Positions 1 to 64,000 of a stretch of 64,000 bases of DNA are shown one piece after another. The stretch's first letter is position 1. Every line of letters starts with the position of its first letter. The stretch is from Bordetella parapertussis (GTDB taxonomy: Bacteria; Pseudomonadota; Gammaproteobacteria; Burkholderiales; SG8-39). Location of the stretch: NCBI GenBank assembly GCA_945892985.1, contig CAMDDU010000001.1, forward strand, positions 75,960 through 139,959, in the 5' to 3' direction. The position numbers and the translations under genes are program-made. Under the pieces are notes generated by a model. It worked only from the letters and a program-made list of their open reading frames with translations. It had not been told where the DNA came from and made no database searches.

Positions 1-98
1 GCGGCACGACAGAAAGCCAGATCCATTTCGTTGCAGACCTGCTGCAACCCGTTTTGAATGACGACAAGCGTGATTGGATCAATGACGGATCTGGCCAT
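1..98 (-). CDS. Hydantoinase B/oxoprolinase family protein (HyuB-like), first 32 codons only; the gene continues past the left edge
   Basis: My minus-strand translation from ATG 98..96 gives MARSVIDPITLVVIQNGLQQVCNEMDLAFCRA. This fits the DPITLE..N.L....EM N-terminus typical of HyuB subunits. It starts 2 nt after the stop of ORF 101..745. It is absent from the ORF track because it has no stop inside the window. Confidence 0.6.
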   Translation of the reverse strand, partial: MARSVIDPITLVVIQNGLQQVCNEMDLAFCRA

Positions 99-100
99 GC

Positions 101-745
101 TCATGCTCCGTAAGCATCGTAACAACGAAAAAACCAGTCGCTGCCGGCGGTGAGGCCGATCATGCGTTGCGACCAGGGTGTGCCGACAGCCTCCTGCCAT
201 GGCGCGCTTCGGGTGACGTCGGCCTGCGATAACTCGTAGAGCGCAATGTGGCGGGGCTTTCCTGCAGGGGAAAAAAACCGCCGCGCGCGCAGCACGCCAG
301 GCACCTTTTCCAACATCGGGACGTGCTCTTCGTCATACCATTTATTGAACTCAAGCTCGTGCTCAGCGGGTGTATCGCCAATCGCCACCATAAGCGCCCT
401 GGCCTCCGGCGCCGGCAATGCGTCCCCGGGCAGCGTCTGGCTTGCCGCCCAGCGTCGAGACAGCAACGCTTTGGCAAGGCAACGCTTGCTCCAAGGCGTG
501 AAATGTTCGCCGGCATGCGCAAGATATTCGGGGGCTGTCAGCACATCAGTGCCGGTCAGCTCGTAGGTCGCCAGATACTTGCCGCTGCCAGGCTTGGCCC
601 TGGGATAAACCCAACGTCGCGCCGAGATGAATCCCGGTATGGCCAGGCGCTCCACGATGTGTTCGGTGTCATACCAGGCGTTGAATTCCTCCTCCATCGC
701 CTGGGTGGGCTCGGTCATGGTCAGCAATAGTCCCAGTTGCTTCAT
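101..745 (-). CDS. Internally duplicated small protein, probably two EthD/DUF4286-like ferredoxin-fold (dimeric alpha/beta barrel) domains, sitting between hyuA and hyuB
   Basis: 214 aa. The two halves share the motifs EEEFNAWYDTEHIVERLAIPGFISARRW and ELEFNKWYDEEHVPMLEKVPGVLRARRF. There is an ATGA start/stop overlap with hyuA. The fold assignment is from memory of the motif only. Confidence 0.6.
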   Translation of the reverse strand: MKQLGLLLTMTEPTQAMEEEFNAWYDTEHIVERLAIPGFISARRWVYPRAKPGSGKYLATYELTGTDVLTAPEYLAHAGEHFTPWSKRCLAKALLSRRWAASQTLPGDALPAPEARALMVAIGDTPAEHELEFNKWYDEEHVPMLEKVPGVLRARRFFSPAGKPRHIALYELSQADVTRSAPWQEAVGTPWSQRMIGLTAGSDWFFRCYDAYGA

Positions 746-2781
746 AGCGTCACTTTCAAAATCAGGTTACCGAGTTTGTCCACGGTGACGGTATTGCCAG
801 GTTCGACCACGATCGTGCTGTCAAGTTGCTCAACGATTGCCGGTCCGTTGAAGTTTGCCTCCACCGGAAGGTATTCGCGCCGGTACACCGGCGTGTCGAC
901 CCAGCCGCCTTGTTCGAACCACACTTGGCGACGCTCCACTTCAGCATCCTTTACCGTGTTGCGCGGCTCGCCTTTGGAGAGATCGAGCAGCGACACCGGA
1001 CGTCGCTTGCCGATGACCGCCGTATGCAGGTTGACCAAAACAGGCCGAATCTCTTTGAGTTCGACGCCAAAACGTGTCCAGTAAGCGGCCTCGAACAGCT
1101 TGTGCAATTGCTCGCGAGTGATGTCCAGTTCCGGCAGGGCGACCGAGAGAATGTGACTCTGGCCCTGGAACTGCATGTCGGCCCGATGCAGCGTTTCGAA
1201 ACCCTCCACCTGCACGCGCTCCCGCGCGACGGTGGCCTTACCCTCGACGATCTGCCCTTCTAGAATAGTCCCTATTGTTTCGGACTCCACTTCGCCCAGC
1301 GGTTTGTTTATGGTGCGGACAAAATCGTGACGCACACTGGCGGCAACGCAGCCTAGGGCATTGGTCAGGCCTGGACGCGCCGGAATCAGCACGCGGGGGA
1401 TAGATAATTCCCGCGCCAATGCCGCCGCGTGCAAGGGACCTGCACCGCCAAAGGCGAACAGCGCGAAATCGCGCGGGTCGTGCCCGCGTGCCAGGCTGAC
1501 CATGCGTATGGCCCCCGCCATACGGTCGTTGGCAATGCGCAGGATGGCGGCGGCGGCCTTGTCCGGCTGCAAACCCAGCGGCTTGCCGACGTAGAGTTCA
1601 ATCTGCCGCCTGACATAGTCAATCGACACCGGACTTTCCACCGCCAGCAGTTTTTTCGGATTGAGCCGCCCCAGCACCAGGTTGGCATCGGTGATGGTCG
1701 GACGCTCGCCGCCACGCGCGTAGCAAATCGGCCCCGGTGTCGCGCCTGCGCTCTCGGGCCCGACGCGCAGCATGCCCGCCGCGTCGACATGCGCGAGCGA
1801 CCCGCCACCCGCGCCTATGGTGTGCACATCGACCATGGGCACATGGATGGGCATCGCGTATTCGAGCTCAAGCTCGGTGGAAACCTGCGGCATGCCGCCC
1901 TGAATCAGCGCCACATCGCTGGAGGTGCCGCCCATGTCATAGGTGACAACGTTGGGAAAACCGGCCTGGCTCGCCGTGTAGGCGGCGGCAATCACCCCGG
2001 ATGCGGGCCCGGACATCACGGTATTGACCGCGACCTCCGCGACGATGCTCGATGCGACCGTGCCGCCATTACCCTGCATCACCAGCAGCTCGCTGCCGAA
2101 GCCCTTGGATGCGAGTTCGTTCTGAAGCCGCTCGATGTAACGCGACAAGACAGGCTGGATCGCCGCGTTGACCGTTGCCGTCACCCCCCGTTCGTATTCG
2201 CGGTACTCGGAAATGATGGCGTGGCCTGCGGTGACGTAAGGATTGGGCCACAGGCTGCGCACGATTTCAGCAGCGCGTTTCTCGTGCGCGGAATTGATGT
2301 AGCTGTGCAGAAAATGGATGACCACTGATTCGGCGCCCAGGGCGATAAGCTTTTTCGCCGCCTCGGCCACTTCTGCTTCCTCTAGCGCGGTCACCACTTC
2401 GCCGTCGCAGTCCATGCGTTCGGTCACTTCAAGGCGCAGCTCGCGCGGGATCAAGGGCACGAACCTGCCGGTCAGTCCGTAGGCGGTGGGGCGTGTGCGC
2501 CTTCCCAGTTCCAGCACGTCACGAAAACCGCGCGTGGTGATGAGTCCCACCTTGGCGATCTTGCGCTCCAGCATGGCGTTGGTCGTGGTGGTGGTGCCAT
2601 GCACGATGGCCGACAGCTCGGCCAGGGTGGCGCCGGTCTGCTCCAGCGCGGCCATTACGCCGAAGGCCTGGTTGTCCGCCGTGGTCGGTACCTTGGCCAG
2701 GCGCACTTCGCCGGTGACTTCGTCAATGAGGATGAGGTCGGTAAAGGTGCCACCCACATCAATACCCGCTATTTTTGCCAT
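742..2781 (-). CDS. hyuA: Hydantoinase/oxoprolinase A family protein (N-methylhydantoinase A / acetone carboxylase beta-like)
   Basis: 679 aa. The N-terminus MAKIAGIDVGGTFTDLILID is the actin-like ATPase motif of the family. Length and internal GGTSSD-type motifs fit HyuA. Confidence 0.88.
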   Translation of the reverse strand: MAKIAGIDVGGTFTDLILIDEVTGEVRLAKVPTTADNQAFGVMAALEQTGATLAELSAIVHGTTTTTNAMLERKIAKVGLITTRGFRDVLELGRRTRPTAYGLTGRFVPLIPRELRLEVTERMDCDGEVVTALEEAEVAEAAKKLIALGAESVVIHFLHSYINSAHEKRAAEIVRSLWPNPYVTAGHAIISEYREYERGVTATVNAAIQPVLSRYIERLQNELASKGFGSELLVMQGNGGTVASSIVAEVAVNTVMSGPASGVIAAAYTASQAGFPNVVTYDMGGTSSDVALIQGGMPQVSTELELEYAMPIHVPMVDVHTIGAGGGSLAHVDAAGMLRVGPESAGATPGPICYARGGERPTITDANLVLGRLNPKKLLAVESPVSIDYVRRQIELYVGKPLGLQPDKAAAAILRIANDRMAGAIRMVSLARGHDPRDFALFAFGGAGPLHAAALARELSIPRVLIPARPGLTNALGCVAASVRHDFVRTINKPLGEVESETIGTILEGQIVEGKATVARERVQVEGFETLHRADMQFQGQSHILSVALPELDITREQLHKLFEAAYWTRFGVELKEIRPVLVNLHTAVIGKRRPVSLLDLSKGEPRNTVKDAEVERRQVWFEQGGWVDTPVYRREYLPVEANFNGPAIVEQLDSTIVVEPGNTVTVDKLGNLILKVTL

Positions 2782-2790
2782 GATTCGTCT

Positions 2791-3492
2791 TTACAGTGCG
2801 AGGTAGGTGGCGCGCACCTCCTCGTTGGCGTTGAGTTCGGCAATAGTGCCGGAAAAACGAATGCGGCCTTTTTCTATGATGTAGGCGCGGTCGGACACCT
2901 CAGTGGCGAAATGCAGGTTTTGCTCCGACAGCAGCACCGACACGCCTTCACGCTTGAGTTCGCCTATGGCGGCGGCCATCTGGTCGACGATCACCGGCGC
3001 AAGCCCCTCAGAGGGTTCGTCCAGCAGTATGCACAGCGGGTTGCCCATCAAGGTGCGCGCAATGGTCAGCATTTGCTGCTCCCCCCCCGACATGCGGCCG
3101 CCGGGACGGTCTTTCATTTCACCGAGATTGGGAAACAGGCGGAACAGCTTTTGCGCGGTCCACTCGGGCACACCGGCACGCTTGGGCTGGCGGCCGACCT
3201 CGAGGTTCTCCATCACCGTGAGGTCGGTGAAAATGCGCCGGTCCTCGGGCACATAGCCCAGGCCCGTCTTGGCGATCTGGAAGGGCGCGAGGCCACCTAT
3301 CGATTGGCCCATGAAGCTGACCGTGCCGGAACGCGCCGGTGCCAGCCCCATGATGGATTTCATCGTCGTCGATTTGCCCGCGCCATTGCGCCCGAGCAAC
3401 ACCACCACTTCGCCGCGCCCGACTTCAAGTCCGACGTCGGACAGGATGTGCGCCTGGCCGTAATAGGTATTGAGTCCGGCGGCCTTGAGCAT
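2791..3492 (-). CDS. Branched-chain-amino-acid-type ABC transporter ATP-binding protein (LivF-like)
   Basis: 233 aa with Walker A GRNGAGKST, signature SGGEQQML and Walker B ILLDEPSEGL. The start shares one nt with the LivG-like stop (TGATG). Confidence 0.9.
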   Translation of the reverse strand: MLKAAGLNTYYGQAHILSDVGLEVGRGEVVVLLGRNGAGKSTTMKSIMGLAPARSGTVSFMGQSIGGLAPFQIAKTGLGYVPEDRRIFTDLTVMENLEVGRQPKRAGVPEWTAQKLFRLFPNLGEMKDRPGGRMSGGEQQMLTIARTLMGNPLCILLDEPSEGLAPVIVDQMAAAIGELKREGVSVLLSEQNLHFATEVSDRAYIIEKGRIRFSGTIAELNANEEVRATYLAL

Positions 3493-4283
3493 CAGTGCCT
3501 CGACCCCAGATAGACCTGCTGCACCTGGGCATTGCCGCGCACCTCGGCCGGGGTGCCGGCGGCGATCAGGCGGCCGCGATTGAGGACGATCAGGCGGTCG
3601 GCGTGGGCGAACACCACATCCATATCGTGTTCGGTAAATAGTACGGCAATACCGCGCTCGCGCACGATTTCCGCGGTCAGGGCCATCAGCGCAATGCGCT
3701 CCTGCGGTGCCATGCCGGCGGTCGGTTCATCCATTAATAGCAGGCGCGGCTCATTGGCCAGCGCCACGGCGAGTTCAACCCGCTTGAGATCGCCGTAGGC
3801 AAGAATGGAACAGGGACGCTCGGCCTGCTCGAGCATACCGACGCGCGACAGCAGCTTGTCTGCTGCGTCGCGATACATCTCTGCCGCCCGTTTCCAGAAA
3901 TTGGCCAGGCGCCGGTGATACGACAACAAGGCCATTTGCACGTTCTCGCGCACCGTCATCGACGGGAAGGTCGCGGTGATCTGGAAGGTGCGGCCCACGC
4001 CCATGCGCCAGACTTCGCGCGGTTTTTTTCCCACCACCTCGACACCGTCGATTTTCACGCTGCCCGAGTCCGGTGCGAGCTGGCCGTTGAGCATGTTGAA
4101 GCAAGTGGTCTTGCCGGCACCGTTAGGGCCGATCAGAGCCAGCAGCGTGCCCGGCTCGACGCTGAAACTCACCCCCTGCACCGCCTGCACGCCACCAAAG
4201 GACTTTTTCAAGTCCTGCACGGCCAGAACGTTCAGGCGTTCTCCTTGTGGTGCGCTCAGGCGTTCTCCTTGTGGCGCGCTCAC
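3492..4283 (-). CDS. Branched-chain-amino-acid-type ABC transporter ATP-binding protein (LivG-like)
   Basis: Walker A GPNGAGKTT, Walker B LLLMDEPTAGM, and LKKSFGG near the N-terminus. I chose the GTG start at 4283..4281, which makes a GTGA overlap with the permease stop. The 370-aa track ORF (to 4604) runs upstream inside the permease gene and is not credible. The exact start is uncertain because of the 24-bp duplication. Confidence 0.85.
   Translation of the reverse strand: MSAPQGERLSAPQGERLNVLAVQDLKKSFGGVQAVQGVSFSVEPGTLLALIGPNGAGKTTCFNMLNGQLAPDSGSVKIDGVEVVGKKPREVWRMGVGRTFQITATFPSMTVRENVQMALLSYHRRLANFWKRAAEMYRDAADKLLSRVGMLEQAERPCSILAYGDLKRVELAVALANEPRLLLMDEPTAGMAPQERIALMALTAEIVRERGIAVLFTEHDMDVVFAHADRLIVLNRGRLIAAGTPAEVRGNAQVQQVYLGSRH
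4232..4279. repeat. Tandem 24-bp direct duplication (one mismatch) at the permease/LivG-like junction
   Basis: tcaggcgttctccttgtggTgcgc followed by tcaggcgttctccttgtggCgcgc, read directly. It encodes SAPQGERL twice in the LivG-like frame. Each unit carries AAGGAG and TGA on the coding strand. Confidence 0.9.
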
Positions 4284-6157
4284 GTGTCCTCCCGGCGAGT
4301 AAAACGCGAGCGGATGAAGCCGACGATGCCTTGCGGGAAGGCCAGCACCAGCACGATGATGGTCATGCCAAGCAATGCGCGCCAGTAATCGGTGTTGCGC
4401 GCGATGGTGTCCTGCAGCCATGTGAACACCACGGCGCCCACCACCGGTCCGGACAAGGTCTGCACGCCGCCTAGCAATACCATCACCAGGCCGTCGACCG
4501 AGCGCGCAATGCTCATGACATCGGGGGAAATGCTGCCCTTGGAATACGCATACACGGCGCCGGCAAGGCCGCCGAACATGCCGACCACGACAAAGGCGCT
4601 CCACTGCAGGCGCGCGAGATCCATGCCTATGGCGTCGCAGCGCAGTGGCGAATCACGACCGGCGCGCAGCGCATAGCCCCAGGGTGAGAACAGCATGTGC
4701 CTCAACATCCAGATGCCGGCGCCGCACAGCACCAACGCGAGGTAGTAAAACGCCGTCTTGCCCGACAGCCACGCCGCCGGCCAGATACCCACCAGGCCGT
4801 TGGACCCGCCGGTGAATTCGTCCCATTGGAACATCACCGACCAGGCAATCTGCGCGAACGCCAGGGTCAGCATGGCAAGATAGACCCCGGACAGGCGCAC
4901 ACAAAACCAGCCGAATACCAAGGCTCCGACCCCGGCCAGCAAAGGCGCGGCGAGCAGCGAAACTTCCATCGGCGCGCCGGCGTTCTTGAGCAGCAGCCCG
5001 GCGCCGTAGGCCCCGAGGCCCATGTATGCGGCGTGACCGAAGGAAACCATGCCGGCCGGCCCCATCATGAAATGCAGGCTGGCGGCAAACAAGGCGAACA
5101 CCAGGATGTCTATGCCCAGAATGACCGTGTAGGGCGTCGAAATAAAAGGCAAGGCAAGCAGCAGCGTAAGCAAGGCCCAGGCGCCGCGTTGCAATTTCGG
5201 GCCGGCCGGACGCAGCGGCGGCTCAACATGAGCGCTGGAAACATGCGCCACCGATTGCGGCCGGCCGAGCAGCCCCCAGGGTCGCACGATCAGGACCACG
5301 GCCATGACAAGAAATTCCACCACCAGCGTCAACTTGGACAGCGAAATCACCGTGCCAAACAGCGTCACCTGCCCGATGCCATAGCACAAGGCCTTGATTT
5401 CGGAGATGAGCAAGGCGGCGAGAAACGCCCCCGGAATACTGCCCATGCCACCGATCACCACCACGACAAAGGCATCTGAAATAGTGGTCAGGTCGAGGAA
5501 CAATTGTGCCGGTTCACGCGGAATCTGCAGCGCGCCGCCCAGGCCCGCCAGTAAGGAACCGAGGGCAAACACACCGGTGAACAGCCACTTCTGGTTCACG
5601 CCGAGCGCACCCACCATGTCGCGATCCTGCGTCGCCGCCCGCACCAGCGTGCCCCAGCGCGTGCGATTGAGCAGCAGCCAGAGCAGGCCCAGCACCGCCG
5701 GTCCGATGAATATGAGCAGCAAATCGTACTCGGGCAGCGGCTTGCCCAGCACGTCTATCGAACTGCCCAGGCCGGGGGCGCGCGGCCCGAGCAAGTCCTC
5801 GGCGCCCCAAATCCACAGCGCGGCGTCCTTGATCACCAGCGTCAGCCCAAAGGTGGCCAGTAGCTGGAACAGTTCGGGCGCATGGTAGATGCGCCGCAAC
5901 AACACCATCTCGATCAGCGCGCCAAGCAGGCCCACCGCCAGCGCCGCCAGAGCGATGCCGGTCCAGAAGCCCAGCGCCCCGCCGCCCAGTTTGGCGATCA
6001 GGCTGTAGGCGATATAAATGCCCACCATGTACAAGGACCCGTGGGCGAAATTGACAATGCGCGTAACGCCAAAAATAAGCGACAGGCCGGCCGCCACCAG
6101 GAACAGCGTGGAGGCGCCGGCAAGGCCGTTGAGGAACTGGATGACAAAACTGGACAT
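4280..6157 (-). CDS. Fused LivH-LivM type ABC permease in a single polypeptide
   Basis: 625 aa. The N-terminal half (FLNGLAGASTLFLVAAGLSLIFGVTRIVNFAHGSLYMVG) is LivH-like. The C-terminal half (MMGPAGMVSFGHAAYMGLGAYGAGLL) is LivM-like. It is hydrophobic throughout. Confidence 0.88.
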   Translation of the reverse strand: MSSFVIQFLNGLAGASTLFLVAAGLSLIFGVTRIVNFAHGSLYMVGIYIAYSLIAKLGGGALGFWTGIALAALAVGLLGALIEMVLLRRIYHAPELFQLLATFGLTLVIKDAALWIWGAEDLLGPRAPGLGSSIDVLGKPLPEYDLLLIFIGPAVLGLLWLLLNRTRWGTLVRAATQDRDMVGALGVNQKWLFTGVFALGSLLAGLGGALQIPREPAQLFLDLTTISDAFVVVVIGGMGSIPGAFLAALLISEIKALCYGIGQVTLFGTVISLSKLTLVVEFLVMAVVLIVRPWGLLGRPQSVAHVSSAHVEPPLRPAGPKLQRGAWALLTLLLALPFISTPYTVILGIDILVFALFAASLHFMMGPAGMVSFGHAAYMGLGAYGAGLLLKNAGAPMEVSLLAAPLLAGVGALVFGWFCVRLSGVYLAMLTLAFAQIAWSVMFQWDEFTGGSNGLVGIWPAAWLSGKTAFYYLALVLCGAGIWMLRHMLFSPWGYALRAGRDSPLRCDAIGMDLARLQWSAFVVVGMFGGLAGAVYAYSKGSISPDVMSIARSVDGLVMVLLGGVQTLSGPVVGAVVFTWLQDTIARNTDYWRALLGMTIIVLVLAFPQGIVGFIRSRFTRREDT

Positions 6158-6258
6158 GGATTCAGGGCAAAAAGAAACCGCGGCATAACGCTTCGAACCG
6201 AGCTTGCAAATCTCGCATCCGTGCTATCCGCGTTACGCTGCGGTGGTCTGTGCCTCGG

Positions 6259-7470
6259 TCAGTTTGCCGGCCGCATCTTTTTTACGTCGGCATCGCTGGG
6301 CAGGAATTTCGCGCCGTCCTGGTAGGACCACCCCGGCAACATCACGCCCTTGCCGTCTTTTTTACCGATGCGCCCGACATACGCGCCCATGGTGGACTGG
6401 TTGTCCTGGGTGCGGTAGGTCACCTTGCCAAAGGGCGTATCGACCTGCAGGCCCTGCATCGCGGCAAGCAGTTTCTCGGTGTCGACGCTGCCGGCCTTGC
6501 GCAGGACGGCGGCGGCCGACATCACCGTGGCATAGCCGACTATGGAACCGAGGCGCGGATAATCGTTGAATTTCTTCTGGTAGGCATCGAGAAACTTCTT
6601 GTGCTCGGGCGTCTTGATTTCGGACCACGGGTAACCGGTGACATACCAGCCTTCTGGCGTGTCGTCCTTGAGCGGATCGAGGTACTCTGGTTCGCCGGCC
6701 AGAAGGTTGAACACCGCGGTGTTCTTGAACAGGCCGCGCACGTTGATTTCACGCGCGAACTTGGACAGGTCGCCGCCGAACAACGATGAGAAAATGGCGT
6801 CCGGCTTGGCATCTGCCAGCGCCTGGGCCACCGCACCTGCGTCGATCTTGCCCAGTGTGACGGCCTGCTCGCTGACAAACTCCACGTCCGGCTGGGCTTT
6901 TTTCAACAGTTCCTTAAACGCCGCCGTCGCCGACTGGCCGTATTCATAGTTCGGGTAAATGATCGCCCAGCGCTTTTTCTTCAGCTTGGCCGCCTCGGGG
7001 ATCAGCATCGCCGTCTGCATGTAGGTCGATGCACGCAGGCGGTAGGTGTAGCGGTTGCCGTTTTGCCAGACGATCTTGTCGGTCAGCGGTTCTGCGGCGA
7101 TGAACAGCACTTTTTTCTGCTTGGCAAAATCGGCGACGGCAAGACCGATGTTGGACGGGAAGGTACCGATGAGGAACTGCACGTTCTCGCGTGACAGCAG
7201 TTCTTCGGCGACGCGGACGGCGTCGCCGGTGGTGCCGTTGTCATCGCGGGAAATCACTTCGATCTTGCGTCCGAACACGCCGCCGGCGGCGTTGACCTCA
7301 TCAACAGCAAGATCGATACCACGCTTGTAGGGCTCAAGGAAAGCCGGGAACACCTTGTAGCTGTTGAGTTCACCGATCTTGATCGTACCCTGGGCCGCAA
7401 CCGGCGCGGCGAGGCCGGCCGAAATGGCGAGCATGGCTGCTGTTGCGAGAAACTGCTTGCGTGCTGTCAT
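6259..7470 (-). CDS. Periplasmic substrate-binding protein, type I PBP (LivK/amide-binding family); ligand unknown
   Basis: 403 aa with signal peptide MTARKQFLATAAMLAISAGLAAPVAAQG followed by TIKIGELNS, which is typical of Leu/Ile/Val-binding family proteins. Confidence 0.85.
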   Translation of the reverse strand: MTARKQFLATAAMLAISAGLAAPVAAQGTIKIGELNSYKVFPAFLEPYKRGIDLAVDEVNAAGGVFGRKIEVISRDDNGTTGDAVRVAEELLSRENVQFLIGTFPSNIGLAVADFAKQKKVLFIAAEPLTDKIVWQNGNRYTYRLRASTYMQTAMLIPEAAKLKKKRWAIIYPNYEYGQSATAAFKELLKKAQPDVEFVSEQAVTLGKIDAGAVAQALADAKPDAIFSSLFGGDLSKFAREINVRGLFKNTAVFNLLAGEPEYLDPLKDDTPEGWYVTGYPWSEIKTPEHKKFLDAYQKKFNDYPRLGSIVGYATVMSAAAVLRKAGSVDTEKLLAAMQGLQVDTPFGKVTYRTQDNQSTMGAYVGRIGKKDGKGVMLPGWSYQDGAKFLPSDADVKKMRPAN

Positions 7471-7558
7471 AGCTACTCTCCCGAAAATGAAACTGCTGAT
7501 ATTGATCTAACAGGAAGCAAAAACCGCGGACAAGGACCGCCGACTTTGCAGGCCATCC

Positions 7559-8239
7559 TCATTTTTGTCCGTCACCCACCTTGATTTCTGAGACCTTCAT
7601 GCCGCCAACGCGCGCATGTACGCGCGGGCCGGTGGTCATCGCCAGAATATACACAATTTCATCCGGCCGGGGCGCGTCCGGAACACCCATCTCCACCGAG
7701 TCAAAATGGCTGCGCACATAGGCGGCTTCGCGATGGTGGATGGGAATGTCTATGCGCGTGCCGGCAGCCCCGACCTTGCCCGCCGACGGAACAATAGCCT
7801 TCGAGTTGTCGAGCAGTTCCCTCATGCCATAGCCGCCAGGTACATGCCAGAGCGCGCAGTGTTCGGTCTCACCGGCCGTGCCGACAATGGCGCCTTTGCC
7901 ATAGGCCTCGATCTTTTTCGCTCCGCCCAGCGCGGCGATCAGGCGTGCCGCCATATCCAATCCCAGCGGTTTCATCGCTTCCATCAGTGGCATGATGTCG
8001 TCAACATAGCCGCCCGCGTACGGATTCTTGATCACTACGGCAATCGCGCCGCGACGGTGCGGTGTTTTCGCCACCGGTCCGCCTTCGTGGCTGATGTCCT
8101 CGACCATCAGTACTATCTTGCGAATCTCAACTTTGGGTGCCTTGCTTGCCCCGGCGGCCTTGCCGGCCTTGGACACCTTTGACGCCTTGGAGACCTTAAG
8201 GCCCTTGACCGCGTTTTTCGACTTCGCTTTACCCGCCAT
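7559..8239 (-). CDS. Amino acid synthesis family protein (DUF1185 / AA_synth) with an N-terminal Lys/Ala-rich extension of about 36 aa
   Basis: 226 aa. The core (IRKIV..VEDISHEGG, NPYAGGYV, YGKGAIVGTAGETEHCALWH, VRSHFD, DAPRPDEI) matches my memory of PF06684 proteins. A strong SD (GGGAGG) lies 6 nt before ATG 8239, so the tail is likely translated. Confidence 0.8.
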   Translation of the reverse strand: MAGKAKSKNAVKGLKVSKASKVSKAGKAAGASKAPKVEIRKIVLMVEDISHEGGPVAKTPHRRGAIAVVIKNPYAGGYVDDIMPLMEAMKPLGLDMAARLIAALGGAKKIEAYGKGAIVGTAGETEHCALWHVPGGYGMRELLDNSKAIVPSAGKVGAAGTRIDIPIHHREAAYVRSHFDSVEMGVPDAPRPDEIVYILAMTTGPRVHARVGGMKVSEIKVGDGQK

Positions 8240-8260
8240 TGCCGCCTCCCTGATTCATGT

Positions 8261-9124
8261 TCATGAATGTGCCAGTTCCGTCGACGCACCTGCGCGAAGC
8301 GCGCGCTCTGGCGCGAGCATGCGAACTCGTTGCTGCAAAAACAGCGCTGCACCACGCACCAGTCCCGCGGCGATGAGCTCTTTCGCCTTGGCGTGCCCCC
8401 GGTCAAGGGCTTGGTCTATTTTCTCCGGCGACAGCGGCCCCACTGCTATCGTCACCAGGCGCGCTCCAAGATCACTGTCATCCTTGATCGAACACGCCGG
8501 TTTGCGCGCGATGACAGCGTCATCGACATTGACCGCGTTGGCGATAATCGTCGCCGCCGCATCCGCGGCGGCGGCGTTGACGGCAAGCACCGTTACGCTG
8601 TCGGCGATGCCAAGGCTAAAACTCCTGCCCCGCCATCCGCTTGTGGCCACGCCGCCGATGCCGGCATTGGCGCCAACCGAGATGTGGCCGGCCATCTTTT
8701 CGAATCCCTGCGCCACACCAACCTTGAATACCTCTCCCGGCCCGAGATGAAGGGCGATGTCGCCGCCATTATTGACGTAGGCCTTTCTAATGTCGCCGTC
8801 CACCAGGGCATCCAACACCTCATCGGACACAGCCCCGGCCACTGCGGCCATCGGCGTGATGAAGACTTCGCGATAAGGCCAGCAGGCCTTAAGCATGCGG
8901 CGCGCCACGGGGCCGCGCACCGGTTGCGCCTGTGCCACGTCGCGTCGCAGCAGCGACAATTCGCCACTCAAGACTTCCAACAGTCGCTGAAACCGCTGCC
9001 AGGCGCGTTCATACGCAAGCCTTACCGCCTCGGCGTCGCCCTGAGCCTCGATAATCAGATCGATGGGGCCGTGCTGAAAATGGGCACGCGCCCCATCGAG
9101 CATCGCGAATAACGGGCCGCTCAT
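8261..9124 (-). CDS. UPF0280 family protein (ApbE-superfamily-like), function unknown
   Basis: 287 aa. The N-terminal HFQHGPIDLIIEA and the overall size recall UPF0280 proteins. There is an ATGA overlap with the upstream 522-aa gene. Assignment is from memory. Confidence 0.6.
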   Translation of the reverse strand: MSGPLFAMLDGARAHFQHGPIDLIIEAQGDAEAVRLAYERAWQRFQRLLEVLSGELSLLRRDVAQAQPVRGPVARRMLKACWPYREVFITPMAAVAGAVSDEVLDALVDGDIRKAYVNNGGDIALHLGPGEVFKVGVAQGFEKMAGHISVGANAGIGGVATSGWRGRSFSLGIADSVTVLAVNAAAADAAATIIANAVNVDDAVIARKPACSIKDDSDLGARLVTIAVGPLSPEKIDQALDRGHAKAKELIAAGLVRGAALFLQQRVRMLAPERALRAGASTELAHS

Positions 9125-10689
9125 GGCTTCACCGGATCATCCGAGACGACATCGGCCGCGACGAGGGGCCACGGGTTCGCCGCATCCCAATCAATGATCT
9201 TGTGTTGCGCCGTCGACAGTACGGCTTCGAGCGACTGCACCCGGTCCATATGGCCGCCAAGCTGCTCGTAATCGGCAAGCTTCATACTGAACTCCACCGG
9301 CGCGACAATGGCCGGCGTTGGCACCCAGCCAAAGGATTGATCGGGCATTTTCATCACATCGGTCATCACCATGATGCCGCCACCGGGCCAGACGTAAGCC
9401 GGCGCGCCACCGCAGGTGACCTGGACCAGTGCATCTTTGATCGAGAGCGTCAGCGCGATGGGGTTTTCTGTCACACCCGCGCGCAGAGATCCTCCCGCCC
9501 CGCCCATGAAGAGCACCGTACAAAGCGCCGGTTCGCAATTCTCGCCGATGCGATCGACGACTTTCTTGATCGCTGCGGGCATGTCAGCCGGCTGCGGTTG
9601 CAGCTTGTCATCAAGAATGAAGTAGGCCCAATCCTCCCCTGTGGTCGACACAAAGAGGATGCGTTCGCCAGGCCATGCCGTCTTCGGATCGATGGCTTTG
9701 ATGATTTTCAGCGGATCGGTAATATCCGTCCCTCCCCAGCCCGCGCCGGGATTAGCGACCTGGAAGTAGCGGCCGGGCGTGGACTTGCGGCCTATGACCT
9801 TGACGCCGCCATCGCGCATGCCGAGGAACTTGCCCGCCTGATGCTCGGACAGCACGCCGGTGATGTGATCGTCCACCACCACCACCTCGTCAACGTGGCC
9901 CTCCCACTGCTTGGCGAAAATGCCAATAGTGGCGGAGCCGCAGCCGACCCGCATGCGCTGTTCCTCCACACCGTTGATGATCGGCGCCCTACCCGCCTGC
10001 ACGACGATCTTTGCCCCGCCTTCGATGTCCAGTTCAACCGCCAGCTTGTTGCCGAGCGCCATCATCACGTCGCAGGTGACGCGGCCTTCTTTTTTGCTTC
10101 CGCCGGTGAGATGGTGAACGCCACCGATAGACAGCATTTGCGAGCCGTACTCGATGGTCGTGACGTGCCCGACTGCCTCACCGTCAACGCGGATGGTCGC
10201 CTGTTCCGGACCAAGATAGCGGTCGGTGTCGATTTTCAGCTTGAAACTGCAGTAACTGAAAATGCCCTCAGTCACCACCGTGACCATATCGACGCCATGA
10301 TGCTTTGACGAAACAATAAACGGTGCCGGCTTGTAGTCCGGATACGTCGTCCCAGAGCCCACGCCGGACACAAACAGCTCTTGCGCATCGCCGCCGGACT
10401 CGGGGTTTGCGAGTACCACCTCCTGGAAAGGCGCGACAGGATTGCCGTTCCAGCCGGCATCGCTGGAAAAGCGCACCAGGCGGGGGTTTTCAGCCGGTCG
10501 TCGCATCAACACCAGCGGATCGACGCGGGTCAGCACGCCCGCCACGTTGGCATAGCGGTCGCAGGCGCCGGAACGTCCGGCTGTGATATTGCAAAGTACC
10601 GGGCAGGCGTTGCAGACAATTTTTCCTGATCCGGCTTCGACGGCATCAGGAATCAGATCCGGAGCCGGATCCGCATGGGTGGTCGCCAT
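9121..10689 (-). CDS. Fe-S protein of the family annotated as 6-hydroxynicotinate reductase (Hnr-like)
   Basis: 522 aa. It has an N-terminal Cys cluster CNACPVLCNITAGRSGACDRY and Gly-rich stretches (VGCGSATIG, MGGAGGS). GAAGGAG lies upstream of the ATG. The family name is recalled from annotations, not verified. Confidence 0.6.
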   Translation of the reverse strand: MATTHADPAPDLIPDAVEAGSGKIVCNACPVLCNITAGRSGACDRYANVAGVLTRVDPLVLMRRPAENPRLVRFSSDAGWNGNPVAPFQEVVLANPESGGDAQELFVSGVGSGTTYPDYKPAPFIVSSKHHGVDMVTVVTEGIFSYCSFKLKIDTDRYLGPEQATIRVDGEAVGHVTTIEYGSQMLSIGGVHHLTGGSKKEGRVTCDVMMALGNKLAVELDIEGGAKIVVQAGRAPIINGVEEQRMRVGCGSATIGIFAKQWEGHVDEVVVVDDHITGVLSEHQAGKFLGMRDGGVKVIGRKSTPGRYFQVANPGAGWGGTDITDPLKIIKAIDPKTAWPGERILFVSTTGEDWAYFILDDKLQPQPADMPAAIKKVVDRIGENCEPALCTVLFMGGAGGSLRAGVTENPIALTLSIKDALVQVTCGGAPAYVWPGGGIMVMTDVMKMPDQSFGWVPTPAIVAPVEFSMKLADYEQLGGHMDRVQSLEAVLSTAQHKIIDWDAANPWPLVAADVVSDDPVKP

Positions 10690-10836
10690 CAGGGCTCCTT
10701 CGTGCCAAAGCTACCATCGCTGTCATCGCTGCAATAGGACTCACCCGTGTTGCCGGGATTCAAACAGGACATTGGCGAGACCATGCGGCCCCCGGAGTGA
10801 GGCCCACGACGGGCGCCGGCGCAATGGCTACCCGGT

Positions 10837-13605
10837 TCACGCTTTTTGATCCCGCAACAGCTTACGCAGACGGTCGGGCGTTGCTGGCGCGTGGCGGACG
10901 ATCACCCCGGTGGCGTGGCGTATGGCGCCGAATATGGCCGGCGCGGTGGCGATCAGCGCCGGTTCGCCCACGCCTTTGGCGCCGTACGGGCCCAGCGGTT
11001 CGGCATCCTCGACCAGGAACACGTCTATTGGCGGGATGTCGCCGATGGTAGGAATAAGGTAATCGTGCAGGTTGTCGGTCTTGCCGGCCTGGTAATCCTC
11101 CATCAGCGCGAAGCCCAGCCCCTGCGCCACGCCGCCGTGGATTTGGCCTTCCACTTGGGTCAGGTTGAGTGCCCGGCCGACATCGTGGGCGGCGCCTATG
11201 CGCAACACCTTTACCGTGCCCAGCTCGATATCGACTTCCACCTCGGCCATTTGCGCGGCAAAGGCATAGGTTGCGTAAGGCACGCCCTGCCCGTCCTTGT
11301 CCAGCGCGATGGTCGGCGGATTAAACGTGCCCTCGCCGGTGAGGACGTTGCCGCGCTCGTCGCAGGACAGCTCGGACAGATTGATGCGATGTTCACCCGC
11401 GCTGTCGCTGGCGATGAGTTCGCCATGTTCCAAGCGAAGTTTGGCGTCGGCTTTGGCCTCCACCAGCGCGAGCATGCGCGCGCGCAACTGCTCGCCGGCA
11501 AGGCGTGATGCGCTGCCCGAAACAAAGGCCTGGCGCGAGGCCGAGGTCTTGCCCGCGTCTGCGGTAAGGTCGGTGTCGCCCATGACAAAATCAATGTCTG
11601 ACATGCGCAGACCCAGCGCGTCGGCCAGCACCTGCAGCAGCGTGGTGTTGGAACCCTGGCCAATGTCGACCGCGCCGTTGTAAAACATGATGCGGCCCTT
11701 GCGCGTCAGGCCGGCGCGAAGTGTCGACGGATTGGCCATGCCGGTATTGCCGCAGCCATACCACATGCAGGCGACACCAACGCCGCGGCGCACTTTGCCG
11801 GCCTTGCCCGCCAGATTGAACGCTTCGCATTCGGCCTGCGCCTTGAGCCAGCGCGGCTTGAGCGCTTTGAGGCATTGGTCCAGGCCGGCGCTGGCCTTGA
11901 GCACCTGGCCGGTGGCCGTGGCCTGGCCGGCGCGAAGGGCATTGATGAGCCGGAACTCCAGCCTGTCGATGCCGGTCTTTTCTGCCAGGTCGTCGAGCAG
12001 GGTTTCATGCGCGATGGTCGATTGCGGCACGCCAAAACCGCGAAACGCCCCGGCGATGGCGTTGTTGGTATAGACGGCGCGCGTCGCTGCCCTGAAGTGC
12101 GGAACGAAATACGGGCCGGAGGCGTGAATCGGCACGCGATTGGCGACGGTAGTGCCCCAGGAGGCATACGCGCCGGTGTTGAAGTCGCCCTCAAAATCGG
12201 CGGCGAGCAGCCGCCCTTTTGCGTCACAGGCAAAACGCACCTGCATGGCGGCCGGATGACGTTTGGTCGTCGAGACCATGGTCTCGGGCCGGGAATACAC
12301 CCCGCGCACCGGACGCTTGAGCTTCCACGCCGCCACCGCCAGCATCGGCTGGATGGCAATGTCGAGCTTGCCGCCGAAGCCGCCGCCCACCGCCGAGGGG
12401 ATGATGTGTACCTGCGTTGCCTGCAGTTTCAGGATGCGCGCGACTTCATCGCGGTCCATATAAGGCGTCTGGGTGCAGGCGAATATGCGTATGCGCTCCA
12501 CGCCCTTCTCGGTGATGCACTCGGCATAACCGGCCTCGGGCTCGATATAGCCGTGTTCCACATGACTGGTGGTGAACCGCCCTTCGGCGACAAAAGCCGC
12601 GGCGGCCAGCGCCTTGGCGGCGTCTCCCTTTACCACGCGACCGTGTATCAGCACGTTGTCGGGATTATTGGCGTGCAAGGGCTCGCGCGTGTCGGCCAGC
12701 GCCTGCTCCGATTCGAGCAGTGGCACTTGTACCTGCCAGGTGACGGGCACCTCCTCGTCGCGAACGCGCAGCAGGGTTTCGTAATCGCCGACCAACGCAC
12801 ACAGCGCTTCGCCGCGAAACCTGACCCGCATATCGCCGAAGACCGGCTGGTCTTTCACATCCGGGAAGGTGCCAAAGCTGTTTTCCGCCACGTCACGCGC
12901 GGTGACAATATCCACCAGGCCCGGGTATTTGGCCAACAGCGGCTTGAAATCGCCAAAGGAAAATGTCGCCCGCGCGTGCGGCGAACGCACCGCGCGCAGC
13001 CACAGCGAACCTGCTGGCGCCTTGTCCGCGCCGTACAGTTCGGCGCCGGTCAATTTGGCCATGCCATCGGTCTTGGGCGCGCGGCTGCCGACCGCCTCGC
13101 CCGCCGCCGGCTCATCCACAGCGAGATCGCCCATGGCCACCGCCAGCACCGCTTCGATGATCTTGCGATAGCCGGTGCAGCGGCACAGCACGCCACCCAG
13201 CGCATCCTGCACCGCCTGCTCGTCCGGGTTGGCGTTGCGTGCCAGCAGGTCGGTTGCGGCCATCAGCATGCCCGGCGTGCAAATGCCGCATTGCGCCGCG
13301 CCATGCTTGTGAAAAGCCTGCTGCAGGGCATTGAGCTTGCCGTCGGCCCCGGCAAGGCCTTCCACAGTGGTGACCGAGCGCCCGGCGCACTGGCCCAGGC
13401 CGACGATGCAGGAACACACCTGCTGCCCGTCCAGCAGTACGGTGCAGGCGCCGCAGTCGCCGGCGTGGCAGCCGATTTTGGTTCCGGTAAGGCCCAACTC
13501 GTCACGCAATACGTCGGACAGGCGACTTGCCGGATGCGCCTGCGCTGTGACCGGTTTGCCGTTGACTCGCAGTTCGGTGGACATGTTTTGCGCCGGCTTG
13601 TTCAT
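10837..13605 (-). CDS. Xanthine dehydrogenase/aldehyde oxidase family hydroxylase: N-terminal 2x[2Fe-2S] (CoxS-like) domain fused to the molybdopterin-binding (CoxL-like) subunit
   Basis: 922 aa from ATG 13605, which makes an ATGA overlap with the FAD-subunit stop. Motifs CHAGDCGACTV and CGICTPG...CRCTGY mark the two 2Fe-2S clusters. A long MoCo domain follows (GGGFGGK, GQG motifs). The track ORF extension to 14196 lies inside the FAD gene and I rejected it. Confidence 0.88.
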   Translation of the reverse strand: MNKPAQNMSTELRVNGKPVTAQAHPASRLSDVLRDELGLTGTKIGCHAGDCGACTVLLDGQQVCSCIVGLGQCAGRSVTTVEGLAGADGKLNALQQAFHKHGAAQCGICTPGMLMAATDLLARNANPDEQAVQDALGGVLCRCTGYRKIIEAVLAVAMGDLAVDEPAAGEAVGSRAPKTDGMAKLTGAELYGADKAPAGSLWLRAVRSPHARATFSFGDFKPLLAKYPGLVDIVTARDVAENSFGTFPDVKDQPVFGDMRVRFRGEALCALVGDYETLLRVRDEEVPVTWQVQVPLLESEQALADTREPLHANNPDNVLIHGRVVKGDAAKALAAAAFVAEGRFTTSHVEHGYIEPEAGYAECITEKGVERIRIFACTQTPYMDRDEVARILKLQATQVHIIPSAVGGGFGGKLDIAIQPMLAVAAWKLKRPVRGVYSRPETMVSTTKRHPAAMQVRFACDAKGRLLAADFEGDFNTGAYASWGTTVANRVPIHASGPYFVPHFRAATRAVYTNNAIAGAFRGFGVPQSTIAHETLLDDLAEKTGIDRLEFRLINALRAGQATATGQVLKASAGLDQCLKALKPRWLKAQAECEAFNLAGKAGKVRRGVGVACMWYGCGNTGMANPSTLRAGLTRKGRIMFYNGAVDIGQGSNTTLLQVLADALGLRMSDIDFVMGDTDLTADAGKTSASRQAFVSGSASRLAGEQLRARMLALVEAKADAKLRLEHGELIASDSAGEHRINLSELSCDERGNVLTGEGTFNPPTIALDKDGQGVPYATYAFAAQMAEVEVDIELGTVKVLRIGAAHDVGRALNLTQVEGQIHGGVAQGLGFALMEDYQAGKTDNLHDYLIPTIGDIPPIDVFLVEDAEPLGPYGAKGVGEPALIATAPAIFGAIRHATGVIVRHAPATPDRLRKLLRDQKA

Positions 13606-14444
13606 GCCGCGATCCTCGCCAGCGCGCGCTTGAGCAGGGTCTGCACCACATCCAGGCGGTATTCGGCCGTACCGCGTACATCGGCAATCGGGCTGAGCGG
13701 CTGCAAATCGGCTGCCGTGACCAGATCGGCCAAGGATGGTGTGAGGCGTTTGCCGGTGAGTTTTTGCTCCAGCCCCGGCAGGCGTTGCGCCACCGCGGAA
13801 CAGGCGCCCACGGCGATGCCGCAACGCGTGATGAGACCGTTCGCATCGACGGCGATGACAGTGGACACCATGGCAATGGATATCACCAGGTATTTGCGCG
13901 AGCCGAGCTTGAAAAAATCGGCACGCGTTCCGGCCGGCCACTTGGGCACGCGCAGACCGGTCACCAGTTCGTCCGGCTTGCGCGCTGTCTTGCGATTGGC
14001 GAGCAAGAACGCCGCCAGCGGCAGGCTGCGCAGGCCTTGCGGGCCGGCCAGTTGCACGTCGGCATTGAGCGCCAGCAGGGCCGGGACGCCGTCGGCCGCA
14101 GGCGAGGCGTTGCAGATATTGCCGGCAAGCGTGCCGGTATTCTGTATTTGCACACCGCCGACCTCGCGCGCCGCCAGTTTCAGGCCGGCAAAGCACTCGG
14201 GCAAGGCCGCCTGAATGAGTTCGCTCCAGGTCACCAGCGCACCAATGTGCCAGTAGTCTGCGTCCGCCACCTCGCGAATTCCGCGCAGGTCGTCAATGCG
14301 GCTGATATCAAGCACATCCTCTTCTATCAAGCGCCCCACCCGCGCCGGATAGAAGTCGGTGCCACCGGCAAGCACCACATAGGGCTTGGACGACAAAGCG
14401 GAAAAAGCTTCGGTCAGACGGGTCGGGCGCAGGTATTGGCTCAT
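13602..14444 (-). CDS. FAD-binding subunit of the molybdenum hydroxylase (CoxM/XdhB-like)
   Basis: 280 aa. VLAGGTDFYP and TLAGNICNASPAADG are classic FAD-binding molybdopterin-dehydrogenase motifs. Confidence 0.88.
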   Translation of the reverse strand: MSQYLRPTRLTEAFSALSSKPYVVLAGGTDFYPARVGRLIEEDVLDISRIDDLRGIREVADADYWHIGALVTWSELIQAALPECFAGLKLAAREVGGVQIQNTGTLAGNICNASPAADGVPALLALNADVQLAGPQGLRSLPLAAFLLANRKTARKPDELVTGLRVPKWPAGTRADFFKLGSRKYLVISIAMVSTVIAVDANGLITRCGIAVGACSAVAQRLPGLEQKLTGKRLTPSLADLVTAADLQPLSPIADVRGTAEYRLDVVQTLLKRALARIAA

Positions 14445-14680
14445 TCTGGTATTCCAAGGATGGGGTCATGTTTTAAGTAAACGCTTCAAACCGGGCTCTA
14501 CTGTAGCCCAGCCTTGAAGCTATTTCAACGGCTTATCGCATCCTTCTCGGCTGCCCTTGCGCGCCAGCCCGGACACCGGTGCGTCTGCGGCCGATACAGC
14601 CGGAGGGCGGATTGCAGGCACTAGGAAAATACTTTAAGCTTGAAGCAATTGCCGGGCGAGCATCGTCGGGCACCCGGCCC

Positions 14681-14697
14681 TGGCATCGCGGATGCCA
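14681..14697 (+). promoter_or_regulatory. Palindromic TGGCATCGCGGATGCCA element; weak sigma54 -24/-12-like pattern or operator
   Basis: The GG and GC are spaced as in TGGCAC-N5-TTGC, but the -12 element is ATGC. It is a perfect 7-nt-arm palindrome 38 nt upstream of the OYE-gene ATG. Confidence 0.3.
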
Positions 14698-14734
14698 GCC
14701 TGGAACCGCAACGCTCAGGATCACCCGCGCAAGC

Positions 14735-16195
14735 ATGTGGAAGCCGCCGCAGCGAATCAAGTTTCATCCCAACCCAGGCCGGGTGCCCTCGGCAGAGGAA
14801 GCTGGCGCATCGCGACTCTTCAGCACCGCGCGCATCGGCGCGCTCGAACTGGAGCAACGCACCTGGGTCCCGGCGATGGTGCCGTGGCGCTCTAACGAAG
14901 ACGGTGTTGTCACCGCAGATGTGCTGCAATGGTACGAGCGCTTTGCGCGTGGACGCCCCGGGGCGATAGTCATCGAAGCAACGGGCATACGCGACATCCC
15001 CAGCGGGCCGCTGCTGCGCATCAGTCACGACCGCTACATCGCCGGCCTGCGCGAACTGGTTGAGACGATACGCCGCGCCAGCGCAGGGCATACGCGGGTC
15101 TTCATCCAGATCATCGATTTCCTCAGCATCCGCCGCCGTCCCGAAGCGGAAAAATTCTTCCAGCGGTTTTTGCGGATAAGCGAGCGCCATCGTGCACGCC
15201 TGAACGCCGTCGACTGGCCCGAACAGGCGATCCGTGACCATCTCGCAGCCCTTCCGGAAGCCGATTTGGAAAGCATACTGGACGCGCGCGAATGGGAAGC
15301 GCTGCAATTCGGCGCGCGCGAACGCGTGACCGACATGGCCTTGCCGCACATCCGGGCCTTACCGCAAACCCTTCCCGCCCTGTTTTCTGACGCCGCAAGG
15401 CGTGCCCAAGGGGCCGGATTCGACGGTGTGGAACTGCATTACGCCCACGCCTACACCATGGCGTCCTTCCTCTCGGCGATCAACAATCGCGCCGACGGCT
15501 ACGGTGGCAGCCGCGAGAACCGTGTGCGGCTTCCGCTCGAGGTCTACCAGGCGGTCAGGCAGGCCGTCGGCCCCGATTACGTCGTCGGCTGCCGTTACCT
15601 CGCCGAAGAATGCATTGAAGGCGGCAACACCGTCGAGGACGCAAGCTGGTTCGGTGTCGAATTTGCCCGGGCCGGCATGGATTTTATTTCCACCTCGCGT
15701 GGCGGCAAATTCGATGACGCAAAACAGCCGGGTGTCGGCTCATCGGCCTATCCCTACACCGGACCCAGCGGTTATGAGTGCATGCCGCAATATTTGTCAG
15801 ATGAATTCGGCCCGTTCGGCCGCAATATCGCGCCAACGGCGGCGATACGCCGCGCCATCCGCGACGCCGGCCTGCCAACCCCTGTGGTGTGTACCGGAGG
15901 CGTGCATAATTTCGACATGGCGGAGGCGATGCTGGAGCGCAATGACTGCGACATTGTCGGCACGGCAAGACAAAGTCTCGCCGACCCGGACTGGACGCTG
16001 AAAACGCTGCTCGGACTGGGTCATGAGGTGCGCTTGTGCGAGTACACCAATTATTGCGAAGGCCTCGACCAGAAGCACAAGCAGGTTACCTGCCAGCTGT
16101 GGGACCGCCAGCAGACAGATGAACCGGGTATCCGCCTGAGCAGTGACGGCAAACGCCGCCTGACCGCCCCGCCCTGGACGCCGCCGGCGGGTTGA
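14735..16195 (+). CDS. Old Yellow Enzyme family NADH:flavin oxidoreductase (FMN TIM barrel only)
   Basis: LFSTARIGALELEQRTWVPAMV, AIVIEATG, GFDGVELHYAHAYTMASFLS and the RADGYGGSRENRVR motif are OYE-like. I chose ATG 14735. The longer track ORF from 14579 begins in the divergent intergenic region. The start is uncertain. Confidence 0.82.
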   Translation: MWKPPQRIKFHPNPGRVPSAEEAGASRLFSTARIGALELEQRTWVPAMVPWRSNEDGVVTADVLQWYERFARGRPGAIVIEATGIRDIPSGPLLRISHDRYIAGLRELVETIRRASAGHTRVFIQIIDFLSIRRRPEAEKFFQRFLRISERHRARLNAVDWPEQAIRDHLAALPEADLESILDAREWEALQFGARERVTDMALPHIRALPQTLPALFSDAARRAQGAGFDGVELHYAHAYTMASFLSAINNRADGYGGSRENRVRLPLEVYQAVRQAVGPDYVVGCRYLAEECIEGGNTVEDASWFGVEFARAGMDFISTSRGGKFDDAKQPGVGSSAYPYTGPSGYECMPQYLSDEFGPFGRNIAPTAAIRRAIRDAGLPTPVVCTGGVHNFDMAEAMLERNDCDIVGTARQSLADPDWTLKTLLGLGHEVRLCEYTNYCEGLDQKHKQVTCQLWDRQQTDEPGIRLSSDGKRRLTAPPWTPPAG

Positions 16196-17832
16196 TGTTC
16201 GCCCCACTGCAGCACACCGGTTACGCCGACAGCTTCGCGCGCGACCATCTGCCACCGCGCGAACAGTGGCCGGAAATGATTTTCGAGTTGCCGGAATTAA
16301 TCTATCCGGACCGCCTCAATTGCGCCGCGGCGTTTGTCGACACGCACGTCGCGAGCGGACACGGCTCCGCAACCGCATTGATCGGTGCCGAGGAACGGCT
16401 GGACTACGCCGCCTTGCAGGCACGCGCCAATCGCATCGCCAGGGTGTTGACCGAGGACCTCAAGCTTCCCAGCGGCAGCCGGGTGCTGCTGCGCAGCGGC
16501 AATAAGCCCTTCCTCGCGGCAAGCTGGCTGGGCGTTATCAAGGCCGGCTGCATCGCTGTGACGACCATGCCGCTACTGCGCGAGCGCGAGCTTTCGACCA
16601 TTGTGCGCAAGGCAAACATCGCCGCAGCTATTTGTGATCACGCGCTGGCGGCGGAAATGGATCTCACCCGCTCGGCCAGCCCCGGATTGCGCAGCGTGCT
16701 GTACTTCAGCGCTCCCGCCGGACACCCTGACCGGATCGAGCCGCTTATGGAGCGCAAGGCGGCGACCTTTACCAACGTCGATAGCGCCGCCGACGACGTG
16801 GCGATGATCGCCTTCACCTCCGGCACCACAGGCGTACCCAAGGGAACCATGCATTTCCATCGCGACGTCCTGGCTATTTGCGACGTGTTGTCGCACCAGA
16901 TCATCGCGCCGCACCCGACCGATGTGTTCATCGGCACCCCGCCGCTCGCCTTCACCTTCGGCCTTGGCGGCCTGTTTTTATTCCCCTTACGCGCAGGTGC
17001 CGCCAGCGTGCTGATCGAGCAATGGACGCCGGAAAGCCTGCTGCAGGGCATTGCGCGTTTCAAGACCAGCGTCTGCTTTACTGCGCCGACCTTCTATCGC
17101 AAGATGGCGCCGCTCGCCAAAAACCACGACCTGCGCTCCCTGCGCATTGCCGTTTCTTCGGGCGAAATGCTGCCCGCGGACACGCGCACCGCCTGGCGCG
17201 AGGCCAGCGGCATTGAAATGACCGAGTGCCTGGGATCGACCGAACTGCTGCACGCCTTCATCGCCTGCAAACCCGGCGACATCCGCCCCGGCGCCACCGG
17301 CCGCGTCGTGCCCGGCTACCGCGCCTGCGTTCTTGGCGAGGACGGCCAGCCCCTGCCGCCGGGAACCATCGGCCGTCTTGCCATTAAAGGTCCTACCGGG
17401 TGCCGCTACCTTGACGACGCACGCCAGCTCAGCTACGTGCAAAACGGCTGGAACCTGACCGGTGACGCCTACCTCATGGACGAAGACGGTTACTACTGGT
17501 ACCAGTCGCGCACCGACGACATGATCATCAGCGCCGGCTACAACATTGCCGGGCCCGAGGTCGAGGACATACTGTTGACCCATCCTGCGGTGGCCGAGTG
17601 CGGCGTCGTCGGCGTGCCAGATGCTGCACGCGGACAAATCGTCAAGGCCTATGTTGTTCTGCGGCCCGGCCACAAGCCTGACGAAGCCACAACGCTTGTC
17701 CTGCAGGCATTGGTAAAAAATACCATCGCCCCCTATAAATATCCGCGTGCTGTAGAGTTCGTCGCAGCACTGCCGCGTACCGAGAATGGAAAAATCCAGC
17801 GCTACAAGCTGCGGCGCGGCGAACTCGCCTGA
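16195..17832 (+). CDS. AMP-forming aryl-CoA ligase, 2-aminobenzoate/benzoate-CoA ligase-like
   Basis: About 545 aa. The N-terminus ADSFARDHLPPREQWPEMIFELPELIYPDRLNCA resembles aminobenzoate-CoA ligases. The AMP motif is AFTSGTTGVPKG. It has a C-terminal GKIQRYKLR. There is a TGATG overlap with the OYE gene. Confidence 0.85.
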   Translation: MFAPLQHTGYADSFARDHLPPREQWPEMIFELPELIYPDRLNCAAAFVDTHVASGHGSATALIGAEERLDYAALQARANRIARVLTEDLKLPSGSRVLLRSGNKPFLAASWLGVIKAGCIAVTTMPLLRERELSTIVRKANIAAAICDHALAAEMDLTRSASPGLRSVLYFSAPAGHPDRIEPLMERKAATFTNVDSAADDVAMIAFTSGTTGVPKGTMHFHRDVLAICDVLSHQIIAPHPTDVFIGTPPLAFTFGLGGLFLFPLRAGAASVLIEQWTPESLLQGIARFKTSVCFTAPTFYRKMAPLAKNHDLRSLRIAVSSGEMLPADTRTAWREASGIEMTECLGSTELLHAFIACKPGDIRPGATGRVVPGYRACVLGEDGQPLPPGTIGRLAIKGPTGCRYLDDARQLSYVQNGWNLTGDAYLMDEDGYYWYQSRTDDMIISAGYNIAGPEVEDILLTHPAVAECGVVGVPDAARGQIVKAYVVLRPGHKPDEATTLVLQALVKNTIAPYKYPRAVEFVAALPRTENGKIQRYKLRRGELA

Positions 17833-17852
17833 ATAACACGGAGAAAGACATC

Positions 17853-18593
17853 ATGAGCACCCCCAAGCAGATGGACCGCTACAACGCTCTGATGGACGTG
17901 GTACGTAACCGCATGACCACGCGCCAATTCGACTCCTCCTACGTTGTGCCGCGCGAACATTATGAGCTGATACTGGATGCGGCCCGCCACGGCCCTTCCG
18001 GCGCGAACGCCCAGCCTTGGCATTACATCGTGGTGAGCAAGCCAGAAACCAAAGAGGCGATTGCCGATTATTTCGTCGAAGAACAGCGGCTGCGCGCCAA
18101 ACTGAAGATGAAGTTCCCGACGCCCAACTACCGCGGCCTCGAAGACGCACCCGGATTCATCGTCGTCGCTTCGGACTTTCGCTGGACGCGCGCTTTTCCG
18201 GTGCTCATGGACGGGTCGGATCTGGACAAGCAATACCATGAGAATGCCGAGCGCATCCTGCTTCAGTCGGTCGCGGCATCAACCATGTCGGCCCATCTCG
18301 CGGCGGCCGCACTCGGTTACAACGTCTGGTGGGTCACGGCCATCGGCCAGGAATCGGCCCAGAACGCGCTTAAACCGCTGCTTGGCATTCCGGACGATCT
18401 GGCGGTAATAGACATCTTTCTGTTCGGGCCGCCGGCCAAACCACCGTACAAGCGCTGGAAAAAAACCCTGCCACAAATCATGAATTGGGACAGATTCAAC
18501 ATGGACAACTACATGTCCGTGGAACAGATCGATGAATGGGTGCGCGAAAAACGTCACCATGTGATGTACAAGGACGAGAGCAAGATCGACTGA
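17853..18593 (+). CDS. Nitroreductase-fold flavoprotein
   Basis: 246 aa. RMTTRQFD and AARHGPSGANAQPWHYIVV are typical of the nitroreductase family. It starts 20 nt after the ligase stop. Confidence 0.8.
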   Translation: MSTPKQMDRYNALMDVVRNRMTTRQFDSSYVVPREHYELILDAARHGPSGANAQPWHYIVVSKPETKEAIADYFVEEQRLRAKLKMKFPTPNYRGLEDAPGFIVVASDFRWTRAFPVLMDGSDLDKQYHENAERILLQSVAASTMSAHLAAAALGYNVWWVTAIGQESAQNALKPLLGIPDDLAVIDIFLFGPPAKPPYKRWKKTLPQIMNWDRFNMDNYMSVEQIDEWVREKRHHVMYKDESKID

Positions 18594-18721
18594 GGCCCCC
18601 TTGCGGACGCCAAACCGGGGTTGGGGCAAGGCTGGAAGCCGCCGTCGAATAACCCCACGAAATATACGGCCTAATTTAATTTTTTAACCGTTTGGTTAAA
18701 ACCGGCGCCTATGGCAGGCGC

Positions 18722-18750
18722 TGGAAAGAGGCAGTTTATTCGGCTATAAT
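18722..18750 (+). promoter_or_regulatory. Candidate sigma70 promoter of fdxA (TGGAAA-N17-TATAAT)
   Basis: A perfect TATAAT at 18745..18750 with a weak -35 (TGGAAA) 17 nt upstream, in an AT-rich intergenic region 70 nt before the fdxA ATG. Confidence 0.4.
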
Positions 18751-18772
18751 CCAAGCAAATTACGACCTAGCA

Positions 18773-18798
18773 CGCAGTTAAGCAAACACTTAACTGCG
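18773..18798 (+). promoter_or_regulatory. Perfect 10-nt-arm inverted repeat in the fdxA leader (CGCAGTTAAG-caaaca-CTTAACTGCG)
   Basis: Read directly from the sequence. It lies between the putative -10 box and the fdxA start codon (18820). It could be an operator or an RNA hairpin. Confidence 0.5.
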
Positions 18799-18819
18799 CC
18801 GTTTTAGCCAGAGGATGCC

Positions 18820-19143
18820 ATGACCCACGTTGTTACCGAAAGCTGCATCAAGTGCAAGCACACCGACTGCGTAGATGTCTGCCCAGTTGATTGTTTCAAG
18901 GAAGGCCCGAACTTCCTCGTCATTGATCCTGACGAGTGCATCGACTGTGCCGTCTGTATTCCCGAATGTCCCGTGAACGCCATTTTTGCCGAAGAAGATC
19001 TGCCGGCCGGCCAGGAAAAATTCACCGCACTGAACGCTGATCTGGCCAAGATCTGGCCGCTGATTACCGACACCAAGCCCGCGCTACCGGACGCTGAAAA
19101 ATGGGCCGATGTGACGGACAAGCTGCAATACCTCGAAAAGTAA
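18820..19143 (+). CDS. fdxA: 7Fe ferredoxin ([3Fe-4S][4Fe-4S], Azotobacter FdI type)
   Basis: 107 aa. [26 protein letters not shown]...[16 protein letters not shown] is the canonical FdxA pattern. Confidence 0.93.
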
Positions 19144-19239
19144 CACCGCCCCGGTCCCGGACAACCGGGAAGTACCCGGTAGCGCAATTTTTCTAGACTC
19201 CCGCCTGTTGCGCGGCTGCCCCGCAGCGGGAGTGACAGG

Positions 19240-22200
19240 ATGCCATCCATGCCCACACTCTCGCTGGCCCACGGCCTCGCCTTTTCCGATTTGTATTGCC
19301 GCGACGGTCTGTCGCGCATCGATGCCGCGTTTCTCTCCTGGCTTGGCGACGCGGATCCCGAACTCGTCGCCCGCCTATCCGCCGCGCGCGCAGAGCCCGA
19401 TGCCCTCGCCAAAAAGGACGAGTCGGCCCTGATTCTCGCTGCAGGGCCGCACCTTGATGACTTTGTCGCAGACTTGTTCGGCATAGCCGGCGAAGTAAGG
19501 GCGCTTTCCGCACGGCATCATGTTCTAGCGCCCATCTACACAATCAAACGCCAGTTCGTGCAACGCAAAGCGCTTGCGAAATACAAAGCCGAGGCCGCTG
19601 CAGGATTTGACGGCGCAGCACTGGAGGCGACGCTGACAAACCGCTTTGGCCACGCGTTCAGCGAGCTGGCCTACGCCGAGGCAATCGAAACCTGGCTAAA
19701 GGACGAGCCCACCAACGAAGAGTCCATAGATCTCGCCCTGCGTTACGCCGCTTGGGCCTTGCTCACCCCGGCCGGTCGCGAGCGCAACCAGGCTGGTGTG
19801 CTGTTCAAGACGGCAGCCAAGCTCGATCCGCAAAACCTTCTGCCGCACGCGCAAAAGCATGAAACGAACGGGTTGACCACGTTCACCATCAAGCCCGAAC
19901 ACATCCGCCGGCGCGAAGGATTCGCACTCACCGACAAGGGCAGCGATCTCACCGGCGCCTTATCGGAGGCCAACTATTGCATCTGGTGCCACACTCAGGG
20001 CAAGGATTCCTGCTCCACCGGTCTGAAAGAAAAGGCCGGGCCCGACGGCAAAGCTGCATTCAAGAAAAATTCCTTCGGCACCACGCTCGCGGGCTGTCCG
20101 CTGGAGGAAAAGATTTCCGAATTCCACACGCTCAAGGTGGCCGGACACGCGTTGTCGGCGCTGGCCGTCATCACCGTCGACAACCCGCTAGCCGCAGCGA
20201 CGGGGCACCGCATCTGCAACGACTGCATGAAATCCTGCATCTACCAGAAACAGGAACCTGTCAATATTCCCCAGGTCGAAACACGCACGCTCAAGGATGT
20301 GCTGGAACTGCCCTGGGGCTTTGAGATCTATTCGCTGCTGACGCGCTGGAACCCGCTCAATATCCGCCGCCCGTTGCCGCGCGCCAGCACCGGCTACCGC
20401 GTACTGGTCGCAGGCATGGGGCCGGCCGGCTTCGCGCTCTCGCACCACCTTATGAACGACGGCCACGCGGTGGTGGGCATAGACGGCCTCAAGATAGAAC
20501 CGCTGCCGCCGCATTTGTCGGGCGTCAACGCAGACGGAAGCCGCGCCCGCTTCGATCCGGTGCATGACGTCAACATACTCTACGAAGCCCTGGGCGAAAG
20601 AACCATGGCCGGCTTCGGTGGCGTGGCGGAATACGGCATTACAGTGCGCTGGGACAAGAATTTTCTCAAGGTCATCCGCCTGCTGCTCGAAAGACGCGCC
20701 GAGTTTGCCTTGTTTGGCGGCGTGCGCTTCGGCGGCACGCTCACTTCGGATGACGCCTTTGGCATGGGCTTCGACCACATCGCGCTGGCTATGGGCGCCG
20801 GCAAGCCGACAGTACTGGATATCCCCAACGGCCTTGCCCGCGGCGTGCGCACCGCCTCAGACTTCCTGATGGCACTGCAACTGACCGGTGCGGCCAAGCC
20901 CGACTCCATCGCCAACATGCAAGTGCGCCTGCCCGTTGTCGTCATCGGTGGCGGCCTTACCGCCATCGACACCGCAACCGAATCACTCGCCTATTACCCC
21001 ATACAGACGGAAAAATTCCTGCAGCGCTATGAAGTGCTGGCCAGGGAAAAGGGCGAAGACGCAGTGCGCGCATCCTGGAGCCCGGAAGAGCGCGAGATCG
21101 CCGAGGAATTCCTCGCCCACGCCCGTGCCATCCGCAAGGAGCGCGCCACCGCTGCGACCCAAAATCGCGAGCCTCACATCATTGAATTGCTCCGCTCCTG
21201 GGGCGGCGCAACCATAGCCTACCGCCGCCGCCTGCTCGACAGCCCCTCTTACACGCTCAATCACGAAGAGGTGGAAAAAGCGCTGGAAGAAGGCATCAGC
21301 TTCGCCGAGGCCCTTACGCCGCTGTCGGTCGACGTAGATGATTATGCCGCGGCGCGCGGCATCAACTTCACCCGCCAGGCCATGGGCGAGGATGGCAAGT
21401 GGGTCAGCACAGGTGAGCTTCACCTGCCGGCCAGTACGATTTTTGTTGCCGCAGGCACCTCGCCCAACACCGTGCTGGCGCGCGAGCACCCGCAACACTT
21501 TGGCACTGACGGCAAGTACTTCCAGGCCTGCGACGAAAACGGCCTGCCGCTCAAGCCGCAGTTCTCCATATCCAAACCGGAAAAAATAGACGTGCTGCTG
21601 TCGCGCGTGGCGGACGGCCGCTTTGTTTCCTTTTTCGGTGACCTGCATCCCTCGTACTTCGGCAACGTCGTCAAAGCCATGGGCAGTGCAAAACAAGGCT
21701 ACCCGGTGGTGACCCATGTGCTGGGCAAGCACCCCCCGGCCAGCAAAGCGGACAACGCCGCTTTCTTTGCCGCGCTGGCGGGCGACCTGCTCGCAACGGT
21801 CGAGCGCGTCGAGCGCCTCACGCCAACGATTGTTGAAATCGTGCTCAAGGCGCCGCTCGCAGCGCGAAAATTCCGTCCCGGCCAGTTTTACCGCCTGCAG
21901 AACTTTGAGACCCTGTCCCCGGTAAGCCACGGTACGCGGCTGCAAATGGAAGGACTTGCGCTCACTGGCGCATGGACCGATCCTGCCAAGGGTCTGGTGT
22001 CGACCATCGTTCTGGAAATGGGAGGATCCGCCGATTTGTGCGCCATGTTAAAGCCAGGCGAACCAGTCGTATTGATGGGCCCGACCGGAACACCAACCCA
22101 TATCGCACCCAATGAAACGGTGATCCTCGTCGGCGGCGGCCTTGGCAATGCCGTGCTGTTCTCCATCGGACAGGCTTTCCGCACCCAGGGATCGAAGGTA

Positions 22201-22767
22201 CTTTATTTTGCCGGCTACAAGAAAGTTATAGACCGCTACAAGGTCAGGGACATCGAGGCTGCAGCAGACGTCATTGTCTGGTGTTGCGACGAACAGCCCG
22301 GGTTCACGCCGGGGCGCCCCCAAGACCGGTCTTTTGTCGGCAACATCGTCCAGGCCATGGATGCGTATGCCTCCGGACGACTTGGAAGCCCCGAGATCGC
22401 CATGACCGAGGCCGACCGCCTCATCGCCATCGGCTCCGATCGCATGATGTCAGCCGTTGCCCGCGCCCGGCACGAGGTGTTGAAGCCGCACCTCAAGCCG
22501 CATCATTTCGCCATCGGTTCAATCAACTCGCCAATGCAGTGCATGATGAAAGAAATCTGCGCGCAATGCCTGCAACCGCAGCGCGATCCGCATACCGGCA
22601 AGATCAGCTATGTCTTCTCCTGCTTCAACCAGGATCAGGACCTCGACTGCGTCGACTTTGCCGGATTATCCGAACGCTTGACGCAGAATTCAATGCAGGA
22701 AAAGCTGACCAAGCAATGGCTCGCCTACTGCATGCCTGATTTGAAAAAGCAGCGCAGCCTGGTCTGA
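19240..22767 (+). CDS. Large multidomain oxidoreductase: unknown N-terminal domain (about 230 aa), Cys-rich Fe-S segment, GltD/NfnB-like FAD/NAD(P) domain, and C-terminal PyrK/NfnA-like ferredoxin-reductase module
   Basis: 1175 aa. Cys motifs are CIWCHTQGKDSC and CNDCMKSC. The dinucleotide fold is RVLVAGMGPAGFALSHHL. YGITVRWDK and MGAGKPTVLDIPNG are GltD-like. The C-terminal part (FRPGQFYRLQNFE, VILVGGGLGNAVLFSIG, final CMMKEICAQC) is PyrK-like. Confidence 0.8.
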   Translation: MPSMPTLSLAHGLAFSDLYCRDGLSRIDAAFLSWLGDADPELVARLSAARAEPDALAKKDESALILAAGPHLDDFVADLFGIAGEVRALSARHHVLAPIYTIKRQFVQRKALAKYKAEAAAGFDGAALEATLTNRFGHAFSELAYAEAIETWLKDEPTNEESIDLALRYAAWALLTPAGRERNQAGVLFKTAAKLDPQNLLPHAQKHETNGLTTFTIKPEHIRRREGFALTDKGSDLTGALSEANYCIWCHTQGKDSCSTGLKEKAGPDGKAAFKKNSFGTTLAGCPLEEKISEFHTLKVAGHALSALAVITVDNPLAAATGHRICNDCMKSCIYQKQEPVNIPQVETRTLKDVLELPWGFEIYSLLTRWNPLNIRRPLPRASTGYRVLVAGMGPAGFALSHHLMNDGHAVVGIDGLKIEPLPPHLSGVNADGSRARFDPVHDVNILYEALGERTMAGFGGVAEYGITVRWDKNFLKVIRLLLERRAEFALFGGVRFGGTLTSDDAFGMGFDHIALAMGAGKPTVLDIPNGLARGVRTASDFLMALQLTGAAKPDSIANMQVRLPVVVIGGGLTAIDTATESLAYYPIQTEKFLQRYEVLAREKGEDAVRASWSPEEREIAEEFLAHARAIRKERATAATQNREPHIIELLRSWGGATIAYRRRLLDSPSYTLNHEEVEKALEEGISFAEALTPLSVDVDDYAAARGINFTRQAMGEDGKWVSTGELHLPASTIFVAAGTSPNTVLAREHPQHFGTDGKYFQACDENGLPLKPQFSISKPEKIDVLLSRVADGRFVSFFGDLHPSYFGNVVKAMGSAKQGYPVVTHVLGKHPPASKADNAAFFAALAGDLLATVERVERLTPTIVEIVLKAPLAARKFRPGQFYRLQNFETLSPVSHGTRLQMEGLALTGAWTDPAKGLVSTIVLEMGGSADLCAMLKPGEPVVLMGPTGTPTHIAPNETVILVGGGLGNAVLFSIGQAFRTQGSKVLYFAGYKKVIDRYKVRDIEAAADVIVWCCDEQPGFTPGRPQDRSFVGNIVQAMDAYASGRLGSPEIAMTEADRLIAIGSDRMMSAVARARHEVLKPHLKPHHFAIGSINSPMQCMMKEICAQCLQPQRDPHTGKISYVFSCFNQDQDLDCVDFAGLSERLTQNSMQEKLTKQWLAYCMPDLKKQRSLV

Positions 22768-22968
22768 TTAAAAGCGCATCTTCCGGCGTCGCGATGCGAA
22801 AGCCGCCTTCGGCTAGACGCCAAGCAAGCACTGATCAAGTCCTGCAAGTAAGAGTCCCCTGACAAGCTTCCCGCTGACGCGGGGGATATACGGGGTGCTT
22901 GCCCCCTTTTCAGTGAATCCCGATTATTTCCCGGCCGAAAACACAGCCCGCGAGGTACATAGGCGGCG

Positions 22969-23643
22969 TCAGTCCTTGTGCTTGCGCAGATGATTGAGCA
23001 CGACCTCTGTGATATGGGCAAGGTGATCCGCTTGCGCGACCGGCGACATCAGATCGCGTCCCAGCACGGTCGAAAGGGTGTAGCGATTGGACAGATAAAA
23101 GTAGCCCAGAGCCGCGATCATGATATAGATCTGGCTTGGATCCAGGCCGCTCCGAAAGACCCCGCATTCCTGTCCGCGCACCAGCAGCGCCCGCAGCATG
23201 CCCAGCGCAGGAGATACCAGGTCGGTGAGGTGCTTTGACTTTTTCAGGAACTTCGCCTGATGCTGGTTCTCGGTGTTGAGCAGCCGGATGAATTCAGGAT
23301 GCGCGACGTAATAACTCCAGGTGAACTCCACCAGACGCGATATCCCGGGTATCGGCTCAAGGTGATCGAGCCTTAATTTGCTCTCCGCGCGCCAGAACCC
23401 CAGATAAGCCTCCTCGAGCACGGCAACGAACAGCTTGTCCTTGCTGTCAAAATAATAGTAGAGCATGCGCTCGTTGCTACGCGCCCTGGCCGCGATCTGA
23501 TCGACGCGCGCCCCGCCCAGCCCATTGCGCGCGAACTCGGTGGTGGCGGCGGCAAGGATGCGTGCCTTGGTGCGGTGCGGATCGCGCTTCACCTTGTCTG
23601 CTGCCACGGTCTTGCATGGAGCGGGTTGAGCCATTTTTTGCAA
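22969..23643 (-). CDS. TetR/AcrR family transcriptional regulator
   Basis: 224 aa. The HTH region is TKARILAAATTEFARNGLGGARVDQIAARARSNERMLYYYFDSKDKLF. Confidence 0.9.
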   Translation of the reverse strand: MQKMAQPAPCKTVAADKVKRDPHRTKARILAAATTEFARNGLGGARVDQIAARARSNERMLYYYFDSKDKLFVAVLEEAYLGFWRAESKLRLDHLEPIPGISRLVEFTWSYYVAHPEFIRLLNTENQHQAKFLKKSKHLTDLVSPALGMLRALLVRGQECGVFRSGLDPSQIYIMIAALGYFYLSNRYTLSTVLGRDLMSPVAQADHLAHITEVVLNHLRKHKD

Positions 23644-23761
23644 ATTTTTCTTTTCGGAAACGGACTCGGAAAATGCTGCCGATGCTGAGATTGTCGGACT
23701 GTCTGTGCATTAGTTCCAGCAGTTTAGCCGAGCATCACCTGCCGCATCGCCCGGCACTCCC

Positions 23762-24433
23762 CTAGCGGCTGCCTGCAATCTGCAAAAGCTGTGAGGCGAG
23801 ACCTGGATTGAGTTTTACGAGTCGCTCATGGATGGCAGCCAGTTCGGCGCGTCTGCCGGTGCGCGCATAGCTCACGCCCAGACCGTACCAAGCGTCGGCC
23901 ATACCCGCGTCAAGGCCGATCGCCTGCACGTAGCTCGGGGCTGCGCGTTCGTAAAGATTGATGTCCCGATAACTCTCGCCGAGCAGGAAAAAGCTCATTG
24001 CCGAATCAGACTTGATCAGCAACGCCTGCTCGATGGTGCGTATGGCACGCTCGGGTTCGTTGATGGTGCGATACGACTGTGCGAGCAGGTTCCAGGTGTA
24101 GATATCGTCCGGGCTCAGGCGTATAGCCGTCTGGTAGAAGGGAATCGCCTGCACGTGCTGGCCCATTTGCGTGTTGGCGAACCCGGCAATCAGCCACCAG
24201 TCGTGGCTATTGCCGTCACGCTGCAGCTTGCCCTGGGCCAGCTTGAGGATGCCCGGCCAGTCGTTTTTGGCCTCAAGCTCGGAAATACGCCGCACATTGG
24301 CATCGTCGGCGTGGCCGGACAGCTTGCTTGCCACGTTGACCCCGGTACTGATCAGCGACAAAGCGGTGCAAGCGCCCAGGGCAAGCATGACAATCAGGGC
24401 AGACGCGGCGCCGGCAAGCCGCGCCGCAAGCAA
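23762..24433 (-). CDS. TPR-repeat lipoprotein
   Basis: TPR-like repeats (AIPFYQTAIRLSPDD, AIRTIEQALLIKSD, AAPSYVQAIGLDAG, AWYGLGVSYARTG). With TTG 24433 the N-terminus LAARLAGAASALIVMLALGAC is a lipoprotein signal with a lipobox Cys. The start is ambiguous; the track ORF reaches 24568 but overlaps the DUF3460 gene. Confidence 0.6.
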   Translation of the reverse strand: MLAARLAGAASALIVMLALGACTALSLISTGVNVASKLSGHADDANVRRISELEAKNDWPGILKLAQGKLQRDGNSHDWWLIAGFANTQMGQHVQAIPFYQTAIRLSPDDIYTWNLLAQSYRTINEPERAIRTIEQALLIKSDSAMSFFLLGESYRDINLYERAAPSYVQAIGLDAGMADAWYGLGVSYARTGRRAELAAIHERLVKLNPGLASQLLQIAGSR

Positions 24434-24443
24434 GCGCGGCGCT

Positions 24444-24635
24444 TCAGACCTTGTTTTGATAGACGTAGGCCTGCTGCTTGACCTCGGATTCACTGTCGCG
24501 GCGCAAGGCATCAGGATCCGCCTTTTTGTCCCACCACATCGCGCGGCCCTTTTTTTGCTCTTCGACAATCTGCGGCTTTTTCGCCAACAGGTCGCGCATG
24601 AACAGGGTGATTTCGGATTCGTAATTACGATTCAT
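24444..24635 (-). CDS. DUF3460 family small protein
   Basis: 63 aa from MNRNYESEITLFMRDLLAKKPQIVEEQKKGRAMWWDKK. This matches my memory of the conserved betaproteobacterial DUF3460 pattern (YES.IT.F...L....P....EQ.KGRA.LWDK). Confidence 0.7.
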   Translation of the reverse strand: MNRNYESEITLFMRDLLAKKPQIVEEQKKGRAMWWDKKADPDALRRDSESEVKQQAYVYQNKV

Positions 24636-24723
24636 GGCGGTGCTTCCTGGGTTATGCAATGGACGCGTCGTGCAATGCGCTGATTATAGCGCGTCACACA
24701 GCTTCCACCCCATGCGCCGGGAC

Positions 24724-25887
24724 CTAAGCCCGGAGAAGATCGACCGGCTGGAAACGCCCGCCCAGAGCGGCTTTTGCGTCGTTGCCCCACCACTTTTCCA
24801 GAACCGTGGCATAGAGGCTGCGAAAATCGATGCTGTGGACGAGATTACCGTTGTCCAACCGGTCCAGTTGCGGTGCCGGACCATACAGCCCGCCGCGAAC
24901 CTGGCCGCCCATGGCGAAATGGCTGTTGGCGGTGCCATGGTCGGTGCCGTTGGAATTGTTTTCCGCTGCGCGGCGCCCGAATTCGGCGTAGGTCATCACC
25001 AGTGCCGAATTCCAGCGGTTGAGTTCCTGCAAGGCCGCCTTGAACGCGACCAGGCCCTCGGCCAGTTGCTGGAGCAGCTTGGCCTGTTGTCCCGGCTGAT
25101 TCTGGTGGGTATCAAAGCCATTCAAGCTGACCCGCACCGCGGCAACGCCAGCCTGACTGGCAATCACCTGCGAGGCTGTGCGCATGGCGTTGCCAAACTC
25201 GCCATTGGGAAACTCGGTGCGCAGTGGCGCACCGGCGCCAAACTTGCCCGCGGCCTGGACGATCTCGCCTTCGACCTTGAGGATATGCGAGAGCGCCGCG
25301 TTGCCGCGCTTCGCCGATGACGTGGCAAGCCGCGACTGGCGCAGGAACTGTTCGGTGTTGCTCAGCGCGACCGCGCGTGCTCCCCCTGCAAACGGCCCCA
25401 TCTCCTGGCTGCCCACCACCACGCCGTCTGCGACATAGCCCGCGGGAACCGGGTTGGCGGCAAACGCGCGCGCCAGCCAGCCTTCAGTGAGGTACTGCTC
25501 GCTGCCGGAGGCCGTGTCCCATATCTCGATGGAACGAAAATGCGACTGATTGGGCTTGGGGTAACCGAGGCCTTGCACCACGGCCAGTTCTCGCCCCTGC
25601 CACAAAGACATCAGCGCGCCAAGCGAAGGATGCAGTCCCACGCGGTCGGACAATTGCATCACCTCCTCGCGCTTGATGGCGATGCGCGGCCGCAGGCGGT
25701 AGTAGTTCGGATCGGCGTAAGGCACGACCGTATTGAGCCCGTCATTACCGCCTTTTAACTCCACCAGCACCAGCAGGTTGCGATAGCCATACGGCGCAGC
25801 GACGCCCGCGGCAATGGCCCCCGGCATCCAGGCGCTCACCACGGAGCCCGCCGCCAATCCAAGAAAGTCCCGTCGCAACATATTCAT
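24724..25887 (-). CDS. DUF1501 domain protein (sulfatase/alkaline-phosphatase superfamily) with a Tat signal
   Basis: 387 aa. The twin-arginine N-terminus is MNMLRRDFLGLAAGS. GGNDGLNTVVP and GFDTH..Q..., NGTDHGTA are typical DUF1501 motifs. Confidence 0.82.
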   Translation of the reverse strand: MNMLRRDFLGLAAGSVVSAWMPGAIAAGVAAPYGYRNLLVLVELKGGNDGLNTVVPYADPNYYRLRPRIAIKREEVMQLSDRVGLHPSLGALMSLWQGRELAVVQGLGYPKPNQSHFRSIEIWDTASGSEQYLTEGWLARAFAANPVPAGYVADGVVVGSQEMGPFAGGARAVALSNTEQFLRQSRLATSSAKRGNAALSHILKVEGEIVQAAGKFGAGAPLRTEFPNGEFGNAMRTASQVIASQAGVAAVRVSLNGFDTHQNQPGQQAKLLQQLAEGLVAFKAALQELNRWNSALVMTYAEFGRRAAENNSNGTDHGTANSHFAMGGQVRGGLYGPAPQLDRLDNGNLVHSIDFRSLYATVLEKWWGNDAKAALGGRFQPVDLLRA

Positions 25888-25894
25888 CTCCGGC

Positions 25895-27421
25895 TTATTT
25901 CAACTGAAATGCAGGATCGAGCACGAGCTGGCGCAGCCAATCCTTCTCCGCAAGCGTGCCCGGCGTCATCAGCGCATCGTCGACAGGGTCGGTGGCGAGC
26001 ACCGCGCGCCGCGCCAGCGGCGCATAGCCGCCCAGCCCCTTGAACCATGCCGCGCTATCAAAATGAATGTCCGTCAGCGCGCGCACAAAGCGCTCGCGCC
26101 CCTCCTCGCCCAGCCGACCCTGGCCTTTGACCTTGGCGAAGTCCTTCATCCGCGCGCCGTCGGCCATCGCCTGGTTCGACATGGCCTGGGGCGGCATCTC
26201 CTGCGCGCGAAACAGTCGCTCAAGGAATTGCTTGCGCGCCAGCAAGGTGCTCGAATTGATCCACGCCTCGCCGCCGGGCCAGCCCTTGACGTTGGGCGGG
26301 GCAAACAGGTTCTGGCCAAGACTGGCGGTGACCATGGCAAAGGGCAGCGCATCACCGGTCTGGAACTGAAAACTGCGTACAGTTCCGACGACCAGGTCGG
26401 CCGGGGACTTGACCAGGCTGCCGCGCGCCTCCTGCGACCAGAACGCCGGAGACAGCAACAGCCAGCGCAGCGCGGTGCGCGTGTCATAACCGCTTTCACG
26501 AAAACGCGCGGCAATGCGCCTGACTTCGCGCTCATCGGGCAGCGGCGAGACGAATTCGCGCCACAGCTTGCGCGTGATGAATTCGGCCGTCGCCGGTCGC
26601 GCCAGCAGGATGTCGAGTACGGCGTCGCCGTCAAAGTTGCCGCTGGCGCCGAGCACCGTTTTCTGCCCCTCGTCGTGCAAGAAAGGCCGCCAGCGGTATT
26701 CGCCGGTCTCCGGCTCGATGGACCAGCCGGTAAATGCGCGCGCGGCCTCGCGAATATCCGCCTCACCGTACTGGCCCTCGCCCATGGTGAACAACTCCAT
26801 CACCTCGCGCGCAAAATTCTCGTTCGGCTGTCCCTTGCGATTGCTCGCCGAGTCGAGGTAAAGAATCATCGCCGGGTCCTTGGCGGCGGCGTGGAGCAAG
26901 GCGGCGAAATTGCCAAGGGCATGCTGGCGCAGCAACAGGTTCTGGCGATACATCAGCTGCACGTACCTGACTTTTTGCTGGCTGGAGACAAAGTGGTTGT
27001 GCCAGAACAGCGTCATGCGCTCGACCAGGGGCGAAGGCGTGACAATCATCTCCGCCAGCCACCAGCCGCGCAACTCAAAGCCGCGCCTTACCTGCTCCTG
27101 CTGGAAGGCCTTGCGCGCCGACTCTCCGGCATCGCGCAACTGCCGTGGCGGCGTGATGGCTTCGTTGACCCACGCCGGTACTGGCTGTGCTGCGACTGTC
27201 CTGGCGGGCCGCAACAGGCGCTCAACCGCCTGTTCGCGGGTGAGCATGGAGAATTCGGCGATTTCTCCCGGACTGGCGCCAAATCCGCTGCGATTGAGCA
27301 AATGCCGGGCTTCGTCAAATCCCATCCCGGCGCCGTTCGCGCGTACGCTAGGCGAAAAAACCAAGACGCCCAGACCGAGCAGCAGCACCCAGTAGCCAAT
27401 ACGCGTCAGTAGATCTCTCAT
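25895..27421 (-). CDS. DUF1800 domain protein
   Basis: 508 aa from ATG 27421 (MRDLLTRIGYWVLLLGLGVLVF, a signal/anchor). ARHLLNRSGFGASPGEI, MTLFWHNHFVSS and NENFAREVMELFTMG are DUF1800 hallmarks. It ends 7 nt before the DUF1501 start. Confidence 0.82.
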   Translation of the reverse strand: MRDLLTRIGYWVLLLGLGVLVFSPSVRANGAGMGFDEARHLLNRSGFGASPGEIAEFSMLTREQAVERLLRPARTVAAQPVPAWVNEAITPPRQLRDAGESARKAFQQEQVRRGFELRGWWLAEMIVTPSPLVERMTLFWHNHFVSSQQKVRYVQLMYRQNLLLRQHALGNFAALLHAAAKDPAMILYLDSASNRKGQPNENFAREVMELFTMGEGQYGEADIREAARAFTGWSIEPETGEYRWRPFLHDEGQKTVLGASGNFDGDAVLDILLARPATAEFITRKLWREFVSPLPDEREVRRIAARFRESGYDTRTALRWLLLSPAFWSQEARGSLVKSPADLVVGTVRSFQFQTGDALPFAMVTASLGQNLFAPPNVKGWPGGEAWINSSTLLARKQFLERLFRAQEMPPQAMSNQAMADGARMKDFAKVKGQGRLGEEGRERFVRALTDIHFDSAAWFKGLGGYAPLARRAVLATDPVDDALMTPGTLAEKDWLRQLVLDPAFQLK

Positions 27422-27467
27422 GTCATGGGAACCAAGACGGGGACGAAGGATATCGAAGCGCGTCGCC

Positions 27468-27785
27468 CTAGGGCCGCTGTGGCCGGCCCTGCCCCTGGCC
27501 TTGCCCTTGCCAGGATCGCTGTCCGCCCGACTGACCGCCGTAAATATCCCGCCCATGATCGCTGATGTCGCGGCGCAGTTGCTGGCGCTCGTCACTGCTC
27601 ATCGAGCGCCTCTCGGTCTGGCGGTCGCGCTCATCGCGACGACCGGCGCGCTCGCGAACCGCGCGATCGCGCTCCGCCGGCGACATCTGTTGCCACCGCT
27701 GGCGATCGGGCGATTGCTGTGCCCCCGCCCACGTCGGGGCCAGCGCGAGGGCGCACAGCAAGGTGGCGACGATGTGGGCGTTCAT
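27468..27785 (-). CDS. Small secreted Arg/Gln/Asp-rich protein with a Gly/Gln tail, function unknown
   Basis: 105 aa. The signal peptide is MNAHIVATLLCALALAPTWAGA. The mature part has W.QMSPAERDR / SSDERQQLRRD repeats, faintly DUF3106-like, and ends GQGQGQGRPQRP. It is divergent from ompR. Coding status is not certain. Confidence 0.5.
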   Translation of the reverse strand: MNAHIVATLLCALALAPTWAGAQQSPDRQRWQQMSPAERDRAVRERAGRRDERDRQTERRSMSSDERQQLRRDISDHGRDIYGGQSGGQRSWQGQGQGQGRPQRP

Positions 27786-27986
27786 GGTCTTTCCTTTGCC
27801 GCGAAGCGGCGATTTAACAAAAAAACATCCAATTGCGTGTTATCCGGGGCGACCGGGCTTTGCCGGTACAAGGACAAAGACCCGCCCTCCAGCCTAACAA
27901 GCTTCCTTGCCAAGACTCCTCGTCAAGGTCTCGTCTGCTCTGTTGATGACGCATGGTAATACCAAGGTGTAAGCATACTGTTGAGA

Positions 27987-27994
27987 GGGGGGGG
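27987..27994. repeat. G8 homopolymer in the ompR upstream region
   Basis: Counted directly: gagGGGGGGGGaag. Confidence 0.9.
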
Positions 27995-28099
27995 AAGTTT
28001 GTAAGAAATTGTTGCAAAGTCCACTTTGGCAACGCCTTGTTACCGGCGCCATCGCCTCGCCCTGTGGCACCGAACGGCCACTAGGGCTAGGATACGCAC

Positions 28100-28822
28100 A
28101 TGCCAGAAGCCAAAACAAAGATCCTCGTCGTCGACGACGACCTCAGACTGCGCGACCTGCTCGACCGCTACCTGGCCGAACAGGGCTTTGCCGTGCGCTC
28201 CGCAAGTGACGCCGCCGCCATGGATAAGCTGCTCGTGCGCGAACGCTTTGACCTGCTGGTTCTGGACTTGATGATGCCGGGCGAAGATGGTCTGTCGATA
28301 TGCCGTCGCCTGCGCGGTGCCAAGAACATGGTGCCCATCATCATGCTTACCGCCAAAGGCGAGGACGTCGACCGTATTGTCGGCCTCGAAATGGGCGCGG
28401 ACGACTACCTGCCCAAACCCTTCAACCCGCGCGAGCTCGTTGCCCGCATCAACGCCGTCATGCGGCGGCGTACCGATCCGCTGCCGCCGGGCGCACCCGG
28501 GGAGCAGGGCGAGGTCGAGTTTGGCGGCATGGTGGTCAATCTGGCCACTCGCACCCTCACCAAGAACGGCGTCGCCGCCGCGCTCACCACCGGCGAGTTT
28601 GCCCTGCTCAAAGTCCTGGTCACGCATGCGCGCACGCCACTGTCGCGCGACAAGCTGATGGAACTGGCGCGCGGCCGCGAATACGAGGTGTTTGACCGCT
28701 CCATTGACGTGCAGATATCGCGCCTGCGCAAACTTATCGAAGCCGATCCTGCCCATCCCACCCACATCCAGACGGTCTGGGGATTCGGCTACGTGTTCAT
28801 TCCGGACGGCAAGCCCACTTAG
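28100..28822 (+). CDS. ompR: OmpR-family response regulator
   Basis: 240 aa. It has KILVVDDDLRLRDLL, MMPGEDG and LTAKGE, plus a winged-helix C-terminus (IQTVWGFGYVF). Confidence 0.92.
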   Translation: MPEAKTKILVVDDDLRLRDLLDRYLAEQGFAVRSASDAAAMDKLLVRERFDLLVLDLMMPGEDGLSICRRLRGAKNMVPIIMLTAKGEDVDRIVGLEMGADDYLPKPFNPRELVARINAVMRRRTDPLPPGAPGEQGEVEFGGMVVNLATRTLTKNGVAAALTTGEFALLKVLVTHARTPLSRDKLMELARGREYEVFDRSIDVQISRLRKLIEADPAHPTHIQTVWGFGYVFIPDGKPT

Positions 28823-28893
28823 TTTCGCGCCCAAGACCGCAGGCGGCCCGCAAGCAGGGGCGCAGCCTTACCTTCACTCCGCTCCGACCTCCG

Positions 28894-30213
28894 ATGTCCC
28901 TCCTCCCCCGCTCACTGTTCTGGCGCACGTTTCTCCTGATCGCGCTGCTGGTGCTGGTGTCGACGCTGGCCTGGTTCCAGATTTTCAGCTTTTACGAGCG
29001 CGGACCGCGTATCCACCAGATCGCCCAGACGGTGGCGAGCGTGGTCAACCTGACGCGCACAGCCCTGGTGACCGCGCACGCGGAAAAGCGCCGCGACCTG
29101 TTACTGCAATTGTCCGAACACGAAGGCATCCGGATTTATCCGGTCGAGGACGATGAACACATCATTCTTCCCCCCGCCGATATGCCATCGATGCAAATGA
29201 TCGCCGACGAAGTGCGCCTGCACCTTGGTGAAAAGACGCGCTTTGCCATGCAGCGCAACGGTGTTTCGGGTTTCTGGGTGACCTTTCGCGTCGAAGAAGA
29301 CGAATACTGGGTGCGCCTGCCGCGCGAGCGCATCGAGCGCCAGGCGACGCTACAGTGGCTGGGCTGGGGCTCGGTGGCCCTGCTGCTCTCGCTGGCTGCT
29401 GCCGGCCTGCTGGTGTCGCGCCTGAGCCGGCCGCTCAAGGCCTTGTCGCGCGCCGCGACGGAAATCGGCCGCGGACGCCAGCCCGAACCGGTGGCCGAAA
29501 CCGGACCGGCCGAAGTGGCCACCCTCACCCGCGCCTTCAACCAGATGTCGCGCGACCTAGCGCGCCTCGATGAAGACCGCGCACTCATACTGGCAGGTGT
29601 GTCGCACGACCTGAGAACGCCACTTTCACGCATGCGCCTAGGTATCGAGATGAGCAACACCGATGAAGCGATGAAGGACGGCATGATCGCCGACATCGAG
29701 GAAATGGACCGCATCATCAGCCAGTTTCTCGACTTCGCCCGCGCCGACGGCGGCGAGGCTTTGTCTGAGCTTTCGATGGCAACGCTGGCATCGGAAATCG
29801 CCGACCGCTACCAAAAGCTCGGCCAGAAGATCAGCGCCAGTTGCACGCCGGTGCGCGAAGTGCCGATGCGGGCCATGGCCATGCGGCGGGTGATGAACAA
29901 TCTTGTCGATAACGCCATGCGCTACGGCAGCGCCGAGGTGGCGTTACTGGTACGCGAAGATGCGATCGGCGTCATTCTCGAGGTGTGTGACCGCGGCCCC
30001 GGTATTCCCCCCGCCGATGCCGAACGGCTCAAGCAGCCTTTCACGCGCCTCGAAACCGCGCGCAGCGGCAAAGGCGGATCAGGCCTGGGACTGGCCATTG
30101 TCGATCGCATCGTGCGCGCCCACGGCGGCCGCTTCGACCTCCTGCCGCGCGAGGGCGGCGGCCTGGTTGCCCGCGTCAGCCTGCCATTTGAGAAATATCG
30201 CGGCAAGGCATGA
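28894..30213 (+). CDS. envZ: EnvZ-like osmosensor histidine kinase
   Basis: 439 aa with two TM segments, a HAMP domain, H-box GVSHDLRTPLSRMRL, and N/G boxes (NLVDNAMRYG, GSGLGLAIV). It sits directly downstream of ompR. Confidence 0.88.
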   Translation: MSLLPRSLFWRTFLLIALLVLVSTLAWFQIFSFYERGPRIHQIAQTVASVVNLTRTALVTAHAEKRRDLLLQLSEHEGIRIYPVEDDEHIILPPADMPSMQMIADEVRLHLGEKTRFAMQRNGVSGFWVTFRVEEDEYWVRLPRERIERQATLQWLGWGSVALLLSLAAAGLLVSRLSRPLKALSRAATEIGRGRQPEPVAETGPAEVATLTRAFNQMSRDLARLDEDRALILAGVSHDLRTPLSRMRLGIEMSNTDEAMKDGMIADIEEMDRIISQFLDFARADGGEALSELSMATLASEIADRYQKLGQKISASCTPVREVPMRAMAMRRVMNNLVDNAMRYGSAEVALLVREDAIGVILEVCDRGPGIPPADAERLKQPFTRLETARSGKGGSGLGLAIVDRIVRAHGGRFDLLPREGGGLVARVSLPFEKYRGKA

Positions 30214-30246
30214 CCCGCCCCGATGTTCTGTTTCCGCACTAGCAGG

Positions 30247-30285
30247 ATGGCTGGAAACCCTCGCCAGACGGGCATTTCCAGCCAT
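30247..30285. repeat. Inverted repeat with 11-bp arms (ATGGCTGGAAA-N17-TTTCCAGCCAT) in the convergent envZ/ispF gap; possible bidirectional terminator
   Basis: Read directly. No strong T-tract on either side, so a terminator function is only a possibility. Confidence 0.5.
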
Positions 30286-30327
30286 TTAGCCCGAACTGAG
30301 CAGTCCGGTTTGAGGCATACCTGGAGC

Positions 30328-30825
30328 CTAGTCACCACCTGTAGATTCGAACCTGGCTTTCTCCAGCAGCACAACTGCCTCCGCGGCAATGCCCTCGCCA
30401 CGCCCGGTAAAACCAAGAAACTCGGTAGTCTTGGCCTTGACGTTGACGTCCCCCGCAGCGATGCCGACATCCTCGGCGATGCGTTTCACCATTGCCGGAA
30501 TGTGCGGCGCCATTTTCGGTGCTTGCGCGATGATGGTCGCATCGATGTTGACCACGGCGAAGCCGGCTTCACGTACCCGTTTGGCGGCCTCGCGCAGCAG
30601 TACGCGACTGTCGGCACCTTTGAATTTGGGATCGGTATCCGGAAAATGCCGGCCGATGTCGCCAAGTCCCGCCCCACCGAACAAGGCGTCGGTGATGGCG
30701 TGCAGCAGCACGTCGGCATCGGAATGCCCGTCCAGGCCCTTCTCGAACGGGATAGCAACCCCGCCGATAATGAGCTTGCGCCCGACCACCAGCGCGTGCA
30801 CGTCAAAGCCCTGACCTATCCTCAT
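30328..30825 (-). CDS. ispF: 2-C-methyl-D-erythritol 2,4-cyclodiphosphate synthase
   Basis: 165 aa. [23 protein letters not shown]...[18 protein letters not shown] is canonical. Confidence 0.95.
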
Positions 30826-31511
30826 TTCCGTCCTTTCAGCAGGCTCTCCGCCATGACGATGTCGGCGGGGTAAGTCACCTTGAGATTGTTGCGCGAGCCC
30901 TCAACCAGCAGCGGCCGCATACCCAATTGTTCCACCGCAGAGGCCTCATCCGTCACTTGCCCGGCTTTGTTCAGCGCTTCGAGCAGCACGCCGTGGCGAA
31001 ACATTTGCGGAGTCTGCGCCTGCCACAGGCCTTCGCGTGAGGGCGTGCTCTGCGCCCGCCCCGCTGCATTCGCGCGCTTGAGCGTGTCGGCGACAGGAAC
31101 CGCCAGCAAACCACCGCTGCCGTCCGCCATGACCGCGTCAATCAGCTTTAACAGGTCGGCGCGCGCAAGACACGGCCGCGCAGCGTCGTGCACCAGCACC
31201 CAATCGTCGGGGTCGAGCAGGCTCGATGCCGCGATCAGGCCGTTGAGCACGCTGTCGCGCCGTGACATGCCGCCGCAATAAAGCGGTGCGATCCTGTGCG
31301 CATCGGCGCCAAAATTCAGGTCACGAAAATACCCGTCACCCGGCGTGAGCACGACAAACACGGTTTCGACGGCGGGCACGGCCAGCAGCGCGCCCACCGC
31401 GTGTTCCAGCATCGGACGGCCGGCGAGCTCGATGTACTGCTTGGGCCTATCCTCGCCCATGCGCGCGCCGGACCCGGCGGCGGGAATCAGGCCGAAAAGT
31501 CCTGCTGCCAT
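30822..31511 (-). CDS. ispD: 2-C-methyl-D-erythritol 4-phosphate cytidylyltransferase
   Basis: 229 aa. [15 protein letters not shown] and [10 protein letters not shown] are IspD motifs. It overlaps ispF by 4 nt. Confidence 0.93.
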
Positions 31512-31693
31512 AGCTGAAATAGGTGGGGAGCAAGGGAAATTGGAGGATACAACACGGTATAATTATATAGGTCTCGCGTAACCCCGCGTAACGACTGGAG
31601 CCGGCTCTACCCCCGGTTTTCGTCGAACGCGGGTTTTGCTATTTCTGCGAGCGAATTAACACCAGTCTCTCCATCATCAACGGCCTGCATTTT

Positions 31694-34600
31694 GTGAATG
31701 ACGAGTTCCTCGCTTTGAACGCACCTGAAGCCAAACCGCGGGGTGGCACCCCGCCTGGCCACAAAGTCATATTCAGCGGCCTGGCCGGCTCGGCTGATGC
31801 GCTGGCGCTCGCCCGCTGCGCGCGTGAGCACGGCCCGCTGGTGGTAATTTGCGCGCAGGCGGCCGAGACGCAGCGGTTGCGCGAAGAGACGGCGTGGTTC
31901 GACGCCGATTTGCGCACGCTGCTGCTGCCCGACTGGGAGACCCTGCCCTACGACCACTTCTCGCCGCACAGCGACCTGGTATCGGAGCGGCTTGCCACGC
32001 TATACCAGATCTCGCGCAGTGAATTTGATCTGGTGTTCATCCCGGCATCGACGGCGCTTTACCGCCTCGGGCCGCCGTCCTATCTTGCCGCGTACACCTT
32101 CTTTCTGAAAGAAGGCCTCGCACTGGAACTCGAAGCCCTGCGCAAGCAACTGTCCCTTGCCGCCTACAGCCATGTCAGCCAGGTGGTGGCGCCGGGCGAG
32201 TATTGCGTGCGCGGCGGCCTGGTGGATCTTTTTCCCATGGGCAGCGCGCTGCCCTACCGCATCGACCTGATGGACGACCAGGTCGAGTCCATCCGCACCT
32301 TCGATGTGGATTCGCAGCGCACGCTTTATCCGGTCAAGGAAGTGCGCCTGTTGCCGGCGCGCGAATTTCCACTTGACGAGGCCGGGCGCAACCGTTTTCG
32401 CAGTCGCTGGCGCGAGGTGTTTGAGGGCGATCCGACGCGCAGCTCAACCTACAAGGATGTCAGCAGCGGCATCGCCCCGGCCGGCATCGAGTACTACCTG
32501 CCGCTATTTTTCGAAGGGACGGCAACGCTATTCGATTATCTTCCGTCGGGCGTGACACTCGCCATGCACCATGACGTGCACGCCGCCGCGCTCGATTTCT
32601 GGCGCGACGCCAATTCGCGCCACAAGCTCCTTGACGGCGACCGCACCCGGCCGATTTTGCCCCCCGCGGAGTTATTCCTCGGCGCCGAGGAATTTTTCAT
32701 CGCCGCCGCGGCGCTCCCGCGCATCGAAATAAAGCCCGCGGGCGGCGACGCAGGCGCAACGCAAACACTTAGCACGTCCGTATTGCCGGAAGTCGCCGTG
32801 GAACGCCGTGCCGACGATCCGCTGCAAAAACTCAAGGATTTATTGCGCGACAAGGGCGTGCGCACCCTGCTAATCGCCGAATCGGCGGGACGGCGCGAAA
32901 CCATGCTGCAGTATTTGCATGAATACGGCGTCAAACCCGCCGCCGCCGCCGGTTTCAAGGCGTTTTCCGATTCAAGTGAGCCCTTCGCCTTGTCCGTCGG
33001 CCCCTTGCTCAACGGCTTTGCCGTCGACAGCGAGCAGTGGCGCGTCATTACCGAATCCGAACTCTATGCCGGCACCGCGCGCTCGCGCAGCCTGCGCGAC
33101 AAGGCGCGCCAGAGTTCGGTCGAAAATATGCTGCGCGACTTGTCTGAACTCAAGGTCGGCGACCCGGTGGTCCATACCGAGCACGGGATCGGACGCTATC
33201 AGGGGCTGGTGAACCTTGATTTTGGCGAAGGCGAGACCGAGTTTCTACTGCTCGAATATGCCGGCAACGACAAACTCTATGTTCCAGTCGCGCAATTGCA
33301 TGTCATCGGCCGTTATTCGGGCGGACCGCCCGAAGCGGCGCCCATGCACAGGCTAGGCGGAGAACAATGGGAAAAAGCCAAGAAGAAAGCCGCCGCCCAG
33401 GTCCGCGACACCGCCGCAGAACTACTGCATTTGTATGCCTTGCGCGCGGCAAGAAAAGGCCATGCCTTCGATGTCAAAACCCATGATATCGAGGCCTTCA
33501 GCGAAGGCTTCGGTTTCGAGGAAACGCCCGACCAAATGGCGGCAATCAACGCCGTGATTGAGGACATGCGCGCAGGCAAGCCGATGGACCGCTTGGTTTG
33601 CGGCGACGTCGGCTTCGGCAAGACCGAAGTGGCGCTGCGCGCCGCCTTCGTTGCGATCGCCGATGGCAAGCAGGTAGCCGTGCTCGCGCCCACCACGCTG
33701 CTGGCGGAACAACATTTCCAGACTTTTTCCGACCGTTTTGCCGACTGGCCGGTCAAACTGGCGGAGTTGTCGCGCTTTCGCACCGGCAAGGAAACAACTG
33801 CGGCGATAAAGGGCATAGGCGAGGGCAGCATAGACATCGTCATAGGCACCCACAAGCTGCTGCAAAACGACGTCAAATTTCCCCGCCTAGGCCTGGTCAT
33901 TGTCGACGAGGAGCACCGCTTCGGCGTGCGTCAAAAAGAACGACTAAAGGCGCTGCGTGCGGAGGTCGATATCCTGACCCTGACTGCCACGCCGATCCCG
34001 CGCACCCTTGCCATGTCTTTGGAAGGCCTGCGTGAACTTTCCGTGATCGCCACCGCACCAGCCAAGCGCCTCGCCATCAAGACTTTTGTCAGCACCTACG
34101 GCGACGGGCTCATCCGGGAAGCTGTCCTGCGCGAACTCAAGCGCGGCGGCCAGGTGTATTTCCTCCACAACGAAGTGGACACCATCGAACTGATGCGCGC
34201 CAAGCTGACCAAGCTCCTGCCCGAGGCGCGCATCACGGTGGCGCACGGGCAACTGCGCGAGCGCGAGCTCGAGCGTGTGATGCGCGAATTCCTGCAGCAG
34301 CGGCACAACGTTCTGATCTGCTCGACCATCATCGAGACGGGCATAGACATCCCGACCGTCAACACCATCCTGATCAACCGTGCCGACCGCTTTGGACTCG
34401 CGCAATTGCACCAACTTCGCGGCCGCGTCGGGCGTTCTCACCATCAGGCCTATGCCTACCTGCTGATTCCGGACGAAGCGGCGCTATCGCCCCTCGCCAA
34501 GAAACGCCTCGAGGCGATCCAGATGATGGAAGAGCTGGGTTCAGGCTTTTATCTGGCCATGCACGACCTGGAGATCCGCGGCGCAGGCGAAGTGCTGGGC

Positions 34601-35161
34601 GAATCGCAGTCCGGGGAGATGCAGGAAATCGGCTTCAACCTGTACAACGACATGCTCAACATGGCGATCCGTTCGCTCAAGCAGGGCAAGGAACCCGACC
34701 TTACCCAGCCCTTTGAAGTCACGACCGAGATCAACCTGCACACCCCCGCCCTGCTGACCAATGAATATTGCTCTGACGTGCACGAGCGCCTGACCCTCTA
34801 CAAACGCCTGGCCAATTGCGGCAGCGAAGAGGAACTTGAGCGCCTTCACGAAGAATTGATCGATCGCTTTGGTTTGCCCCCCGAGCAGACGCAGGCTTTA
34901 CTCGACAGCCACCGCCTGCGCATCCTCGGCAAACCGCTCGGTGTCGCGCGGGTTGACGCCACCGGAGATTCCGTGCAACTGCAATTTACAGAGCACCCAC
35001 CGCTGGACGCCGGCCGCATGATGGTCCTGATGAAAAAAAACGGCTGGCGCCTGATGGGCCCCAACCGGTTGCGCGCCAACGCTAAAGGCGAAACCCCGTC
35101 CGCGCGCGCCGATGAGGCCCGGCGCATTCTCGAAACCCTCATACAGGCCGTCGCCACCTGA
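31694..35161 (+). CDS. mfd: Transcription-repair coupling factor
   Basis: 1155 aa. It has a UvrB-homology N-terminus, an RNAP-interacting domain, superfamily-2 helicase motifs (GDVGFGKTEVALRAAF, DEEHRFGV, QLHQLRGRVGRS) and a TRG motif. GTG start at 31694. Confidence 0.95.
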   Translation: MNDEFLALNAPEAKPRGGTPPGHKVIFSGLAGSADALALARCAREHGPLVVICAQAAETQRLREETAWFDADLRTLLLPDWETLPYDHFSPHSDLVSERLATLYQISRSEFDLVFIPASTALYRLGPPSYLAAYTFFLKEGLALELEALRKQLSLAAYSHVSQVVAPGEYCVRGGLVDLFPMGSALPYRIDLMDDQVESIRTFDVDSQRTLYPVKEVRLLPAREFPLDEAGRNRFRSRWREVFEGDPTRSSTYKDVSSGIAPAGIEYYLPLFFEGTATLFDYLPSGVTLAMHHDVHAAALDFWRDANSRHKLLDGDRTRPILPPAELFLGAEEFFIAAAALPRIEIKPAGGDAGATQTLSTSVLPEVAVERRADDPLQKLKDLLRDKGVRTLLIAESAGRRETMLQYLHEYGVKPAAAAGFKAFSDSSEPFALSVGPLLNGFAVDSEQWRVITESELYAGTARSRSLRDKARQSSVENMLRDLSELKVGDPVVHTEHGIGRYQGLVNLDFGEGETEFLLLEYAGNDKLYVPVAQLHVIGRYSGGPPEAAPMHRLGGEQWEKAKKKAAAQVRDTAAELLHLYALRAARKGHAFDVKTHDIEAFSEGFGFEETPDQMAAINAVIEDMRAGKPMDRLVCGDVGFGKTEVALRAAFVAIADGKQVAVLAPTTLLAEQHFQTFSDRFADWPVKLAELSRFRTGKETTAAIKGIGEGSIDIVIGTHKLLQNDVKFPRLGLVIVDEEHRFGVRQKERLKALRAEVDILTLTATPIPRTLAMSLEGLRELSVIATAPAKRLAIKTFVSTYGDGLIREAVLRELKRGGQVYFLHNEVDTIELMRAKLTKLLPEARITVAHGQLRERELERVMREFLQQRHNVLICSTIIETGIDIPTVNTILINRADRFGLAQLHQLRGRVGRSHHQAYAYLLIPDEAALSPLAKKRLEAIQMMEELGSGFYLAMHDLEIRGAGEVLGESQSGEMQEIGFNLYNDMLNMAIRSLKQGKEPDLTQPFEVTTEINLHTPALLTNEYCSDVHERLTLYKRLANCGSEEELERLHEELIDRFGLPPEQTQALLDSHRLRILGKPLGVARVDATGDSVQLQFTEHPPLDAGRMMVLMKKNGWRLMGPNRLRANAKGETPSARADEARRILETLIQAVAT

Positions 35162-35212
35162 AGCGCAACCCTGTTCGCAGGGGCCGCATAACCGGAAAAA
35201 AACCAACTACTT

Positions 35213-36046
35213 ATGTCCACCAATCTCATCATCCAGGGTGCCGCCGAGTCCGCAGACATCCACAAGCTCGCCGGCCTCAGCGGCGCCGCCGGAATGGACA
35301 CGCTGTCGGCAACGGCTTGGCGGCTGAAGTTTACGAAACAGCGCGAGGGCGTCGCCGAGTACTGCGAATCGGCCAAGCTTGATCACGCATTCGTGCCGGC
35401 GGGCAGGAAGCTCGCCGACTTTGGTCTCGTTGCCATGGACATGGACTCAACGCTGATCACCATTGAGTGCATCGACGAGATCGCCGCGCTCATGGGCGTG
35501 GGCGACAGGGTGGCCGAGATCACCGCCAGCGCAATGCGCGGCGAAATTGAATTTCAGGAGAGCCTGCTGCAGCGCGTGGCACTGCTCGCCGGCTTGAAGG
35601 AAACAGAACTGCAGCGCGTCTACGACCAGCGGCTTAAACTTTCGCCCGGCGCCGAAGTCATGCTGGAGCGACTCAAGGCCCTTGGCATCCGGACCCTGCT
35701 GGTATCCGGTGGTTTTTCCTTTTTCACCGATCGCCTGCAGCGACGCCTCGGCCTCGACTACACCCTTGCCAACACGTTCGAGATAGAAAACGGAAAGCTC
35801 ACGGGTCGCCTGTACGGCGCTATCATCGGCGCACGCGCCAAGGCCGATGAACTGGTTCGATGCGCGCGTGAACTCGGACTTAGCCGCGACCGCATGATTG
35901 CCATCGGAGACGGCGCCAACGACCTGCCCATGCTGGCCGCCGCCGGCGTCTCCATCGCCTACCACGCCAAGCCGGCCGTCCGTGAAAAGGCCACCTACCG
36001 GCTCGACCATGTCGGCCTGGACGGACTACTCAATCTTTTTTCCTGA
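35213..36046 (+). CDS. serB: Phosphoserine phosphatase
   Basis: 277 aa. HAD motifs are DMDSTLITIECIDEIA, VSGGF and GDGANDLPML. Confidence 0.9.
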   Translation: MSTNLIIQGAAESADIHKLAGLSGAAGMDTLSATAWRLKFTKQREGVAEYCESAKLDHAFVPAGRKLADFGLVAMDMDSTLITIECIDEIAALMGVGDRVAEITASAMRGEIEFQESLLQRVALLAGLKETELQRVYDQRLKLSPGAEVMLERLKALGIRTLLVSGGFSFFTDRLQRRLGLDYTLANTFEIENGKLTGRLYGAIIGARAKADELVRCARELGLSRDRMIAIGDGANDLPMLAAAGVSIAYHAKPAVREKATYRLDHVGLDGLLNLFS

Positions 36047-36130
36047 AACGACCACAGCGACTGGAAAAGCGCGCCAGATAAGGCTTTCCGGGCAGTTTCC
36101 CGGCAGGGTCGCAGGCACCCACTGAGGGCC

Positions 36131-36325
36131 TTATTCGGACTCTTCGATCCAGGCCATTTGTATAGCTTCAAGGATTTTTTCACCGGACTTATCCGCATCA
36201 TCATCAAACCCATCCAATTCCATGACCCATTTATGCAGGTCGGTAAAGCGGATCTTCAGCGGATCAACTTCAGGATGTTTCTCCGCCAGTTGGATGGCTA
36301 TTTCAAGGGTATCGGTCCACTTCAC
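36131..36325 (-). CDS. iscX: Fe-S cluster assembly protein IscX
   Basis: 64 aa from GTG 36325, with AGGAG 8 nt upstream and 1 nt after the fdx stop. (M)KWTDTLEIAIQLAEKHPEVDPLKIRFTDLHKWV..FDDD aligns with E. coli IscX. The longer track ORF overlaps fdx. Confidence 0.85.
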   Translation of the reverse strand: MKWTDTLEIAIQLAEKHPEVDPLKIRFTDLHKWVMELDGFDDDADKSGEKILEAIQMAWIEESE

Positions 36326-36326
36326 G

Positions 36327-36665
36327 CTAATGCTCCTCTTTGGCGTGGTTGATGGTGTACCTGGGAATCTCAATGGTTAGATCTGCATCATTGACCATTG
36401 CCTGACACGCCAGGCGCGATTGGGGCGCAAGCCCCCATGCCCGGTCGAGCAAATCATCCTCCTCCTCGCTGGACGGATCCAGCGCGGCGAAGCCCTCTCT
36501 GACGATCACGTGGCAGGTCGTGCAGGCGCGCGATTTCTCGCATGCGTGCTCGATCTCAATGTGGTTGGCAAGCAGGTTGTCGCAAATGGACACACCGGGT
36601 TTGGCGTCAAATGCGGCGCCATCCGGGCAAAGCTCCGCATTGGGAAGAACAATAATTTGTGGCAT
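36327..36665 (-). CDS. fdx: ISC-system [2Fe-2S] ferredoxin
   Basis: 112 aa. MPQIIVLP...CEKSRACTTCHV...RLACQ is the adrenodoxin-type pattern of Fdx. Confidence 0.93.
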   Translation of the reverse strand: MPQIIVLPNAELCPDGAAFDAKPGVSICDNLLANHIEIEHACEKSRACTTCHVIVREGFAALDPSSEEEDDLLDRAWGLAPQSRLACQAMVNDADLTIEIPRYTINHAKEEH

Positions 36666-36667
36666 GG

Positions 36668-38533
36668 TCAGAGACTCAGATTTTCAATGTTTTTGCCTGC
36701 AAGCGCACGCCTGACCGAGCGGTCCATACGGCGTGCGGCGAAATCTTCAGTCACTTTATTGACGCGTTCGACATGGCTTTTGATGCGGCGATGGTCGGTG
36801 CATTCTAGCGCATGCGCCAGGGCGCTGATCTCCGTATCGATCGAGGCAGACTCCGCCGGCGACAGCAAAGCGCGGTCCTCGGCCAGCGCTGCCTCCGTCG
36901 CCTCCAGCAGGCGACGTCCCTCGACCTGTTGCTCGCGCAAGGCGCGCGCGTGAACATCGTCCTTGGCGTGGTCAAAGGAATCGCGCAGCATGCGCGTGAT
37001 GTCTTCGTCCGCAAGGCCGTAAGAGGGTTTTACGGCGACCGATGCCTCGATTCCGGTGCTCATTTCACGCGCGGAAACGGCCAGCAAACCATCCGCATCC
37101 ACCTGAAAGCTGACGAGGATACGGGCCGCGCCGGCGACCATGGGCGGAATACCACGTAATTCAAAACGTGCCAACGCGCGGCAGTCCGACACCAATTCGC
37201 GCTCGCCCTGCACCACCTGCACGGACATCGCCGTCTGGCCGTCCTTGAAGGTGGTGAACTCCTGCGCGCGCGCCACTGGAATGGTGGAGTTGCGCGGGAT
37301 GATTTTCTCCACCAGCCCACCCATGGTCTCCAGCCCCAGCGAAAGCGGAATAACATCCAGCAACAGCCAATCGTCGCCTTCCGCACGGTTACCGGCGAGT
37401 GCGTTCGCCTGCATGGCCGCGCCCAGCGCGACCACTTTGTCCGGATCAAGATTGTTTAGCGGGGACTGCTTGAACAAAGCGCCAACGGCCTGCTGCACAT
37501 GTGGCATGCGCGTCGCGCCACCGACCATGACAACACCCTTGACCTCCTCCACGCTGAGTCCGGCGTCGCGCAAGGCCTTACGGGTCGGTGAAAGCGTTTT
37601 GGTCACCAGATGCTGGGTCATGTCCTGGAAAACCTGCCGGGTGAGCTTGAGGTTGACCATTTCGCCGCTGCCCAGTTTGGCCGAAATTTGGGCGATATCG
37701 TGCGCGGTAAGGTGCTCCTTGGCTGTGCGGGATCTGGCCAGCAACAGGCGCATGTCCTCATCGGACAGCGGCGCAAGTCGTGCCTGATCGACGATCCAGC
37801 ACATCAGTCGATGGTCAAAGTCATCCCCCCCCAAAGACGCATCACCGCTGGTGGCCATGACTTCAAAAACACCTTTGGACAGGCGCAAGATGGACAGATC
37901 AAAGGTACCTCCGCCAAGATCATAAACGGCGTAAATTCCCTCGGCTGCATTGTCCAGACCGTACGCGATCGCGGCGGCGGTCGGCTCGTTGAGCAAGCGC
38001 AGCACATGTATTCCGGCCAAGCTCGCCGCATCCTTGGTTGCCTGGCGCTGGGCATCGTCGAAATACGCCGGCACCGTGATGACCGCGCCATGCAGCTCAC
38101 CGCCCAGTGATTCTTCGGCACGCCGGCGCAACACTTTGAGAATTTCAGCCGACACTTCGACCGGGCTCTTCGGGCCTGCAACGGTGCGAAGCTGCAGCAT
38201 GCCCGGCGCATCAATGAAGGCGTAGGACGTGTTTTCGGCGTGCGCATCCTTGAGTCCGCGCCCCATGAAACGCTTCACCGAGGCAATGGTGTTTTTAGGA
38301 TCCTTCGCCTGCATCGCATGTGCCGCACGCCCCACCTCCGGCTGCCCGTCGGCGAGGTAACGCACGATAGAGGGCAGCAGCACCTGGCCCTCGGCATCCG
38401 GCAGCGCAACCGCGATGCTGTTCCTGACCGTCGCGACCAGGGAATTGGTTGTTCCAAGGTCTATGCCGGCGGCAAGGCGCGCCTGATGTGGTTCCGGTGA
38501 CTCGCCTGGTTCGGAAATCTGCAACAGCGCCAT
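36668..38533 (-). CDS. hscA: Fe-S protein assembly chaperone HscA (Hsp70 family)
   Basis: 621 aa. [10 protein letters not shown]...[14 protein letters not shown] and DLGGGTFD are Hsp70 motifs. Confidence 0.95.
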
Positions 38534-39066
38534 CAGTCGTCCAGTTCCGTGATGGCGTAATGAATTTCTTCGCCCAGTTTTTCTAGAAACATCAGCTTAC
38601 GAAAGGTCAAAGCGGCCGCCGCGTAATCATGGCGCGCGTCAATTTCAGCTTCAGCATCGCGATAAAGCCCATCCATCCCGGTCCGCAGCAAGGCCTCAAG
38701 TGCGGACAGCCTAGCTCCGTCATGCAAAGCCGCCGCCTCTTCGAGTGCCTCGCGCCACTCCATCTGCTCGACGAGGAAATCATGCGGCATACTGGTGTTG
38801 GTTTCAATTTTCGGGTCGATGCCGTGCAATGAAAGCAGGTAGCCGGTGCGCTTGATCGGCTTTTTAAGGGTCTGATAAGCCTCATTCACGTGCATAGCCC
38901 ATTGCATCGACATGCGGCGCTCGTTTTCGCCCGCATGGATGAAGCGATCCGGATGCACCTCGGCCTGCAGTCGCCGATAAACCTGGTCCAATTGCTCCAG
39001 CGGCAGGCGGAAGCCTTCGGTCAGACCGAACAGCTTGAAGTGATTCTGCTTGATGTCGAGAGTCAT
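38533..39066 (-). CDS. hscB: Fe-S protein assembly co-chaperone HscB
   Basis: 177 aa. The J-domain has the HPD motif ([10 protein letters not shown]). It shares one nt with the hscA start. Confidence 0.92.
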
Positions 39067-39077
39067 GCGCGCTCAAT

Positions 39078-39102
39078 AAAAAAGGGGCCATCGCCCCTTT
39101 TT
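39078..39102 (-). terminator. Intrinsic-terminator-like hairpin between iscA and hscB (A6-GGGGC-catc-GCCCC-T5)
   Basis: Read directly. On the minus strand the GC stem is followed by TTTTTTATT. Its symmetry allows action in both directions. It probably acts as a partial terminator or attenuator inside the isc operon. Confidence 0.6.
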
Positions 39103-39118
39103 CAAGCGTGGCCGGCGA

Positions 39119-39442
39119 TCAGACGTTGAAACTTTCACCGCAACCACATGCGTCCTTGACGTTGGGATTGTTGAACTTGAACCCTTCGTTCAGACCTTCC
39201 TTGGTAAAGTCCAGTTCGGTCCCGTCCAGGTAAGGCATGCTCTTGGGGTCGACCACGACCTTGACGCCGTGGCTTTCGAACAACTGGTCTTCGGGCTGGA
39301 CCTCATCGGCATATTCCAGCTTGTAGGCAAGACCGGAGCAGCCTGAGGTGCGTACGCCAAGGCGCAGCGCGATGCCCTTTCCGCGTTTGGAAAGAAAACT
39401 CGAAACGTGGGTTGCGGCTTTTTCTGTCAGTGTGATTGCCAT
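39119..39442 (-). CDS. iscA: Fe-S cluster insertion protein IscA (A-type carrier)
   Basis: 107 aa. It has CSGLAY and the C-terminal CGCGESF motif. Confidence 0.93.
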
Positions 39443-39450
39443 GTTTTGCC

Positions 39451-39861
39451 TCAGGCGACAGCCTTTTGCACCGGGGTGGCGATGCCGTGCTTCTTGCGGT
39501 AGTCATCAACCGCGGCCTTGATCGCGTCCTCGGCCAGGATGGAGCAATGTATCTTCACCGGCGGCAGCGCGAGCTCCTCGGCGATCTGCGTGTTTTTGAT
39601 GCTGGCAGCCTCGTCGATCGATTTGCCCTTTACCCACTCGGTCACAAGCGAAGATGAGGCGATGGCAGAACCACAGCCGTAAGTCTTGAAACGCGCATCC
39701 TCGATGATGCCCTGCTCATTCACCTTGATCTGCAGCTTCATCACGTCACCGCAAGCCGGGGCGCCGACCATACCGGTTCCAACGCTATCATCACCCTTGT
39801 CAAAAGAGCCGACGTTGCGCGGGTTTTCGTAGTGATCCAGTACTTTTTCGCTGTATGCCAT
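39451..39861 (-). CDS. iscU: Fe-S cluster scaffold IscU
   Basis: 136 aa. [40 protein letters not shown] and LPPVKIHCS are canonical. Confidence 0.96.
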
Positions 39862-39970
39862 TTTAGGTCTCCAAAAGCGTAAATCGTAAAAGGTGAATGA
39901 TCAATGGTAAAAACATCTCAACCAATCAGCTTTTCGCCATTTTCTATTTCCCGTTTGCCATTCACCGCAT

Positions 39971-41179
39971 TCAATGCGCAGCCCATTGAACGGAATTCAA
40001 ATCAACGCCATCTTTGAACATTTCCCACAGCGGCGACAGTTCGCGCAATTTACCAATTTTTGCACGCAACAGATCGATGGTGAAATCGATCTCCTCCTCG
40101 GTGGTGAAACGACCGATGGTAAAACGAATCGAACTATGCGCCAGCTCATCCGAGCGGCCCAGCGCCCGCAGCACATACGATGGCTCCAGGCTGGCCGAGG
40201 TGCAGGCCGACCCCGAGGACACGGCGACGTCCTTGATCGCCATGATCAGCGACTCGCCCTCGACGAAATTGAAACTGATGTTCAGGTTGTGCGGAATACG
40301 GTGCGCCATGTCACCATTAACGTACACCTCTTCCATGTCCTTGAAACCGTCATGAAGCTTGTCGCGCAATGCGCGAATTCGTACGTTTTCAGCCCCCATT
40401 TCGGCCTTGGCGATGCGAAAGGCCTCGCCCATCCCGACGATCTGGTGCGTTGGCAACGTGCCCGAGCGCAGGCCGCGCTCATGACCGCCGCCGTGGATTT
40501 GCGCCTCAATACGCACACGCGGCTTGCGCCGCACGTACAGCGCGCCTATCCCCTTGGGGCCGTATGCCTTGTGCGCGGTGACCGTCAGCAGGTCGACCTT
40601 GAGCTTTTGTGTGTCAATCAGGATTTTTCCCGCGGCCTGGACGGCATCACAATGAAAAATGATGCCCTTTTCCCGGCAGATCTCTCCGATCTCGGCAACC
40701 GGCTGGATGACGCCGATTTCGTTGTTGACCATCATCACTGAAACGACAATCGTGTCCGGCCGGATCGCAGCCTTGAATTTTTCCAGATCCAGCAGGCCGT
40801 CTGGCTCGGGTTGCAGGTAGGTCGCCTCAAAACCCTGACGCTCCAACTCACGCACGGTGTCGAGCGTCGCCTTGTGCTCGGTCTTGACGGTGATGATGTG
40901 CCGGCCTTTGCCCTTATAAAAATTGGCCGCCCCCTTGATCGCAAGATTGTTGCCTTCGGTCGCGCCTGAGGTCCAGACAATCTCTTTCGAATCGGCGTTG
41001 AGCAGGGCGGCGACGTCTTCGCGCGCCTCCTCCACCGCATGTTCGGCCGTCCAGCCATAAGCGTGTGAGCGGCTCGCCGGGTTACCGAAATGTTCGGTCA
41101 AAAAAGGGATCATCTTTGCGGCAACGCGCGGATCAACCGGCGTGGTCGCAGAATAATCGAGGTAGATGGGAAACTTCAA
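39971..41179 (-). CDS. iscS: Cysteine desulfurase IscS
   Basis: 402 aa. It has [15 protein letters not shown], the PLP-lysine region [12 protein letters not shown]-like ([12 protein letters not shown]), the active-site SSGSACTS, and the C-terminal WAAH. Confidence 0.96.
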
Positions 41180-41216
41180 CGCTGACTCCTGTGTGATTTT
41201 CTAAACACCCTTGAAC

Positions 41217-41696
41217 TCAGGCCGGCACAACGGCCGGGCGCGGACGCTTGTCCTGAAGCACAGTAATCTTGGGATCTGTCGGGCGACCAAGCGCCTTTTG
41301 TTCCGCAACCAGATCCGAGAGCTTCACCGAACTCAGGTACTCATACATTTTGGTGTTGAGGCGCGCCCACAACTCATGGGTCATGCAGCGCGTTTCCTCG
41401 TGGCAATTTTCCTTGCCACCACACTGCGTCGCGTCCAGCGGTTCATCAACGGCACGTATGATGTCCGCGACAGACAAGTCTTCGGTTGTGCGTGCCAGGC
41501 AATAGCCGCCGCCAGGACCGCGTACGCTTTCAACAAGAGCATGCCGGCGCAATTTGCCGAACAACTGCTCAAGATAAGACAGTGAAATGCTCTGACGTTT
41601 GCTGATACCCGAAAGCGTGACAGGACCGCCCCTATCGTTCAGGGCCAGATCAAGCATTGCCGTCACGGCAAAACGTCCTTTAGTAGTGAGTCGCAT
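41217..41696 (-). CDS. iscR: Fe-S cluster regulator IscR (Rrf2 family)
   Basis: 159 aa. The MRLTTKGRFAVTAMLDLAL HTH is present, with cluster ligand cysteines C..(5)..C..(5)..C in CGGKENCHEETRC. Confidence 0.93.
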   Translation of the reverse strand: MRLTTKGRFAVTAMLDLALNDRGGPVTLSGISKRQSISLSYLEQLFGKLRRHALVESVRGPGGGYCLARTTEDLSVADIIRAVDEPLDATQCGGKENCHEETRCMTHELWARLNTKMYEYLSSVKLSDLVAEQKALGRPTDPKITVLQDKRPRPAVVPA

Positions 41697-41710
41697 CAGG
41701 CAACCTTTCT

Positions 41711-41735
41711 AATCCCGACCAGATCTGTCAACTAT
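41711..41735 (-). promoter_or_regulatory. IscR type-1 box, proximal (ATAGTTGACAGATCTGGTCGGGATT on the minus strand)
   Basis: 20 of 25 positions match the E. coli type-1 consensus ATASYYGACTRWWWYAGTCRRSTAT by my hand alignment. It lies 15-39 nt upstream of the iscR ATG. Confidence 0.7.
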
Positions 41736-41760
41736 ACCCAAACCCGACTAGACTAGTCAA
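41731..41760 (-). promoter_or_regulatory. Candidate iscR promoter TTGACT-N18-TATAGT
   Basis: The -35 lies inside the distal IscR box and the -10 overlaps the start of the proximal box. This is consistent with autorepression. Confidence 0.5.
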
Positions 41761-41764
41761 CTAC
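41740..41764 (-). promoter_or_regulatory. IscR type-1 box, distal (GTAGTTGACTAGTCTAGTCGGGTTT on the minus strand)
   Basis: 21 of 25 positions match the same consensus. It is in tandem with the proximal box, as at the E. coli iscR promoter, and abuts the cysE stop codon. Confidence 0.7.
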
Positions 41765-42522
41765 TACTTTTCCGAGACTTTACGTAGGGGCTGCGGATCA
41801 AAGCGGTCGGCGACCGCTAGATCATCGGTGCGACGGGCGCGCAAGGATTCCAGTTCTAAAAGAATCCTCGCCAGGCGACGATCGACCTCAAGCGAATGGT
41901 CGAGCAATCCTTCAAGCGCCTTGGAAACCGGGTCATCTTCCGCCCTGGCAGTGACGGCATAGGCGGAAAATCCCAGTCTTGCCGCCTTTTCCTCTCGCGA
42001 TTTGTCAGCCTCATCGAGAATGATCCGCGCCGGGATGCCTACCGCAGTTGCCCCTGGCGGAACATCTCTGACCACCACCGCATTGGAGCCAATTTTCGCC
42101 CCCTCCCCAATCAGAATAGGTCCCAGAACCTTGGCGCCGGCGCCAATGACCACGCCATTGGCCAGCGTAGGATGGCGTTTGCCTTTGTTCCATGAGGTAC
42201 CACCTAGCGTAACTCCATGATACAAAGTGCAATTTTCCCCTATTTCCGCAGTCTCACCAATCACGATACCCATACCGTGGTCGATAAACACGCGACGACC
42301 AATGGTCGCGCCAGGATGAATCTCAATGCCCGTCAGCCAGCGCCCCAAATGTGACAAAAGCCGGGCAAACAAATGCAATTGCATCGTCCACAGTTGATGC
42401 GAAAGCCGATGAATCTGTAAGGCATGGAAACCGGGGTAACACGTCAGCACCTCAAGCGTGGACCGCGCAGCCGGGTCGCGCTCGAATACTGATGCGATAT
42501 CTTCTCGTATGCGCGAAAACAT
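41764..42522 (-). CDS. cysE: Serine O-acetyltransferase
   Basis: 252 aa. The N-terminus [31 protein letters not shown] is present, with hexapeptide repeats ([25 protein letters not shown]). Confidence 0.92.
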
Positions 42523-42665
42523 ATTAATTCAATAAGTTGCCAATTTTTTATAATGTAAATTATAGGAGAAATCCGAGCCGTGAGCGCCGCGCTTATTCAA
42601 GACTTCGGCCGCGTCACCTGCGCTGCAAGAGACCCTGCTTTGAATGGTACAAATTTCCGAGTGTT

Positions 42666-43451
42666 TCAGTCAACTTTATCCGGCCGACCTTCCGCCATAC
42701 GCTTATCCCATTCGGTCAGGATGCCACGAAGGATATTGACCTCCTCCTTCTCCAGCCGGGCGCGGCCAAACAGGCGGCGGAGGCGTTCCATCAACTTTTT
42801 GGGATAGGCCGGATCAAGAAAGCCACTGCTGGTGAGATTGAGTTGAAGATGCGTATAAAAACGCTCTATATCGCCAATTTTTGCCGGCTCCTGAAAGGGT
42901 GGAACCCCGACCACGCCCCCCAGCAAGCCCATCCGCAATTCATACGCCAGCAACTGGACGGAAGCCGCAAGATTAAGCGAAGAGTAGCCCTTCACCGCCG
43001 GGATCATCGCCGCGAGCTGGCATTTGAGCACCTCGTCGTTGGAAAGCCCCGACATCTCGGTGCCAAACACCAGCGCCACCTCAAACTTACCGGCCTCGGC
43101 AAGAACCTGGGACGCCGCAACGCGAATATTCACCGGATCGTAAGCCAGTTCGCGTATCCGGGCCGTCATCGCAACCGCAAAACCGGTCGATTCAAGGGCT
43201 TCATCGAGAGAGGCGCAAACCCGCGCCCCGGCCAGCACATCGTCCGCGCCGCTCGCCATCGCGGTTGCCTGCGGGTCCGGAAAAAATCGCGGCTCTACCA
43301 ATACGAGACGGCTGAGTCCCATGGTCTTCATCGCCCGCGCCGCAGCGCCGATGTTGCCCGGATGCGTGGTGCGAACCAAAACAACGCTTATGCGCTGCAG
43401 CAAGTCGGCCTGGTCAATCACGCGCAGATCCGCGTGCAATACCCCCCCCAA
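42666..43451 (-). CDS. trmJ: tRNA (cytidine/uridine-2'-O)-methyltransferase TrmJ (SpoU/TrmH class)
   Basis: ISVVLVRTTHPGNIGAAARAMKTMGLSRLVLV matches the TrmJ N-terminus. The true start may be an internal GTG/TTG about 10-15 codons downstream of 43451. Confidence 0.85.
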   Translation of the reverse strand: MGGVLHADLRVIDQADLLQRISVVLVRTTHPGNIGAAARAMKTMGLSRLVLVEPRFFPDPQATAMASGADDVLAGARVCASLDEALESTGFAVAMTARIRELAYDPVNIRVAASQVLAEAGKFEVALVFGTEMSGLSNDEVLKCQLAAMIPAVKGYSSLNLAASVQLLAYELRMGLLGGVVGVPPFQEPAKIGDIERFYTHLQLNLTSSGFLDPAYPKKLMERLRRLFGRARLEKEEVNILRGILTEWDKRMAEGRPDKVD

Positions 43452-43529
43452 GCCCGATAATCGGGGCCGGCTGATACCCTTGCCCTGCTAGAATCCATAC
43501 TTCGCACCTCAAGTACCCCGCTCTTTATC

Positions 43530-44372
43530 ATGCAACCAATGCTCAACATCGCCGTGAAAGCGGCCCGCCGCGCCAGCAGTATCATCAATCGTGCGTCGCG
43601 CGACGTCGAAGGACTCACGGTGGTGAAAAAACGCCACAACGACTTTGTGACCGAAGTGGACAAGGCCGCAGAAGAGGCGATCATCAACACACTGCTGGAG
43701 GCCTACCCGAAGCATGCGATTCTAGCAGAGGAGTCCGGCGCATCCGGCGAGTCGGAATACGTTTGGATCATCGATCCGCTCGACGGCACGACCAACTTCA
43801 TCCATGGTTTCCCGCAATACTCGATTTCGATCGCCCTTTCGCACAAGGGCGTACTCACCCATGCCCTCGTCTACGACCCGACGCGCAATGAGTTGTTCAC
43901 CGCCAGCCGCGGCCATGGCGCCTATCTCAACGACCGGCGCATTCGCGTGTCAAAGCGCACGCAGATGCGGGATAGCCTGATCGGAACGGGCTTCCCGTTT
44001 CGCGATATGGAATGCCTCGACGAGTACATGGAGATGCACAAGAGCGTTATCCAGAAATCCGCGGGCGTGCGCCGGGCCGGCTCGGCAGCGCTTGACCTGG
44101 CGTACGTCGCCAGCGGCCGTCTCGACGGCTTCTGGGAAATGGGCCTCGCCCCCTGGGATATGGCGGCAGGCGCACTGCTGATTCTCGAAGCCGGCGGCCT
44201 GATCTCCGATTTCGAGGGTAACGAAGACTACCTTGAGAGCGGACATGTGGTCTGCGGCAACCCCAGGGTGTTCAGCCAGTTGATGCAGGCGATAGCGCCA
44301 CAGGCTCTGCCAATTCCAAGCGCCGCCCCGAAAACCGTCAAGACCATCGCCCCCAAAGCCCGGAAAGGCTAA
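43530..44372 (+). CDS. suhB: Inositol monophosphatase family protein SuhB
   Basis: 280 aa. [35 protein letters not shown] and [11 protein letters not shown] are canonical. Confidence 0.93.
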
Positions 44373-44459
44373 GTCCTGTTCGAAGCGCTGCGCAAACTGC
44401 TAGCCGGCACCGCCCGCACTGACGCCAGCCGGCAATCCGCACTCGATGCGGCGATCGCC

Positions 44460-46415
44460 TTGCACGAGGCTGGGCAACTCGACAGTGCAGAGGCGGCCTA
44501 CCGCACACTTCTGGCGCGCGCGCCCGGGCACGGCGCCGCGATCCACCTGCTTGGCTTGATCAGCCATCAACGCGGCGATCACTTCACCGCGCTGCGCGAG
44601 ATCGAGCGCGCCATCGCGATAGACAATGCCGTGCCGCTCTATCACTTCAATCGCGGTAACGTCCTGCTTGCGCTCGGCAGACCGGATGAAGCTTGCATGG
44701 CTTTTAACGCCGCGCTGGTGATCAAGCCGGACTATGCGGCGGCACGCTACAACCACGCCAAATCATTGGCACAACTGCAGCGGTACGCCGAGGCGATTAG
44801 CGCGTTTCGGACCCTGCCAGCCGACCTGCCCGGGCTACGGCACGACTTTGCCATGGCCCTGCTCGGCGAGGCGGCCAGGCATGGCGGCGATGAAAACGCG
44901 CTTTTGGACGAGGCGATCGGGCTGCAGGCCAAATCCTGGCAGTCCGCCCCCGATCCGTTCGAAGCACGGGCGGCGCTTGGCTGGGCGCTGGAACAGCGCA
45001 AACGCTGGAGCGAAGCGGCCGGGGAGTACGAAGGTGCACTAGCGCTCAATCCGGGCTCGGCAAAGGTGCACAACAACCTTGCCAATTGCTACAACCAGCT
45101 GGGGCGCATCAGCGAGGCGGTGGAACATTACCGCACGCTGTATGCGATCGCCCCGGATTTTCCCGATGCCCTGACCAGCGTGCTGGCCAACCTCAACTAT
45201 GATCCGGCGGCGACCCCGCAACAAGTGTTCGAGGAACACTGCGCCTGGGCTCAAGCGGCGGCGTCCCCGCATTACCGCTCCGAGCCTCGCTTCGACAACA
45301 ATGCTGACGCGGCGCGTCCCCTGCGCGTGGGCTTTATTTCTCCCGACCTGCGCCGCCACCCGGTGAGTTATATTTTTGCGCCCATTCTCGCCGCCTTCGA
45401 TCCGCGCAAAGTTGAAACGGTCTGCTATTACAACTTCCCGCAAAAGGATGTCGTCACCGAAAGGCTGCAAGCGCTGGCGCACACCTGGCGTGACGTCGCC
45501 GCGCTGTCCGACGAGCAATTGCATGACCTCGTTCGAAGTGACCGCATAGACATCCTGGTGGACCTTGCCGGTCACACCATCCATAACCGCCTGATGGTGT
45601 TTGCCCGCCGCGCAGCGCCGCTGCAGGTTAGTTGGCTCGGTTATTTCAATACCACCGGCCTCGCAAGCATGGATTACTTCATTTCCGATCCGCACTCGTC
45701 CCCAGCGGGTCAGGAGCAGTATTTCAGCGAAAAGCTGCTCCGCCTGCCAGACACGCGCTTCTGTTACCAAGCCTCGGAATTCATGCCGCCGGTTAGCCAG
45801 CCGCCTTTCTTGCGCAACGGCCATATCAGCTTCGGCTGTTTCAACAACCTGTCCAAGGTGAACGCGCGCGTTTTGCAGGTTTGGGCGGGCGTGCTCGCCG
45901 CAGTTCCGCAATCGCGCCTGATATTGCAGGCTTCGGCCCTCGATGATGTTTCAAACCGCGAACGCTTCACGCAGCTTGCAAGCCGCGCCGGGATCGCGCC
46001 TGAGCGGCTGCAGTTGCACGGCTTCAAGCCGGTTGCCGCCGCGCCCTTCGCCTATCACGATATCGACATCGCACTCGATCCATTTCCTTTTTGCGGCGGC
46101 ATGACCAGCCTCGAGTCGCTATGGATGGGCGTGCCGGTCGTCACCCTGGCACAGACGATGATCGCCGGACGCCAGACTATGTCCCTGTTGGCTAACCTGG
46201 GGCTGGATGACCTGGTTGCAGAAGACGAGCAAGCCTATATCGACATCGCCAACAGGCTGGCACAAGACCGCGTCCGCTTGGCCGAACTGCGCAAAACCCT
46301 GCGCCCCCGATTCGCAGCGTCCCCGTTGCAGGACTATGCAAAATTCACCCGCTCGCTCGAAGACGCCTTCCACGGCATGTGGCGTACCCGGCTGGCAGCA
46401 AGAACGGGCCCGTAA
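44460..46415 (+). CDS. TPR-repeat protein with a C-terminal SPINDLY/O-GlcNAc-transferase-like (GT41) domain
   Basis: About 651 aa. It has N-terminal TPRs (AEAAYRTLLARAPGHGAAIHLLGLI...). The C-terminal part (LRVGFISPDLRRHPV, DILVDLAGHT, SWLGYFNTTG, GCFNNLSKV, LDPFPFCGGMTS) is COG3914-like. The start is uncertain: TTG 44460 is the first canonical start but the TPR seems to begin upstream. Confidence 0.8.
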   Translation: MHEAGQLDSAEAAYRTLLARAPGHGAAIHLLGLISHQRGDHFTALREIERAIAIDNAVPLYHFNRGNVLLALGRPDEACMAFNAALVIKPDYAAARYNHAKSLAQLQRYAEAISAFRTLPADLPGLRHDFAMALLGEAARHGGDENALLDEAIGLQAKSWQSAPDPFEARAALGWALEQRKRWSEAAGEYEGALALNPGSAKVHNNLANCYNQLGRISEAVEHYRTLYAIAPDFPDALTSVLANLNYDPAATPQQVFEEHCAWAQAAASPHYRSEPRFDNNADAARPLRVGFISPDLRRHPVSYIFAPILAAFDPRKVETVCYYNFPQKDVVTERLQALAHTWRDVAALSDEQLHDLVRSDRIDILVDLAGHTIHNRLMVFARRAAPLQVSWLGYFNTTGLASMDYFISDPHSSPAGQEQYFSEKLLRLPDTRFCYQASEFMPPVSQPPFLRNGHISFGCFNNLSKVNARVLQVWAGVLAAVPQSRLILQASALDDVSNRERFTQLASRAGIAPERLQLHGFKPVAAAPFAYHDIDIALDPFPFCGGMTSLESLWMGVPVVTLAQTMIAGRQTMSLLANLGLDDLVAEDEQAYIDIANRLAQDRVRLAELRKTLRPRFAASPLQDYAKFTRSLEDAFHGMWRTRLAARTGP

Positions 46416-46458
46416 TACCGGCAGGCCCGAAATCAATACCAGCGATTACACTGTAGCC

Positions 46459-48045
46459 ATGCTGACAAAACATCACCTAAAACTTAAGCGCTTCCTGCGA
46501 AGCATCGCACTTTTGTTTTTCGCCTCGCTCGCCATCGCCGCGCAGGCCGCACAGCTGCGTATCGGGCTTGGGGCGGATGTGACTTCGATCGACCCGCATC
46601 AGATCAATATCGCTCCCAACAACGCGGTTGACTGGCATATTTTCGAGGCGCTGACACATGTGGACGCCGACACGCGCCTTGTTCCGGGGCTGGCGACGTC
46701 ATGGCGTGCCATCGACGGCACAACCTGGGAGTTCAAGCTGCGCCGCGGCGTGAAATTTCACGATGGCGCAGAGTTTACGGCAGAAGACGTGGCTTTTTCC
46801 ATTGACCGCGCCACCGAACTTGGTGCCAAGGGCGGACAGTTCGCCAATTTCGTCAAGCCCATCGTGTCGAGACAAATCCTTGACCCCTACACCATCCGCT
46901 TCAAAACTGCGACGCCCTACGCCATATTGCCTTACGACCTGAATTCGATCTATATCGTTTCGCGCAAGTCGGCAGCCGGCGCCGGCACGGAAGATTTCAA
47001 TTCGGGCAAGGCCGCCATTGGCACCGGCCCCTTCAAGCTGGCCACATTCAGGCGCGGCGATCGCGTTGAATTGGTCCGGAATGAAAGCTACTGGGCTGAC
47101 AAGCCTGTCTGGCAGAAAGTGACCTTGCGCATCCTGCCCAGCGACCCGGCTCGAACCGCCGCGCTGCTGGCCGGCGACGTCGACGCCATTGAAAACATAC
47201 CAACCGCCGATACAGCACGCATCAAGGCGAACGCCAATTTTCGGCTTGAGCAAAAGGTCTCCTGGCGAACAATTTTTTTCCATCTTGACCAGTACCGCGA
47301 CCATCCTCCCGGCGTGACTGACAAAAACGGCAAGACCCTGGCAAAAAACCCATTCCAGGATGTGCGTGTGCGTGAAGCGCTCGCCCTTGCCATTAACCGT
47401 CAGGCTATTGTCGAGCGCGCCATGGAAGGCTTTGCCGTGGCGGCGGGCAATATCGTCGCGCCACCGGTATTCGGCCATAACGCCACCGTCAAGCCAGCCG
47501 CTTACGATCCAGATGCCGCGAAAAAATTGCTCGCCGCCGCCGGTTACCCAGACGGATTTTCGATCGTCCTTGCCGCACCCAACAATCGCTATGTCAATGA
47601 TGACCAGGTCGCTCAGGTCGTCGCGCAAATGCTGGCAAGAGTCGGTATCAGCGTATCGCGTGTCGAAACCCATCCAGCCGCGAGCTATTTCACCAAGGCG
47701 CGTAATGGCGACTTTGCTTTTGCCATGCTCGGCTGGGGATCGTTTGGCGCGGACTTGGCGCTGCGCACACTGGTGGCCACCAGCAATGCCGAAAAGGGAT
47801 ACGGCACCTGGAATTGGGGGCGCTACAGCAACCCGCGGGTTGATCAATTAGTCGAACAGGCGCTTGCCTCGGTCGACCCGGCCAGACGCGAAGCGGCGGC
47901 ACGCGAAGCCATGGGCATCGCCATGAGGGACTATGCCCTCATCCCGGTGCACCACCAGATCGCCTCTTGGGCGATGAAAAAGGGACTCGCCTATACGCCC
48001 CGCACCGATGAGTTTACTTTCGCGCAACACTTCCGGCCGCAGTAA
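46459..48045 (+). CDS. ABC transporter substrate-binding protein, family 5 (DppA/OppA/NikA-like)
   Basis: 528 aa from ATG 46459. The signal is MLTKHHLKLKRFLRSIALLFFASLAIAAQA. It has SIDPH, GLATSW and KFHDGAEFTAEDVAFS motifs. Confidence 0.88.
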   Translation: MLTKHHLKLKRFLRSIALLFFASLAIAAQAAQLRIGLGADVTSIDPHQINIAPNNAVDWHIFEALTHVDADTRLVPGLATSWRAIDGTTWEFKLRRGVKFHDGAEFTAEDVAFSIDRATELGAKGGQFANFVKPIVSRQILDPYTIRFKTATPYAILPYDLNSIYIVSRKSAAGAGTEDFNSGKAAIGTGPFKLATFRRGDRVELVRNESYWADKPVWQKVTLRILPSDPARTAALLAGDVDAIENIPTADTARIKANANFRLEQKVSWRTIFFHLDQYRDHPPGVTDKNGKTLAKNPFQDVRVREALALAINRQAIVERAMEGFAVAAGNIVAPPVFGHNATVKPAAYDPDAAKKLLAAAGYPDGFSIVLAAPNNRYVNDDQVAQVVAQMLARVGISVSRVETHPAASYFTKARNGDFAFAMLGWGSFGADLALRTLVATSNAEKGYGTWNWGRYSNPRVDQLVEQALASVDPARREAAAREAMGIAMRDYALIPVHHQIASWAMKKGLAYTPRTDEFTFAQHFRPQ

Positions 48046-48063
48046 GCGCAAAGCACTGACAGA

Positions 48064-49041
48064 ATGCTCGTCTACATCATCCGCCGGTTGATGCAAAGCG
48101 TGTTGGTGCTGTTCGCCATGTCTGTTCTGGTCTTCGCCGGGGTATTTGCCATCGGCAATCCGGTCGACATCCTCATCAACCCGCAGGCGGACCAGGCGGA
48201 GATTGCCCGGGTTACCACCGCCATGGGACTGGACAAACCGCTTTGGGAGCAATACACCGTGTTCCTCAAGCAGGCGGCGGTGGGTGATCTGGGCAAATCA
48301 TTTGTCTACAACATACCGGCGATAAAACTCATTCTCGAACGCCTGCCCGCGACGATGGAATTAGCCCTCTCAGCCATGCTGATTGCCGTGTTGCTGGGAA
48401 TTCCGCTCGGACTATGGGCCGGCATGCGTCCGGATTCCTGGCCCGGCAGGTTGATCATGAGCGGATCCATACTCGGCTTTTCCCTGCCCACCTTCTGGGT
48501 CGGACTGATGCTGATCATGGTGTTCTCCGTTCAACTCGGATGGCTGCCCTCCAACGGCCGCGGCGAGACGCGCGAGCTATTGGGCGTGGCGGTCAGTTTT
48601 CTCACCATCGACGGCCTGTCCCATCTGCTCATGCCGGCCGTCAATCTGGCTTTGTTCAAACTCTCTCTGATCATACGGCTCACCCGGTCGGGCACCCGCG
48701 AGGCCCTGCAGCAGGACTACGTGAAGTTCGCCCGCGCCAAGGGTCTGCCCATGCGCCGCGTGATCGGCGTGCACGTGCTAAAAAACATCATGATTCCCAT
48801 TATCACGGTCATAGGCTTGGAGTTTGGATCGGTCATCGCCTTCGCCATCGTCACCGAATCGGTGTTCGCCTGGCCAGGCATGGGCAAGCTCATCATCGAC
48901 TCGATCAACCTGCTAGACCGTCCCGTCATCGTGGCGTATCTGTGCGTCATCGTGATCTTGTTCATATTCATCAATCTCGCCGTCGACCTGGTGTATTCGC
49001 TACTCGACCCCAGGGTGCGCCTCGTCGATGCGCAGCGCTGA
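48064..49041 (+). CDS. ABC transporter permease (DppB/OppB-like)
   Basis: 325 aa. It has the MLVYIIRRLMQSVLVLFAMSVLVF N-terminus and an EAA-type loop (DYVKFARAKGL). Confidence 0.9.
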   Translation: MLVYIIRRLMQSVLVLFAMSVLVFAGVFAIGNPVDILINPQADQAEIARVTTAMGLDKPLWEQYTVFLKQAAVGDLGKSFVYNIPAIKLILERLPATMELALSAMLIAVLLGIPLGLWAGMRPDSWPGRLIMSGSILGFSLPTFWVGLMLIMVFSVQLGWLPSNGRGETRELLGVAVSFLTIDGLSHLLMPAVNLALFKLSLIIRLTRSGTREALQQDYVKFARAKGLPMRRVIGVHVLKNIMIPIITVIGLEFGSVIAFAIVTESVFAWPGMGKLIIDSINLLDRPVIVAYLCVIVILFIFINLAVDLVYSLLDPRVRLVDAQR

Positions 49042-49044
49042 ATC

Positions 49045-49929
49045 ATGACAGCCGACCAGACGCCTTTTCAGCGCATTTGTGCCGATTTCGCCGCCAGCCG
49101 GACGGCCCTTGCCGGGCTCGCCCTGCTCGTCCTTATTCTGCTCGTTGCGGTCCTCGCGCCCCTCGTTTCACCACAAAACCCCTACGACCTCGCGCAACTG
49201 GATGTGCTGGACAGCCGACTGCCGCCGGGTGCGCAGTCGGGCGACGGAAAAATGACCCACTGGCTTGGCACCGACGATCAGGGGCGCGACATGCTATCGG
49301 GCATTTTTTACGGGCTGCGCATCTCCATCTTTGTCGGCATCAGCGCCACTGTGGCCGCGCTGAGCATCGGCCTGGCGGTCGGCCTGTTGGCGGCCTACTT
49401 TGGCGGCAGGACTGACACCATCATCATGCGCATCGTCGATATCCAGCTGTCGTTTCCCGCCATACTCATCGCTCTCATTCTGCTGGCATTGCTTGGCCAG
49501 GGCACTGGCAAGATCATCATTGCCCTGATCACCGTGCAATGGGCCTACTACGCGCGCACCGTGCGCGGCACCGCACTGGTGGAGCGGCGCAAGGAATACA
49601 TCGAGGCCGCCGCATGCCTCGCGCTCTCCCCCACCCGCATTGTGTTCCGCCACCTGCTGCCAAACTGCCTTCCACCGCTGATCGTGGTTGCAACGGTTCA
49701 GGTCGCGGCGGCGATCGCCCTCGAAGCCACGCTATCTTTCCTTGGCCTCGGCCTGCCCATTACCGAACCTTCGCTTGGCCTGCTGATCGCCAATGGATTT
49801 TCCTACTTGCTCTCGGGAAAGTACTGGATAAGTTTTTTCCCCGGACTGGCGCTGCTGCTCACCATCGTAAGCATCAACCTCGTCGCCGACCAACTGCGCG
49901 ACGTGCTCAACCCAAGGCTGCAAAAATGA
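49045..49929 (+). CDS. ABC transporter permease (DppC/OppC-like)
   Basis: 294 aa. HWLGTDDQGRDMLS and EYIEAAACLALS are typical motifs. Confidence 0.9.
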   Translation: MTADQTPFQRICADFAASRTALAGLALLVLILLVAVLAPLVSPQNPYDLAQLDVLDSRLPPGAQSGDGKMTHWLGTDDQGRDMLSGIFYGLRISIFVGISATVAALSIGLAVGLLAAYFGGRTDTIIMRIVDIQLSFPAILIALILLALLGQGTGKIIIALITVQWAYYARTVRGTALVERRKEYIEAAACLALSPTRIVFRHLLPNCLPPLIVVATVQVAAAIALEATLSFLGLGLPITEPSLGLLIANGFSYLLSGKYWISFFPGLALLLTIVSINLVADQLRDVLNPRLQK

Positions 49930-50942
49930 GCGACACGGTGTTGAGCGTAAAGGGATTGCAAACGCATTTTTTTACCAGGCAGGGCGTGATCCGGGCCGTG
50001 GATGACGTCAGCTTTTCAGTCGCACGCGGCAAGATCATGGGACTGGTGGGCGAATCCGGATCTGGAAAATCGATGACCGGCTATTCCCTCATGGGCCTGA
50101 TTGATCCGCCGGGGCAGATAGTTTCGGGGCAGATTCTGCTGAACGGGCAGGACCTGCGCACCCTCGGCCCCGCGGCCATGCAGAAGCTGCGCGGCGATCG
50201 CATCGCGATGATCTTTCAGGATCCAATGATGACGCTCAACCCGGTGTTACGCGTGGACACCCAGATGGTCGAGGCCATCCACGCACATCGAAATATTTCC
50301 GCGAAGGCCGCGCTTGCCGAGGCGCGTGATGCGCTGGAGCGCGTCGGCATCCCCTCCCCCGACGAGCGCCTGAAGTCCTACCCCCACCAGTTCTCCGGCG
50401 GAATGCGCCAGCGCGTGGCTATCGCCATCGCCCTGCTCAACAAGCCCGATCTCATCATTGCCGATGAACCCACCACCGCGCTGGACGTCACCATCCAGGG
50501 GCAGATACTTCACGAAATGCAAAAGCTTTGCCGTGAATCGGGCACGGCGCTCATATGGATCACCCACGACTTGTCGGTCATCGCGGGGCTCGCCGACGAA
50601 GTCAGCGTCATGTATGCCGGAAAACTGGTCGAACAAGGCGGCGTCGACGATGTTCTGTCCCACCCCGCACATCCCTACACGCGCGGACTGATCCGGTCGG
50701 TTCCGGGCAGCAATGTGCGCGGAAAACCCCTGCATCAGATTCCCGGCATGACGCCATCCCTGCTGGACTTGCCCGTTGGATGCGCGTTTCGCGAGCGCTG
50801 CGACCGCGCCAGTGCCAGGTGCAACGCGGACCCTCTGCCGGAGCGGCGAACAAACGGCGGCGTATTCCGTTGCTTTCACTCCTGCGACGAAACAACATTG
50901 ATGGAAGCCACGACGGAAAAACCGACTGCAGCAACACCATGA
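49926..50942 (+). CDS. ABC transporter ATP-binding protein (DppD/OppD-like)
   Basis: 338 aa from ATG 49926 (ATGA overlap). Motifs are [32 protein letters not shown] and the C-terminal HPYTRGL. Confidence 0.9.
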
Positions 50943-51940
50943 CCCTACCCGCCCTGCTGCAACTTCACGGCGTTTCGCGCCGCTTCGTCAAACAACTGGA
51001 TGCCGCTGAAAAACTGGCAAATCTTCTCGGCGCAAATATTCGGGAAGAAGTGGTTCATGCCGTGGACAAGGTCGATCTGTGCGTCACGCAGGGCGAAGTG
51101 GTCGGCCTGGTGGGCGAGTCGGGCTGCGGCAAATCCACCCTGGGACGTCTTGCCACGGGCTTGCAACTTCCCGATGAGGGCGAGCGCCTTTGGCGCGGCA
51201 AGCCGGTCGCGACCATGCAGGCGGGCGAAAAACGCACGACGCAGTTGGCGATACAGATGATTTTTCAAGATCCCTACGCCTCACTCAATCCGCGCATGCG
51301 TGTCGAAGACATTGTTGGCGAGGCGCCAATCGTGCACGGACTGGTTTCAGTCGGAGAAAAGCGGGACTACGTCGCCAGCCTGCTGGAGAAAGTCGGCATG
51401 GACCCCAGCCTGATGCGACGGTTTCCGCATCAATTCTCAGGCGGGCAGCGCAGTCGCATCGGTATCGCGCGCGCCCTGGCGGTAAAACCGGAGTTTCTGG
51501 TCTGCGACGAGGCCGTGGCGGCGCTCGATGTATCCATACAGGCACAGGTTCTGAACCTGTTCATGGCTCTGCGCCACGATCTGGCGCTAACCTATTTGTT
51601 CATCAGCCACGACCTCGGCGTGGTACGCCACCTGTCCGACCGTGTCGTCATCATGTACCTTGGACGCGTGCTCGAAACCGCACCAACCGAAGCGCTTTTT
51701 TCCAGCCCCAATCATCCGTACACACAAGCCCTGCTTGCCGAAGTGCCGCGCCTTGATCTTCGACACCGCAGCTACGCGCTGATCAAGGGTGAAATCCCCT
51801 CACCGCTGCATCCTCCCTCCGGCTGCCATTTTCATCCGCGCTGCCCCCACGCCATGCCACGCTGCAAGACCGAACAACCCGCCCTGCGCGAAGTCGCCCC
51901 GCTGCGATTTACCGCATGCCATCTCAATGACCAGCCATGA
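50939..51940 (+). CDS. ABC transporter ATP-binding protein (DppF/OppF-like)
   Basis: 333 aa from ATG 50939 (ATGA overlap). Motifs are GESGCGKST, FSGGQRSRIGIA, LVCDEAVAALDV, HPYTQAL and a C-terminal CxFxxRCP. Confidence 0.9.
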   Translation: MTLPALLQLHGVSRRFVKQLDAAEKLANLLGANIREEVVHAVDKVDLCVTQGEVVGLVGESGCGKSTLGRLATGLQLPDEGERLWRGKPVATMQAGEKRTTQLAIQMIFQDPYASLNPRMRVEDIVGEAPIVHGLVSVGEKRDYVASLLEKVGMDPSLMRRFPHQFSGGQRSRIGIARALAVKPEFLVCDEAVAALDVSIQAQVLNLFMALRHDLALTYLFISHDLGVVRHLSDRVVIMYLGRVLETAPTEALFSSPNHPYTQALLAEVPRLDLRHRSYALIKGEIPSPLHPPSGCHFHPRCPHAMPRCKTEQPALREVAPLRFTACHLNDQP

Positions 51941-52060
51941 ACAGGCTTGAGCGCGGATGAATAGCCTGAAGAAGCACGACTGGCGCGGGTTTTCAGACTA
52001 TTGTACGGGCGCGCGTCCGCCATGCGCCCCTGGCACAAACCACGCCTCCGGCCGCGCACC

Positions 52061-53305
52061 ATGGCGGAGCCGTCCGTGAGCAGCGCCACGCCAGGAGCAC
52101 AAAGCAGCTACGCTGTTTTTCGCATTCGCGACTATCGCTTGCTGATCGGAGGATCTTTTCTCACGACCATCCTGCAACAAACCCAGGCCGTCGCTCTGGG
52201 CTGGGATATATACGAGCGTACCGGTTCGGCCATGGCCCTGGCCTTTATGGGACTTGTCCAATTCATCCCCGTCATGCTGCTATTTCTGCCCGCCGGCCAA
52301 CTCGCCGACCGCTACGACCGGCGCTGGATCATGGTGCTGTCGCAATTGCTGTGGTGCGCCGGATCTATCGAGCTCGCCGTGACTGCCTGGACCAATGCCA
52401 GTGTCAGTTGGATGTATATCGGGCTTGCCACCAGCGGCGCGGCGATGATGATCAATCGCCCCTCGCGCGATGCGCTGGTGCCACAGGTCGTACCACTGCC
52501 CCTGCTCGCCCGCGCGGTGGCATGGAACTCAAGCAGCTTTCAGATTGCATCGGTCGTCGGTCCGATGTTGGCGGGTATTTTTATCGCAATGGGCGGCGCC
52601 ATGCCTGTCTATGCGCTCAACGCCGTCCTGGCGATTGTTTCACTCGGGCTGACAATCGCTATCGGAGTACGTCCATCGGCAACAAAGCAGCGCGCAATTT
52701 CCTGGGGCGAGGCCTTCGCCGGGCTAGCCCATGTATGGAGGACCAAAGTCATCCTCGGACTGATGGCGATCGATTTGTTTGTCATCATCATGGGCGGCGT
52801 TTCTGCCTTGTTACCGATCTTCGCCAAGGACATCCTTCATGTCGGTCCCGCCGGTCTGGGCTGGCTCTCGGCCGCCCCGGCGCTCGGAGCCATTGCCATG
52901 GCCCTGCTGCAAGGCCATCGCCGGCCTTACAAAAGAAGCGGTCGCATCTTCATCGTGGCGATGGCCGGATATAGCACGGCCATGCTGACCTTCGGATTAT
53001 CGCACTGGTTCTGGCTGTCGTTCGCCGCGTTGCTGTTCGGCGGAGCCTGTGATTTCACCGGTGCGGTCATACGCCAGACCGTATTGCAGCTGCAAACACC
53101 CGACAATTTGAGGGGCCGCGTATCCGCGGTCAACCGCGTTTTCATCAGCTCATCCAACGAACTCGGTGCCTTCCGCGCCGGCCTGCTAACCTCTTTAGGC
53201 AGCCCGGCGGTAACCGTAGTGGCAGGCGGCATCGCCACGCTGGCGTTCGTGGCTGTCGGCATCCGCCTGTTCCCATCCTTGCGCCGGCTAGGCCGGCTTG
53301 AATAA
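52061..53305 (+). CDS. MFS transporter (EntS/MFS_3-like)
   Basis: About 414 aa with 12 predicted hydrophobic segments. FRIRDYRLLIGGSFLT and PAGQLADRYDRR are typical motifs. The start was chosen at the third in-frame ATG and is uncertain. Confidence 0.8.
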   Translation: MAEPSVSSATPGAQSSYAVFRIRDYRLLIGGSFLTTILQQTQAVALGWDIYERTGSAMALAFMGLVQFIPVMLLFLPAGQLADRYDRRWIMVLSQLLWCAGSIELAVTAWTNASVSWMYIGLATSGAAMMINRPSRDALVPQVVPLPLLARAVAWNSSSFQIASVVGPMLAGIFIAMGGAMPVYALNAVLAIVSLGLTIAIGVRPSATKQRAISWGEAFAGLAHVWRTKVILGLMAIDLFVIIMGGVSALLPIFAKDILHVGPAGLGWLSAAPALGAIAMALLQGHRRPYKRSGRIFIVAMAGYSTAMLTFGLSHWFWLSFAALLFGGACDFTGAVIRQTVLQLQTPDNLRGRVSAVNRVFISSSNELGAFRAGLLTSLGSPAVTVVAGGIATLAFVAVGIRLFPSLRRLGRLE

Positions 53306-53323
53306 CGCGGCAGCCCTGCGCTG

Positions 53324-55284
53324 TCACGACGTCCATAGCTCGGGCTTGGCAATCACATAACCCTGAACACCGGAAACACCGAGTTTGCTCAGGACATCAA
53401 TCGACTGCTCTTCTTCAATGCCCTGGGCGATAACCGGAATGTCCAGCGACTGCGAAATGCGAACCAGTGAAGTGACGAGAAAGCGCGCCTCAGCGCTGGT
53501 GAACAAATCGGCGGTAAACTTTGATGACAGTTTGATGTAAAACGGCAGCAAGCTCTCAAGCCGTTTAAGCGCCTCACCGCTAACCAGGAAATTATCCAGT
53601 GCGAATTGCGCCCCCGCCAGTCGAACCCGCGCGGCAAAAACCGGCGTGGCCTCGATATTCTCGATAAAGGCGGCTTCGCTCGTCTCGAACACCAGCCGCC
53701 GCGCCAATCGCGGCGCGAGAGCGAGACGCGCACCCAGATGATCCAGAAACACCGCGTCGCGCAACGACGCTCCGCACACATTGACGGCAATGATCCCGGC
53801 CTCATCCACCGGATCGATAGCGAGTCTATCCATGACCATGTCCAAAACCGTCGCATCGAGGCGTGGCCCGAGCTGGTGACGAAGCGCCATTGGCACGAAC
53901 AATCTGGCCTCCACGGGAAGCCCTCCGGACTCCTGCAAACGCACGTTGATTTCCTTGTGCAGCGGCACCCTCGCAGGCAGACCGACAACGCTCTGCCCAT
54001 ATAGTGACAAGCACCTCGCCGCCAGTGCCTGCTCGATCAATTTCCGCCAATCACCGGAACCGCGCGTACCGGCATCGGCTTGCGCAAGCTTGACTATTTC
54101 GCAGGCGCCGCGACCGAACGCGGCGGCGCGCGCCAGCGCAAGATCTGCGGCGGAGAGTAGTCGAGAAAAATGCTGTCCGAGACTTTCAAATTGAACCGCG
54201 CCTGCGCGGATCGACGACACGCCGCCGAGGTCCCCCCCCCCTGAAGCAGGGTCTGCAGCTTGACGCACAAGTCGGTGACATGGCTTGCCGCAAGCTCCGC
54301 GCCACCACCTGTTAGCAAAACCACAAACGTTGCCCCGTTCAGGCGACCGACGCACACATCCGGAGCCCTGCCTGTCGCCGCCAGCATGTCCGCAACCTGG
54401 CGCAGCAGCTCATCGGCTTTTTGAAATCCAAATTTGGCATTGAATTCAGTCAGGCCGGCAATTTCGAACAGTGCGAGGGTACCGGGCTTTATCCCCTCGG
54501 CGGAACCGAGGATTTGTTGCACCTGTATTTCCAGGCCGCGCCGGTTGTAGACCCCGGTTAGCGGATCCATGAAAGCATCGTGGCGATACTGCTCGGCACG
54601 ATTGACCTCTTCATCAATCGCCGAACGAATTTTCTGCGATAGCGTGTTGAATGCCGCAACAACGCTCTTTAATTCCCGGGCGCGCGGATGAATGTCGATG
54701 ACGCCGAACTTCCGCTCCCCCAGATCCCGCGCCGCCACCTCGATCGCAGACAAGGCACTGAGAACCAGCGCCAGCATGCCGCGCAATCCGAGCAAGGCAA
54801 GCAAATAAAGGGCGAACAACCAAGCTGCGGTCTGGATGGTACTCTGCCAGAGATGGGCATAGGCAAGAGCCGGACGCGTCGTCACCACAACCCGCCCGAT
54901 CTGCCGCCACCCGGCGCTAATCAACGATTGCCCGCCTGGTGCGTGGATGGGGAACAGTCGTTGAAACCATTCTGGAATCCCCGATTCAGCAGCTTGCAGC
55001 TTGCGGCTGACCAGCGTGCCGCCGGTCACCGCGATGATGTCTATACGCTCGAATTGCCCACGGTCGAACACCGGATTGACAATGGTTTCCAGCAGCACGC
55101 TATCGCCGGGATCCGCAGAGGAACCGATCGCGAGTGCCAGAAACGTTGCTGTTTCCTGGGCATGCGCTTCCAGTTGGTTCTGCAGGTAGCTGCGCGTGCC
55201 TGAGACCGCCATGAAGCCCACCCCTGCCAACATGAGCGCGAACAGCAGTGAGACAGACAGCAGCAAATAGTGACTCAGTTTCAT
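53324..55284 (-). pseudogene. lapD: LapD-like inner-membrane c-di-GMP receptor (LapD/MoxY N-domain, HAMP, degenerate GGDEF, degenerate EAL) with the reading frame broken at a G10 tract
   Basis: ORF 54094..55284 encodes MKLSHYLLLSVSLLF...SYLQNQLEAHAQETATFLALAIG (LapD_MoxY_N-like), a HAMP domain and a GGDEF domain with the motif degenerated to LNGATF. ORF 53324..54355 encodes the EAL domain with EAL replaced by EIN. The two frames meet exactly at the run of ten G (minus strand) at 54232..54241. Confidence 0.8.
54232..54241. repeat. C10 (plus strand) / G10 (coding strand) homopolymer inside lapD
   Basis: Counted directly: gaggtCCCCCCCCCCtgaag. The frames on either side differ by one nt. G11 or G8 would give a continuous ...LLQGGGDLGGVSS... 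protein. Confidence 0.9.
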
Positions 55285-55303
55285 ACAACTCCCCGGTATG
55301 AAC

Positions 55304-56026
55304 TCATAGAGTTGATTCCCTTTCCAAGCGATCGATCAGGCCTTGCCAGGCGCGAATTTGTGACGAACTGCCTTTGCGATTACCCTGGATGATCACGACA
55401 TCCTCGTCATTGAAACTAAAGACCGGGACAAGGTCGGTGCGCTCGGAGGCCGGACGGATCCCACCCTCCAGATTATCCAGTATCAAGGGTTCACTGCCCG
55501 GACTGGCGTAATAGGCCAGGACCATATGCGGCTGGTTGAGCTTGATTGCACGAACATAGGTGATACGCAAACGTTCCACCGGTACGCCGAGTTCCTTCAG
55601 CAGGAAATATTTCGCTATGGCGAAGTCTTCGCAGTCGCCACCATGACTGCCATAGGTTTCCGCTGGAGTCGCCCAATAATCGAGCCGCCCCCAGTGCTTC
55701 TGATCCTCGAAAAAGGGCACTGTGTTAACGAAGGCGTTGACCGAAGTCAGTGGCGCAGACTCCGGACCCGGCAACGACCCCTGCGCTTTGGTGCCGCGCT
55801 GCTTATGGACGAAATCAGTCCAAGCACCAACACGCAGCTTCGCGCTGTCACCGAAACGGTTTATGAGATTGGTGATAAGACCCGGCGTGACCGTTGTGGA
55901 AAACCCAAGCTCCACCGCCGCAAGGCAAAGTACGGAAGCGAGGGCAACACCAGACACAAGAGCACAAAAAACCGCTCTCGTTCTGACAGACCGGTAACCG
56001 GGAACCCCGGAGCAGTCAAATTGCAT
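55304..56026 (-). CDS. lapG: Periplasmic transglutaminase-like cysteine protease LapG (BTLCP, peptidase C93)
   Basis: 240 aa. The Cys-His-Asp context is HGGDCEDFAIAKYFLL, QPHMVLAYY, PLILDNL. It ends 19 nt before the lapD start. Confidence 0.85.
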   Translation of the reverse strand: MQFDCSGVPGYRSVRTRAVFCALVSGVALASVLCLAAVELGFSTTVTPGLITNLINRFGDSAKLRVGAWTDFVHKQRGTKAQGSLPGPESAPLTSVNAFVNTVPFFEDQKHWGRLDYWATPAETYGSHGGDCEDFAIAKYFLLKELGVPVERLRITYVRAIKLNQPHMVLAYYASPGSEPLILDNLEGGIRPASERTDLVPVFSFNDEDVVIIQGNRKGSSSQIRAWQGLIDRLERESTL

Positions 56027-56084
56027 CGAAACAAACCCTGTTTGCCCACATCAACACGTTTCGGGCAAGCCTAGCACCGGTAGC

Positions 56085-56107
56085 AAAAAAAAAGGGCCGG
56101 CTCCGGC
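56085..56107 (-). terminator. Rho-independent terminator after the 56107..56829 gene (GCCGG-ag-CCGGC-CC-T9 on the minus strand)
   Basis: Read directly. The stem starts at the stop codon and is followed by nine T. Confidence 0.7.
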
Positions 56108-56829
56108 TATTTCGAAGCACCGGCGAAAGGCCTCCCGGAAAACTCCGCATCAACGGGGACGCCGGTATTGCCGGCAGCTTGCGGCAACCATTGCGGGCGC
56201 GCGCCTGATGAGCCGCTCAGCAATTGTGGCTCGCGCACCGAACCTCGGGCATTACGTGCAACGATACGCTGTTCGTAGTCCTTGGCGAGCATTTCATCCC
56301 GCTTTGCGATCAACTCCGTGACCCGCGTGGTTTCTTTGACGGGGAAAAATTGTGCGGTTTCTCGATTGTTTTTGTGGGCAAATTTTATTTCAACAATATC
56401 GCCAGTTTGGATTCCAGACTGCGACGCGGTGATCAAAGCCCTGGCTGCGCCGGCGCCATTTGCGAGCAAATCTGGAAAATCAACGTCAACCCAACGTTCG
56501 GCGCTCTTGCGCAGGGTTTCAGGCGCGCGGTCCAGCGCCAGAAAAACCCCTGGCGCAACTCTGAGGTAAATATCGGAAACCCTTCCGGTCGTCTTCGTTC
56601 CACCAACATGGCCGTCAGTGCGCGACTCCCTAGCCGCCTTTGGCGTTTCGCGCAAAGCGTTGGCGGAAGCCAGGCCCGCAGCGCTTGGCGGCATGGCATT
56701 GAGGTCGTGGGAAAGCTTGTCTTCTATGATCAAATCACCCCTATCGTGGCCGGGGAGCACGAATATCATCGCCAGCAAAGCGCCGGTAACCACAACCAAT
56801 ATCAGGGATACGCTTCGCTCGGTCATCAT
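56107..56829 (-). CDS. Membrane-anchored hypothetical protein
   Basis: About 240 aa from ATG 56829; the track ORF starts at TTG 56841. It has a single N-terminal TM helix (SVSLILVVVTGALLAMIFVL). No family was recognised. It has its own terminator. Confidence 0.55.
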   Translation of the reverse strand: MMTERSVSLILVVVTGALLAMIFVLPGHDRGDLIIEDKLSHDLNAMPPSAAGLASANALRETPKAARESRTDGHVGGTKTTGRVSDIYLRVAPGVFLALDRAPETLRKSAERWVDVDFPDLLANGAGAARALITASQSGIQTGDIVEIKFAHKNNRETAQFFPVKETTRVTELIAKRDEMLAKDYEQRIVARNARGSVREPQLLSGSSGARPQWLPQAAGNTGVPVDAEFSGRPFAGASK

Positions 56830-57102
56830 ATTTCCCCACAATGCAAATATTTGCTTGAACTAAACGTTTTCTGTTCTGGATAACGGCAGTATTCCCGAAA
56901 AATTGAGGGAAATCGCCATAATTATCAGAAATTAGCGCATTTTTCTGACCCCAAGCTACAAGATAAGCACCACAACGCAGCTCTATTCGTCAACTTGCTT
57001 CGGCTACCCAGAACTACAACATTAAAATGCGTAACGCTTCCACTCATCAAGTGTAACAATTTCACCCTTCCTTCGAGTCTATTATCTCCAACAAAAACAA
57101 GC

Positions 57103-57116
57103 TTGAAGATGATCAA
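57103..57116. promoter_or_regulatory. FNR/CRP-family-like box TTGAA-GATG-ATCAA upstream of ccmA
   Basis: 9 of 10 positions match TTGAT-N4-ATCAA. It lies in an AT-rich intergenic region 146 nt upstream of the ccmA ATG. Confidence 0.4.
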
Positions 57117-57261
57117 GGGACGCACGATCTGGGTCGAGTGGCAAGCAGGATGTAAAATGCAACGTTAAATATGGACTCGGCGACGGGTGAAACGCGCACC
57201 GATACCTGATGCGACCGCAGCCGCCCCACCAACGACTTCGTCGAAACCGCTCCTGACGACC

Positions 57262-57897
57262 ATGCTTGAAGCAATCAACCTCGAATGCGTGCGCGGTGAG
57301 CGACAGTTGTTCGCCGGCCTTAACATGACCCTGGCGCCTGGCCAACTGCTGCATGTATCGGGCAAAAACGGCAGCGGCAAGACCAGTTTTTTGCGTATTT
57401 TGTGCGGACTGCACAAACCCTATGCCGGATCGGTTCAATGGCGCGGGCGGGTGATTTCGTCTTACACAGACGAATTTAATCGCGACCTGTGCTACATCGG
57501 CCATCTTAGCGGTGTGAAGGAGGAACTGAGTCCGATGGAGAATCTGCTCATCGCCAGCTCTCTCGCCGGAACGAAGCCCGGCACGGCGCGCCTTCTGCAG
57601 TCCTTGGACGATTTCGGTATCCTCGACCGCGCCGAACTTCCGGTCCGATACCTCTCACAAGGCCAGAAACGTCGCGTGGCGCTGGCGCGGCTGGCCCTGT
57701 CCGGCACATCGCCATTGTGGATTCTTGACGAACCATTCAATGCGCTAGACAAAGCCGCCGTAAGCAGGCTACGCAGTTTGCTTGCCGCACACGTACTTGG
57801 CGGCGGCATGATCGTACTCACCACCCACCTCGATATCGCCATAGACGGTGTCGAGCCGCAGCACATCAATCTCGACCGGCCGTGGGAATTATCATGA
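57262..57897 (+). CDS. ccmA: Heme exporter ATP-binding protein CcmA
   Basis: 211 aa from ATG 57262. Motifs are GKNGSGKTSFLRILCGL, LSQGQKRRVALA and WILDEPFNALD. Confidence 0.9.
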   Translation: MLEAINLECVRGERQLFAGLNMTLAPGQLLHVSGKNGSGKTSFLRILCGLHKPYAGSVQWRGRVISSYTDEFNRDLCYIGHLSGVKEELSPMENLLIASSLAGTKPGTARLLQSLDDFGILDRAELPVRYLSQGQKRRVALARLALSGTSPLWILDEPFNALDKAAVSRLRSLLAAHVLGGGMIVLTTHLDIAIDGVEPQHINLDRPWELS

Positions 57898-58562
57898 TCG
57901 GCACCTTTGCCTGCGTCTTCCAGCGCGATCTGTCGCTGGCGTTCAGGCGCAAGGGTGAAACGCTCAATACCCTGGTCTTTTTTGTCATCGTAACCAGCCT
58001 GTTTCCCCTTGGGGTCGGTGCGGAGCCCAATCTGCTGCGCGAAATCGCCCCCGGGATCTTATGGGTGGCCGCCCTACTCGCAGCGCTGCTCTCGCTAAAC
58101 CGTATGTTTGAACCCGATTATGCCGACGGCACCTTGGAGCAGCTCGCATTGGTCAGCGAGCCATTTCCGATTATCGTGATGGCAAAAATAGCCGCCCACT
58201 GGGTCATGACGGGCCTGCCGCTTAGCTTGCTAGCGCCCGTCATCGCGCTGCAATTTGACCTGCCCGGCGCTACCATCTGGCTACTGTTCCTGACGCTGCT
58301 GATCGGCACGCCGGTGCTCAGCCTGCTCGGGGCCATCGCCGCCGCACTCACCCTTGGCCTGCGTGGTGGCGGCGTCTTATCCGCCCTGTTGGTGCTGCCC
58401 CTTTACATTCCCCTGCTAATATTCGGCGCCGGCGCCGCTGGCGCAGCGAGTGCAGGTCTGGGCGGTCACGCCCATCTTTTCCTGATTGGCGCATTTCTGC
58501 TTGTTTCCGGGGCTATCTCGCCTTGGGCTACTGCCAGCGCACTGCGCATTGCAATGGACTGA
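57894..58562 (+). CDS. ccmB: Heme exporter permease CcmB
   Basis: 222 aa from ATG 57894 (ATGA overlap). It is hydrophobic and FPLGVGAEPNLL is typical of CcmB. Confidence 0.9.
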   Translation: MIGTFACVFQRDLSLAFRRKGETLNTLVFFVIVTSLFPLGVGAEPNLLREIAPGILWVAALLAALLSLNRMFEPDYADGTLEQLALVSEPFPIIVMAKIAAHWVMTGLPLSLLAPVIALQFDLPGATIWLLFLTLLIGTPVLSLLGAIAAALTLGLRGGGVLSALLVLPLYIPLLIFGAGAAGAASAGLGGHAHLFLIGAFLLVSGAISPWATASALRIAMD

Positions 58563-58612
58563 AGGCGACAGGTACTAACAAGGAACAAAAAAACAGTAGA
58601 GGAACTCAGCGC

Positions 58613-59428
58613 ATGACCAACACCGCCAAACCGCACGAAAAACCGAGCAATCAAGCCGCTGCATCAGCCATACCCCCCGGCAACCGCTGGTTTAAATACG
58701 CTTCACCCCAGACATTTTATGGCCCCGCCGGCAAACTCGCGCCGTGGTTCGCTGTGCTGTCGGCGCTCCTCTGCATAGCCGGACTGTACGTGGGGCTGTT
58801 TTTGGCACCGACCGACGCACAGCAAGGTGATTCATACCGCATCATCTATATCCATGTTCCTGCCGCCTGGATGTCGATGTTTATCTATCTTGTCATGGCG
58901 GCTTGGGCCGCCGTCGGGCTGGTGCTCAATACCCGGCTTTCTTCGATGATGGCCTCCGCACTCGCCCCGACCGGCGCCATATTCACCTTTATCGCACTTT
59001 GGACCGGCGCCCTTTGGGGCAAGCCGACCTGGGGAACCTGGTGGGTGTGGGATGCCCGCCTCACCTCGGAATTAATTCTGTTGTTCCTTTATTTTGGTTT
59101 CATGGCACTACAGGCCGCCATCGACGATCCGCGACGCGCCGATCGCGCCGGCGCAATCCTCGCCTTGGTGGGCGTCATAAACGTCCCGATCATCTATTAC
59201 TCAGTCAAATGGTGGAATACCCTGCACCAAGGCGCCTCGGTCAGCCTCAACAGCGCGCCAACCATGGCCATGATCATGTTTGTCGGCATGATGTTGATCG
59301 CCCTTTCGTTCTGGATGTACACGATTGCCGTGACCCTGCTGCGGGTTCGCTGCCTCATCCTTGAGCGCGAACGCAACACCGATTGGGCGGCGCAATGGGC
59401 TCCTGGCGCCCGGGGAGTACAAGCATGA
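58613..59428 (+). CDS. ccmC: Heme exporter / heme-handling protein CcmC
   Basis: 271 aa from ATG 58613. It has the WWD motif WGTWWVWDARLT and YIHVPAAW. Confidence 0.92.
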   Translation: MTNTAKPHEKPSNQAAASAIPPGNRWFKYASPQTFYGPAGKLAPWFAVLSALLCIAGLYVGLFLAPTDAQQGDSYRIIYIHVPAAWMSMFIYLVMAAWAAVGLVLNTRLSSMMASALAPTGAIFTFIALWTGALWGKPTWGTWWVWDARLTSELILLFLYFGFMALQAAIDDPRRADRAGAILALVGVINVPIIYYSVKWWNTLHQGASVSLNSAPTMAMIMFVGMMLIALSFWMYTIAVTLLRVRCLILERERNTDWAAQWAPGARGVQA

Positions 59429-59607
59429 ACTGGGCAAGTTGGAGTGATTTTTTCGCCATGGGCGGTTACGCGAGCTACGTTTGGGGCTCGTATGCCGTCA
59501 CCTTCGGCCTACTGTGCCTTGAAATTGTGCAATTGCGCCAACGCAGCCGGAAGGCTCGCGATAAAATAGTCGCTCACTTAAAACTCAAAGCAAGCCTCTC
59601 TCAGTGA
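59425..59607 (+). CDS. ccmD: Heme exporter protein CcmD
   Basis: 60 aa from ATG 59425 (ATGA overlap). GGYASYVWGSYAVTF is the typical CcmD TM segment. Confidence 0.85.
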   Translation: MNWASWSDFFAMGGYASYVWGSYAVTFGLLCLEIVQLRQRSRKARDKIVAHLKLKASLSQ

Positions 59608-60050
59608 AACCACGGCATAAACGCCTGATTCTTGTCGCATCCGGTATCGCCGCCATTGCTGCGGCCGGCGTACTGGTCCTGGGTGCTTTTCAACAGAATC
59701 TGGTGTTTTTTTTCACGCCGACCCAAGTAGCAGCCAACGAAGCGCCGACCGGACGCAGCTTTCGCATCGGCGGCCTTGTTGAAAACGGCAGCGTAAAGCG
59801 CAAACCCGACGGCGTGACGGTGCAGTTCACCGTCACGGACACCGTAAAAAATGTGCCCGTGGAGTACCGGGGCCCGCTGCCCGACCTCTTCCGCGAAGGC
59901 AAAGGCGTTGTTTCCCAGGGGCGCCTCGGCACGGACGGGGTGTTCCGCGCCGACGAGGTTCTGGCGAAACACGACGAAAATTACATGCCTCCGGAAGCCA
60001 AGCACGCGCTCGAACAAGCCGGAAAGGCAGGAAAAACCCTGGTCAAGTGA
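59604..60050 (+). CDS. ccmE: Heme chaperone CcmE
   Basis: 148 aa with a GTG start in a GTGA overlap. It has RIGGLV and the heme-binding His context VLAKHDENYMPPE. Confidence 0.93.
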   Translation: MKPRHKRLILVASGIAAIAAAGVLVLGAFQQNLVFFFTPTQVAANEAPTGRSFRIGGLVENGSVKRKPDGVTVQFTVTDTVKNVPVEYRGPLPDLFREGKGVVSQGRLGTDGVFRADEVLAKHDENYMPPEAKHALEQAGKAGKTLVK

Positions 60051-60281
60051 CCCGACGACTGCATTATTCGTCCACCGCACGAGCCTCGCGAAAACCGTAC
60101 CGGACCAACATCGCGCCACCAGCCGTCCCCTCAGCTGAACTTCCTGTGCAAGACAAACAATCTGATGCATCGCCCAAGGCGTGAGCCAAACAAACCATGA
60201 TCCATCGCTGCCCCTGGCCTGCTGCCGTGCACGCCCCGTCGTCCTTGCAAGCCAGGGCACATTTATCACGAAAGCCCCCTC

Positions 60282-62261
60282 ATGATTCCTGAACTCGGAC
60301 ACTTCGCGCTGATATTGGCCTTGTGCGTGGCCATGGCACAAGCGACCCTCCCCCTTGCCGGTGCTGCCATCGGCAAGCATGTATGGATGGCCCTGGCGCG
60401 TCCCGCCGCGCTGGCGCAAGCCTTGTTCGTCTCGATCGCATTCGGCTGCCTCGCCTACGCCTTTCTTAGCAACGATTTTTCGGTTTCCTACGTTGCGCAG
60501 CACTCCAACACAAAACTGCCCGCGGCATATCGCTTCGCCGGCGTATGGGGCGGACACGAAGGTTCCATGCTGCTGTGGGCACTGATGCTATGCGGCTGGT
60601 CGGTTGGTGTCGCCGCATTAAGCGGGCACCTGCCTGACAAAATGGTCGCCCGTGTGCTGAGCGTGATGGGCCTCATCAGCGTTGGCTTCCTGGTGTTCAT
60701 GCTGTTCGCATCGAACCCCTTCGAACGGCTGTTCCCGGCGGCGGCCGACGGACGCGACTTGAATCCGCTATTGCAGGACCCGGGCATGGTAATCCATCCG
60801 CCCATGCTGTACATGGGTTACGTCGGATTTTCTGTGGCCTTCGCCTTCGCTATCGCCGCTCTGCTGCAAGGACGACTCGATGCGACCTGGGCCCGTTGGT
60901 CGCGCCCCTGGACGATCGCCGCATGGTCGTTCCTGACGCTCGGAATCGCGCTGGGCAGCGGCTGGGCCTACTACGAGCTGGGCTGGGGCGGATGGTGGTT
61001 CTGGGATCCGGTGGAAAACGCTTCCTTCATGCCCTGGCTGGTTGGCACTGCGCTGCTGCACTCGCTACCCATCGCGGAAAAGCGCGGTGGCTTCAAGGCC
61101 TGGGCTGCGCTGCTCGCCATCGCGGCATTCTCGCTCAGCCTCCTTGGCACCTTTCTTGTCCGATCCGGCGTGCTGACCTCGGTGCATGCGTTTGCAACCG
61201 ATCCGACGCGCGGGGTCTTCATCCTGGCTTTACTGACTATCGTTGTGGGCGGATCCTTGCTGCTGTTCGCCCTGCGCGCGCACAAGATCGGACTGGGCGA
61301 GGGATTTGAACTCGTTTCGCGCGAGTCCATGCTGCTGACCAACAACGTACTTCTCGCCGTGGCCACCGCCGCGGTGATGCTTGGCACGCTGTACCCGCTG
61401 GCACTCGATGCCTTGAACCTGGGGAAGATTTCCGTCGGAGCCCCTTATTTCGAGGCGGTATTTGTGCCACTGATGGCACCGGCGATTTTCCTCATGGGCA
61501 TCGGCCCCATTGCGAAGTGGAAACGCGATGCCATGCGCGATATTGCCCTCAAACTGCGCTGGCCCGCCCTGGCCGCGATCCTACTGTCGGTCGCCGTGCC
61601 TTTTGCCATGGGCCGCTGGAGCGCCATGGTTTTTCTCGGGCTGTTCCTCGCGATTTGGGTGGTGATCACGACCCTTGCCGGCGCCCGCAGCCGCGTTGCC
61701 AGTGCAGGCGCCGGGAGCACCGCGAGGGGACTGCGCCTCCTGCCCAGCTCTTACTACGGCATGGTGTTCGCCCATCTTGGCGTCGCAGTGTTCATCCTCG
61801 GCGTAACCATTTCGCGTGGCTACGAGACCGAATCGGATGTAAAAATGAACATAGGCGACACAACACAGCTGGCTGGATTCACCTTTAAACTGAGCGCGAT
61901 CAACGGCGTCAATGGGCCCAATTACCAAGCGGCACGAGCCACGGTGGAAGTATTTAAGGGCGAGGCCCGTGTGGCCGTACTCAGCCCGGAAAAACGCCTT
62001 TACATCGTGCAGAACATGCCGATGACCGAAGCCGCCATCGATGCGGGCGTGTTTCGCCATCTCTACGTGTCACTGGGCGAGGAGGTCGAAGCGCGCGCCT
62101 GGACGCTGCGCATTTACCACAAGCCGCTCATAAGCTGGATCTGGGCGGGCTGCCTGCTCATGGCCCTTGGGGGAGCCCTTGCGGTTTTCGACCGGCGCTA
62201 CCGCACCAAGGCCAAGGCGGCACCTGCTGTGTCTAGCGCCGCACAGCCGGCAACCTCCTAG
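60282..62261 (+). CDS. ccmF: Cytochrome c heme lyase subunit CcmF
   Basis: 659 aa. It has MIPELGHFALILAL and the WWD motif WGGWWFWDPVEN. Confidence 0.95.
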   Translation: MIPELGHFALILALCVAMAQATLPLAGAAIGKHVWMALARPAALAQALFVSIAFGCLAYAFLSNDFSVSYVAQHSNTKLPAAYRFAGVWGGHEGSMLLWALMLCGWSVGVAALSGHLPDKMVARVLSVMGLISVGFLVFMLFASNPFERLFPAAADGRDLNPLLQDPGMVIHPPMLYMGYVGFSVAFAFAIAALLQGRLDATWARWSRPWTIAAWSFLTLGIALGSGWAYYELGWGGWWFWDPVENASFMPWLVGTALLHSLPIAEKRGGFKAWAALLAIAAFSLSLLGTFLVRSGVLTSVHAFATDPTRGVFILALLTIVVGGSLLLFALRAHKIGLGEGFELVSRESMLLTNNVLLAVATAAVMLGTLYPLALDALNLGKISVGAPYFEAVFVPLMAPAIFLMGIGPIAKWKRDAMRDIALKLRWPALAAILLSVAVPFAMGRWSAMVFLGLFLAIWVVITTLAGARSRVASAGAGSTARGLRLLPSSYYGMVFAHLGVAVFILGVTISRGYETESDVKMNIGDTTQLAGFTFKLSAINGVNGPNYQAARATVEVFKGEARVAVLSPEKRLYIVQNMPMTEAAIDAGVFRHLYVSLGEEVEARAWTLRIYHKPLISWIWAGCLLMALGGALAVFDRRYRTKAKAAPAVSSAAQPATS

Positions 62262-62275
62262 TTAATGGACACCTA

Positions 62276-62818
62276 ATGGTCAAAGCACGCTTTCTCATCC
62301 CGCTGATCCTTTTTCTCTTGCTGCTCATTCTGTTGGGTGTGGGCCTCAAACTCAATCCACGCGAAGTCCCGTCCCCGCTAATCGGCAAGCCCGCGCCGCA
62401 ATTTGACCTTCCCCAGCTCGATGAAAGCGGCAAGGCCAAATCGTTCAGCCACAAGGATATGCTGGGCAAGGTGTGGATGGTCAACGTCTGGGCCTCCTGG
62501 TGCGTGTCTTGCCGCGAGGAGCATCCGCTGTTGGTCAATTTTGCCAAAAGCGGCGTGGTGCCGATTCTGGGTCTCAATTACAAGGACGAGCGGGCCGATG
62601 GTTTGCGCTGGCTCGCACAGTTCGGCAACCCCTACACACTGTCGGTTTACGACCATGACGGACGACTGGGCATCGACTACGGCGTATATGGCGTGCCCGA
62701 AACCTTCATCATCGACAAACGGGGCGTCATCCGCTACAAGCAAATCGGCGTTCTGACCCCGGAAATCCTGCAGAAAAAAATCTTGCCTCTCATAAAGGAA
62801 CTTGAAGCCAATGCGTAA
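62276..62818 (+). CDS. ccmG: Periplasmic thiol:disulfide oxidoreductase CcmG/DsbE
   Basis: 180 aa. It has WASWCVSCREEHP (CxxC) and GVYGVPETF. Confidence 0.93.
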   Translation: MVKARFLIPLILFLLLLILLGVGLKLNPREVPSPLIGKPAPQFDLPQLDESGKAKSFSHKDMLGKVWMVNVWASWCVSCREEHPLLVNFAKSGVVPILGLNYKDERADGLRWLAQFGNPYTLSVYDHDGRLGIDYGVYGVPETFIIDKRGVIRYKQIGVLTPEILQKKILPLIKELEANA

Positions 62819-63287
62819 GCTGATCTTCGCCTTGTGCCTGGCCCTGTCGTTTGCGGCAACGGCAAAGGAAGCCGCCCCCCTTGTCGCCGACCCGGCCCTG
62901 GAAAAGCGCGCGATGGCCCTGTCCGAGGAACTTCGTTGCCTCGTCTGCCAAAATCAAACCATCGCCGAATCGCATGCCGGGCTGGCCATCGACCTGAAAA
63001 ACCAGATCCGCGAACAACTCGCTGCCGGCAAAAGCGACGCTGAGATTCTCGACTACATGGTCGCGCGTTATGGGGACTTCGTCTTGTACCGGCCCCCGGT
63101 CAAGGCCAGCACGCTGCTTTTGTGGTTTGGCCCCTTCGCCTTGCTCTTTGGCGCAGTCATGTTCTTGCTCCTCAACATCCGGCGGCGCCGTAATGCGCTG
63201 TTGCAGAGGCCCACAGAGCTGACGGATGCCGAGCGCGCGCGCGCGAAAGAACTGCTCGAAGATGTACCCGAAGGAACACAGGCATGA
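62811..63287 (+). CDS. ccmH: Cytochrome c biogenesis protein CcmH (CycL-type)
   Basis: 158 aa from ATG 62811. It has a signal peptide and the LRCLVCQNQTIAES motif. Confidence 0.9.
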   Translation: MRKLIFALCLALSFAATAKEAAPLVADPALEKRAMALSEELRCLVCQNQTIAESHAGLAIDLKNQIREQLAAGKSDAEILDYMVARYGDFVLYRPPVKASTLLLWFGPFALLFGAVMFLLLNIRRRRNALLQRPTELTDAERARAKELLEDVPEGTQA

Positions 63288-64000
63288 GCCTCTTTGTAGG
63301 CATTTGCATTTTTCTGATAGTCGTGGCCCTGCTGTTCCTGATAACGCCGCTGCTTTCGCGCAAACCCCTGCCGGGCACCAGCGCGCCCGCGTCCGCACGC
63401 AACGCAACGGTGTACCAAGACCAACTCGCGGAAATTGACGCCGAACTGGGCCGTGAGGCCATCACCCAAGCGCAGTGGGCGGCGTCACGCGCGGCCATCG
63501 AGCGCCGTGCCCTGGACGAAGCAGAAGAAACCCCGAATTCACCGCGCGTGAGCGCAGCGACCGCGCCGGCGCGACGCGCCAGCATCACGGCATCGATCCT
63601 TGGGATCCTGCTGCCGCTCGCCGCGGTTGGCTTGTATATCCTGCTGGGTGCGCCACAGGCGCTCTCGCCTGCCCCGGATGAAGGCCAGCAGGCGGTGACA
63701 TCCGAACAAATCGAAGCCATGGTCACAAAACTGGCAGAGCGCCTCAAAACCAATGCCGGTGATACCGATGGCTGGATCATGCTGGGGCGCTCTTACGCCG
63801 CCATGGGTCGCTTTCAGGACTCTGCGAATGCTTTCTCCAAAGCCGCCGCGCAGCGCCCCGCCGACGCCCAGCTTCTCGCCGATTATGCTGATGCGCTTGG
63901 CATGGCAAATGGCCGCAACCTCAAAGGTGAGCCCGAGGCGCTTATCACCCGCGCGCTCAAGGCCGACAGCGGCAACATCAAGGCACTCACGCTGGCCGGA
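63284..64000 (+). CDS. ccmI: Cytochrome c biogenesis factor CcmI (TPR-containing), truncated by the right window edge
   Basis: My translation from ATG 63284 (ATGA overlap) gives MSLFVGICIFLIVVALLFLITPLL..., a second TM segment, then TPR-like GWIMLGRSYAAMGRFQDSANAFSKAAAQRP. The frame is open to 64000. Confidence 0.8.
   Translation, partial: MSLFVGICIFLIVVALLFLITPLLSRKPLPGTSAPASARNATVYQDQLAEIDAELGREAITQAQWAASRAAIERRALDEAEETPNSPRVSAATAPARRASITASILGILLPLAAVGLYILLGAPQALSPAPDEGQQAVTSEQIEAMVTKLAERLKTNAGDTDGWIMLGRSYAAMGRFQDSANAFSKAAAQRPADAQLLADYADALGMANGRNLKGEPEALITRALKADSGNIKALTLAG

Follow-up and report, generated by a model that had tools for sequence, protein, structure and literature searches.

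The window analysed here, a stretch of 64,000 nucleotides, carries five minus-strand genes for a Mo hydroxylase, a 6-hydroxynicotinate reductase (Hnr) and two companion proteins. The gene at 13602-14444 encodes a 280-aa FAD-binding subunit of an XDH-family Mo hydroxylase (NdhF-like; PF00941, E 2.9e-38, and PF03450), and its TGA is overlapped by the ATG of the next gene (ATGA at 13602-13605), which extends over 10837-13605 and encodes a 922-aa fusion of the 2x[2Fe-2S] and molybdopterin subunits (Fer2, Fer2_2, Ald_Xan_dh_C, MoCoBD_1 and MoCoBD_2). After a 147-bp spacer (10690-10836) follows hnr (9121-10689), encoding a 522-aa Hnr of the proteobacterial type, which is coupled by another ATGA (9121-9124) to a gene at 8261-9124 for a 287-aa protein of UPF0280/COG2122 in the ApbE superfamily (PF27030 AbpE_bact; NF003322, 383 bits with a cut-off of 290). 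The gene at 7559-8239 encodes a 226-aa DUF1185/AA_synth protein (PF06684, E 1.8e-72; PDB 3byq, E 3e-55). All five genes match real open reading frames, and the coordinates, couplings and spacer given in an earlier note on this DNA were confirmed on the sequence, while profile searches agreed with its family assignments for the FAD subunit, the FeS/MoCo fusion, UPF0280 and DUF1185.

Downstream on the same strand lies a Liv/Urt-type ABC importer, comprising a periplasmic binding protein (6259-7470; PF13458), a fused double permease (4280-6157) in which PF02653 is matched in two stretches corresponding to UrtB-like and UrtC-like halves, and two ATPases encoded within 2791-4283 (about 3492-4283, the first start being approximate, and 2791-3492; PF00005, BCA_ABC_TP_C). 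Next on the minus strand come hyuA (742-2781), which encodes a HyuA/CapA-like subunit of an ATP-dependent lactamase, a gene for an EthD/DUF4286-like protein (101-745; weak matches to EthD and DUF4286), and the start of hyuB (Hydantoinase_B; 1-104), of which about 34 codons lie inside the window and whose start codon (ATG at 104) shares an ATGA with the stop of the EthD-like gene. On the other side, the plus strand carries genes for an OYE-like Fe-S flavoenzyme, a benzoate-CoA-ligase-family ligase and a nitroreductase-family protein (14579-18593; Pfam and NCBIfam matches), as well as an FdxA-type 7Fe ferredoxin (18820-19143; NF045490, 161 bits) and a 1175-aa Fe-S flavoprotein (19240-22767) with GltD/NfnB-like and PyrK/NfnA-like parts (Fer4_20, Pyr_redox_2; PRK06567, 786 bits; PyrK-like matches), referred to below as Nfn-like. 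Elsewhere in the window, CcmF is encoded at 60282-62261.

The 522-aa protein matched no Pfam or NCBIfam model, and its assignment follows from its relatives. NCBI and JGI annotate the homologues as '6-hydroxynicotinate reductase', and the protein is 41-45% identical to Hnr from complete nicotinate fermentation clusters of Firmicutes, so that by homology it belongs to the 6-hydroxynicotinate reductase family, as the earlier note had recognised. A value of 42% identity to Hnr of Eubacterium barkeri has been given for a related protein (PMC3511419). Among 62 Hnr sequences from both phyla, C26, C29, C33, C43, C250, T114, H283, R307 and R403 are invariant, the first four forming a CxxCxxxC...C cluster motif. 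Firmicutes Hnr has a fused N-terminal 2x[4Fe-4S] domain, which is absent from the window Hnr and its proteobacterial relatives, and Fer4 domains were detected in 42 anaerobe-type members. The AF2 model of Hnr (pLDDT 83.8) gave no fold match in a Foldseek search of the PDB (best E 0.12), and a sequence search of the PDB returned no match either. Kinship of the Hnr core with DUF39 or DUF362 was considered and rejected, since the 62 members gave only Fer4 and a weak match to the GCV_T_C barrel at a Pfam E<=1.

The neighbourhood of hnr was counted in 45 related proteobacterial loci, each flanked by 8 kb or more on either side, and its gene order is conserved far beyond chance. UPF0280 is encoded beside Hnr in 44 of the 45 loci, DUF1185 in 40 and an ABC importer in 38, while Hnr, UPF0280 and DUF1185 occur together in 40. 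A Mo hydroxylase is present in 43 loci, 23 of them with the XDH-type FAD plus FeS/MoCo arrangement, in which the FAD subunit gene is kept upstream of hnr, and 16 with a NicAB/IorB-type enzyme. The periplasmic binding protein, which is encoded downstream of the triad in related loci, shows 58-77% identity across them, and the ABC ATPase genes are kept as well. The importer probably takes up the substrate. Equivalent loci were found in Paraburkholderia xenovorans LB400, Variovorax, Polaromonas and others, and in a single scan 597 or more species genomes encoded a relative of Hnr. Reductive nicotinate breakdown is thus widespread, yet Hnr has neither a structure nor a Pfam model.

The order Hnr-UPF0280-DUF1185 is also found in Sporomusa ovata (L082) and Thermanaeromonas toyohensis (L083), so the triad, which the earlier note had singled out, proves to be a set of conserved neighbours. 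In E. barkeri, nicotinate fermentation is reportedly encoded by a cluster with ndhFSLM, ena and hnr, and the clusters of S. ovata and T. toyohensis (NdhF-S-L-M, enamidase, Hnr, AbpE_bact, AA_synth, Hgd, Hmd, Mgm, Mii, Dml, Dmd) are complete clusters of this type. Like the window, they combine an XDH-family nicotinate dehydrogenase adjoining Hnr with UPF0280 and AA_synth/DUF1185 immediately after Hnr, and their Hnr core has the identical invariant Cys4 motif. The window differs from them in the missing N-terminal Hnr domain, in the fusion of FeS and MoCo parts into 922 aa where they have separate S, L and M subunits, in the absence of enamidase and of the B12-dependent set Hgd, Hmd, Mgm, Mii, Dml and Dmd, and in the addition of the ABC importer, FdxA and the Nfn-like reductase. 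With the triad found within canonical clusters for nicotinate fermentation, the module is no unassigned N-heterocycle system but a variant of the known nicotinate pathway.

Proteobacterial clusters of this kind have also been described before. The cluster was reported in Azorhizobium caulinodans and Bradyrhizobiaceae together with growth on nicotinate and 6-hydroxynicotinate, and the published cluster covers A. caulinodans ORS571, Bradyrhizobium, R. palustris and strain SG-6C (PMC3511419, Fig. 4). The two conserved hypothetical proteins and the ABC transporter of the published cluster correspond to UPF0280, DUF1185 and the Liv-type importer of the window, whereas the insertion of OYE, CoA ligase and nitroreductase genes is extra in the window. 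The earlier note had taken the module for uncharacterised and had seen novelty in its respiratory host; neither view can be kept, because the cluster is published and the use of the route through 1,4,5,6-tetrahydro-6-oxonicotinate (THON) by the aerobe Azorhizobium has been on record since 1989-1992 (work cited in PMC3511419 and PMC9304392). The claim that the genes form a previously unrecognised reductive N-heterocycle module, apart from known pathways, might still appeal to Hnr, UPF0280 and DUF1185 having neither a functional model in Pfam/NCBIfam nor a solved complex, and to the Hnr fold without a PDB match, but given the published cluster and the triad's place in fermentation clusters it is very improbable. 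Three enzymes of the cluster are already biochemically assigned, which removes the novelty there; for the two partner proteins, whose roles the earlier note rightly called not established, the novelty stands.

The hydroxylase has the complete XDH-family domain set of FAD, 2x[2Fe-2S] and MoCo-binding domains in Pfam. Against the PDB, the 922-aa protein matched the L, M and S subunits of E. barkeri nicotinate dehydrogenase with 229, 218 and 127 bits, the top score per residue, and Desulfovibrio MOP over its whole length with 409 bits. Every score of the hydroxylase subunits against NCBIfam equivalog models was under the respective cut-off, so these models leave the substrate undefined. In general, the substrates of Mo hydroxylases are not readable from sequence, and the earlier note had drawn that conclusion for this locus too; with the relatives at hand, the substrate is readable to a useful degree. 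The amidohydrolase of related loci matches E. barkeri enamidase (2VUN) with E 3e-110, and a nicotinamidase (NF008623, 182 bits with a cut-off of 174) is encoded in 13 of the 45 loci, including loci with HyuA, and the joint presence of an enamidase orthologue and nicotinamidase in relatives indicates nicotinate. The whole 64-kb window has no homologue of enamidase, nicotinamidase or Fpr-type FNR, nor did the 2VUN-like enamidase of LB400 find a tblastn match within it, and the nicotinate assignment therefore depends on orthology, at 63-70% identity, to loci in which they are encoded. As the equivalent of NdhS, NdhL and NdhM, the 922-aa protein may be a nicotinate 6-hydroxylase subunit, and the protein encoded at 13602-14444 a putative nicotinate dehydrogenase FAD subunit. 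Together they would convert nicotinate to 6-hydroxynicotinate, and Hnr would then reduce the pyridone ring to THON. The hydroxylate-then-reduce logic proposed earlier holds, and we consider it quite probable that the locus encodes the first two catalytic steps of reductive (THON) nicotinate catabolism together with two dedicated companions.

The step following the reduction appears to be exchanged in the window. Enamidase is encoded in the published THON cluster and in 32 of the 45 loci, whereas in the window the place downstream is taken by hyuA, the EthD-like gene and hyuB. Enamidase and HyuA are mutually exclusive, with 5 loci having HyuA and none having both. The window hyuA is complete and its product has all three HyuA domains (Hydant_A_N, Hydantoinase_A and Hydant_A_C), which likens it to caprolactamase CapAB, 5-oxoprolinase OplAB and N-methylhydantoinase, and the N-terminus of a HyuB lies at the window edge; CapAB-type enzymes are known as ATP-dependent lactamases (PMC8453981). 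The best NCBIfam match of the window HyuA is the caprolactamase alpha subunit (CapA), with 513 bits against an equivalog cut-off of 1000, and, as a further difference from CapAB, the EthD-like gene stands between the subunit genes. The order hyuA, ethD-like, hyuB is common to the window and a related locus (L086) with a full HyuB (PF02538), whose N-terminus is 65% identical over 37 aa to the window HyuB start (E 1e-13), and the EthD-like protein is 57% identical to the product of the gene at the equivalent position there. THON, the presumed substrate, has a six-membered lactam ring; we know of no report of an ATP-dependent lactamase acting on it. From the gene neighbourhood, HyuA/HyuB probably replaces enamidase at this locus, and the THON lactam ring would be opened by this ATP-dependent lactamase. 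The alternation of enamidase and HyuAB, like that of FNR and Nfn-like proteins described below, offers a concrete, testable case of non-orthologous replacement among the enzymes with which soil and freshwater bacteria turn over vitamin B3.

The same gene content could also be read with another substrate. The enzymology would be equal but directed at some other N-heteroaromatic carboxylate, for instance a pyridine carboxylate other than nicotinate, with the CoA ligase and OYE-like reductase working on a CoA-activated intermediate and HyuAB on a saturated lactam. Enamidase and nicotinamidase are indeed missing from the window, and the benzoate-CoA-ligase-family, OYE-like and nitroreductase genes stand between fdxA and the hydroxylase genes in this lineage only, namely in the window, in a 98%-identical relative (L001) and, with the nitroreductase alone, in L086. 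Moreover, the hydroxylase genes are the least conserved between the window and L001 (82% for FeS/MoCo and 86% for FAD, compared with 96-97% for neighbouring genes). Against this, nicotinamidase is present in HyuA-type loci (L003, L056 and L087), and the binding protein, Hnr, UPF0280 and DUF1185 are equally similar to their counterparts in enamidase-type and HyuA-type loci. The idea that HyuA-type loci have a distinct Hnr clade was rejected, as a neighbour-joining tree scattered their Hnr among those of enamidase-type loci, and a separate substrate class is therefore unsupported. Another substrate is accordingly rather unlikely, and nicotinate is the preferred reading. The insertion itself could point to a modified substrate or another downstream route, and whether this lineage-specific set belongs to the pathway is uncertain.

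A ferredoxin gene adjoins the hnr cluster in 13 of 81 loci, and the clusters are flanked either by FdxA and FNR or by FdxA and an Nfn-like protein. The window is of the latter kind, in contrast to the Comamonadaceae clusters with FdxA and an Fpr-type FNR, and the 1175-aa Nfn-like flavoprotein is also encoded beside the hnr clusters of L005, L038, L056, L068 and L086. Elsewhere, fusion proteins of GltD and Hnr occur (P0126 and P0129). In line with the missing fused ferredoxin domain of the proteobacterial Hnr, the separately encoded FdxA might be its electron donor, and the 1175-aa flavoprotein may function as an NAD(P)H-dependent ferredoxin reductase; low-potential electrons would then probably reach Hnr from FdxA recharged by the flavoprotein and pass within Hnr from the N-terminal Cys4 cluster to the active site. 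If true, this route from NAD(P)H through the Nfn-like flavoprotein and FdxA to Hnr would account for a Birch-like ring reduction in an aerobe.

The accessory proteins UPF0280 and DUF1185 are linked to Hnr across phyla and most likely act in its maturation or cofactor loading. The AF2 model of UPF0280 (pLDDT 91.7) matched DVU1097 first in Foldseek and then only ApbE/Ftp/FmnB structures, the 39 matches after 2o34 all belonging to these, with probabilities near 1 and TM-scores of only 0.35-0.5. In an hhalign alignment with E. coli Ftp, the GG and TSG motifs align, and D188 and T192 stand opposite D280 and T284. The metal-binding residues of Ftp are D280, D283, T284 and E169 (PMC4767422, Table 3), so that the metal site of UPF0280 is partial, with D188 and T192 invariant but invariant Ala (A191 and A96) at the positions of D283 and E169. 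Accordingly, UPF0280 resembles the FAD:protein FMN transferases ApbE/Ftp in its fold, in both motifs and in the Asp/Thr pair of metal site 1, and differs from them in being cytoplasmic with no lipoprotein signal, in lacking two metal ligands, and in scoring 21.9 bits against Pfam ApbE (PF02424), under the cut-off of 25.6.

It is possible, if somewhat unlikely, that UPF0280 works in the cytoplasm as an ApbE-like FAD:protein FMN transferase, attaching the covalent flavin of Hnr at a non-canonical site, for example the invariant T114 in G-[SA]-G-T-x-Y-P. E. barkeri Hnr is said to contain a covalently bound flavin, which would suit this function, as would the ApbE-like fold, the aligned motifs and metal ligands, and the translational coupling of the UPF0280 gene to hnr with its retention beside hnr across phyla. 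ApbE enzymes are also known from the cytoplasm (PMC12052999). On the other hand, besides the two Ala replacements, the subthreshold Pfam score and the low TM-scores, the canonical flavinylation motif Dxx[ST]GA[ST] is present in none of the 62 Hnr sequences, the presumed targets, and in none of 17 locus proteins, and a related COG2122 branch was reported to have no homology over the ApbE flavin-binding region (PMC5764234).

Alternatively, UPF0280 would not be a flavin transferase but would help to mature a cluster, sulfur or another cofactor of a low-potential Fe-S enzyme linked to ferredoxin, or would be a structural partner of such an enzyme, like COG2122 in DUF39-dependent homocysteine synthesis. 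In that system, COG2122 proteins (DvMF_0044 and MA1715) are genetically required together with DUF39 and NIL/ferredoxin proteins, and a persulfide-related role has been proposed (PMC5764234). The likeness extends to the shared UPF0280/DUF375 family, to the genetic or genomic tie to a ferredoxin-linked Fe-S enzyme, Hnr being a ferredoxin-domain-linked Fe-S protein too, and to the nearest solved structure, the Desulfovibrio COG2122 protein DVU1097; the incomplete ApbE catalytic set would also be explained. However, the UPF0280 proteins linked to Hnr form a subfamily with a separate model (NF003322, PF27030) and share just some 23% identity with DVU1097, their partner is Hnr in a catabolic rather than biosynthetic setting, the Hnr core has no detectable DUF39 homology in any of the 62 members, and the Hnr reaction has no sulfur-transfer step, which together make this role unlikely. 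Maturation or cofactor loading of Hnr, in whichever form, remains the favoured function.

As a tentative scheme that we hold as more doubtful than probable, UPF0280, possibly with DUF1185, may be a cytoplasmic ApbE-superfamily maturase for the Hnr flavin or another cofactor through a non-canonical site, COG2122/UPF0280 proteins being obligate partners of low-potential ferredoxin-linked reductases (Hnr and DUF39), with HyuAB opening THON and electrons passing from NAD(P)H through the Nfn-like flavoprotein and FdxA to Hnr. The roles of the companions would show how a covalent-flavin Fe-S reductase is assembled, and might also illuminate the COG2122/UPF0280 family, which is needed in archaeal and Desulfovibrio homocysteine synthesis. 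Metagenome fusions of Hnr with UPF0280 or of MoCo with Hnr (P0152, P0250, P0184, P0164 and P0170) may be artefacts that arose where genes overlap, by read-through or in gene calling, and were left out of the evidence.

A promoter and terminator scan of positions 7000-15000 gave nothing above chance level. A minus-strand gene at 22969-23643 encodes a TetR-family protein (TetR_N, TetR_C_29) that is probably the regulator of the locus, and TetR homologues with 40-54% identity adjoin 25 of the 45 hnr loci.

The five minus-strand genes at 7559-14444, which an earlier note had proposed as an uncharacterised reductive N-heterocycle module, represent the known reductive nicotinate pathway and not a new system. 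The first two encode a Mo hydroxylase, as a 280-aa FAD subunit (13602-14444; FAD_binding_5 and CO_deh_flav_C) and a 922-aa FeS/MoCo fusion (10837-13605; Fer2, Fer2_2, Ald_Xan_dh_C, MoCoBD_1 and MoCoBD_2), the stop of the former sharing ATGA with the start of the latter. After a spacer of 147 bp follows a 522-aa protein (9121-10689), which had no Pfam or NCBIfam match in the profile scan and whose homologues are named '6-hydroxynicotinate reductase' (Hnr) by NCBI and JGI. Its gene is coupled via ATGA to that of a 287-aa UPF0280 protein (8261-9124; NF003322 383 bits, cut-off 290; weak ApbE match), and a 226-aa DUF1185/AA_synth protein (7559-8239; PF06684, E 1.8e-72; PDB 3byq, E 3e-55) completes the set. 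Coordinates and couplings in the earlier note were reproduced exactly, and its family assignments held in profile searches of the five proteins, Hnr being named from its homologues.

A scan in which each species was represented by one genome gave at least 597 genomes with relatives of the 522-aa protein. The best 80 loci of these, from Burkholderiales and Alphaproteobacteria and including Paraburkholderia xenovorans LB400, Variovorax and Polaromonas, were retrieved and compared with all window proteins; counts refer to the 45 among them with at least 8 kb on each flank. UPF0280 is present in 44 of the 45 and DUF1185 in 40, and the co-occurrence of both beside hnr, which had been put forward for testing across genomes, was seen in 40/45. 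A Liv-type ABC importer (38/45) and a TetR regulator homologous to that at 22969-23643 (25/45) also recur. A Mo hydroxylase of any type is carried by 43 loci, as an upstream FAD plus FeS/MoCo fusion like that of the window in 23 and as a downstream CoxS plus IorB/NicAB-type pair in 16.

Two distant homologues with long genomic context, from Sporomusa ovata and Thermanaeromonas toyohensis, identify the pathway. In both, a four-subunit E. barkeri-type nicotinate dehydrogenase, with FAD, 2Fe-2S, MoCoBD_1 and MoCoBD_2 each as its own gene, is followed by a 387-aa amidohydrolase, Hnr, AbpE_bact (PF27030, that is UPF0280), AA_synth, and then Hgd-like and Hmd-like genes; T. toyohensis additionally has B12 mutase, PrpF-type isomerase, lyase and aconitase-type genes. 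This gene set is that of E. barkeri nicotinate fermentation, and the triad of Hnr, UPF0280 and DUF1185 inside it therefore belongs, in two phyla, to a genuine nicotinate pathway. Moreover, the recurrent amidohydrolase of the proteobacterial loci matches E. barkeri enamidase (PDB 2VUN) over its full length with E 3e-110, nicotinamidase (NF008623, over cut-off) occurs in 13/45 loci, and the top per-residue scores of the window FeS/MoCo protein against the PDB are to E. barkeri nicotinate dehydrogenase subunits (229, 218 and 127 bits). Genes of the first three enzymes were reportedly noted in nine Proteobacteria by Alhapel and colleagues in 2006. The cluster has already been shown for A. caulinodans ORS571, B. 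japonicum USDA110, R. palustris HaA2 and strain SG-6C, with growth on nicotinate and 6-hydroxynicotinate documented (PMC3511419, 2012), and Azorhizobium work of 1989-1992, as cited in PMC3511419 and PMC9304392, described the route via 1,4,5,6-tetrahydro-6-oxonicotinate (THON) in an aerobe. The families, the hydroxylate-then-reduce logic and the uncharacterised partners of the earlier reading stand, while its new system gives way to a published cluster (PMC3511419). What may be new is a HyuAB-for-enamidase variant, an electron-supply module and a sharper, testable question on the ApbE-like partner.

C26, C29, C33, C43, C250, T114, H283, R307 and R403 are among the residues that do not vary in 62 Hnr sequences drawn from both phyla; T114 lies in the motif G-[SA]-G-T-x-Y-P. 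Purified Hnr is said to contain a covalently bound flavin, one [2Fe-2S] and two [4Fe-4S] clusters (work of Alhapel et al. from 2006). A plausible binding site for the [2Fe-2S] cluster is the Cys4 motif. Distant homologues, 38-45% identical, have an additional N-terminal 2x[4Fe-4S] domain; in the anaerobe enzyme, this fused Fer4 domain houses both [4Fe-4S] clusters, and the window Hnr lacks it. The AF2 model of Hnr (pLDDT 83.8, core mostly >90) gave no significant match in the PDB. Among weak domain matches of the Hnr sequences, only a GCV_T_C-like barrel recurred. Three metagenome proteins (P0152, P0250 and P0184) look like Hnr-UPF0280 fusions, which may be gene-calling artefacts.

UPF0280 gave a confident AF2 model (pLDDT 91.7), for which the Foldseek matches were DVU1097 (DUF375), followed exclusively by flavin transferases (ApbE, Ftp and FmnB), with moderate TM-scores of 0.35-0.5. 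By hhalign, it matches E. coli Ftp with E 6e-4, the GG and TSG motifs being aligned; invariant D188 and T192 fall on the Ftp metal ligands D280 and T284, and the positions of Ftp D283 and E169 are invariant alanines. Non-canonical flavin attachment might be considered from this likeness, as a tentative option; Dxx[ST]GA[ST], the canonical motif for flavinylation, was found in none of the 62 Hnr sequences and in no protein of the locus. The sister branch COG2122 is genetically required in DUF39/NIL-ferredoxin-dependent homocysteine synthesis, and its homology to ApbE was reported as not reaching the flavin-binding region (PMC5764234); a role in cluster, sulfur or cofactor maturation is a second tentative option, of slightly lower probability. 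Given the partial metal site, the absence of the motif and the role of COG2122, UPF0280 is therefore treated as an Hnr-dedicated accessory factor. A literature search returned no paper giving a function to Hnr-linked UPF0280 or DUF1185.

DUF1185 proteins form hexamers with a chorismate-mutase-like fold and elsewhere also adjoin Liv-type ABC systems (PMC2954203). The window copy starts with a Lys/Ala-rich, histone-H1-like tail (8129-8239, minus strand, first 37 codons; MAGKAKSKNAVKGLKVSKASKVSKAGKAAGASKAPK; GC3 0.76), which solved family members lack, and its ATG is preceded by a good ribosome-binding site, GGGAGG. Copy number varies, with one gene in the window, none in three related loci (L006, L056 and L086), and two in tandem after UPF0280 in Paraburkholderia/Variovorax loci (L049 12516-13751; L030 12469-13827).

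No enamidase, nicotinamidase or Fpr-type FNR was found within the 64-kb window. The genes that follow the ABC importer downstream are hyuA (742-2781), an EthD-like gene (101-745) and the ATGA-coupled hyuB, of which the first ~34 codons (1-104) fall within the window; the syntenic locus L086 has a matching set. Among the 45 full-flank loci, 32 carry enamidase, 5 HyuA, none both and 8 neither; HyuA-type loci are dispersed among enamidase-type loci in the Hnr tree, and several contain nicotinamidase. THON, the product of Hnr, is a six-membered lactam. ATP-dependent lactamases include CapAB, OplAB and Hyu enzymes (PMC8453981). The most economical reading has HyuAB taking over ring opening by non-orthologous replacement; a literature search returned no paper connecting HyuAB with nicotinate. 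A 259-aa short-chain dehydrogenase gene, absent in the window, lies immediately upstream of hnr in several HyuA-type loci (L086 5673-6452, L087 5659-6438 and L003 9215-9994).

Upstream on the plus strand, FdxA (18820-19143) adjoins a 1175-aa protein (19240-22767), and both recur beside hnr clusters. The latter fuses GltD/NfnB-like and PyrK/NfnA-like parts (PRK06567; Pfam RP005_N) and resembles an Nfn-type NAD(P)H:ferredoxin oxidoreductase in a single chain. In other loci FdxA is paired with Fpr-type FNR, and the Hnr core of some lineages carries a directly fused GltD-like NAD(P)H oxidoreductase module (P0126 and P0129). These recurrent neighbours and fusions support an electron path from NAD(P)H via ferredoxin to Hnr; electron bifurcation by the 1175-aa protein is speculation.

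Between the hydroxylase operon and fdxA, genes for an OYE-like Fe-S flavoenzyme, a benzoate-CoA-ligase-family ligase and a nitroreductase-family protein (14579-18593, plus strand) may provide extra downstream steps or be an unrelated insertion. Of 86 related loci, the near-identical L001 alone shares the OYE and ligase genes, and the nitroreductase gene is found in L086 as well. A nested inverted repeat (14483-14520; GCTTCAA acc GGGCT ctactgt AGCCC agcc TTGAAGC) in the 134 bp that separate the divergent FAD-subunit and OYE-like genes is a candidate operator of the TetR regulator. Elsewhere, the window shows ordinary chromosomal context (24724-27595, minus strand; 31694-35161; 36668-41179; 60282-62261), with a DUF1800/DUF1501 pair, mfd, hscA, iscS, cysE, suhB, an Opp/Dpp ABC system and ccmF. 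In L001, the closest relative, the FeS/MoCo subunit (946 aa vs 922 aa in the window) is 82% and the FAD subunit 86% identical to the window proteins, compared with 93-100% for neighbouring genes, and this low identity over 10837-14444 suggests that the hydroxylase genes have recombined or diverged faster.

Follow-up and report, generated by a model that had tools for sequence, protein, structure and literature searches.

An aryl-CoA ligase and an OYE-family flavoenzyme encoded beside a molybdenum hydroxylase operon

Within the 64,000-nucleotide stretch of DNA analysed here (the window), genes for an OYE-family FMN protein, an AMP-forming aryl-CoA ligase and a nitroreductase-fold protein stand beside a Mo-hydroxylase operon, which raises the question of whether they take part in the Mo-hydroxylase pathway or belong to another. 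We consider it rather probable that the operon was put together in this genus alone, its core being a two-gene aryl-CoA module of anthranilate type that is widespread elsewhere and was relocated to this site. Judging from family and gene context, the ligase would form the CoA thioester of anthranilate or of a closely related aromatic acid with an ortho substituent. The OYE protein, with FMN and a probable Fe-S cluster, would then act as a C=C reductase on an intermediate of aryl-, dienoyl- or enoyl-CoA type. Since its own FAD/NAD(P)H domain is missing, the OYE protein would depend on a separate electron donor, for which a ferredoxin is plausible. The separately conserved nitroreductase-fold gene would have arrived behind the ligase in this genus only. 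The module separates the Mo-hydroxylase/Hnr operon from the fdxA and 1175-aa oxidoreductase genes that usually accompany it. It would not form part of the Mo-hydroxylase pathway itself, sharing with it at most a common low-potential electron supply. It would instead function within the network of anthraniloyl-CoA (abm) and indole-3-acetate (iad) genes, whose other members lie on further contigs of the genome.

Layout of the locus

Pfam searches recovered the three domains named in the preliminary description, all on the plus strand (Table 1), and transcription is divergent from the Mo-hydroxylase operon, whose FAD-subunit gene lies on the minus strand across a 290-bp spacer. The operon had been drawn over 14445–18593; its genes are real, but 14445–14734 is intergenic and the OYE gene begins with the ATG at 14735, a start assigned from the MWKPPQRI N-terminus common to all orthologues and from the length of the open frame in another genome (G263), only 487 aa. 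Neither a conserved coding sequence nor a plus-strand sigma70-like site was found in 14445–14734; a sigma70-like site lies there on the minus strand at 14528–14500. The TGATG coupling of the OYE and ligase genes was confirmed, with the OYE stop TGA at 16193–16195 and the ligase ATG at 16195–16197. The nitroreductase-fold gene follows the ligase gene after 20 bp and is preceded by a GGAG ribosome-binding site, and the spacer between the triad and fdxA contains a sigma70-like promoter at 18722–18750 (10/12 matches).

Table 1. Positions of the three-gene unit and its neighbours in the window
Feature	Position	Strand	Basis
Mo-hydroxylase fused [2Fe-2S]/MoCo subunit	10837..13605	-	Pfam Fer2, Fer2_2, MoCoBD_1, MoCoBD_2
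Mo-hydroxylase FAD subunit, first gene of divergent operon	13602..14444	-	Pfam PF00941, PF03450
Divergent intergenic region, Mo-hydroxylase FAD-subunit gene / OYE gene	14445..14734	none	
OYE-family FMN protein gene, 486 aa	14735..16195	+	Pfam PF00724
AMP-forming aryl-CoA ligase gene	16195..17832	+	Pfam, 4wv3 match, trees
Nitroreductase-fold FMN protein gene, 246 aa	17853..18593	+	Pfam PF00881
AT-rich spacer before fdxA, 226 bp; 3' limit of three-gene unit	18594..18819	none	
FdxA ferredoxin gene	18820..19143	+	NCBIfam NF045490
1175-aa oxidoreductase gene	19240..22767	+	Pfam, NCBIfam

Relation to the Mo-hydroxylase/Hnr cluster

The functional union with the Mo hydroxylase, an Hnr-like reductase and HyuAB that had been proposed for this operon fails on co-conservation in other genomes. 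An alternative confined to this genus, which we regard as unlikely, is that the Mo-hydroxylase pathway has taken in the triad. In that case the two gene sets would together activate an aromatic or N-heteroaromatic carboxylate with CoA and process it as one hybrid route, and FdxA and the 1175-aa oxidoreductase would supply both the OYE protein and the Hnr-like reductase. The 290-bp divergent control region common to both units is consistent with this, as is the insertion site: the triad, found beside the Mo-hydroxylase operon in this genus only, lies exactly between that operon and the fdxA/oxidoreductase electron-supply genes, which are direct neighbours in G017 (there, fdxA and the oxidoreductase gene follow the Mo FAD gene after 226 bp). 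The layout is kept in three sequenced congeners (G001, G002, G003), and such conservation could reflect selection for joint use. FdxA (161 bits, over the NF045490 cut-off of 135) is a candidate electron carrier for both the Fe-S OYE and the Hnr-like reductase. The 1175-aa protein has a GltD-like FAD/NAD(P)H part according to Pfam and a PyrK-like part according to the preliminary description; its gene lies at most 7 kb from the Mo FAD-subunit gene in four other genera (G017, G013, G022, G004), and a 61% homologue stands directly 3' of an OYE orthologue at another locus (L064).

Precedents for such a combination exist, and the earlier denial of any described pathway with both CoA activation and a Mo hydroxylase was too strong: 4-hydroxybenzoyl-CoA reductase (PDB 1rm6, cited in PMC3958847) is a xanthine-oxidase-family enzyme acting on a CoA ester. 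On plasmid pAL1 a Mo hydroxylase is joined with anthranilate-CoA genes. 2-Furoyl-CoA dehydrogenase is a further xanthine-oxidase-family enzyme linked to CoA thioesters. The window resembles these systems in having an aryl-CoA ligase gene next to those of a Mo-hydroxylase-family enzyme; however, its Mo subunits score far under the 4-hydroxybenzoyl-CoA reductase models (406 bits for the fused [2Fe-2S]/MoCo subunit against an alpha-subunit cut-off of 995, and 78 bits against 405 for a second model), and a CoA (AMP) ligase is absent from the orthologous Mo/Hnr clusters of the four other same-family genera named above.

The distribution of the OYE gene also argues against a joint pathway. Orthologues with 64–84% identity occur at no fewer than 599 places in species-representative genomes, and neighbours were counted within 10 kb of the best 80 of these at least 599 loci. 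A Mo hydroxylase was found at one of the best 80, in the same genus, and Hnr at none; near the 79 OYE loci outside the genus there were no Mo, Hnr, nitroreductase, UPF0280 or AA_synth genes. G263 and G411, the nearest relatives beyond the genus, have the locus order ECH-OYE-ligase with no other window genes. This module lies 2.2 Mb from the Mo/Hnr cluster in the complete genome G263, which belongs to another family of the same order, and the OYE module and the cluster are on different contigs in G017. All four other OYE-positive genomes of an order-level sample carry an Hnr-like gene, but they come from two Hnr-rich families, and this co-occurrence is not independent evidence.

The OYE–ligase pair and its acid

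The CoA-ligase side of the preliminary proposal fared better: the OYE–ligase pair appears to belong to an aerobic route of the 'hybrid' aryl-CoA type that acts on an aromatic carboxylate. The ligase falls in the 2-aminobenzoate-CoA ligase family, and the OYE protein has relatives among the Fe-S OYEs acting on CoA esters. The resemblance of the ligase to 2-aminobenzoate/benzoate-CoA ligases, which had been claimed for the N-terminus, extends along the full length. The Pfam domains are AMP-binding (229 bits) and AMP-binding_C (85 bits). Among solved structures the ligase comes closest to anthranilate-CoA ligase 4wv3 (284 bits) and next to benzoate-CoA ligases (~250 bits), its relatives are annotated as 2-aminobenzoate-CoA ligase by JGI, and it scores 339 bits against the benzoate-CoA ligase family model, under the cut-off of 375. 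In the phylogeny that had been called for, the betaproteobacterial ligases encoded beside an OYE group together as a clade of 8 (SH-aLRT 99–100) that is sister to the 2-aminobenzoate-CoA ligases, where a separate clade of 16 holds 10 of the 12 monooxygenase/reductase-adjacent ligases and a second copy from this genome (contig C87); the other two of the 12 pair outside both clades. The cleaned tree omits a long-branch gammaproteobacterial ligase (Porticoccus, L079). On sequence grounds the ligase is thus assigned to an OYE-paired subclade of the 2-aminobenzoate-CoA ligase (AbmG) family, and its acid may differ from anthranilate, given the sister clade of monooxygenase/reductase-linked ligases.

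The OYE protein (Oxidored_FMN, 123 bits) lacks an FAD/NAD domain and has a Cys-containing tail, both as described before: at 486 aa it scores 122–151 bits against two-domain NCBIfam models with cut-offs of 793–1078, and the tail motif, C-x2-T-x2-C-x11-C, spans residues 435–453. An AF2 model matched OYEs in Foldseek, with 2-naphthoyl-CoA reductase at rank 38 among the structural matches; pLDDT falls below 50 at residues 323–361 and 436–465, the very stretches on which the cluster assignment depends. The top NCBIfam matches are FadH- and BaiCD-type enzymes. As in the FadH-type Fe-S OYEs (2,4-dienoyl-CoA reductase 1ps9, 2-naphthoyl-CoA reductase 6qkg, trimethylamine dehydrogenase and BaiCD), a group whose enzymes act on CoA thioesters, the cluster-binding segment directly follows the OYE barrel. 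The tail aligns to C347/C350/C353/C365 (CxxCxxC-x11-C) of a FadH-like paralogue in the same genome, C435, C441 and C453 corresponding to the first, third and fourth Cys. In contrast to FadH-type OYEs, an invariant Thr replaces the second Cys of the 4Fe-4S motif, nothing remains of the C-terminal FAD and NAD(P)H region, and there is a helical insertion at about residues 131–200 and a further insertion at 328–352 with an invariant Cys349. The three tail Cys and the H235/H238/Y240 triad (active site H-x2-H-x-Y) are invariant in 12 orthologues. We infer from these comparisons that the protein is a truncated FadH-type Fe-S OYE, in which three of the four canonical Cys probably hold an Fe-S cluster.

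The neighbours of OYE orthologues point to two gene sets. The first, a fused anthraniloyl/salicylyl-CoA monooxygenase-reductase (14 of the best 80 loci; a representative passes NF006101 with 1186 bits, cut-off 1078), RidA (19), enoyl-CoA hydratase, acyl-CoA dehydrogenase (20) and MarR (20), recalls the aerobic 2-aminobenzoyl-CoA ('hybrid') pathway of Azoarcus/Aromatoleum evansii, also found in Arthrobacter sp. Rue61a, with a 2-aminobenzoate-CoA ligase and a 2-aminobenzoyl-CoA monooxygenase/reductase (EC 1.14.13.40) (PMC3534580). AbmG-type ligases occur at 17 of the 80 loci, and in the window such a ligase likewise has an OYE-type reductase as its partner, which presumably acts on a CoA ester. 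Unlike that pathway, the operon has no FAD monooxygenase gene, its ligase falls outside the fused-enzyme-adjacent clade, and its OYE protein stands in a family of its own (122 bits, where the fused-enzyme cut-off is 1078), ~38–45% identical to the OYE half of the fused enzyme, with the helical insertion and Fe-S-type tail added.

The second set comprises AdgI-like Rieske dioxygenase genes (alpha subunit at 15 of the best 80 loci; 338 bits to 7YLS_B), IorAB-like genes (IorA-like at 15) and a cyclase (9), families that agree with the published iad list of MarR, IorAB, Rieske alpha/beta, AMP ligase, thiolase, SDR and cyclase (PMC12852158). As in the Variovorax iad/adg indole-3-acetate locus (PMC9613470; bioRxiv 10.1101/2022.11.01.514793; PMC12852158), the pair in Polaromonas and other Comamonadaceae directly follows AdgI/AdgH-like Rieske genes, with a Liv-type ABC importer, and other OYE loci hold IorAB-like, thiolase-like, cyclase, SDR and MarR genes as in iadA-iadR. 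The published Variovorax list, in contrast, has no OYE, and the window has no iad genes; contig C60 of the same genome carries the AdgI/H-like pair with MarR, together with the fused monooxygenase/reductase, an ABC transporter and RidA. A second OYE orthologue was not found in this genome.

At least one of the ligase, monooxygenase/reductase, Rieske subunit, Ior-like or cyclase genes occurs at 46 of the best 80 loci, and aromatic-pathway neighbours are missing at about 40%; some orthologues face nadE or an amidase. The loci lacking aromatic-pathway neighbours would suit a second alternative, less likely again than recruitment into the Mo-hydroxylase pathway, in which the ligase would make the acyl-CoA of an alicyclic or unsaturated aliphatic acid and the OYE would be a FadH-like enoyl-/dienoyl-CoA reductase with no link to anthranilate. 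The FadH- and BaiCD-type matches, the sub-threshold benzoate-CoA ligase score and the closest outgroups, where the pair stands beside only an enoyl-CoA hydratase or a hydratase and a family III CoA-transferase, fit that reading, whereas the anthranilate- and benzoate-CoA ligase structures, the sister clade linked to the monooxygenase/reductase, the Comamonadaceae pairs behind auxin dioxygenase genes and the 46 marker-bearing loci argue for the aryl-CoA module.

The nitroreductase-fold gene

The third gene (PF00881, 82 bits; BluB model, 50 bits against a cut-off of 150) is single-copy in the genome and is linked to the ligase in this genus only: no nitroreductase gene lies within 10 kb of an OYE orthologue at the best 80 of at least 599 loci, and its orthologues in three other genera (74–80% identity) have unrelated gene contexts. 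These contexts, the orphan OYE orthologues of several related genera and the promoter-like site of fdxA's own would accord with the least likely alternative, a rearrangement product without common function whose nitroreductase gene, possibly also the pair, is expressed independently of its surroundings, but the TGATG coupling and the 20-bp junction with its ribosome-binding site favour one transcript, and OYE–ligase adjacency recurs across Alpha- and Betaproteobacteria, while a gammaproteobacterial case would depend on the long-branch Porticoccus ligase omitted from the cleaned tree.

Layout of the operon and its surroundings

The three genes that the preliminary description had placed divergent from the Mo-hydroxylase operon are indeed found in this arrangement and encode an OYE-family protein, an AMP-forming ligase and a nitroreductase-fold protein, followed by fdxA and a gene for a 1175-aa oxidoreductase, in which the first reading of the sequence also saw a putative PyrK-like module. 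The TGATG coupling reported for the OYE and ligase genes is present, with the OYE stop codon overlapping the ligase start at 16193-16197, and the junction between the ligase and nitroreductase genes measures 20 bp, with a GGAG site ahead of the latter. The start given earlier, 14445, is the first base of the divergent spacer, and the OYE gene itself begins at the ATG at 14735, because the N-terminus MWKPPQRI is conserved in all orthologues. Taken as a whole, the operon is a variant of a known aryl-CoA hybrid-pathway module; this part of the earlier interpretation stood, while the proposed integration with the Mo hydroxylase did not, as the two are adjacent in one genus only.

Features of the three-gene operon, the divergent Mo-hydroxylase cluster and the downstream genes
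Feature	Size	Position	Strand	Location
UPF0280/ApbE-like gene, AA_synth (DUF1185) gene, Liv-type ABC importer, HyuA				beyond the Hnr-like gene
Hnr-like protein	522 aa	9121-10689		beyond the FeS/MoCo subunit gene
Mo-hydroxylase FAD subunit, then fused FeS/MoCo subunit			-	upstream of the three genes
Divergent spacer	290 bp	first base 14445		between the Mo FAD-subunit gene and the OYE gene
OYE-family protein	486 aa	14735-16195	+	
AMP-forming ligase	545 aa	16195-17832	+	
Nitroreductase-fold protein	246 aa	17853-18593	+	
AT-rich gap with sigma70-like promoter	226 bp			downstream of the three genes, 5' of fdxA
fdxA and 1175-aa oxidoreductase with GltD-like domain		18820-22767		downstream of the three genes

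Properties of the three encoded proteins

The OYE-family protein matches PF00724 (123 bits, cut-off 27), as expected of an FMN-binding TIM barrel, and the Foldseek top matches of its AF2 model are generic OYEs (TM, taken relative to the target, up to 0.79); the model has a pLDDT of 73 and is of low certainty at precisely both Cys-bearing segments. The motif ELHYAHAY (H235, H238, Y240) corresponds in alignments to ELHGAHGY in solved OYEs and in a FadH-like paralogue, and the substrate-binding/proton-donor triad H235-x2-H238-x-Y240 is invariant in 12 orthologues, by which an OYE without an active site can be dismissed. Of its two insertions, the first (residues 131-200, approximately) is helical, and the other, at 328-352, bears the invariant Cys349.

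The absence of the FAD/NAD domain and the short Cys-containing tail, both remarked on in the preliminary description, hold on closer analysis. The protein ends at residue 486, FAD/NAD(P)H domains, including Pyr_redox, were not found in it, and it scores low on two-domain models (BaiCD, 151 versus a cut-off of 825; mycofactocin OYE, 137 versus 793). NF006101, the model for 2-aminobenzoyl-CoA monooxygenase/reductase and salicylyl-CoA 5-hydroxylase, describes an OYE reductase with an FAD aromatic hydroxylase fused to its N-terminal side; on this model the protein reaches 122 bits (cut-off 1078), and the OYE part alone aligns. The tail, C435-E-Y-T438-N-Y-C441-x11-C453, aligns residue by residue with C347-x2-C350-x2-C353-x11-C365 of the two-domain FadH-like protein of the same genome and therefore corresponds to the [4Fe-4S] segment with the second Cys exchanged for Thr. 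The full four-Cys motif CxxCxxC-x11/12-C, which follows the barrel in FadH-type OYEs such as 2,4-dienoyl-CoA reductase, 2-naphthoyl-CoA reductase and BaiCD, is thus absent from the protein, which has three of the four Cys at identical spacing; these three and Thr438 are invariant in the 12 orthologues, which span three proteobacterial classes. The cluster segment is common to the class of FadH, trimethylamine dehydrogenase and BaiCD, whereas Thr in place of the second Cys is a feature of this OYE. Judged by its sequence, the protein probably carries an Fe-S cluster and, since the FAD/NAD(P)H half is missing, probably depends on an external electron donor.

The ligase has the AMP-forming fold (PF00501 and PF13193), and its resemblance to 2-aminobenzoate/benzoate-CoA ligases, claimed earlier from the N-terminus, is borne out by the solved structures closest to it, which are the anthranilate-CoA ligase 4wv3 (284 bits) and then benzoate-CoA ligases (about 250 bits); in the database its relatives bear the JGI name 2-aminobenzoate-CoA ligase (EC 6.2.1.32 for AbmG). 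It stays below the cut-off of the benzoate-CoA ligase family model TIGR02262 (339 versus 375 bits). Two quick maximum-likelihood trees, the second without ten long-branch rows (mis-called ORFs and other ligase families), agree in placing it within an eight-member clade (SH-aLRT 99-100) of betaproteobacterial ligases encoded beside an OYE. A separate clade of sixteen comprises 10 of the 12 ligases that adjoin the fused anthraniloyl/salicylyl-CoA monooxygenase-reductase, together with a second ligase of the AbmG (2-aminobenzoate-CoA ligase) type encoded in the same genome at the start of contig C87 (locus L115); the other two of the 12 form a pair outside both clades. The C87 copy, and in neither tree the window ligase, thus falls inside the clade linked to the fused enzyme, and the window ligase therefore represents a paralogous subfamily of anthranilate-CoA ligases, whose acid is possibly not anthranilate.

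The nitroreductase-fold protein matches PF00881 (82 bits against a cut-off of 23.5), and its best solved match has E = 4e-11. Its orthologues in three further genera (74-80% identity) all adjoin unrelated genes, namely an acetyl-CoA-synthetase-like gene, RmuC with a metallo-beta-lactamase gene, and an ABC-F gene with an enolase-superfamily gene. Database relatives share at least 92% identity on contigs that also hold relatives of the OYE and the ligase and at most 85% elsewhere, and the three-gene set is thus limited to the genus. The family as such is highly conserved, with 3140 relatives at E<=1e-40 and, outside the genus, 80-85% identity; the protein is labelled 5,6-dimethylbenzimidazole synthase in some sources, yet it scores 50 bits on the BluB model (TIGR02476) against a cut-off of 150.

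Relation to the Mo-hydroxylase cluster

A hybrid pathway joining the CoA ligase to the Mo hydroxylase, as proposed in the preliminary description, is not supported by co-conservation. The whole layout is kept in three genomes of the same genus. Six other genera of the family have OYE orthologues (64-71% identity), and none of the ligase, nitroreductase or Mo genes adjoins them; nadE lies opposite two of these orthologues, and an amidase gene follows one. At two loci from related genera (L013:9473-11521 and L015:8793-10859), the orphan OYE gene is divergent from a gene for a glutamine-dependent NAD synthetase (CN_hydrolase and NAD_synthase domains). The Mo/Hnr cluster in turn occurs without the three genes in four genomes from other genera of the family (G017, G013, G022 and G004) and partly in a fifth (G006), and no AMP-binding gene was found at the clusters of the first four, which have flanking sequence.

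In all four of these genera with flanks, the 1175-aa oxidoreductase is encoded within 7 kb of the Mo/Hnr cluster, and in G013 it is the first gene of the Mo/Hnr operon; this oxidoreductase may be the electron supply of the Hnr-like reductase. The stretches concerned are window 18820-22767, L103:16212-19998 and L105:15790-19254. The order in G017 is FAD gene, 226 bp, fdxA and oxidoreductase, so that, compared with G017, the three genes of the window are inserted between the Mo operon and its electron-supply genes. The FAD-fdxA spacer of G017 was aligned with the two window spacers to date the insertion, and the sequences proved too diverged for this purpose.

Across 401 genomes of the order, with three candidates scored per genome, the Hnr-like gene is present in 39 and an OYE orthologue in five. 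All four OYE-positive genomes other than the genome under study also carry the Hnr-like gene, unlinked to the OYE gene, and belong to two families where Hnr is common. The complete genome G263, from another family of the order, has an ECH-OYE-ligase arrangement (OYE and ligase at 81% and 80% identity) at 5.69 Mb, whereas its Mo/Hnr/UPF0280/AA_synth/ABC/HyuA cluster is located at 3.45 Mb. With the two modules 2.2 Mb apart in this genome and four other genera holding the Mo/Hnr cluster and no ligase, the link between the three genes and the Mo hydroxylase is one of local gene order rather than a new hybrid pathway.

The combination of CoA activation with a Mo hydroxylase, held earlier to be undescribed, also has precedents. 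4-Hydroxybenzoyl-CoA reductase is an enzyme of the Mo-hydroxylase family with a CoA ester as substrate (PMC3958847), although the Mo enzyme of the window is not of that type, and plasmid pAL1 encodes a Mo-dependent quinaldine 4-oxidase, in the upper pathway leading to anthranilate, together with anthranilate-CoA genes (PMC3534580).

As to the cluster itself, the Hnr-like protein matched no Pfam or NCBIfam model. Its orthologues (63-75% identity) are single copy every time and spread over 16 of the 168 genera in the order sample. In G263, an SDR gene (L140:13472-14212) lies between the FeS/MoCo subunit and Hnr-like genes of an otherwise collinear cluster.

Genomic company of the OYE orthologues and a candidate role

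Species-representative genomes encode an OYE orthologue in at least 599 places, and the best 80 of these were analysed with 10-kb flanks, neighbours being called by de novo clustering, Pfam and NCBIfam and counted within 10 kb by a stricter tblastn. The 80 loci are spread over Alpha-, Beta- and Gammaproteobacteria and Acidobacteriota (64-84% identity), with about 65-70% OYE identity between phyla. Their neighbours include SDR (25 loci), acyl-CoA dehydrogenase (20), MarR (20), RidA (19), an AbmG-type ligase (17), a Rieske alpha subunit (15), an IorA-like protein (15), a fused FAD-monooxygenase/OYE enzyme (14) and a cyclase (9), and 46 loci hold at least one of the ligase, fused enzyme, Rieske subunit, Ior-like gene and cyclase. 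Within the same 10 kb, a nitroreductase gene was found at none of the 80 loci, nor was Hnr, UPF0280 or AA_synth, and a Mo hydroxylase was present at one, from the same genus. The fused enzyme, judged by one representative, clears the NF006101 cut-off (1186 bits against 1078), and the Rieske alpha subunit matches the Variovorax auxin dioxygenase AdgI (7YLS_B) with 338 bits. By sequence family, these neighbours are those of the aerobic 2-aminobenzoyl-CoA pathway (PMC3534580) and of the iad locus, by which indole-3-acetate is turned into anthranilate (PMC9613470; gene list in PMC12852158). The typical order in Gammaproteobacteria and Acidobacteriota is fused monooxygenase/reductase, SDR, MarR, ECH, ACAD, RidA and OYE, and that in Comamonadaceae is ABC importer, AdgI/H-like genes, OYE and ligase.

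The genome under study has a second aromatic locus on contig C60 (L116, L137), with a fused monooxygenase/reductase that is a genuine NF006101-type member, a Liv-type ABC importer, RidA, and MarR with AdgI/AdgH-like Rieske genes. The window OYE is the only orthologue in this genome, and a family search for kynureninase gave no match there.

The lower anthraniloyl-CoA pathway is listed as unknown, and an annotation tool omits the route for lack of knowledge (PMC9007349). The literature searched gave nothing specific on an OYE in abm or iad clusters, and as far as it shows the OYE family itself is undescribed. As this strongly conserved OYE is met repeatedly, and across phyla, at loci for anthraniloyl-CoA and auxin degradation, it is a concrete candidate enzyme for the missing steps of the anthraniloyl-CoA pathway; for the hybrid pathway originally proposed, the value of the analysis is mostly corrective. 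In the mechanism proposed here, the ligase would form an anthranilate-type aryl-CoA, and the OYE would use FMN and a ferredoxin-fed cluster to reduce a C=C bond in an intermediate of the aryl- or enoyl-CoA kind. With its gene ahead of those for FdxA and the 1175-aa oxidoreductase, the OYE may be able to share a low-potential electron supply, on which the Hnr-like reductase presumably also draws. We consider it unlikely, if worth stating, that the OYE family, with its FMN, three-Cys/Thr site and lack of an NAD(P)H domain, is the missing ferredoxin-dependent reductase of the lower anthraniloyl-CoA pathway, wired in this genus to the FdxA/1175-aa supply of the Mo/Hnr cluster.

Two arrangements among the OYE loci lie apart from the typical orders. 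In an unrelated proteobacterial MAG without a Mo cluster (L064:10001-15045), a 61% homologue of the 1175-aa oxidoreductase lies directly 3' of the OYE gene, the sole independent adjacency of the two. Five gammaproteobacterial genomes (L038, L042, L051, L053 and L057, about 6800-11450 in each) have one common order of methylamine/aromatic-amine dehydrogenase heavy chain, light chain, AdgI-like Rieske alpha subunit and OYE, with DksA and SMC downstream.

Follow-up and report, generated by a model that had tools for sequence, protein, structure and literature searches.

The window, the 64,000-nucleotide stretch of DNA analysed here, encodes the ferredoxin FdxA followed by a single-chain oxidoreductase of 1175 amino acids, and the two genes are best explained as a ferredoxin/ferredoxin-oxidoreductase unit. 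The fused enzyme is a member of the RP005/PRK06567 family, which is already catalogued, and the fusion is not new. As to function we lean, with evenly balanced confidence, to an NAD(P)H-linked and possibly bifurcating ferredoxin reductase of general purpose that here serves the 6-hydroxynicotinate reductase (Hnr) of a nearby nicotinate cluster. The architecture, the conservation of ligands, the distribution of the family and the gene neighbourhoods were observed and are described first.

Results

The fdxA gene and its downstream partner

Both genes lie on the plus strand, at the positions given in the initial annotation. The first, fdxA (18820..19143), encodes a 7Fe-type ferredoxin of 107 amino acids with a DUF3470 tail, which scores 161.4 bits against a curated cut-off of 135 for NCBIfam NF045490 (FdxA_Protbact), with profile positions 1-103 of 104 aligned. 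The second, encoding the 1175-residue protein (19240-22767), is free of internal stops. A 226 bp gap separates fdxA from the preceding nitroreductase gene and contains a sigma-70-like site (TGGAAA-17-TATAAT, 18722..18750, plus strand; 10 of 12 matches in a consensus scan). Since this promoter-like site falls inside the gap, fdxA and the gene for the 1175-residue protein are probably transcribed as a separate unit from their own promoter. RNA folding predicts two hairpins in the 96-nt spacer between them (19144..19239, plus strand), one after the fdxA stop and before a U-run, the other covering the GGGAG ribosome-binding site. The predicted fold has an energy of -42.6 kcal/mol, which at z = -1.9 against shuffles is not clearly more stable than chance; the hairpins may set the ferredoxin:reductase ratio.

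Upstream of the promoter-like site is a perfect palindrome, TTTTAACC-GTTT-GGTTAAAA (18682..18701), with one perfect match in the whole window. It is kept with at most one mismatch in two genomes of the same genus (G501 and G500; such labels denote genomes and lineages of our survey), and other genera that were checked lack it upstream of fdxA. Convergent with the gene for the 1175-residue protein is a gene for a TetR-family, RutR-like regulator (22969..23643, minus strand; TIGR03613 RutR, 1e-18, below the cut-off), and TetR homologues adjoin fdxA and its partner in G420 (47% identical) and L096 (54%), at differing positions. The palindrome is a candidate operator of a TetR-type regulator, possibly this one. 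A second palindrome, AGTTAAG-CAAACA-CTTAACT (18776..18795, plus strand), lies in the fdxA 5' leader; its core, TTAAGnAAACnCTT, has one further copy in the window, within the hydroxylase/OYE control region (14473-14486), and is weak evidence because the pattern was derived post hoc. Apart from this 14-mer, no operator common to the hnr operon and fdxA was found.

Domain architecture of the 1175-residue protein

Domain profiles, PDB matches and structure prediction agree with the four-part architecture, and with the NfnB-plus-NfnA composition, that had been read from the sequence initially. The N-terminal domain (residues 1-190; 19240..19809, plus strand) is predicted to be all-alpha, with an AlphaFold pLDDT of 94.2. 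The initial annotation noted here a domain of about 230 residues that it could not place; the N-terminal region corresponds to PF27156 'RP005_N' of Pfam 38.1, and the nearest clusters in the protein atlas are so named. This assignment is a precomputed annotation on this exact protein and on all 120 homologues listed. RP005_N is always N-terminal across 2046 clusters. Searches for a PDB relative of the domain gave nothing convincing (best Z 6.0 over 63 residues), and Foldseek gave none. It is the least conserved region, with 21-58% identity vs 49-81% in the remainder, and has no conserved Cys or His in the homologue alignment.

The following domain (residues ~229-364; 19924..20331, plus strand) is of the double-[4Fe-4S] type found in NfnB, GltD and dihydropyrimidine dehydrogenase (DPD). 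It matches NfnB structurally with Z 8.9 (4ylf_B; rmsd 2.7, 103 residues), GltD with Z 7.3 (6s6s_G) and DPD with Z 6.5 (1gt8_A), and Pfam Fer4_20 matches at residues 284-348. The two Cys motifs noted at the outset are both present, as C247, C250 and C258 (C-x2-C-x7-C) and as C326, C329 and C333 (C-x2-C-x3-C), with C286, followed by proline, between them, and none of the seven Cys varies among 34 homologues. Next comes a GltD/NfnB-like FAD and NAD(P)H module (residues ~386-840; 20395..21759, plus strand) with an insertion of ~80 residues, a Pyr_redox_2 match at residues 386-581, and GxGPAG and GGGLT motifs conserved among homologues; it matches the large subunit of P. furiosus NfnI (5jca_L, 1e-11; 5vj7_A, 1.6e-13).

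For the C-terminal FAD/NAD(H)/[2Fe-2S] module (residues ~850-1175; 21787..22767, plus strand), a domain search upheld the PyrK-like assignment with NCBIfam matches at residues 853-1019. PDB sequence matches were to the NfnI small subunit (5jca_S, 7e-12), T. maritima NfnA (4ylf_A, 1.6e-10) and PyrK (1ep3_B, 1.7e-4). The [2Fe-2S] motif, C1101-x5-C1107-x2-C1110...C1128, has four Cys that are invariant among homologues. Judged by these comparisons, NfnB and NfnA, and not GltD or PyrK, are the nearest solved relatives of the two halves.

Family membership and closest known systems

The protein has the full RP005/PRK06567 domain order, that is N-domain, Fe-S domain, FAD/NAD(P)H module and FNR-like module with [2Fe-2S]. 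Profile NF005128 aligns from residues 10-714 and beyond with 786.2 bits, which does not reach its equivalog cut-off of 1072, so that the protein is a member of the wider family outside the curated Rickettsiales-type equivalog; it is also longer, by ~140 residues, than the model of these Rickettsiales-type proteins, which has 1031 positions. Fused Nfn homologues have been described as 'Pattern C' (Liang et al., 2019; PMC6405883), with the same order of N-domain, two [4Fe-4S] clusters, FAD/NAD(P)H and C-terminal FAD/NAD/[2Fe-2S], a likeness that rests on domain order, the example in the review being actinobacterial. Our literature search found no biochemical study or experiment on any RP005/PRK06567 member.

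It is true, as first stated, that NfnB-like and NfnA-like parts are normally two separate polypeptides, but the rarity of their fusion was overstated, as single-chain forms are catalogued in NCBIfam as PRK06567, PRK12778, PRK12779 and PRK12775. Split forms occur in a few genomes (for example 668 + 517 aa in G042). Clostridium autoethanogenum Nfn likewise joins NfnA-like and NfnB-like parts in one polypeptide, as 'Pattern B' (PMC6405883). The protein studied here scores 121 bits with the corresponding PRK12778 profile, far under the cut-off of 1103, and whereas 'Pattern B' runs A then B and has no RP005_N, it has the opposite order and carries RP005_N.

The cofactor sites common to the enzyme and NfnAB are the seven-Cys cluster domain, both FAD/dinucleotide modules and the [2Fe-2S] site. 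NfnAB is a heterodimer of two subunits, however, whereas the present enzyme is one chain in B-then-A order, with a helical N-domain and the ~80-residue insertion that NfnAB does not have. Identity between them is only about 20-25%, and the hosts of the family here are mostly aerobic Proteobacteria, unlike the anaerobes that use Nfn. The [2Fe-2S] ligands are four Cys, like those of PyrK, whereas in NfnA they are Asp and three Cys; bifurcation can therefore not be inferred from the sequence.

GltD and the N-terminal half of DPD have the same fold of double-[4Fe-4S] domain and FAD/NADPH module. Assignment as GltD was rejected (TIGR01317, 55.1 bits vs 447.7; TIGR01318, 45.5 vs 483; no gltB adjacent), and the gene has no GltB or DPD catalytic partner, either fused or as a neighbour. 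PyrK was likewise rejected (PRK00054, at most 29.9 bits vs a cut-off of 314; no pyrD adjacent). Fpr-type ferredoxin-NADP+ reductase, paired with FdxA in Azotobacter and Pseudomonas, has the same presumed job of passing electrons from NADPH to a 7Fe ferredoxin, but its architecture is unrelated, the FNR-like C-terminal module excepted. The same genome carries a separate Fpr-like gene (NF008178, 290 bits, full length) and, elsewhere, a second FdxA paralogue (66% identical), and neither partner is therefore unique.

Distribution and gene neighbourhoods

The enzyme family is found in 69 of 201 genomes sampled from the order, about a third, and in 70 of 300 from the class, including genomes of 1.2-2 Mb. 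In our neighbourhood survey, 19 of 144 lineages have fdxA directly upstream of the enzyme gene and in the same orientation. Twelve of the first 13 fdxA-linked lineages to be mapped fall within one clade (support 0.98), with G351 and G420 as independent cases, and the linkage is clade-specific. Loci with fdxA have nothing in common except fdxA and its partner. FdxA beside the enzyme is the sole FdxA of the genome in three genomes of one family (f292). Most RP005/PRK06567 members have no ferredoxin gene alongside, and in 15 other lineages a gene for an RnfB-like Fe-S protein lies immediately downstream. The suggestion that the enzyme is dedicated to FdxA thus draws support from the adjacency, but this is mostly confined to one clade, most members have ferredoxin-free neighbourhoods, and the family is also present in small genomes.

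The front end of a nicotinate cluster occupies 7559..14444 on the minus strand and encodes the FAD subunit of a Mo hydroxylase (13602-14444), a fused 2Fe2S/Mo hydroxylase (about 10837-13600), Hnr (9121-10689; close homologues are so named by NCBI and JGI), an ApbE-like protein (8261-9124) and a DUF1185 protein (7559-8239). On the same strand follows a Liv-type ABC transporter (2791..7470; Peripla_BP_6), with a binding protein (6259-7470), permease (4280-6157) and ATPases (2791-4604). Orthologues of this transporter (67-76% identical) adjoin the gene for the fused enzyme in 14 of the 144 lineages, divergently or co-directionally, and are its commonest conserved neighbour elsewhere.

The gene for the fused enzyme (BIG in the following layouts, with MoHyd for the Mo hydroxylase gene) and the hnr cluster are neighbours in two GTDB families, in several rearranged layouts: MoHyd<-|->fdxA-BIG in G514, L092, L096 and L130; Hnr<-|TetR->...fdxA-BIG in G420, from the other family on a distant branch of the tree; and BIG->MoHyd->Hnr, all in the same direction, in G511 and L111. 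In G503, hnr is 10.7 kb downstream. Across the 201-genome order sample, the genomes with hnr number 6 of 8 where fdxA and the enzyme are paired, 7 of 61 where only the enzyme is found and 2 of 132 where the enzyme is lacking, figures that overstate the support because related genomes are not independent. The enzyme is present in 13 of 15 hnr-positive genomes, and in 10 of these 13 it lies far from hnr or on another contig. Some genomes have the pair and no hnr (G447, G351, G513, G509, G504 and G510), and two genera have hnr and no enzyme. The link to Hnr proposed initially therefore gains comparative support from the repeated neighbourhoods and the enrichment, but is not exclusive.

Discussion

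From these observations we infer the substrates, the direction of electron flow, bifurcation and Hnr as a client, and other readings have to be weighed. Doubtful, though a possibility with evidence of its own, is a housekeeping reductase of ferredoxin or Fe-S carriers with no special tie to nicotinate, the hnr adjacency being inherited synteny that arose as nicotinate genes were inserted into, or lost from, an old neighbourhood of enzyme gene and ABC transporter. The family is widespread at order and class level, small genomes included, and its NCBIfam and Pfam entries are defined on Rickettsiales relatives; the orthologous transporter is directly beside the gene in 11 lineages where hnr is not nearby; G313, G421 and G465 have no hnr anywhere in the genome; and arrangements are largely clade-specific. 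Part of the hnr adjacency may indeed be synteny inherited with the transporter rather than selection. Against a full explanation of this kind, the hnr neighbourhood is kept in at least four different gene orders and orientations and recurs in the distant lineage G420 with a homologous TetR, hnr is strongly enriched where fdxA has joined the enzyme gene (6/8 vs 7/61), and 5 of 6 hnr-adjacent lineages also carry fdxA.

It is quite improbable that the enzyme works in the classical direction of Nfn, or simply as a ferredoxin:NAD(P)+ oxidoreductase, oxidising FdxA or RnfB-like carriers so as to form NADPH and get rid of low-potential electrons. The cofactor set is that of NfnAB, which makes NADPH in vivo (PMC6405883), and at Nitrosomonadaceae-type loci the gene stands between cysI-cysH-cysN and the pntAB transhydrogenase, a context of NADPH economy. 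However, none of the neighbours in the loci examined is an obvious catabolic enzyme that reduces ferredoxin, such as a 2-oxoacid:ferredoxin oxidoreductase, the adjoining Mo hydroxylase comes with an FAD subunit of its own, and the adjoining Hnr presumably consumes reduced ferredoxin. Most improbable is service to another system with FdxA as an occasional neighbour, either a soluble Rsx/Rnf-like route to SoxR or endonuclease III, as the rnfB-like gene with nth downstream in those 15 lineages might suggest, or replacement of CysJ for siroheme sulfite reductase, as might cysI-cysH-cysN upstream in 7-9 loci and the CysI-like gene without CysJ in this genome, since the enzyme and CysJ are not anticorrelated (10 of 36 CysJ-positive genomes have the enzyme vs 8.4 expected), the rnfB-like gene of this genome is on another contig, and each such context is limited to one or two clades.

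For the favoured ferredoxin reductase, cofactor-binding motifs and homology to NfnAB suggest a mechanism. The FAD of the GltD/NfnB-like module would be reduced by NADPH, and electrons would travel over the two [4Fe-4S] clusters and on to a small external Fe-S carrier, here FdxA. A point against this reading is that in 7Fe ferredoxins the potential of the [4Fe-4S] cluster, about -650 mV in Azotobacter FdI, is too low for reduction, so that only the [3Fe-4S] cluster would be usable. The C-terminal NfnA-like FAD/[2Fe-2S] module would form a second pyridine-nucleotide site, and ferredoxin reduction could therefore run Nfn-style, opposite to the anaerobic direction: 2 NADPH + NAD+ + 2 Fd(ox) -> 2 NADP+ + NADH + H+ + 2 Fd(red). 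The helical N-domain, which has no conserved cofactor ligand and would sit against the cluster domain, most likely serves for docking or oligomerisation.

Hnr of Eubacterium barkeri reportedly uses reduced ferredoxin. Since the Mo hydroxylase is encoded with an FAD subunit of its own, it would be Hnr that depends on a low-potential donor from outside, and most likely the pair delivers reduced FdxA to this ferredoxin-dependent reductase. Judged across the family, the enzyme appears to supply reduced Fe-S carriers for general use, and here and in several relatives the pair would have been recruited to a reductive nicotinate cluster.

A single-chain Nfn-like protein encoded next to fdxA

The initial annotation had described a 7Fe ferredoxin gene, fdxA, followed by a gene for a large four-part oxidoreductase with two cysteine motifs, and domain searches together with structure prediction bore this out in all details. 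fdxA (18820–19143, + strand) matches the NCBIfam model FdxA_Protbact with 161 bits, against a cut-off of 135, and its product carries the DUF3470 tail. The large gene (19240–22767, + strand) has 1175 codons and no internal stops. Residues 1–190 of its product are predicted to form an all-helical domain (pLDDT 94), which the precomputed Pfam 38.1 annotation of this protein assigns to PF27156 'RP005_N', the name also used in a protein atlas. Sequence conservation is lowest in this domain, and no conserved cysteine or histidine was found in it among the homologues. Foldseek and VIA-wide searches with two models found no convincing relative in the PDB and never exceeded Z 6.0 over 63 residues, so that a known fold is not supported.

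The cluster domain (residues ~229–364) matches the structures of NfnB (4ylf_B, Z 8.9), GltD (Z 7.3) and DPD (Z 6.5), and its cysteines C247, C250, C258, C286, C326, C329 and C333 are invariant (7/7) across 34 homologues. It is followed by a FAD/NAD(P)H module (residues ~386–840; Pyr_redox_2; 5jca_L, 1e-11) and a C-terminal module (residues ~850–1175) in which a C-x5-C-x2-C...C motif is invariant. The PyrK-like character proposed for this C-terminus was confirmed by domain search; among solved structures it comes closest to the small Nfn subunits (5jca_S, 7e-12; 4ylf_A, 1.6e-10), with PyrK ranking behind them (1.7e-4). The cofactor-binding set matches that of the two-subunit bifurcating enzyme NfnAB, and on this basis the predicted enzyme can connect an external ferredoxin with two pyridine-nucleotide sites. 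Split forms also occur, though rarely: in genome G042 (C7:30844–34306) adjacent genes encode a GltD-like part (668 aa) and a PyrK-like part (517 aa), and in G342 (C38:23668–27249) the RP005_N domain is an ORF of its own. Both could be either frameshifts or true splits; G326 holds a second case of a split N-domain.

The RP005/PRK06567 fusion is already known from Pfam, NCBIfam and a 2019 review and is not new as a sequence observation. On sequence grounds the protein is a new member of this known family, whose database name is attached to proteins of Ehrlichia and other Rickettsiales. Fused Nfn homologues with a C-terminal a-FAD/NAD/[2Fe-2S] part, about 200 residues longer, were termed 'Pattern C' and reported, uncharacterised, from Actinobacteria and Alpha- and Gammaproteobacteria (Liang et al. 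2019, PMC6405883). No functional study of the family was found in the literature on RP005, the PRK06567 name or FdxA reductases. A word-based search returned at least 8000 homologues, and a profile of the N-domain gave 2046 clusters at 50% identity, with the domain in N-terminal position in all of them. The enzyme was present in 70 of 300 genomes sampled from the class and 69 of 201 from the order, including genomes as small as 1.2–2 Mb, and was not found in any of 14 well-known control genomes. Alignments A1 and A2 contain 32 rows each, one of them from G141 (locus L017), and G039, G326 and G296 were counted only in the presence tallies (300-genome class, 201-genome order and CysJ comparison); our conclusions are independent of these four unpublished genomes.

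Iron-sulphur carriers beside the RP005 gene

A survey of gene neighbourhoods covered 196 loci, which reduce to 144 lineages. fdxA lies immediately upstream of the RP005 gene, and co-oriented with it, in 19 of the 144; the proposed linkage recurs but is not universal, most cases falling into one clade that includes the window (support 0.98 in a maximum-likelihood tree of the RP005 protein), with G351 and G420 apart from it. At the loci that bear it, the pair is the sole common content. An RnfB-like Fe-S protein and nth are encoded directly downstream of the RP005 gene in 15 other lineages. With fdxA in 19 lineages and an RnfB-like gene in 15, a small Fe-S carrier beside this enzyme is therefore a recurring, though not universal, theme.

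The FdxA encoded beside the RP005 gene is the genome's only one in three genomes. The window's genome (G000) has a second paralogue, sharing 66% identity with the window's FdxA, at C7:42504–42824 (locus L081), and several relatives likewise have two or three FdxA-like genes. In many Burkholderiales the RnfB-like protein (PF04060 + Fer4_21) and then endonuclease III (nth) are encoded on the same strand as the RP005 gene, as at L043:675–1544 (−), at L050:5048–6397 (+) and in 13 other lineages. This order recalls rsx-nth of E. coli, but the membrane Rnf subunits are missing. In G000 the rnfB-like gene sits on contig C15, not beside the RP005 gene.

A nicotinate cluster adjoins the pair

fdxA is preceded by a reductive nicotinate cluster, which contains a molybdenum hydroxylase with its own FAD subunit and a gene, hnr (9121–10689), whose close homologues are called 6-hydroxynicotinate reductase by both NCBI and JGI. 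The 6-hydroxynicotinate reductase of E. barkeri needs reduced ferredoxin. A reductive nicotinate route is also present in the aerobic Azorhizobium (PMC3511419).

The layout is identical in G501 and G500, of the same genus. The hydroxylase gene is divergent from the pair in G514, L092, L096 (where a TetR homologue is present) and L130, and in G420, a member of a different GTDB family whose RP005 protein falls on a remote branch of the tree, the order is Hnr, TetR and the pair. The RP005 gene stands, without fdxA, ahead of a co-directional hydroxylase-Hnr-...-HyuA series in G511 and L111, and in G503 hnr lies 10.7 kb downstream of it. In 11 further lineages it directly adjoins an orthologue of the cluster's Liv-type ABC transporter (binding protein 67–76% identical), divergent or co-directional, with no hnr nearby.

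Several features of the cluster were noted in passing. The 'Mo hydroxylase' ORF of 1119 aa (10837–14196, −) has been extended too far in the 5' direction: a different frame encodes a 280-aa FAD subunit (FAD_binding_5 + CO_deh_flav_C; 13602–14444, −), and the true start of the fused 2Fe2S/Mo subunit is probably close to 13600. An operon for an OYE, a CoA-ligase and a nitroreductase (14579–18593, +) is confined to the window's genus (G501, G500) and is missing from the equivalent layouts of G514, L092, L096 and L130; it therefore looks like a later insertion between hydroxylase and fdxA. The hnr homologue of G503 (C41:24287–25729) has one in-frame TGA, which could encode selenocysteine, result from a sequencing error or mark a pseudogene, and the G420 match likewise has one TGA.

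In an unbiased sample of 201 genomes of the order, hnr was found in 15, of which 13 also have the RP005 gene. It was present in 6/8 genomes with the pair, 7/61 with the RP005 gene only and 2/132 without it, counts that overstate independence because the sampled genomes are related; by genus, the RP005 gene accompanies hnr in seven of nine hnr-positive genera. The suggestion that the enzyme may serve Hnr thus gains support from its position beside the hnr cluster in several layouts and by the frequency of hnr among genomes with the pair. Against it, G447, G351, G513, G509, G504 and G510 have the pair but lack hnr, hnr occurs without the RP005 gene in two genera, and the two genes are not adjacent in most genomes having both. 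Alternatively, the RP005 protein may be purely a housekeeping enzyme, its adjacency to hnr being inherited synteny.

Control regions

fdxA is preceded by a promoter-like site of its own, upstream of which lies a perfect palindrome, TTTTAACC-GTTT-GGTTAAAA, kept only within the genus. A RutR-like TetR gene stands just downstream of the RP005 gene, with homologues near the pair in G420 and L096, and the palindrome may be the target of this regulator. The idea that the TetR gene, fdxA and the hnr operon share an operator was rejected, since fdxA alone is preceded by the palindrome TTAACC-N4-GGTTAA; in L096 and G420, too, no shared palindrome emerged. The 64 kb contain exactly two copies of the 14-mer TTAAGnAAACnCTT, one in the divergent control region of the hydroxylase and OYE operons (14473–14486) and one in the fdxA leader palindrome (18778–18791). 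Both sites are retained in G501; the pattern was picked post hoc, after both had been seen, and is thus of uncertain significance. The 96-nt spacer of the pair can form two hairpins, whose fold is not significantly better than that of shuffled sequence.

Proposed electron flow and alternatives

The gene neighbourhoods suggest that the RP005 protein is a general-purpose carrier reductase which, along with FdxA, has been recruited to serve the ferredoxin-consuming step of Hnr. With the high NADPH/NADP+ and low NADH/NAD+ ratios of an aerobe, ferredoxin reduction would be the thermodynamically sensible direction. It is conceivable, at a rather low probability, that an aerobic betaproteobacterium runs a single-chain Nfn backwards, splitting NADPH electrons by flavin-based bifurcation and so supplying Hnr and other ferredoxin-dependent enzymes. 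The uphill branch would carry one electron from NADPH to the [3Fe-4S] cluster of FdxA and the downhill branch would pass another to NAD+, providing low-potential reductant for 6-hydroxynicotinate reductase and these other enzymes. Bifurcation is not readable from the sequence. The initial reading, that this enzyme could feed Hnr through FdxA, is partly supported: a FdxA partner and a candidate Hnr client are adjacent, and neither link is universal.

The enzyme might instead work in the opposite direction, or serve RnfB-like or CysI partners. In Nitrosomonas/Nitrosospira-type loci, the RP005 gene is flanked, on one and the same strand, by cysI-cysH-(cysD)-cysN upstream and by genes for the PntAB transhydrogenase on its downstream side (for example L148:560–5812, L128:2946–4061 and L166:10771–12747). 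Substitution for CysJ was favoured by this cysI-H-N context and by G000, which has a gene for a CysI-like siroheme sulfite/nitrite reductase (C4:129380–130681; loci L172, L173) and in which no CysJ was found, the CysJ model giving just two flavodoxin-like matches of ~170 aa. As a general role it is rejected: among 300 genomes the enzyme occurs in 10 of 36 with CysJ against 8.4 expected, i.e. independently. G000 has an Fpr-like gene, and the RP005 protein is therefore no simple Fpr replacement there. A role for the RP005 protein as acceptor for a FAD-less Mo hydroxylase falls with the separate FAD subunit and the over-extended ORF.

To our knowledge, how low-potential ferredoxins are reduced in aerobic bacteria is poorly understood; demand for them comes from 6-hydroxynicotinate reductase and probably from radical-SAM or siroheme enzymes. 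Its presence in 69/201 order genomes, retention in very small genomes and full predicted Nfn cofactor set make the RP005 family a strong candidate ferredoxin reducer. This locus adds a ferredoxin partner and a candidate client, Hnr, side by side with the reductase, and growth on nicotinate offers an easy phenotype; with so concrete and testable a client at hand, it is a good entry point for the biochemistry of the family. If the less probable reading of a reversed, bifurcating Nfn is true, the RP005 family would be a long-missing path to low-potential ferredoxin in oxygen-respiring Proteobacteria, obligate intracellular ones included.
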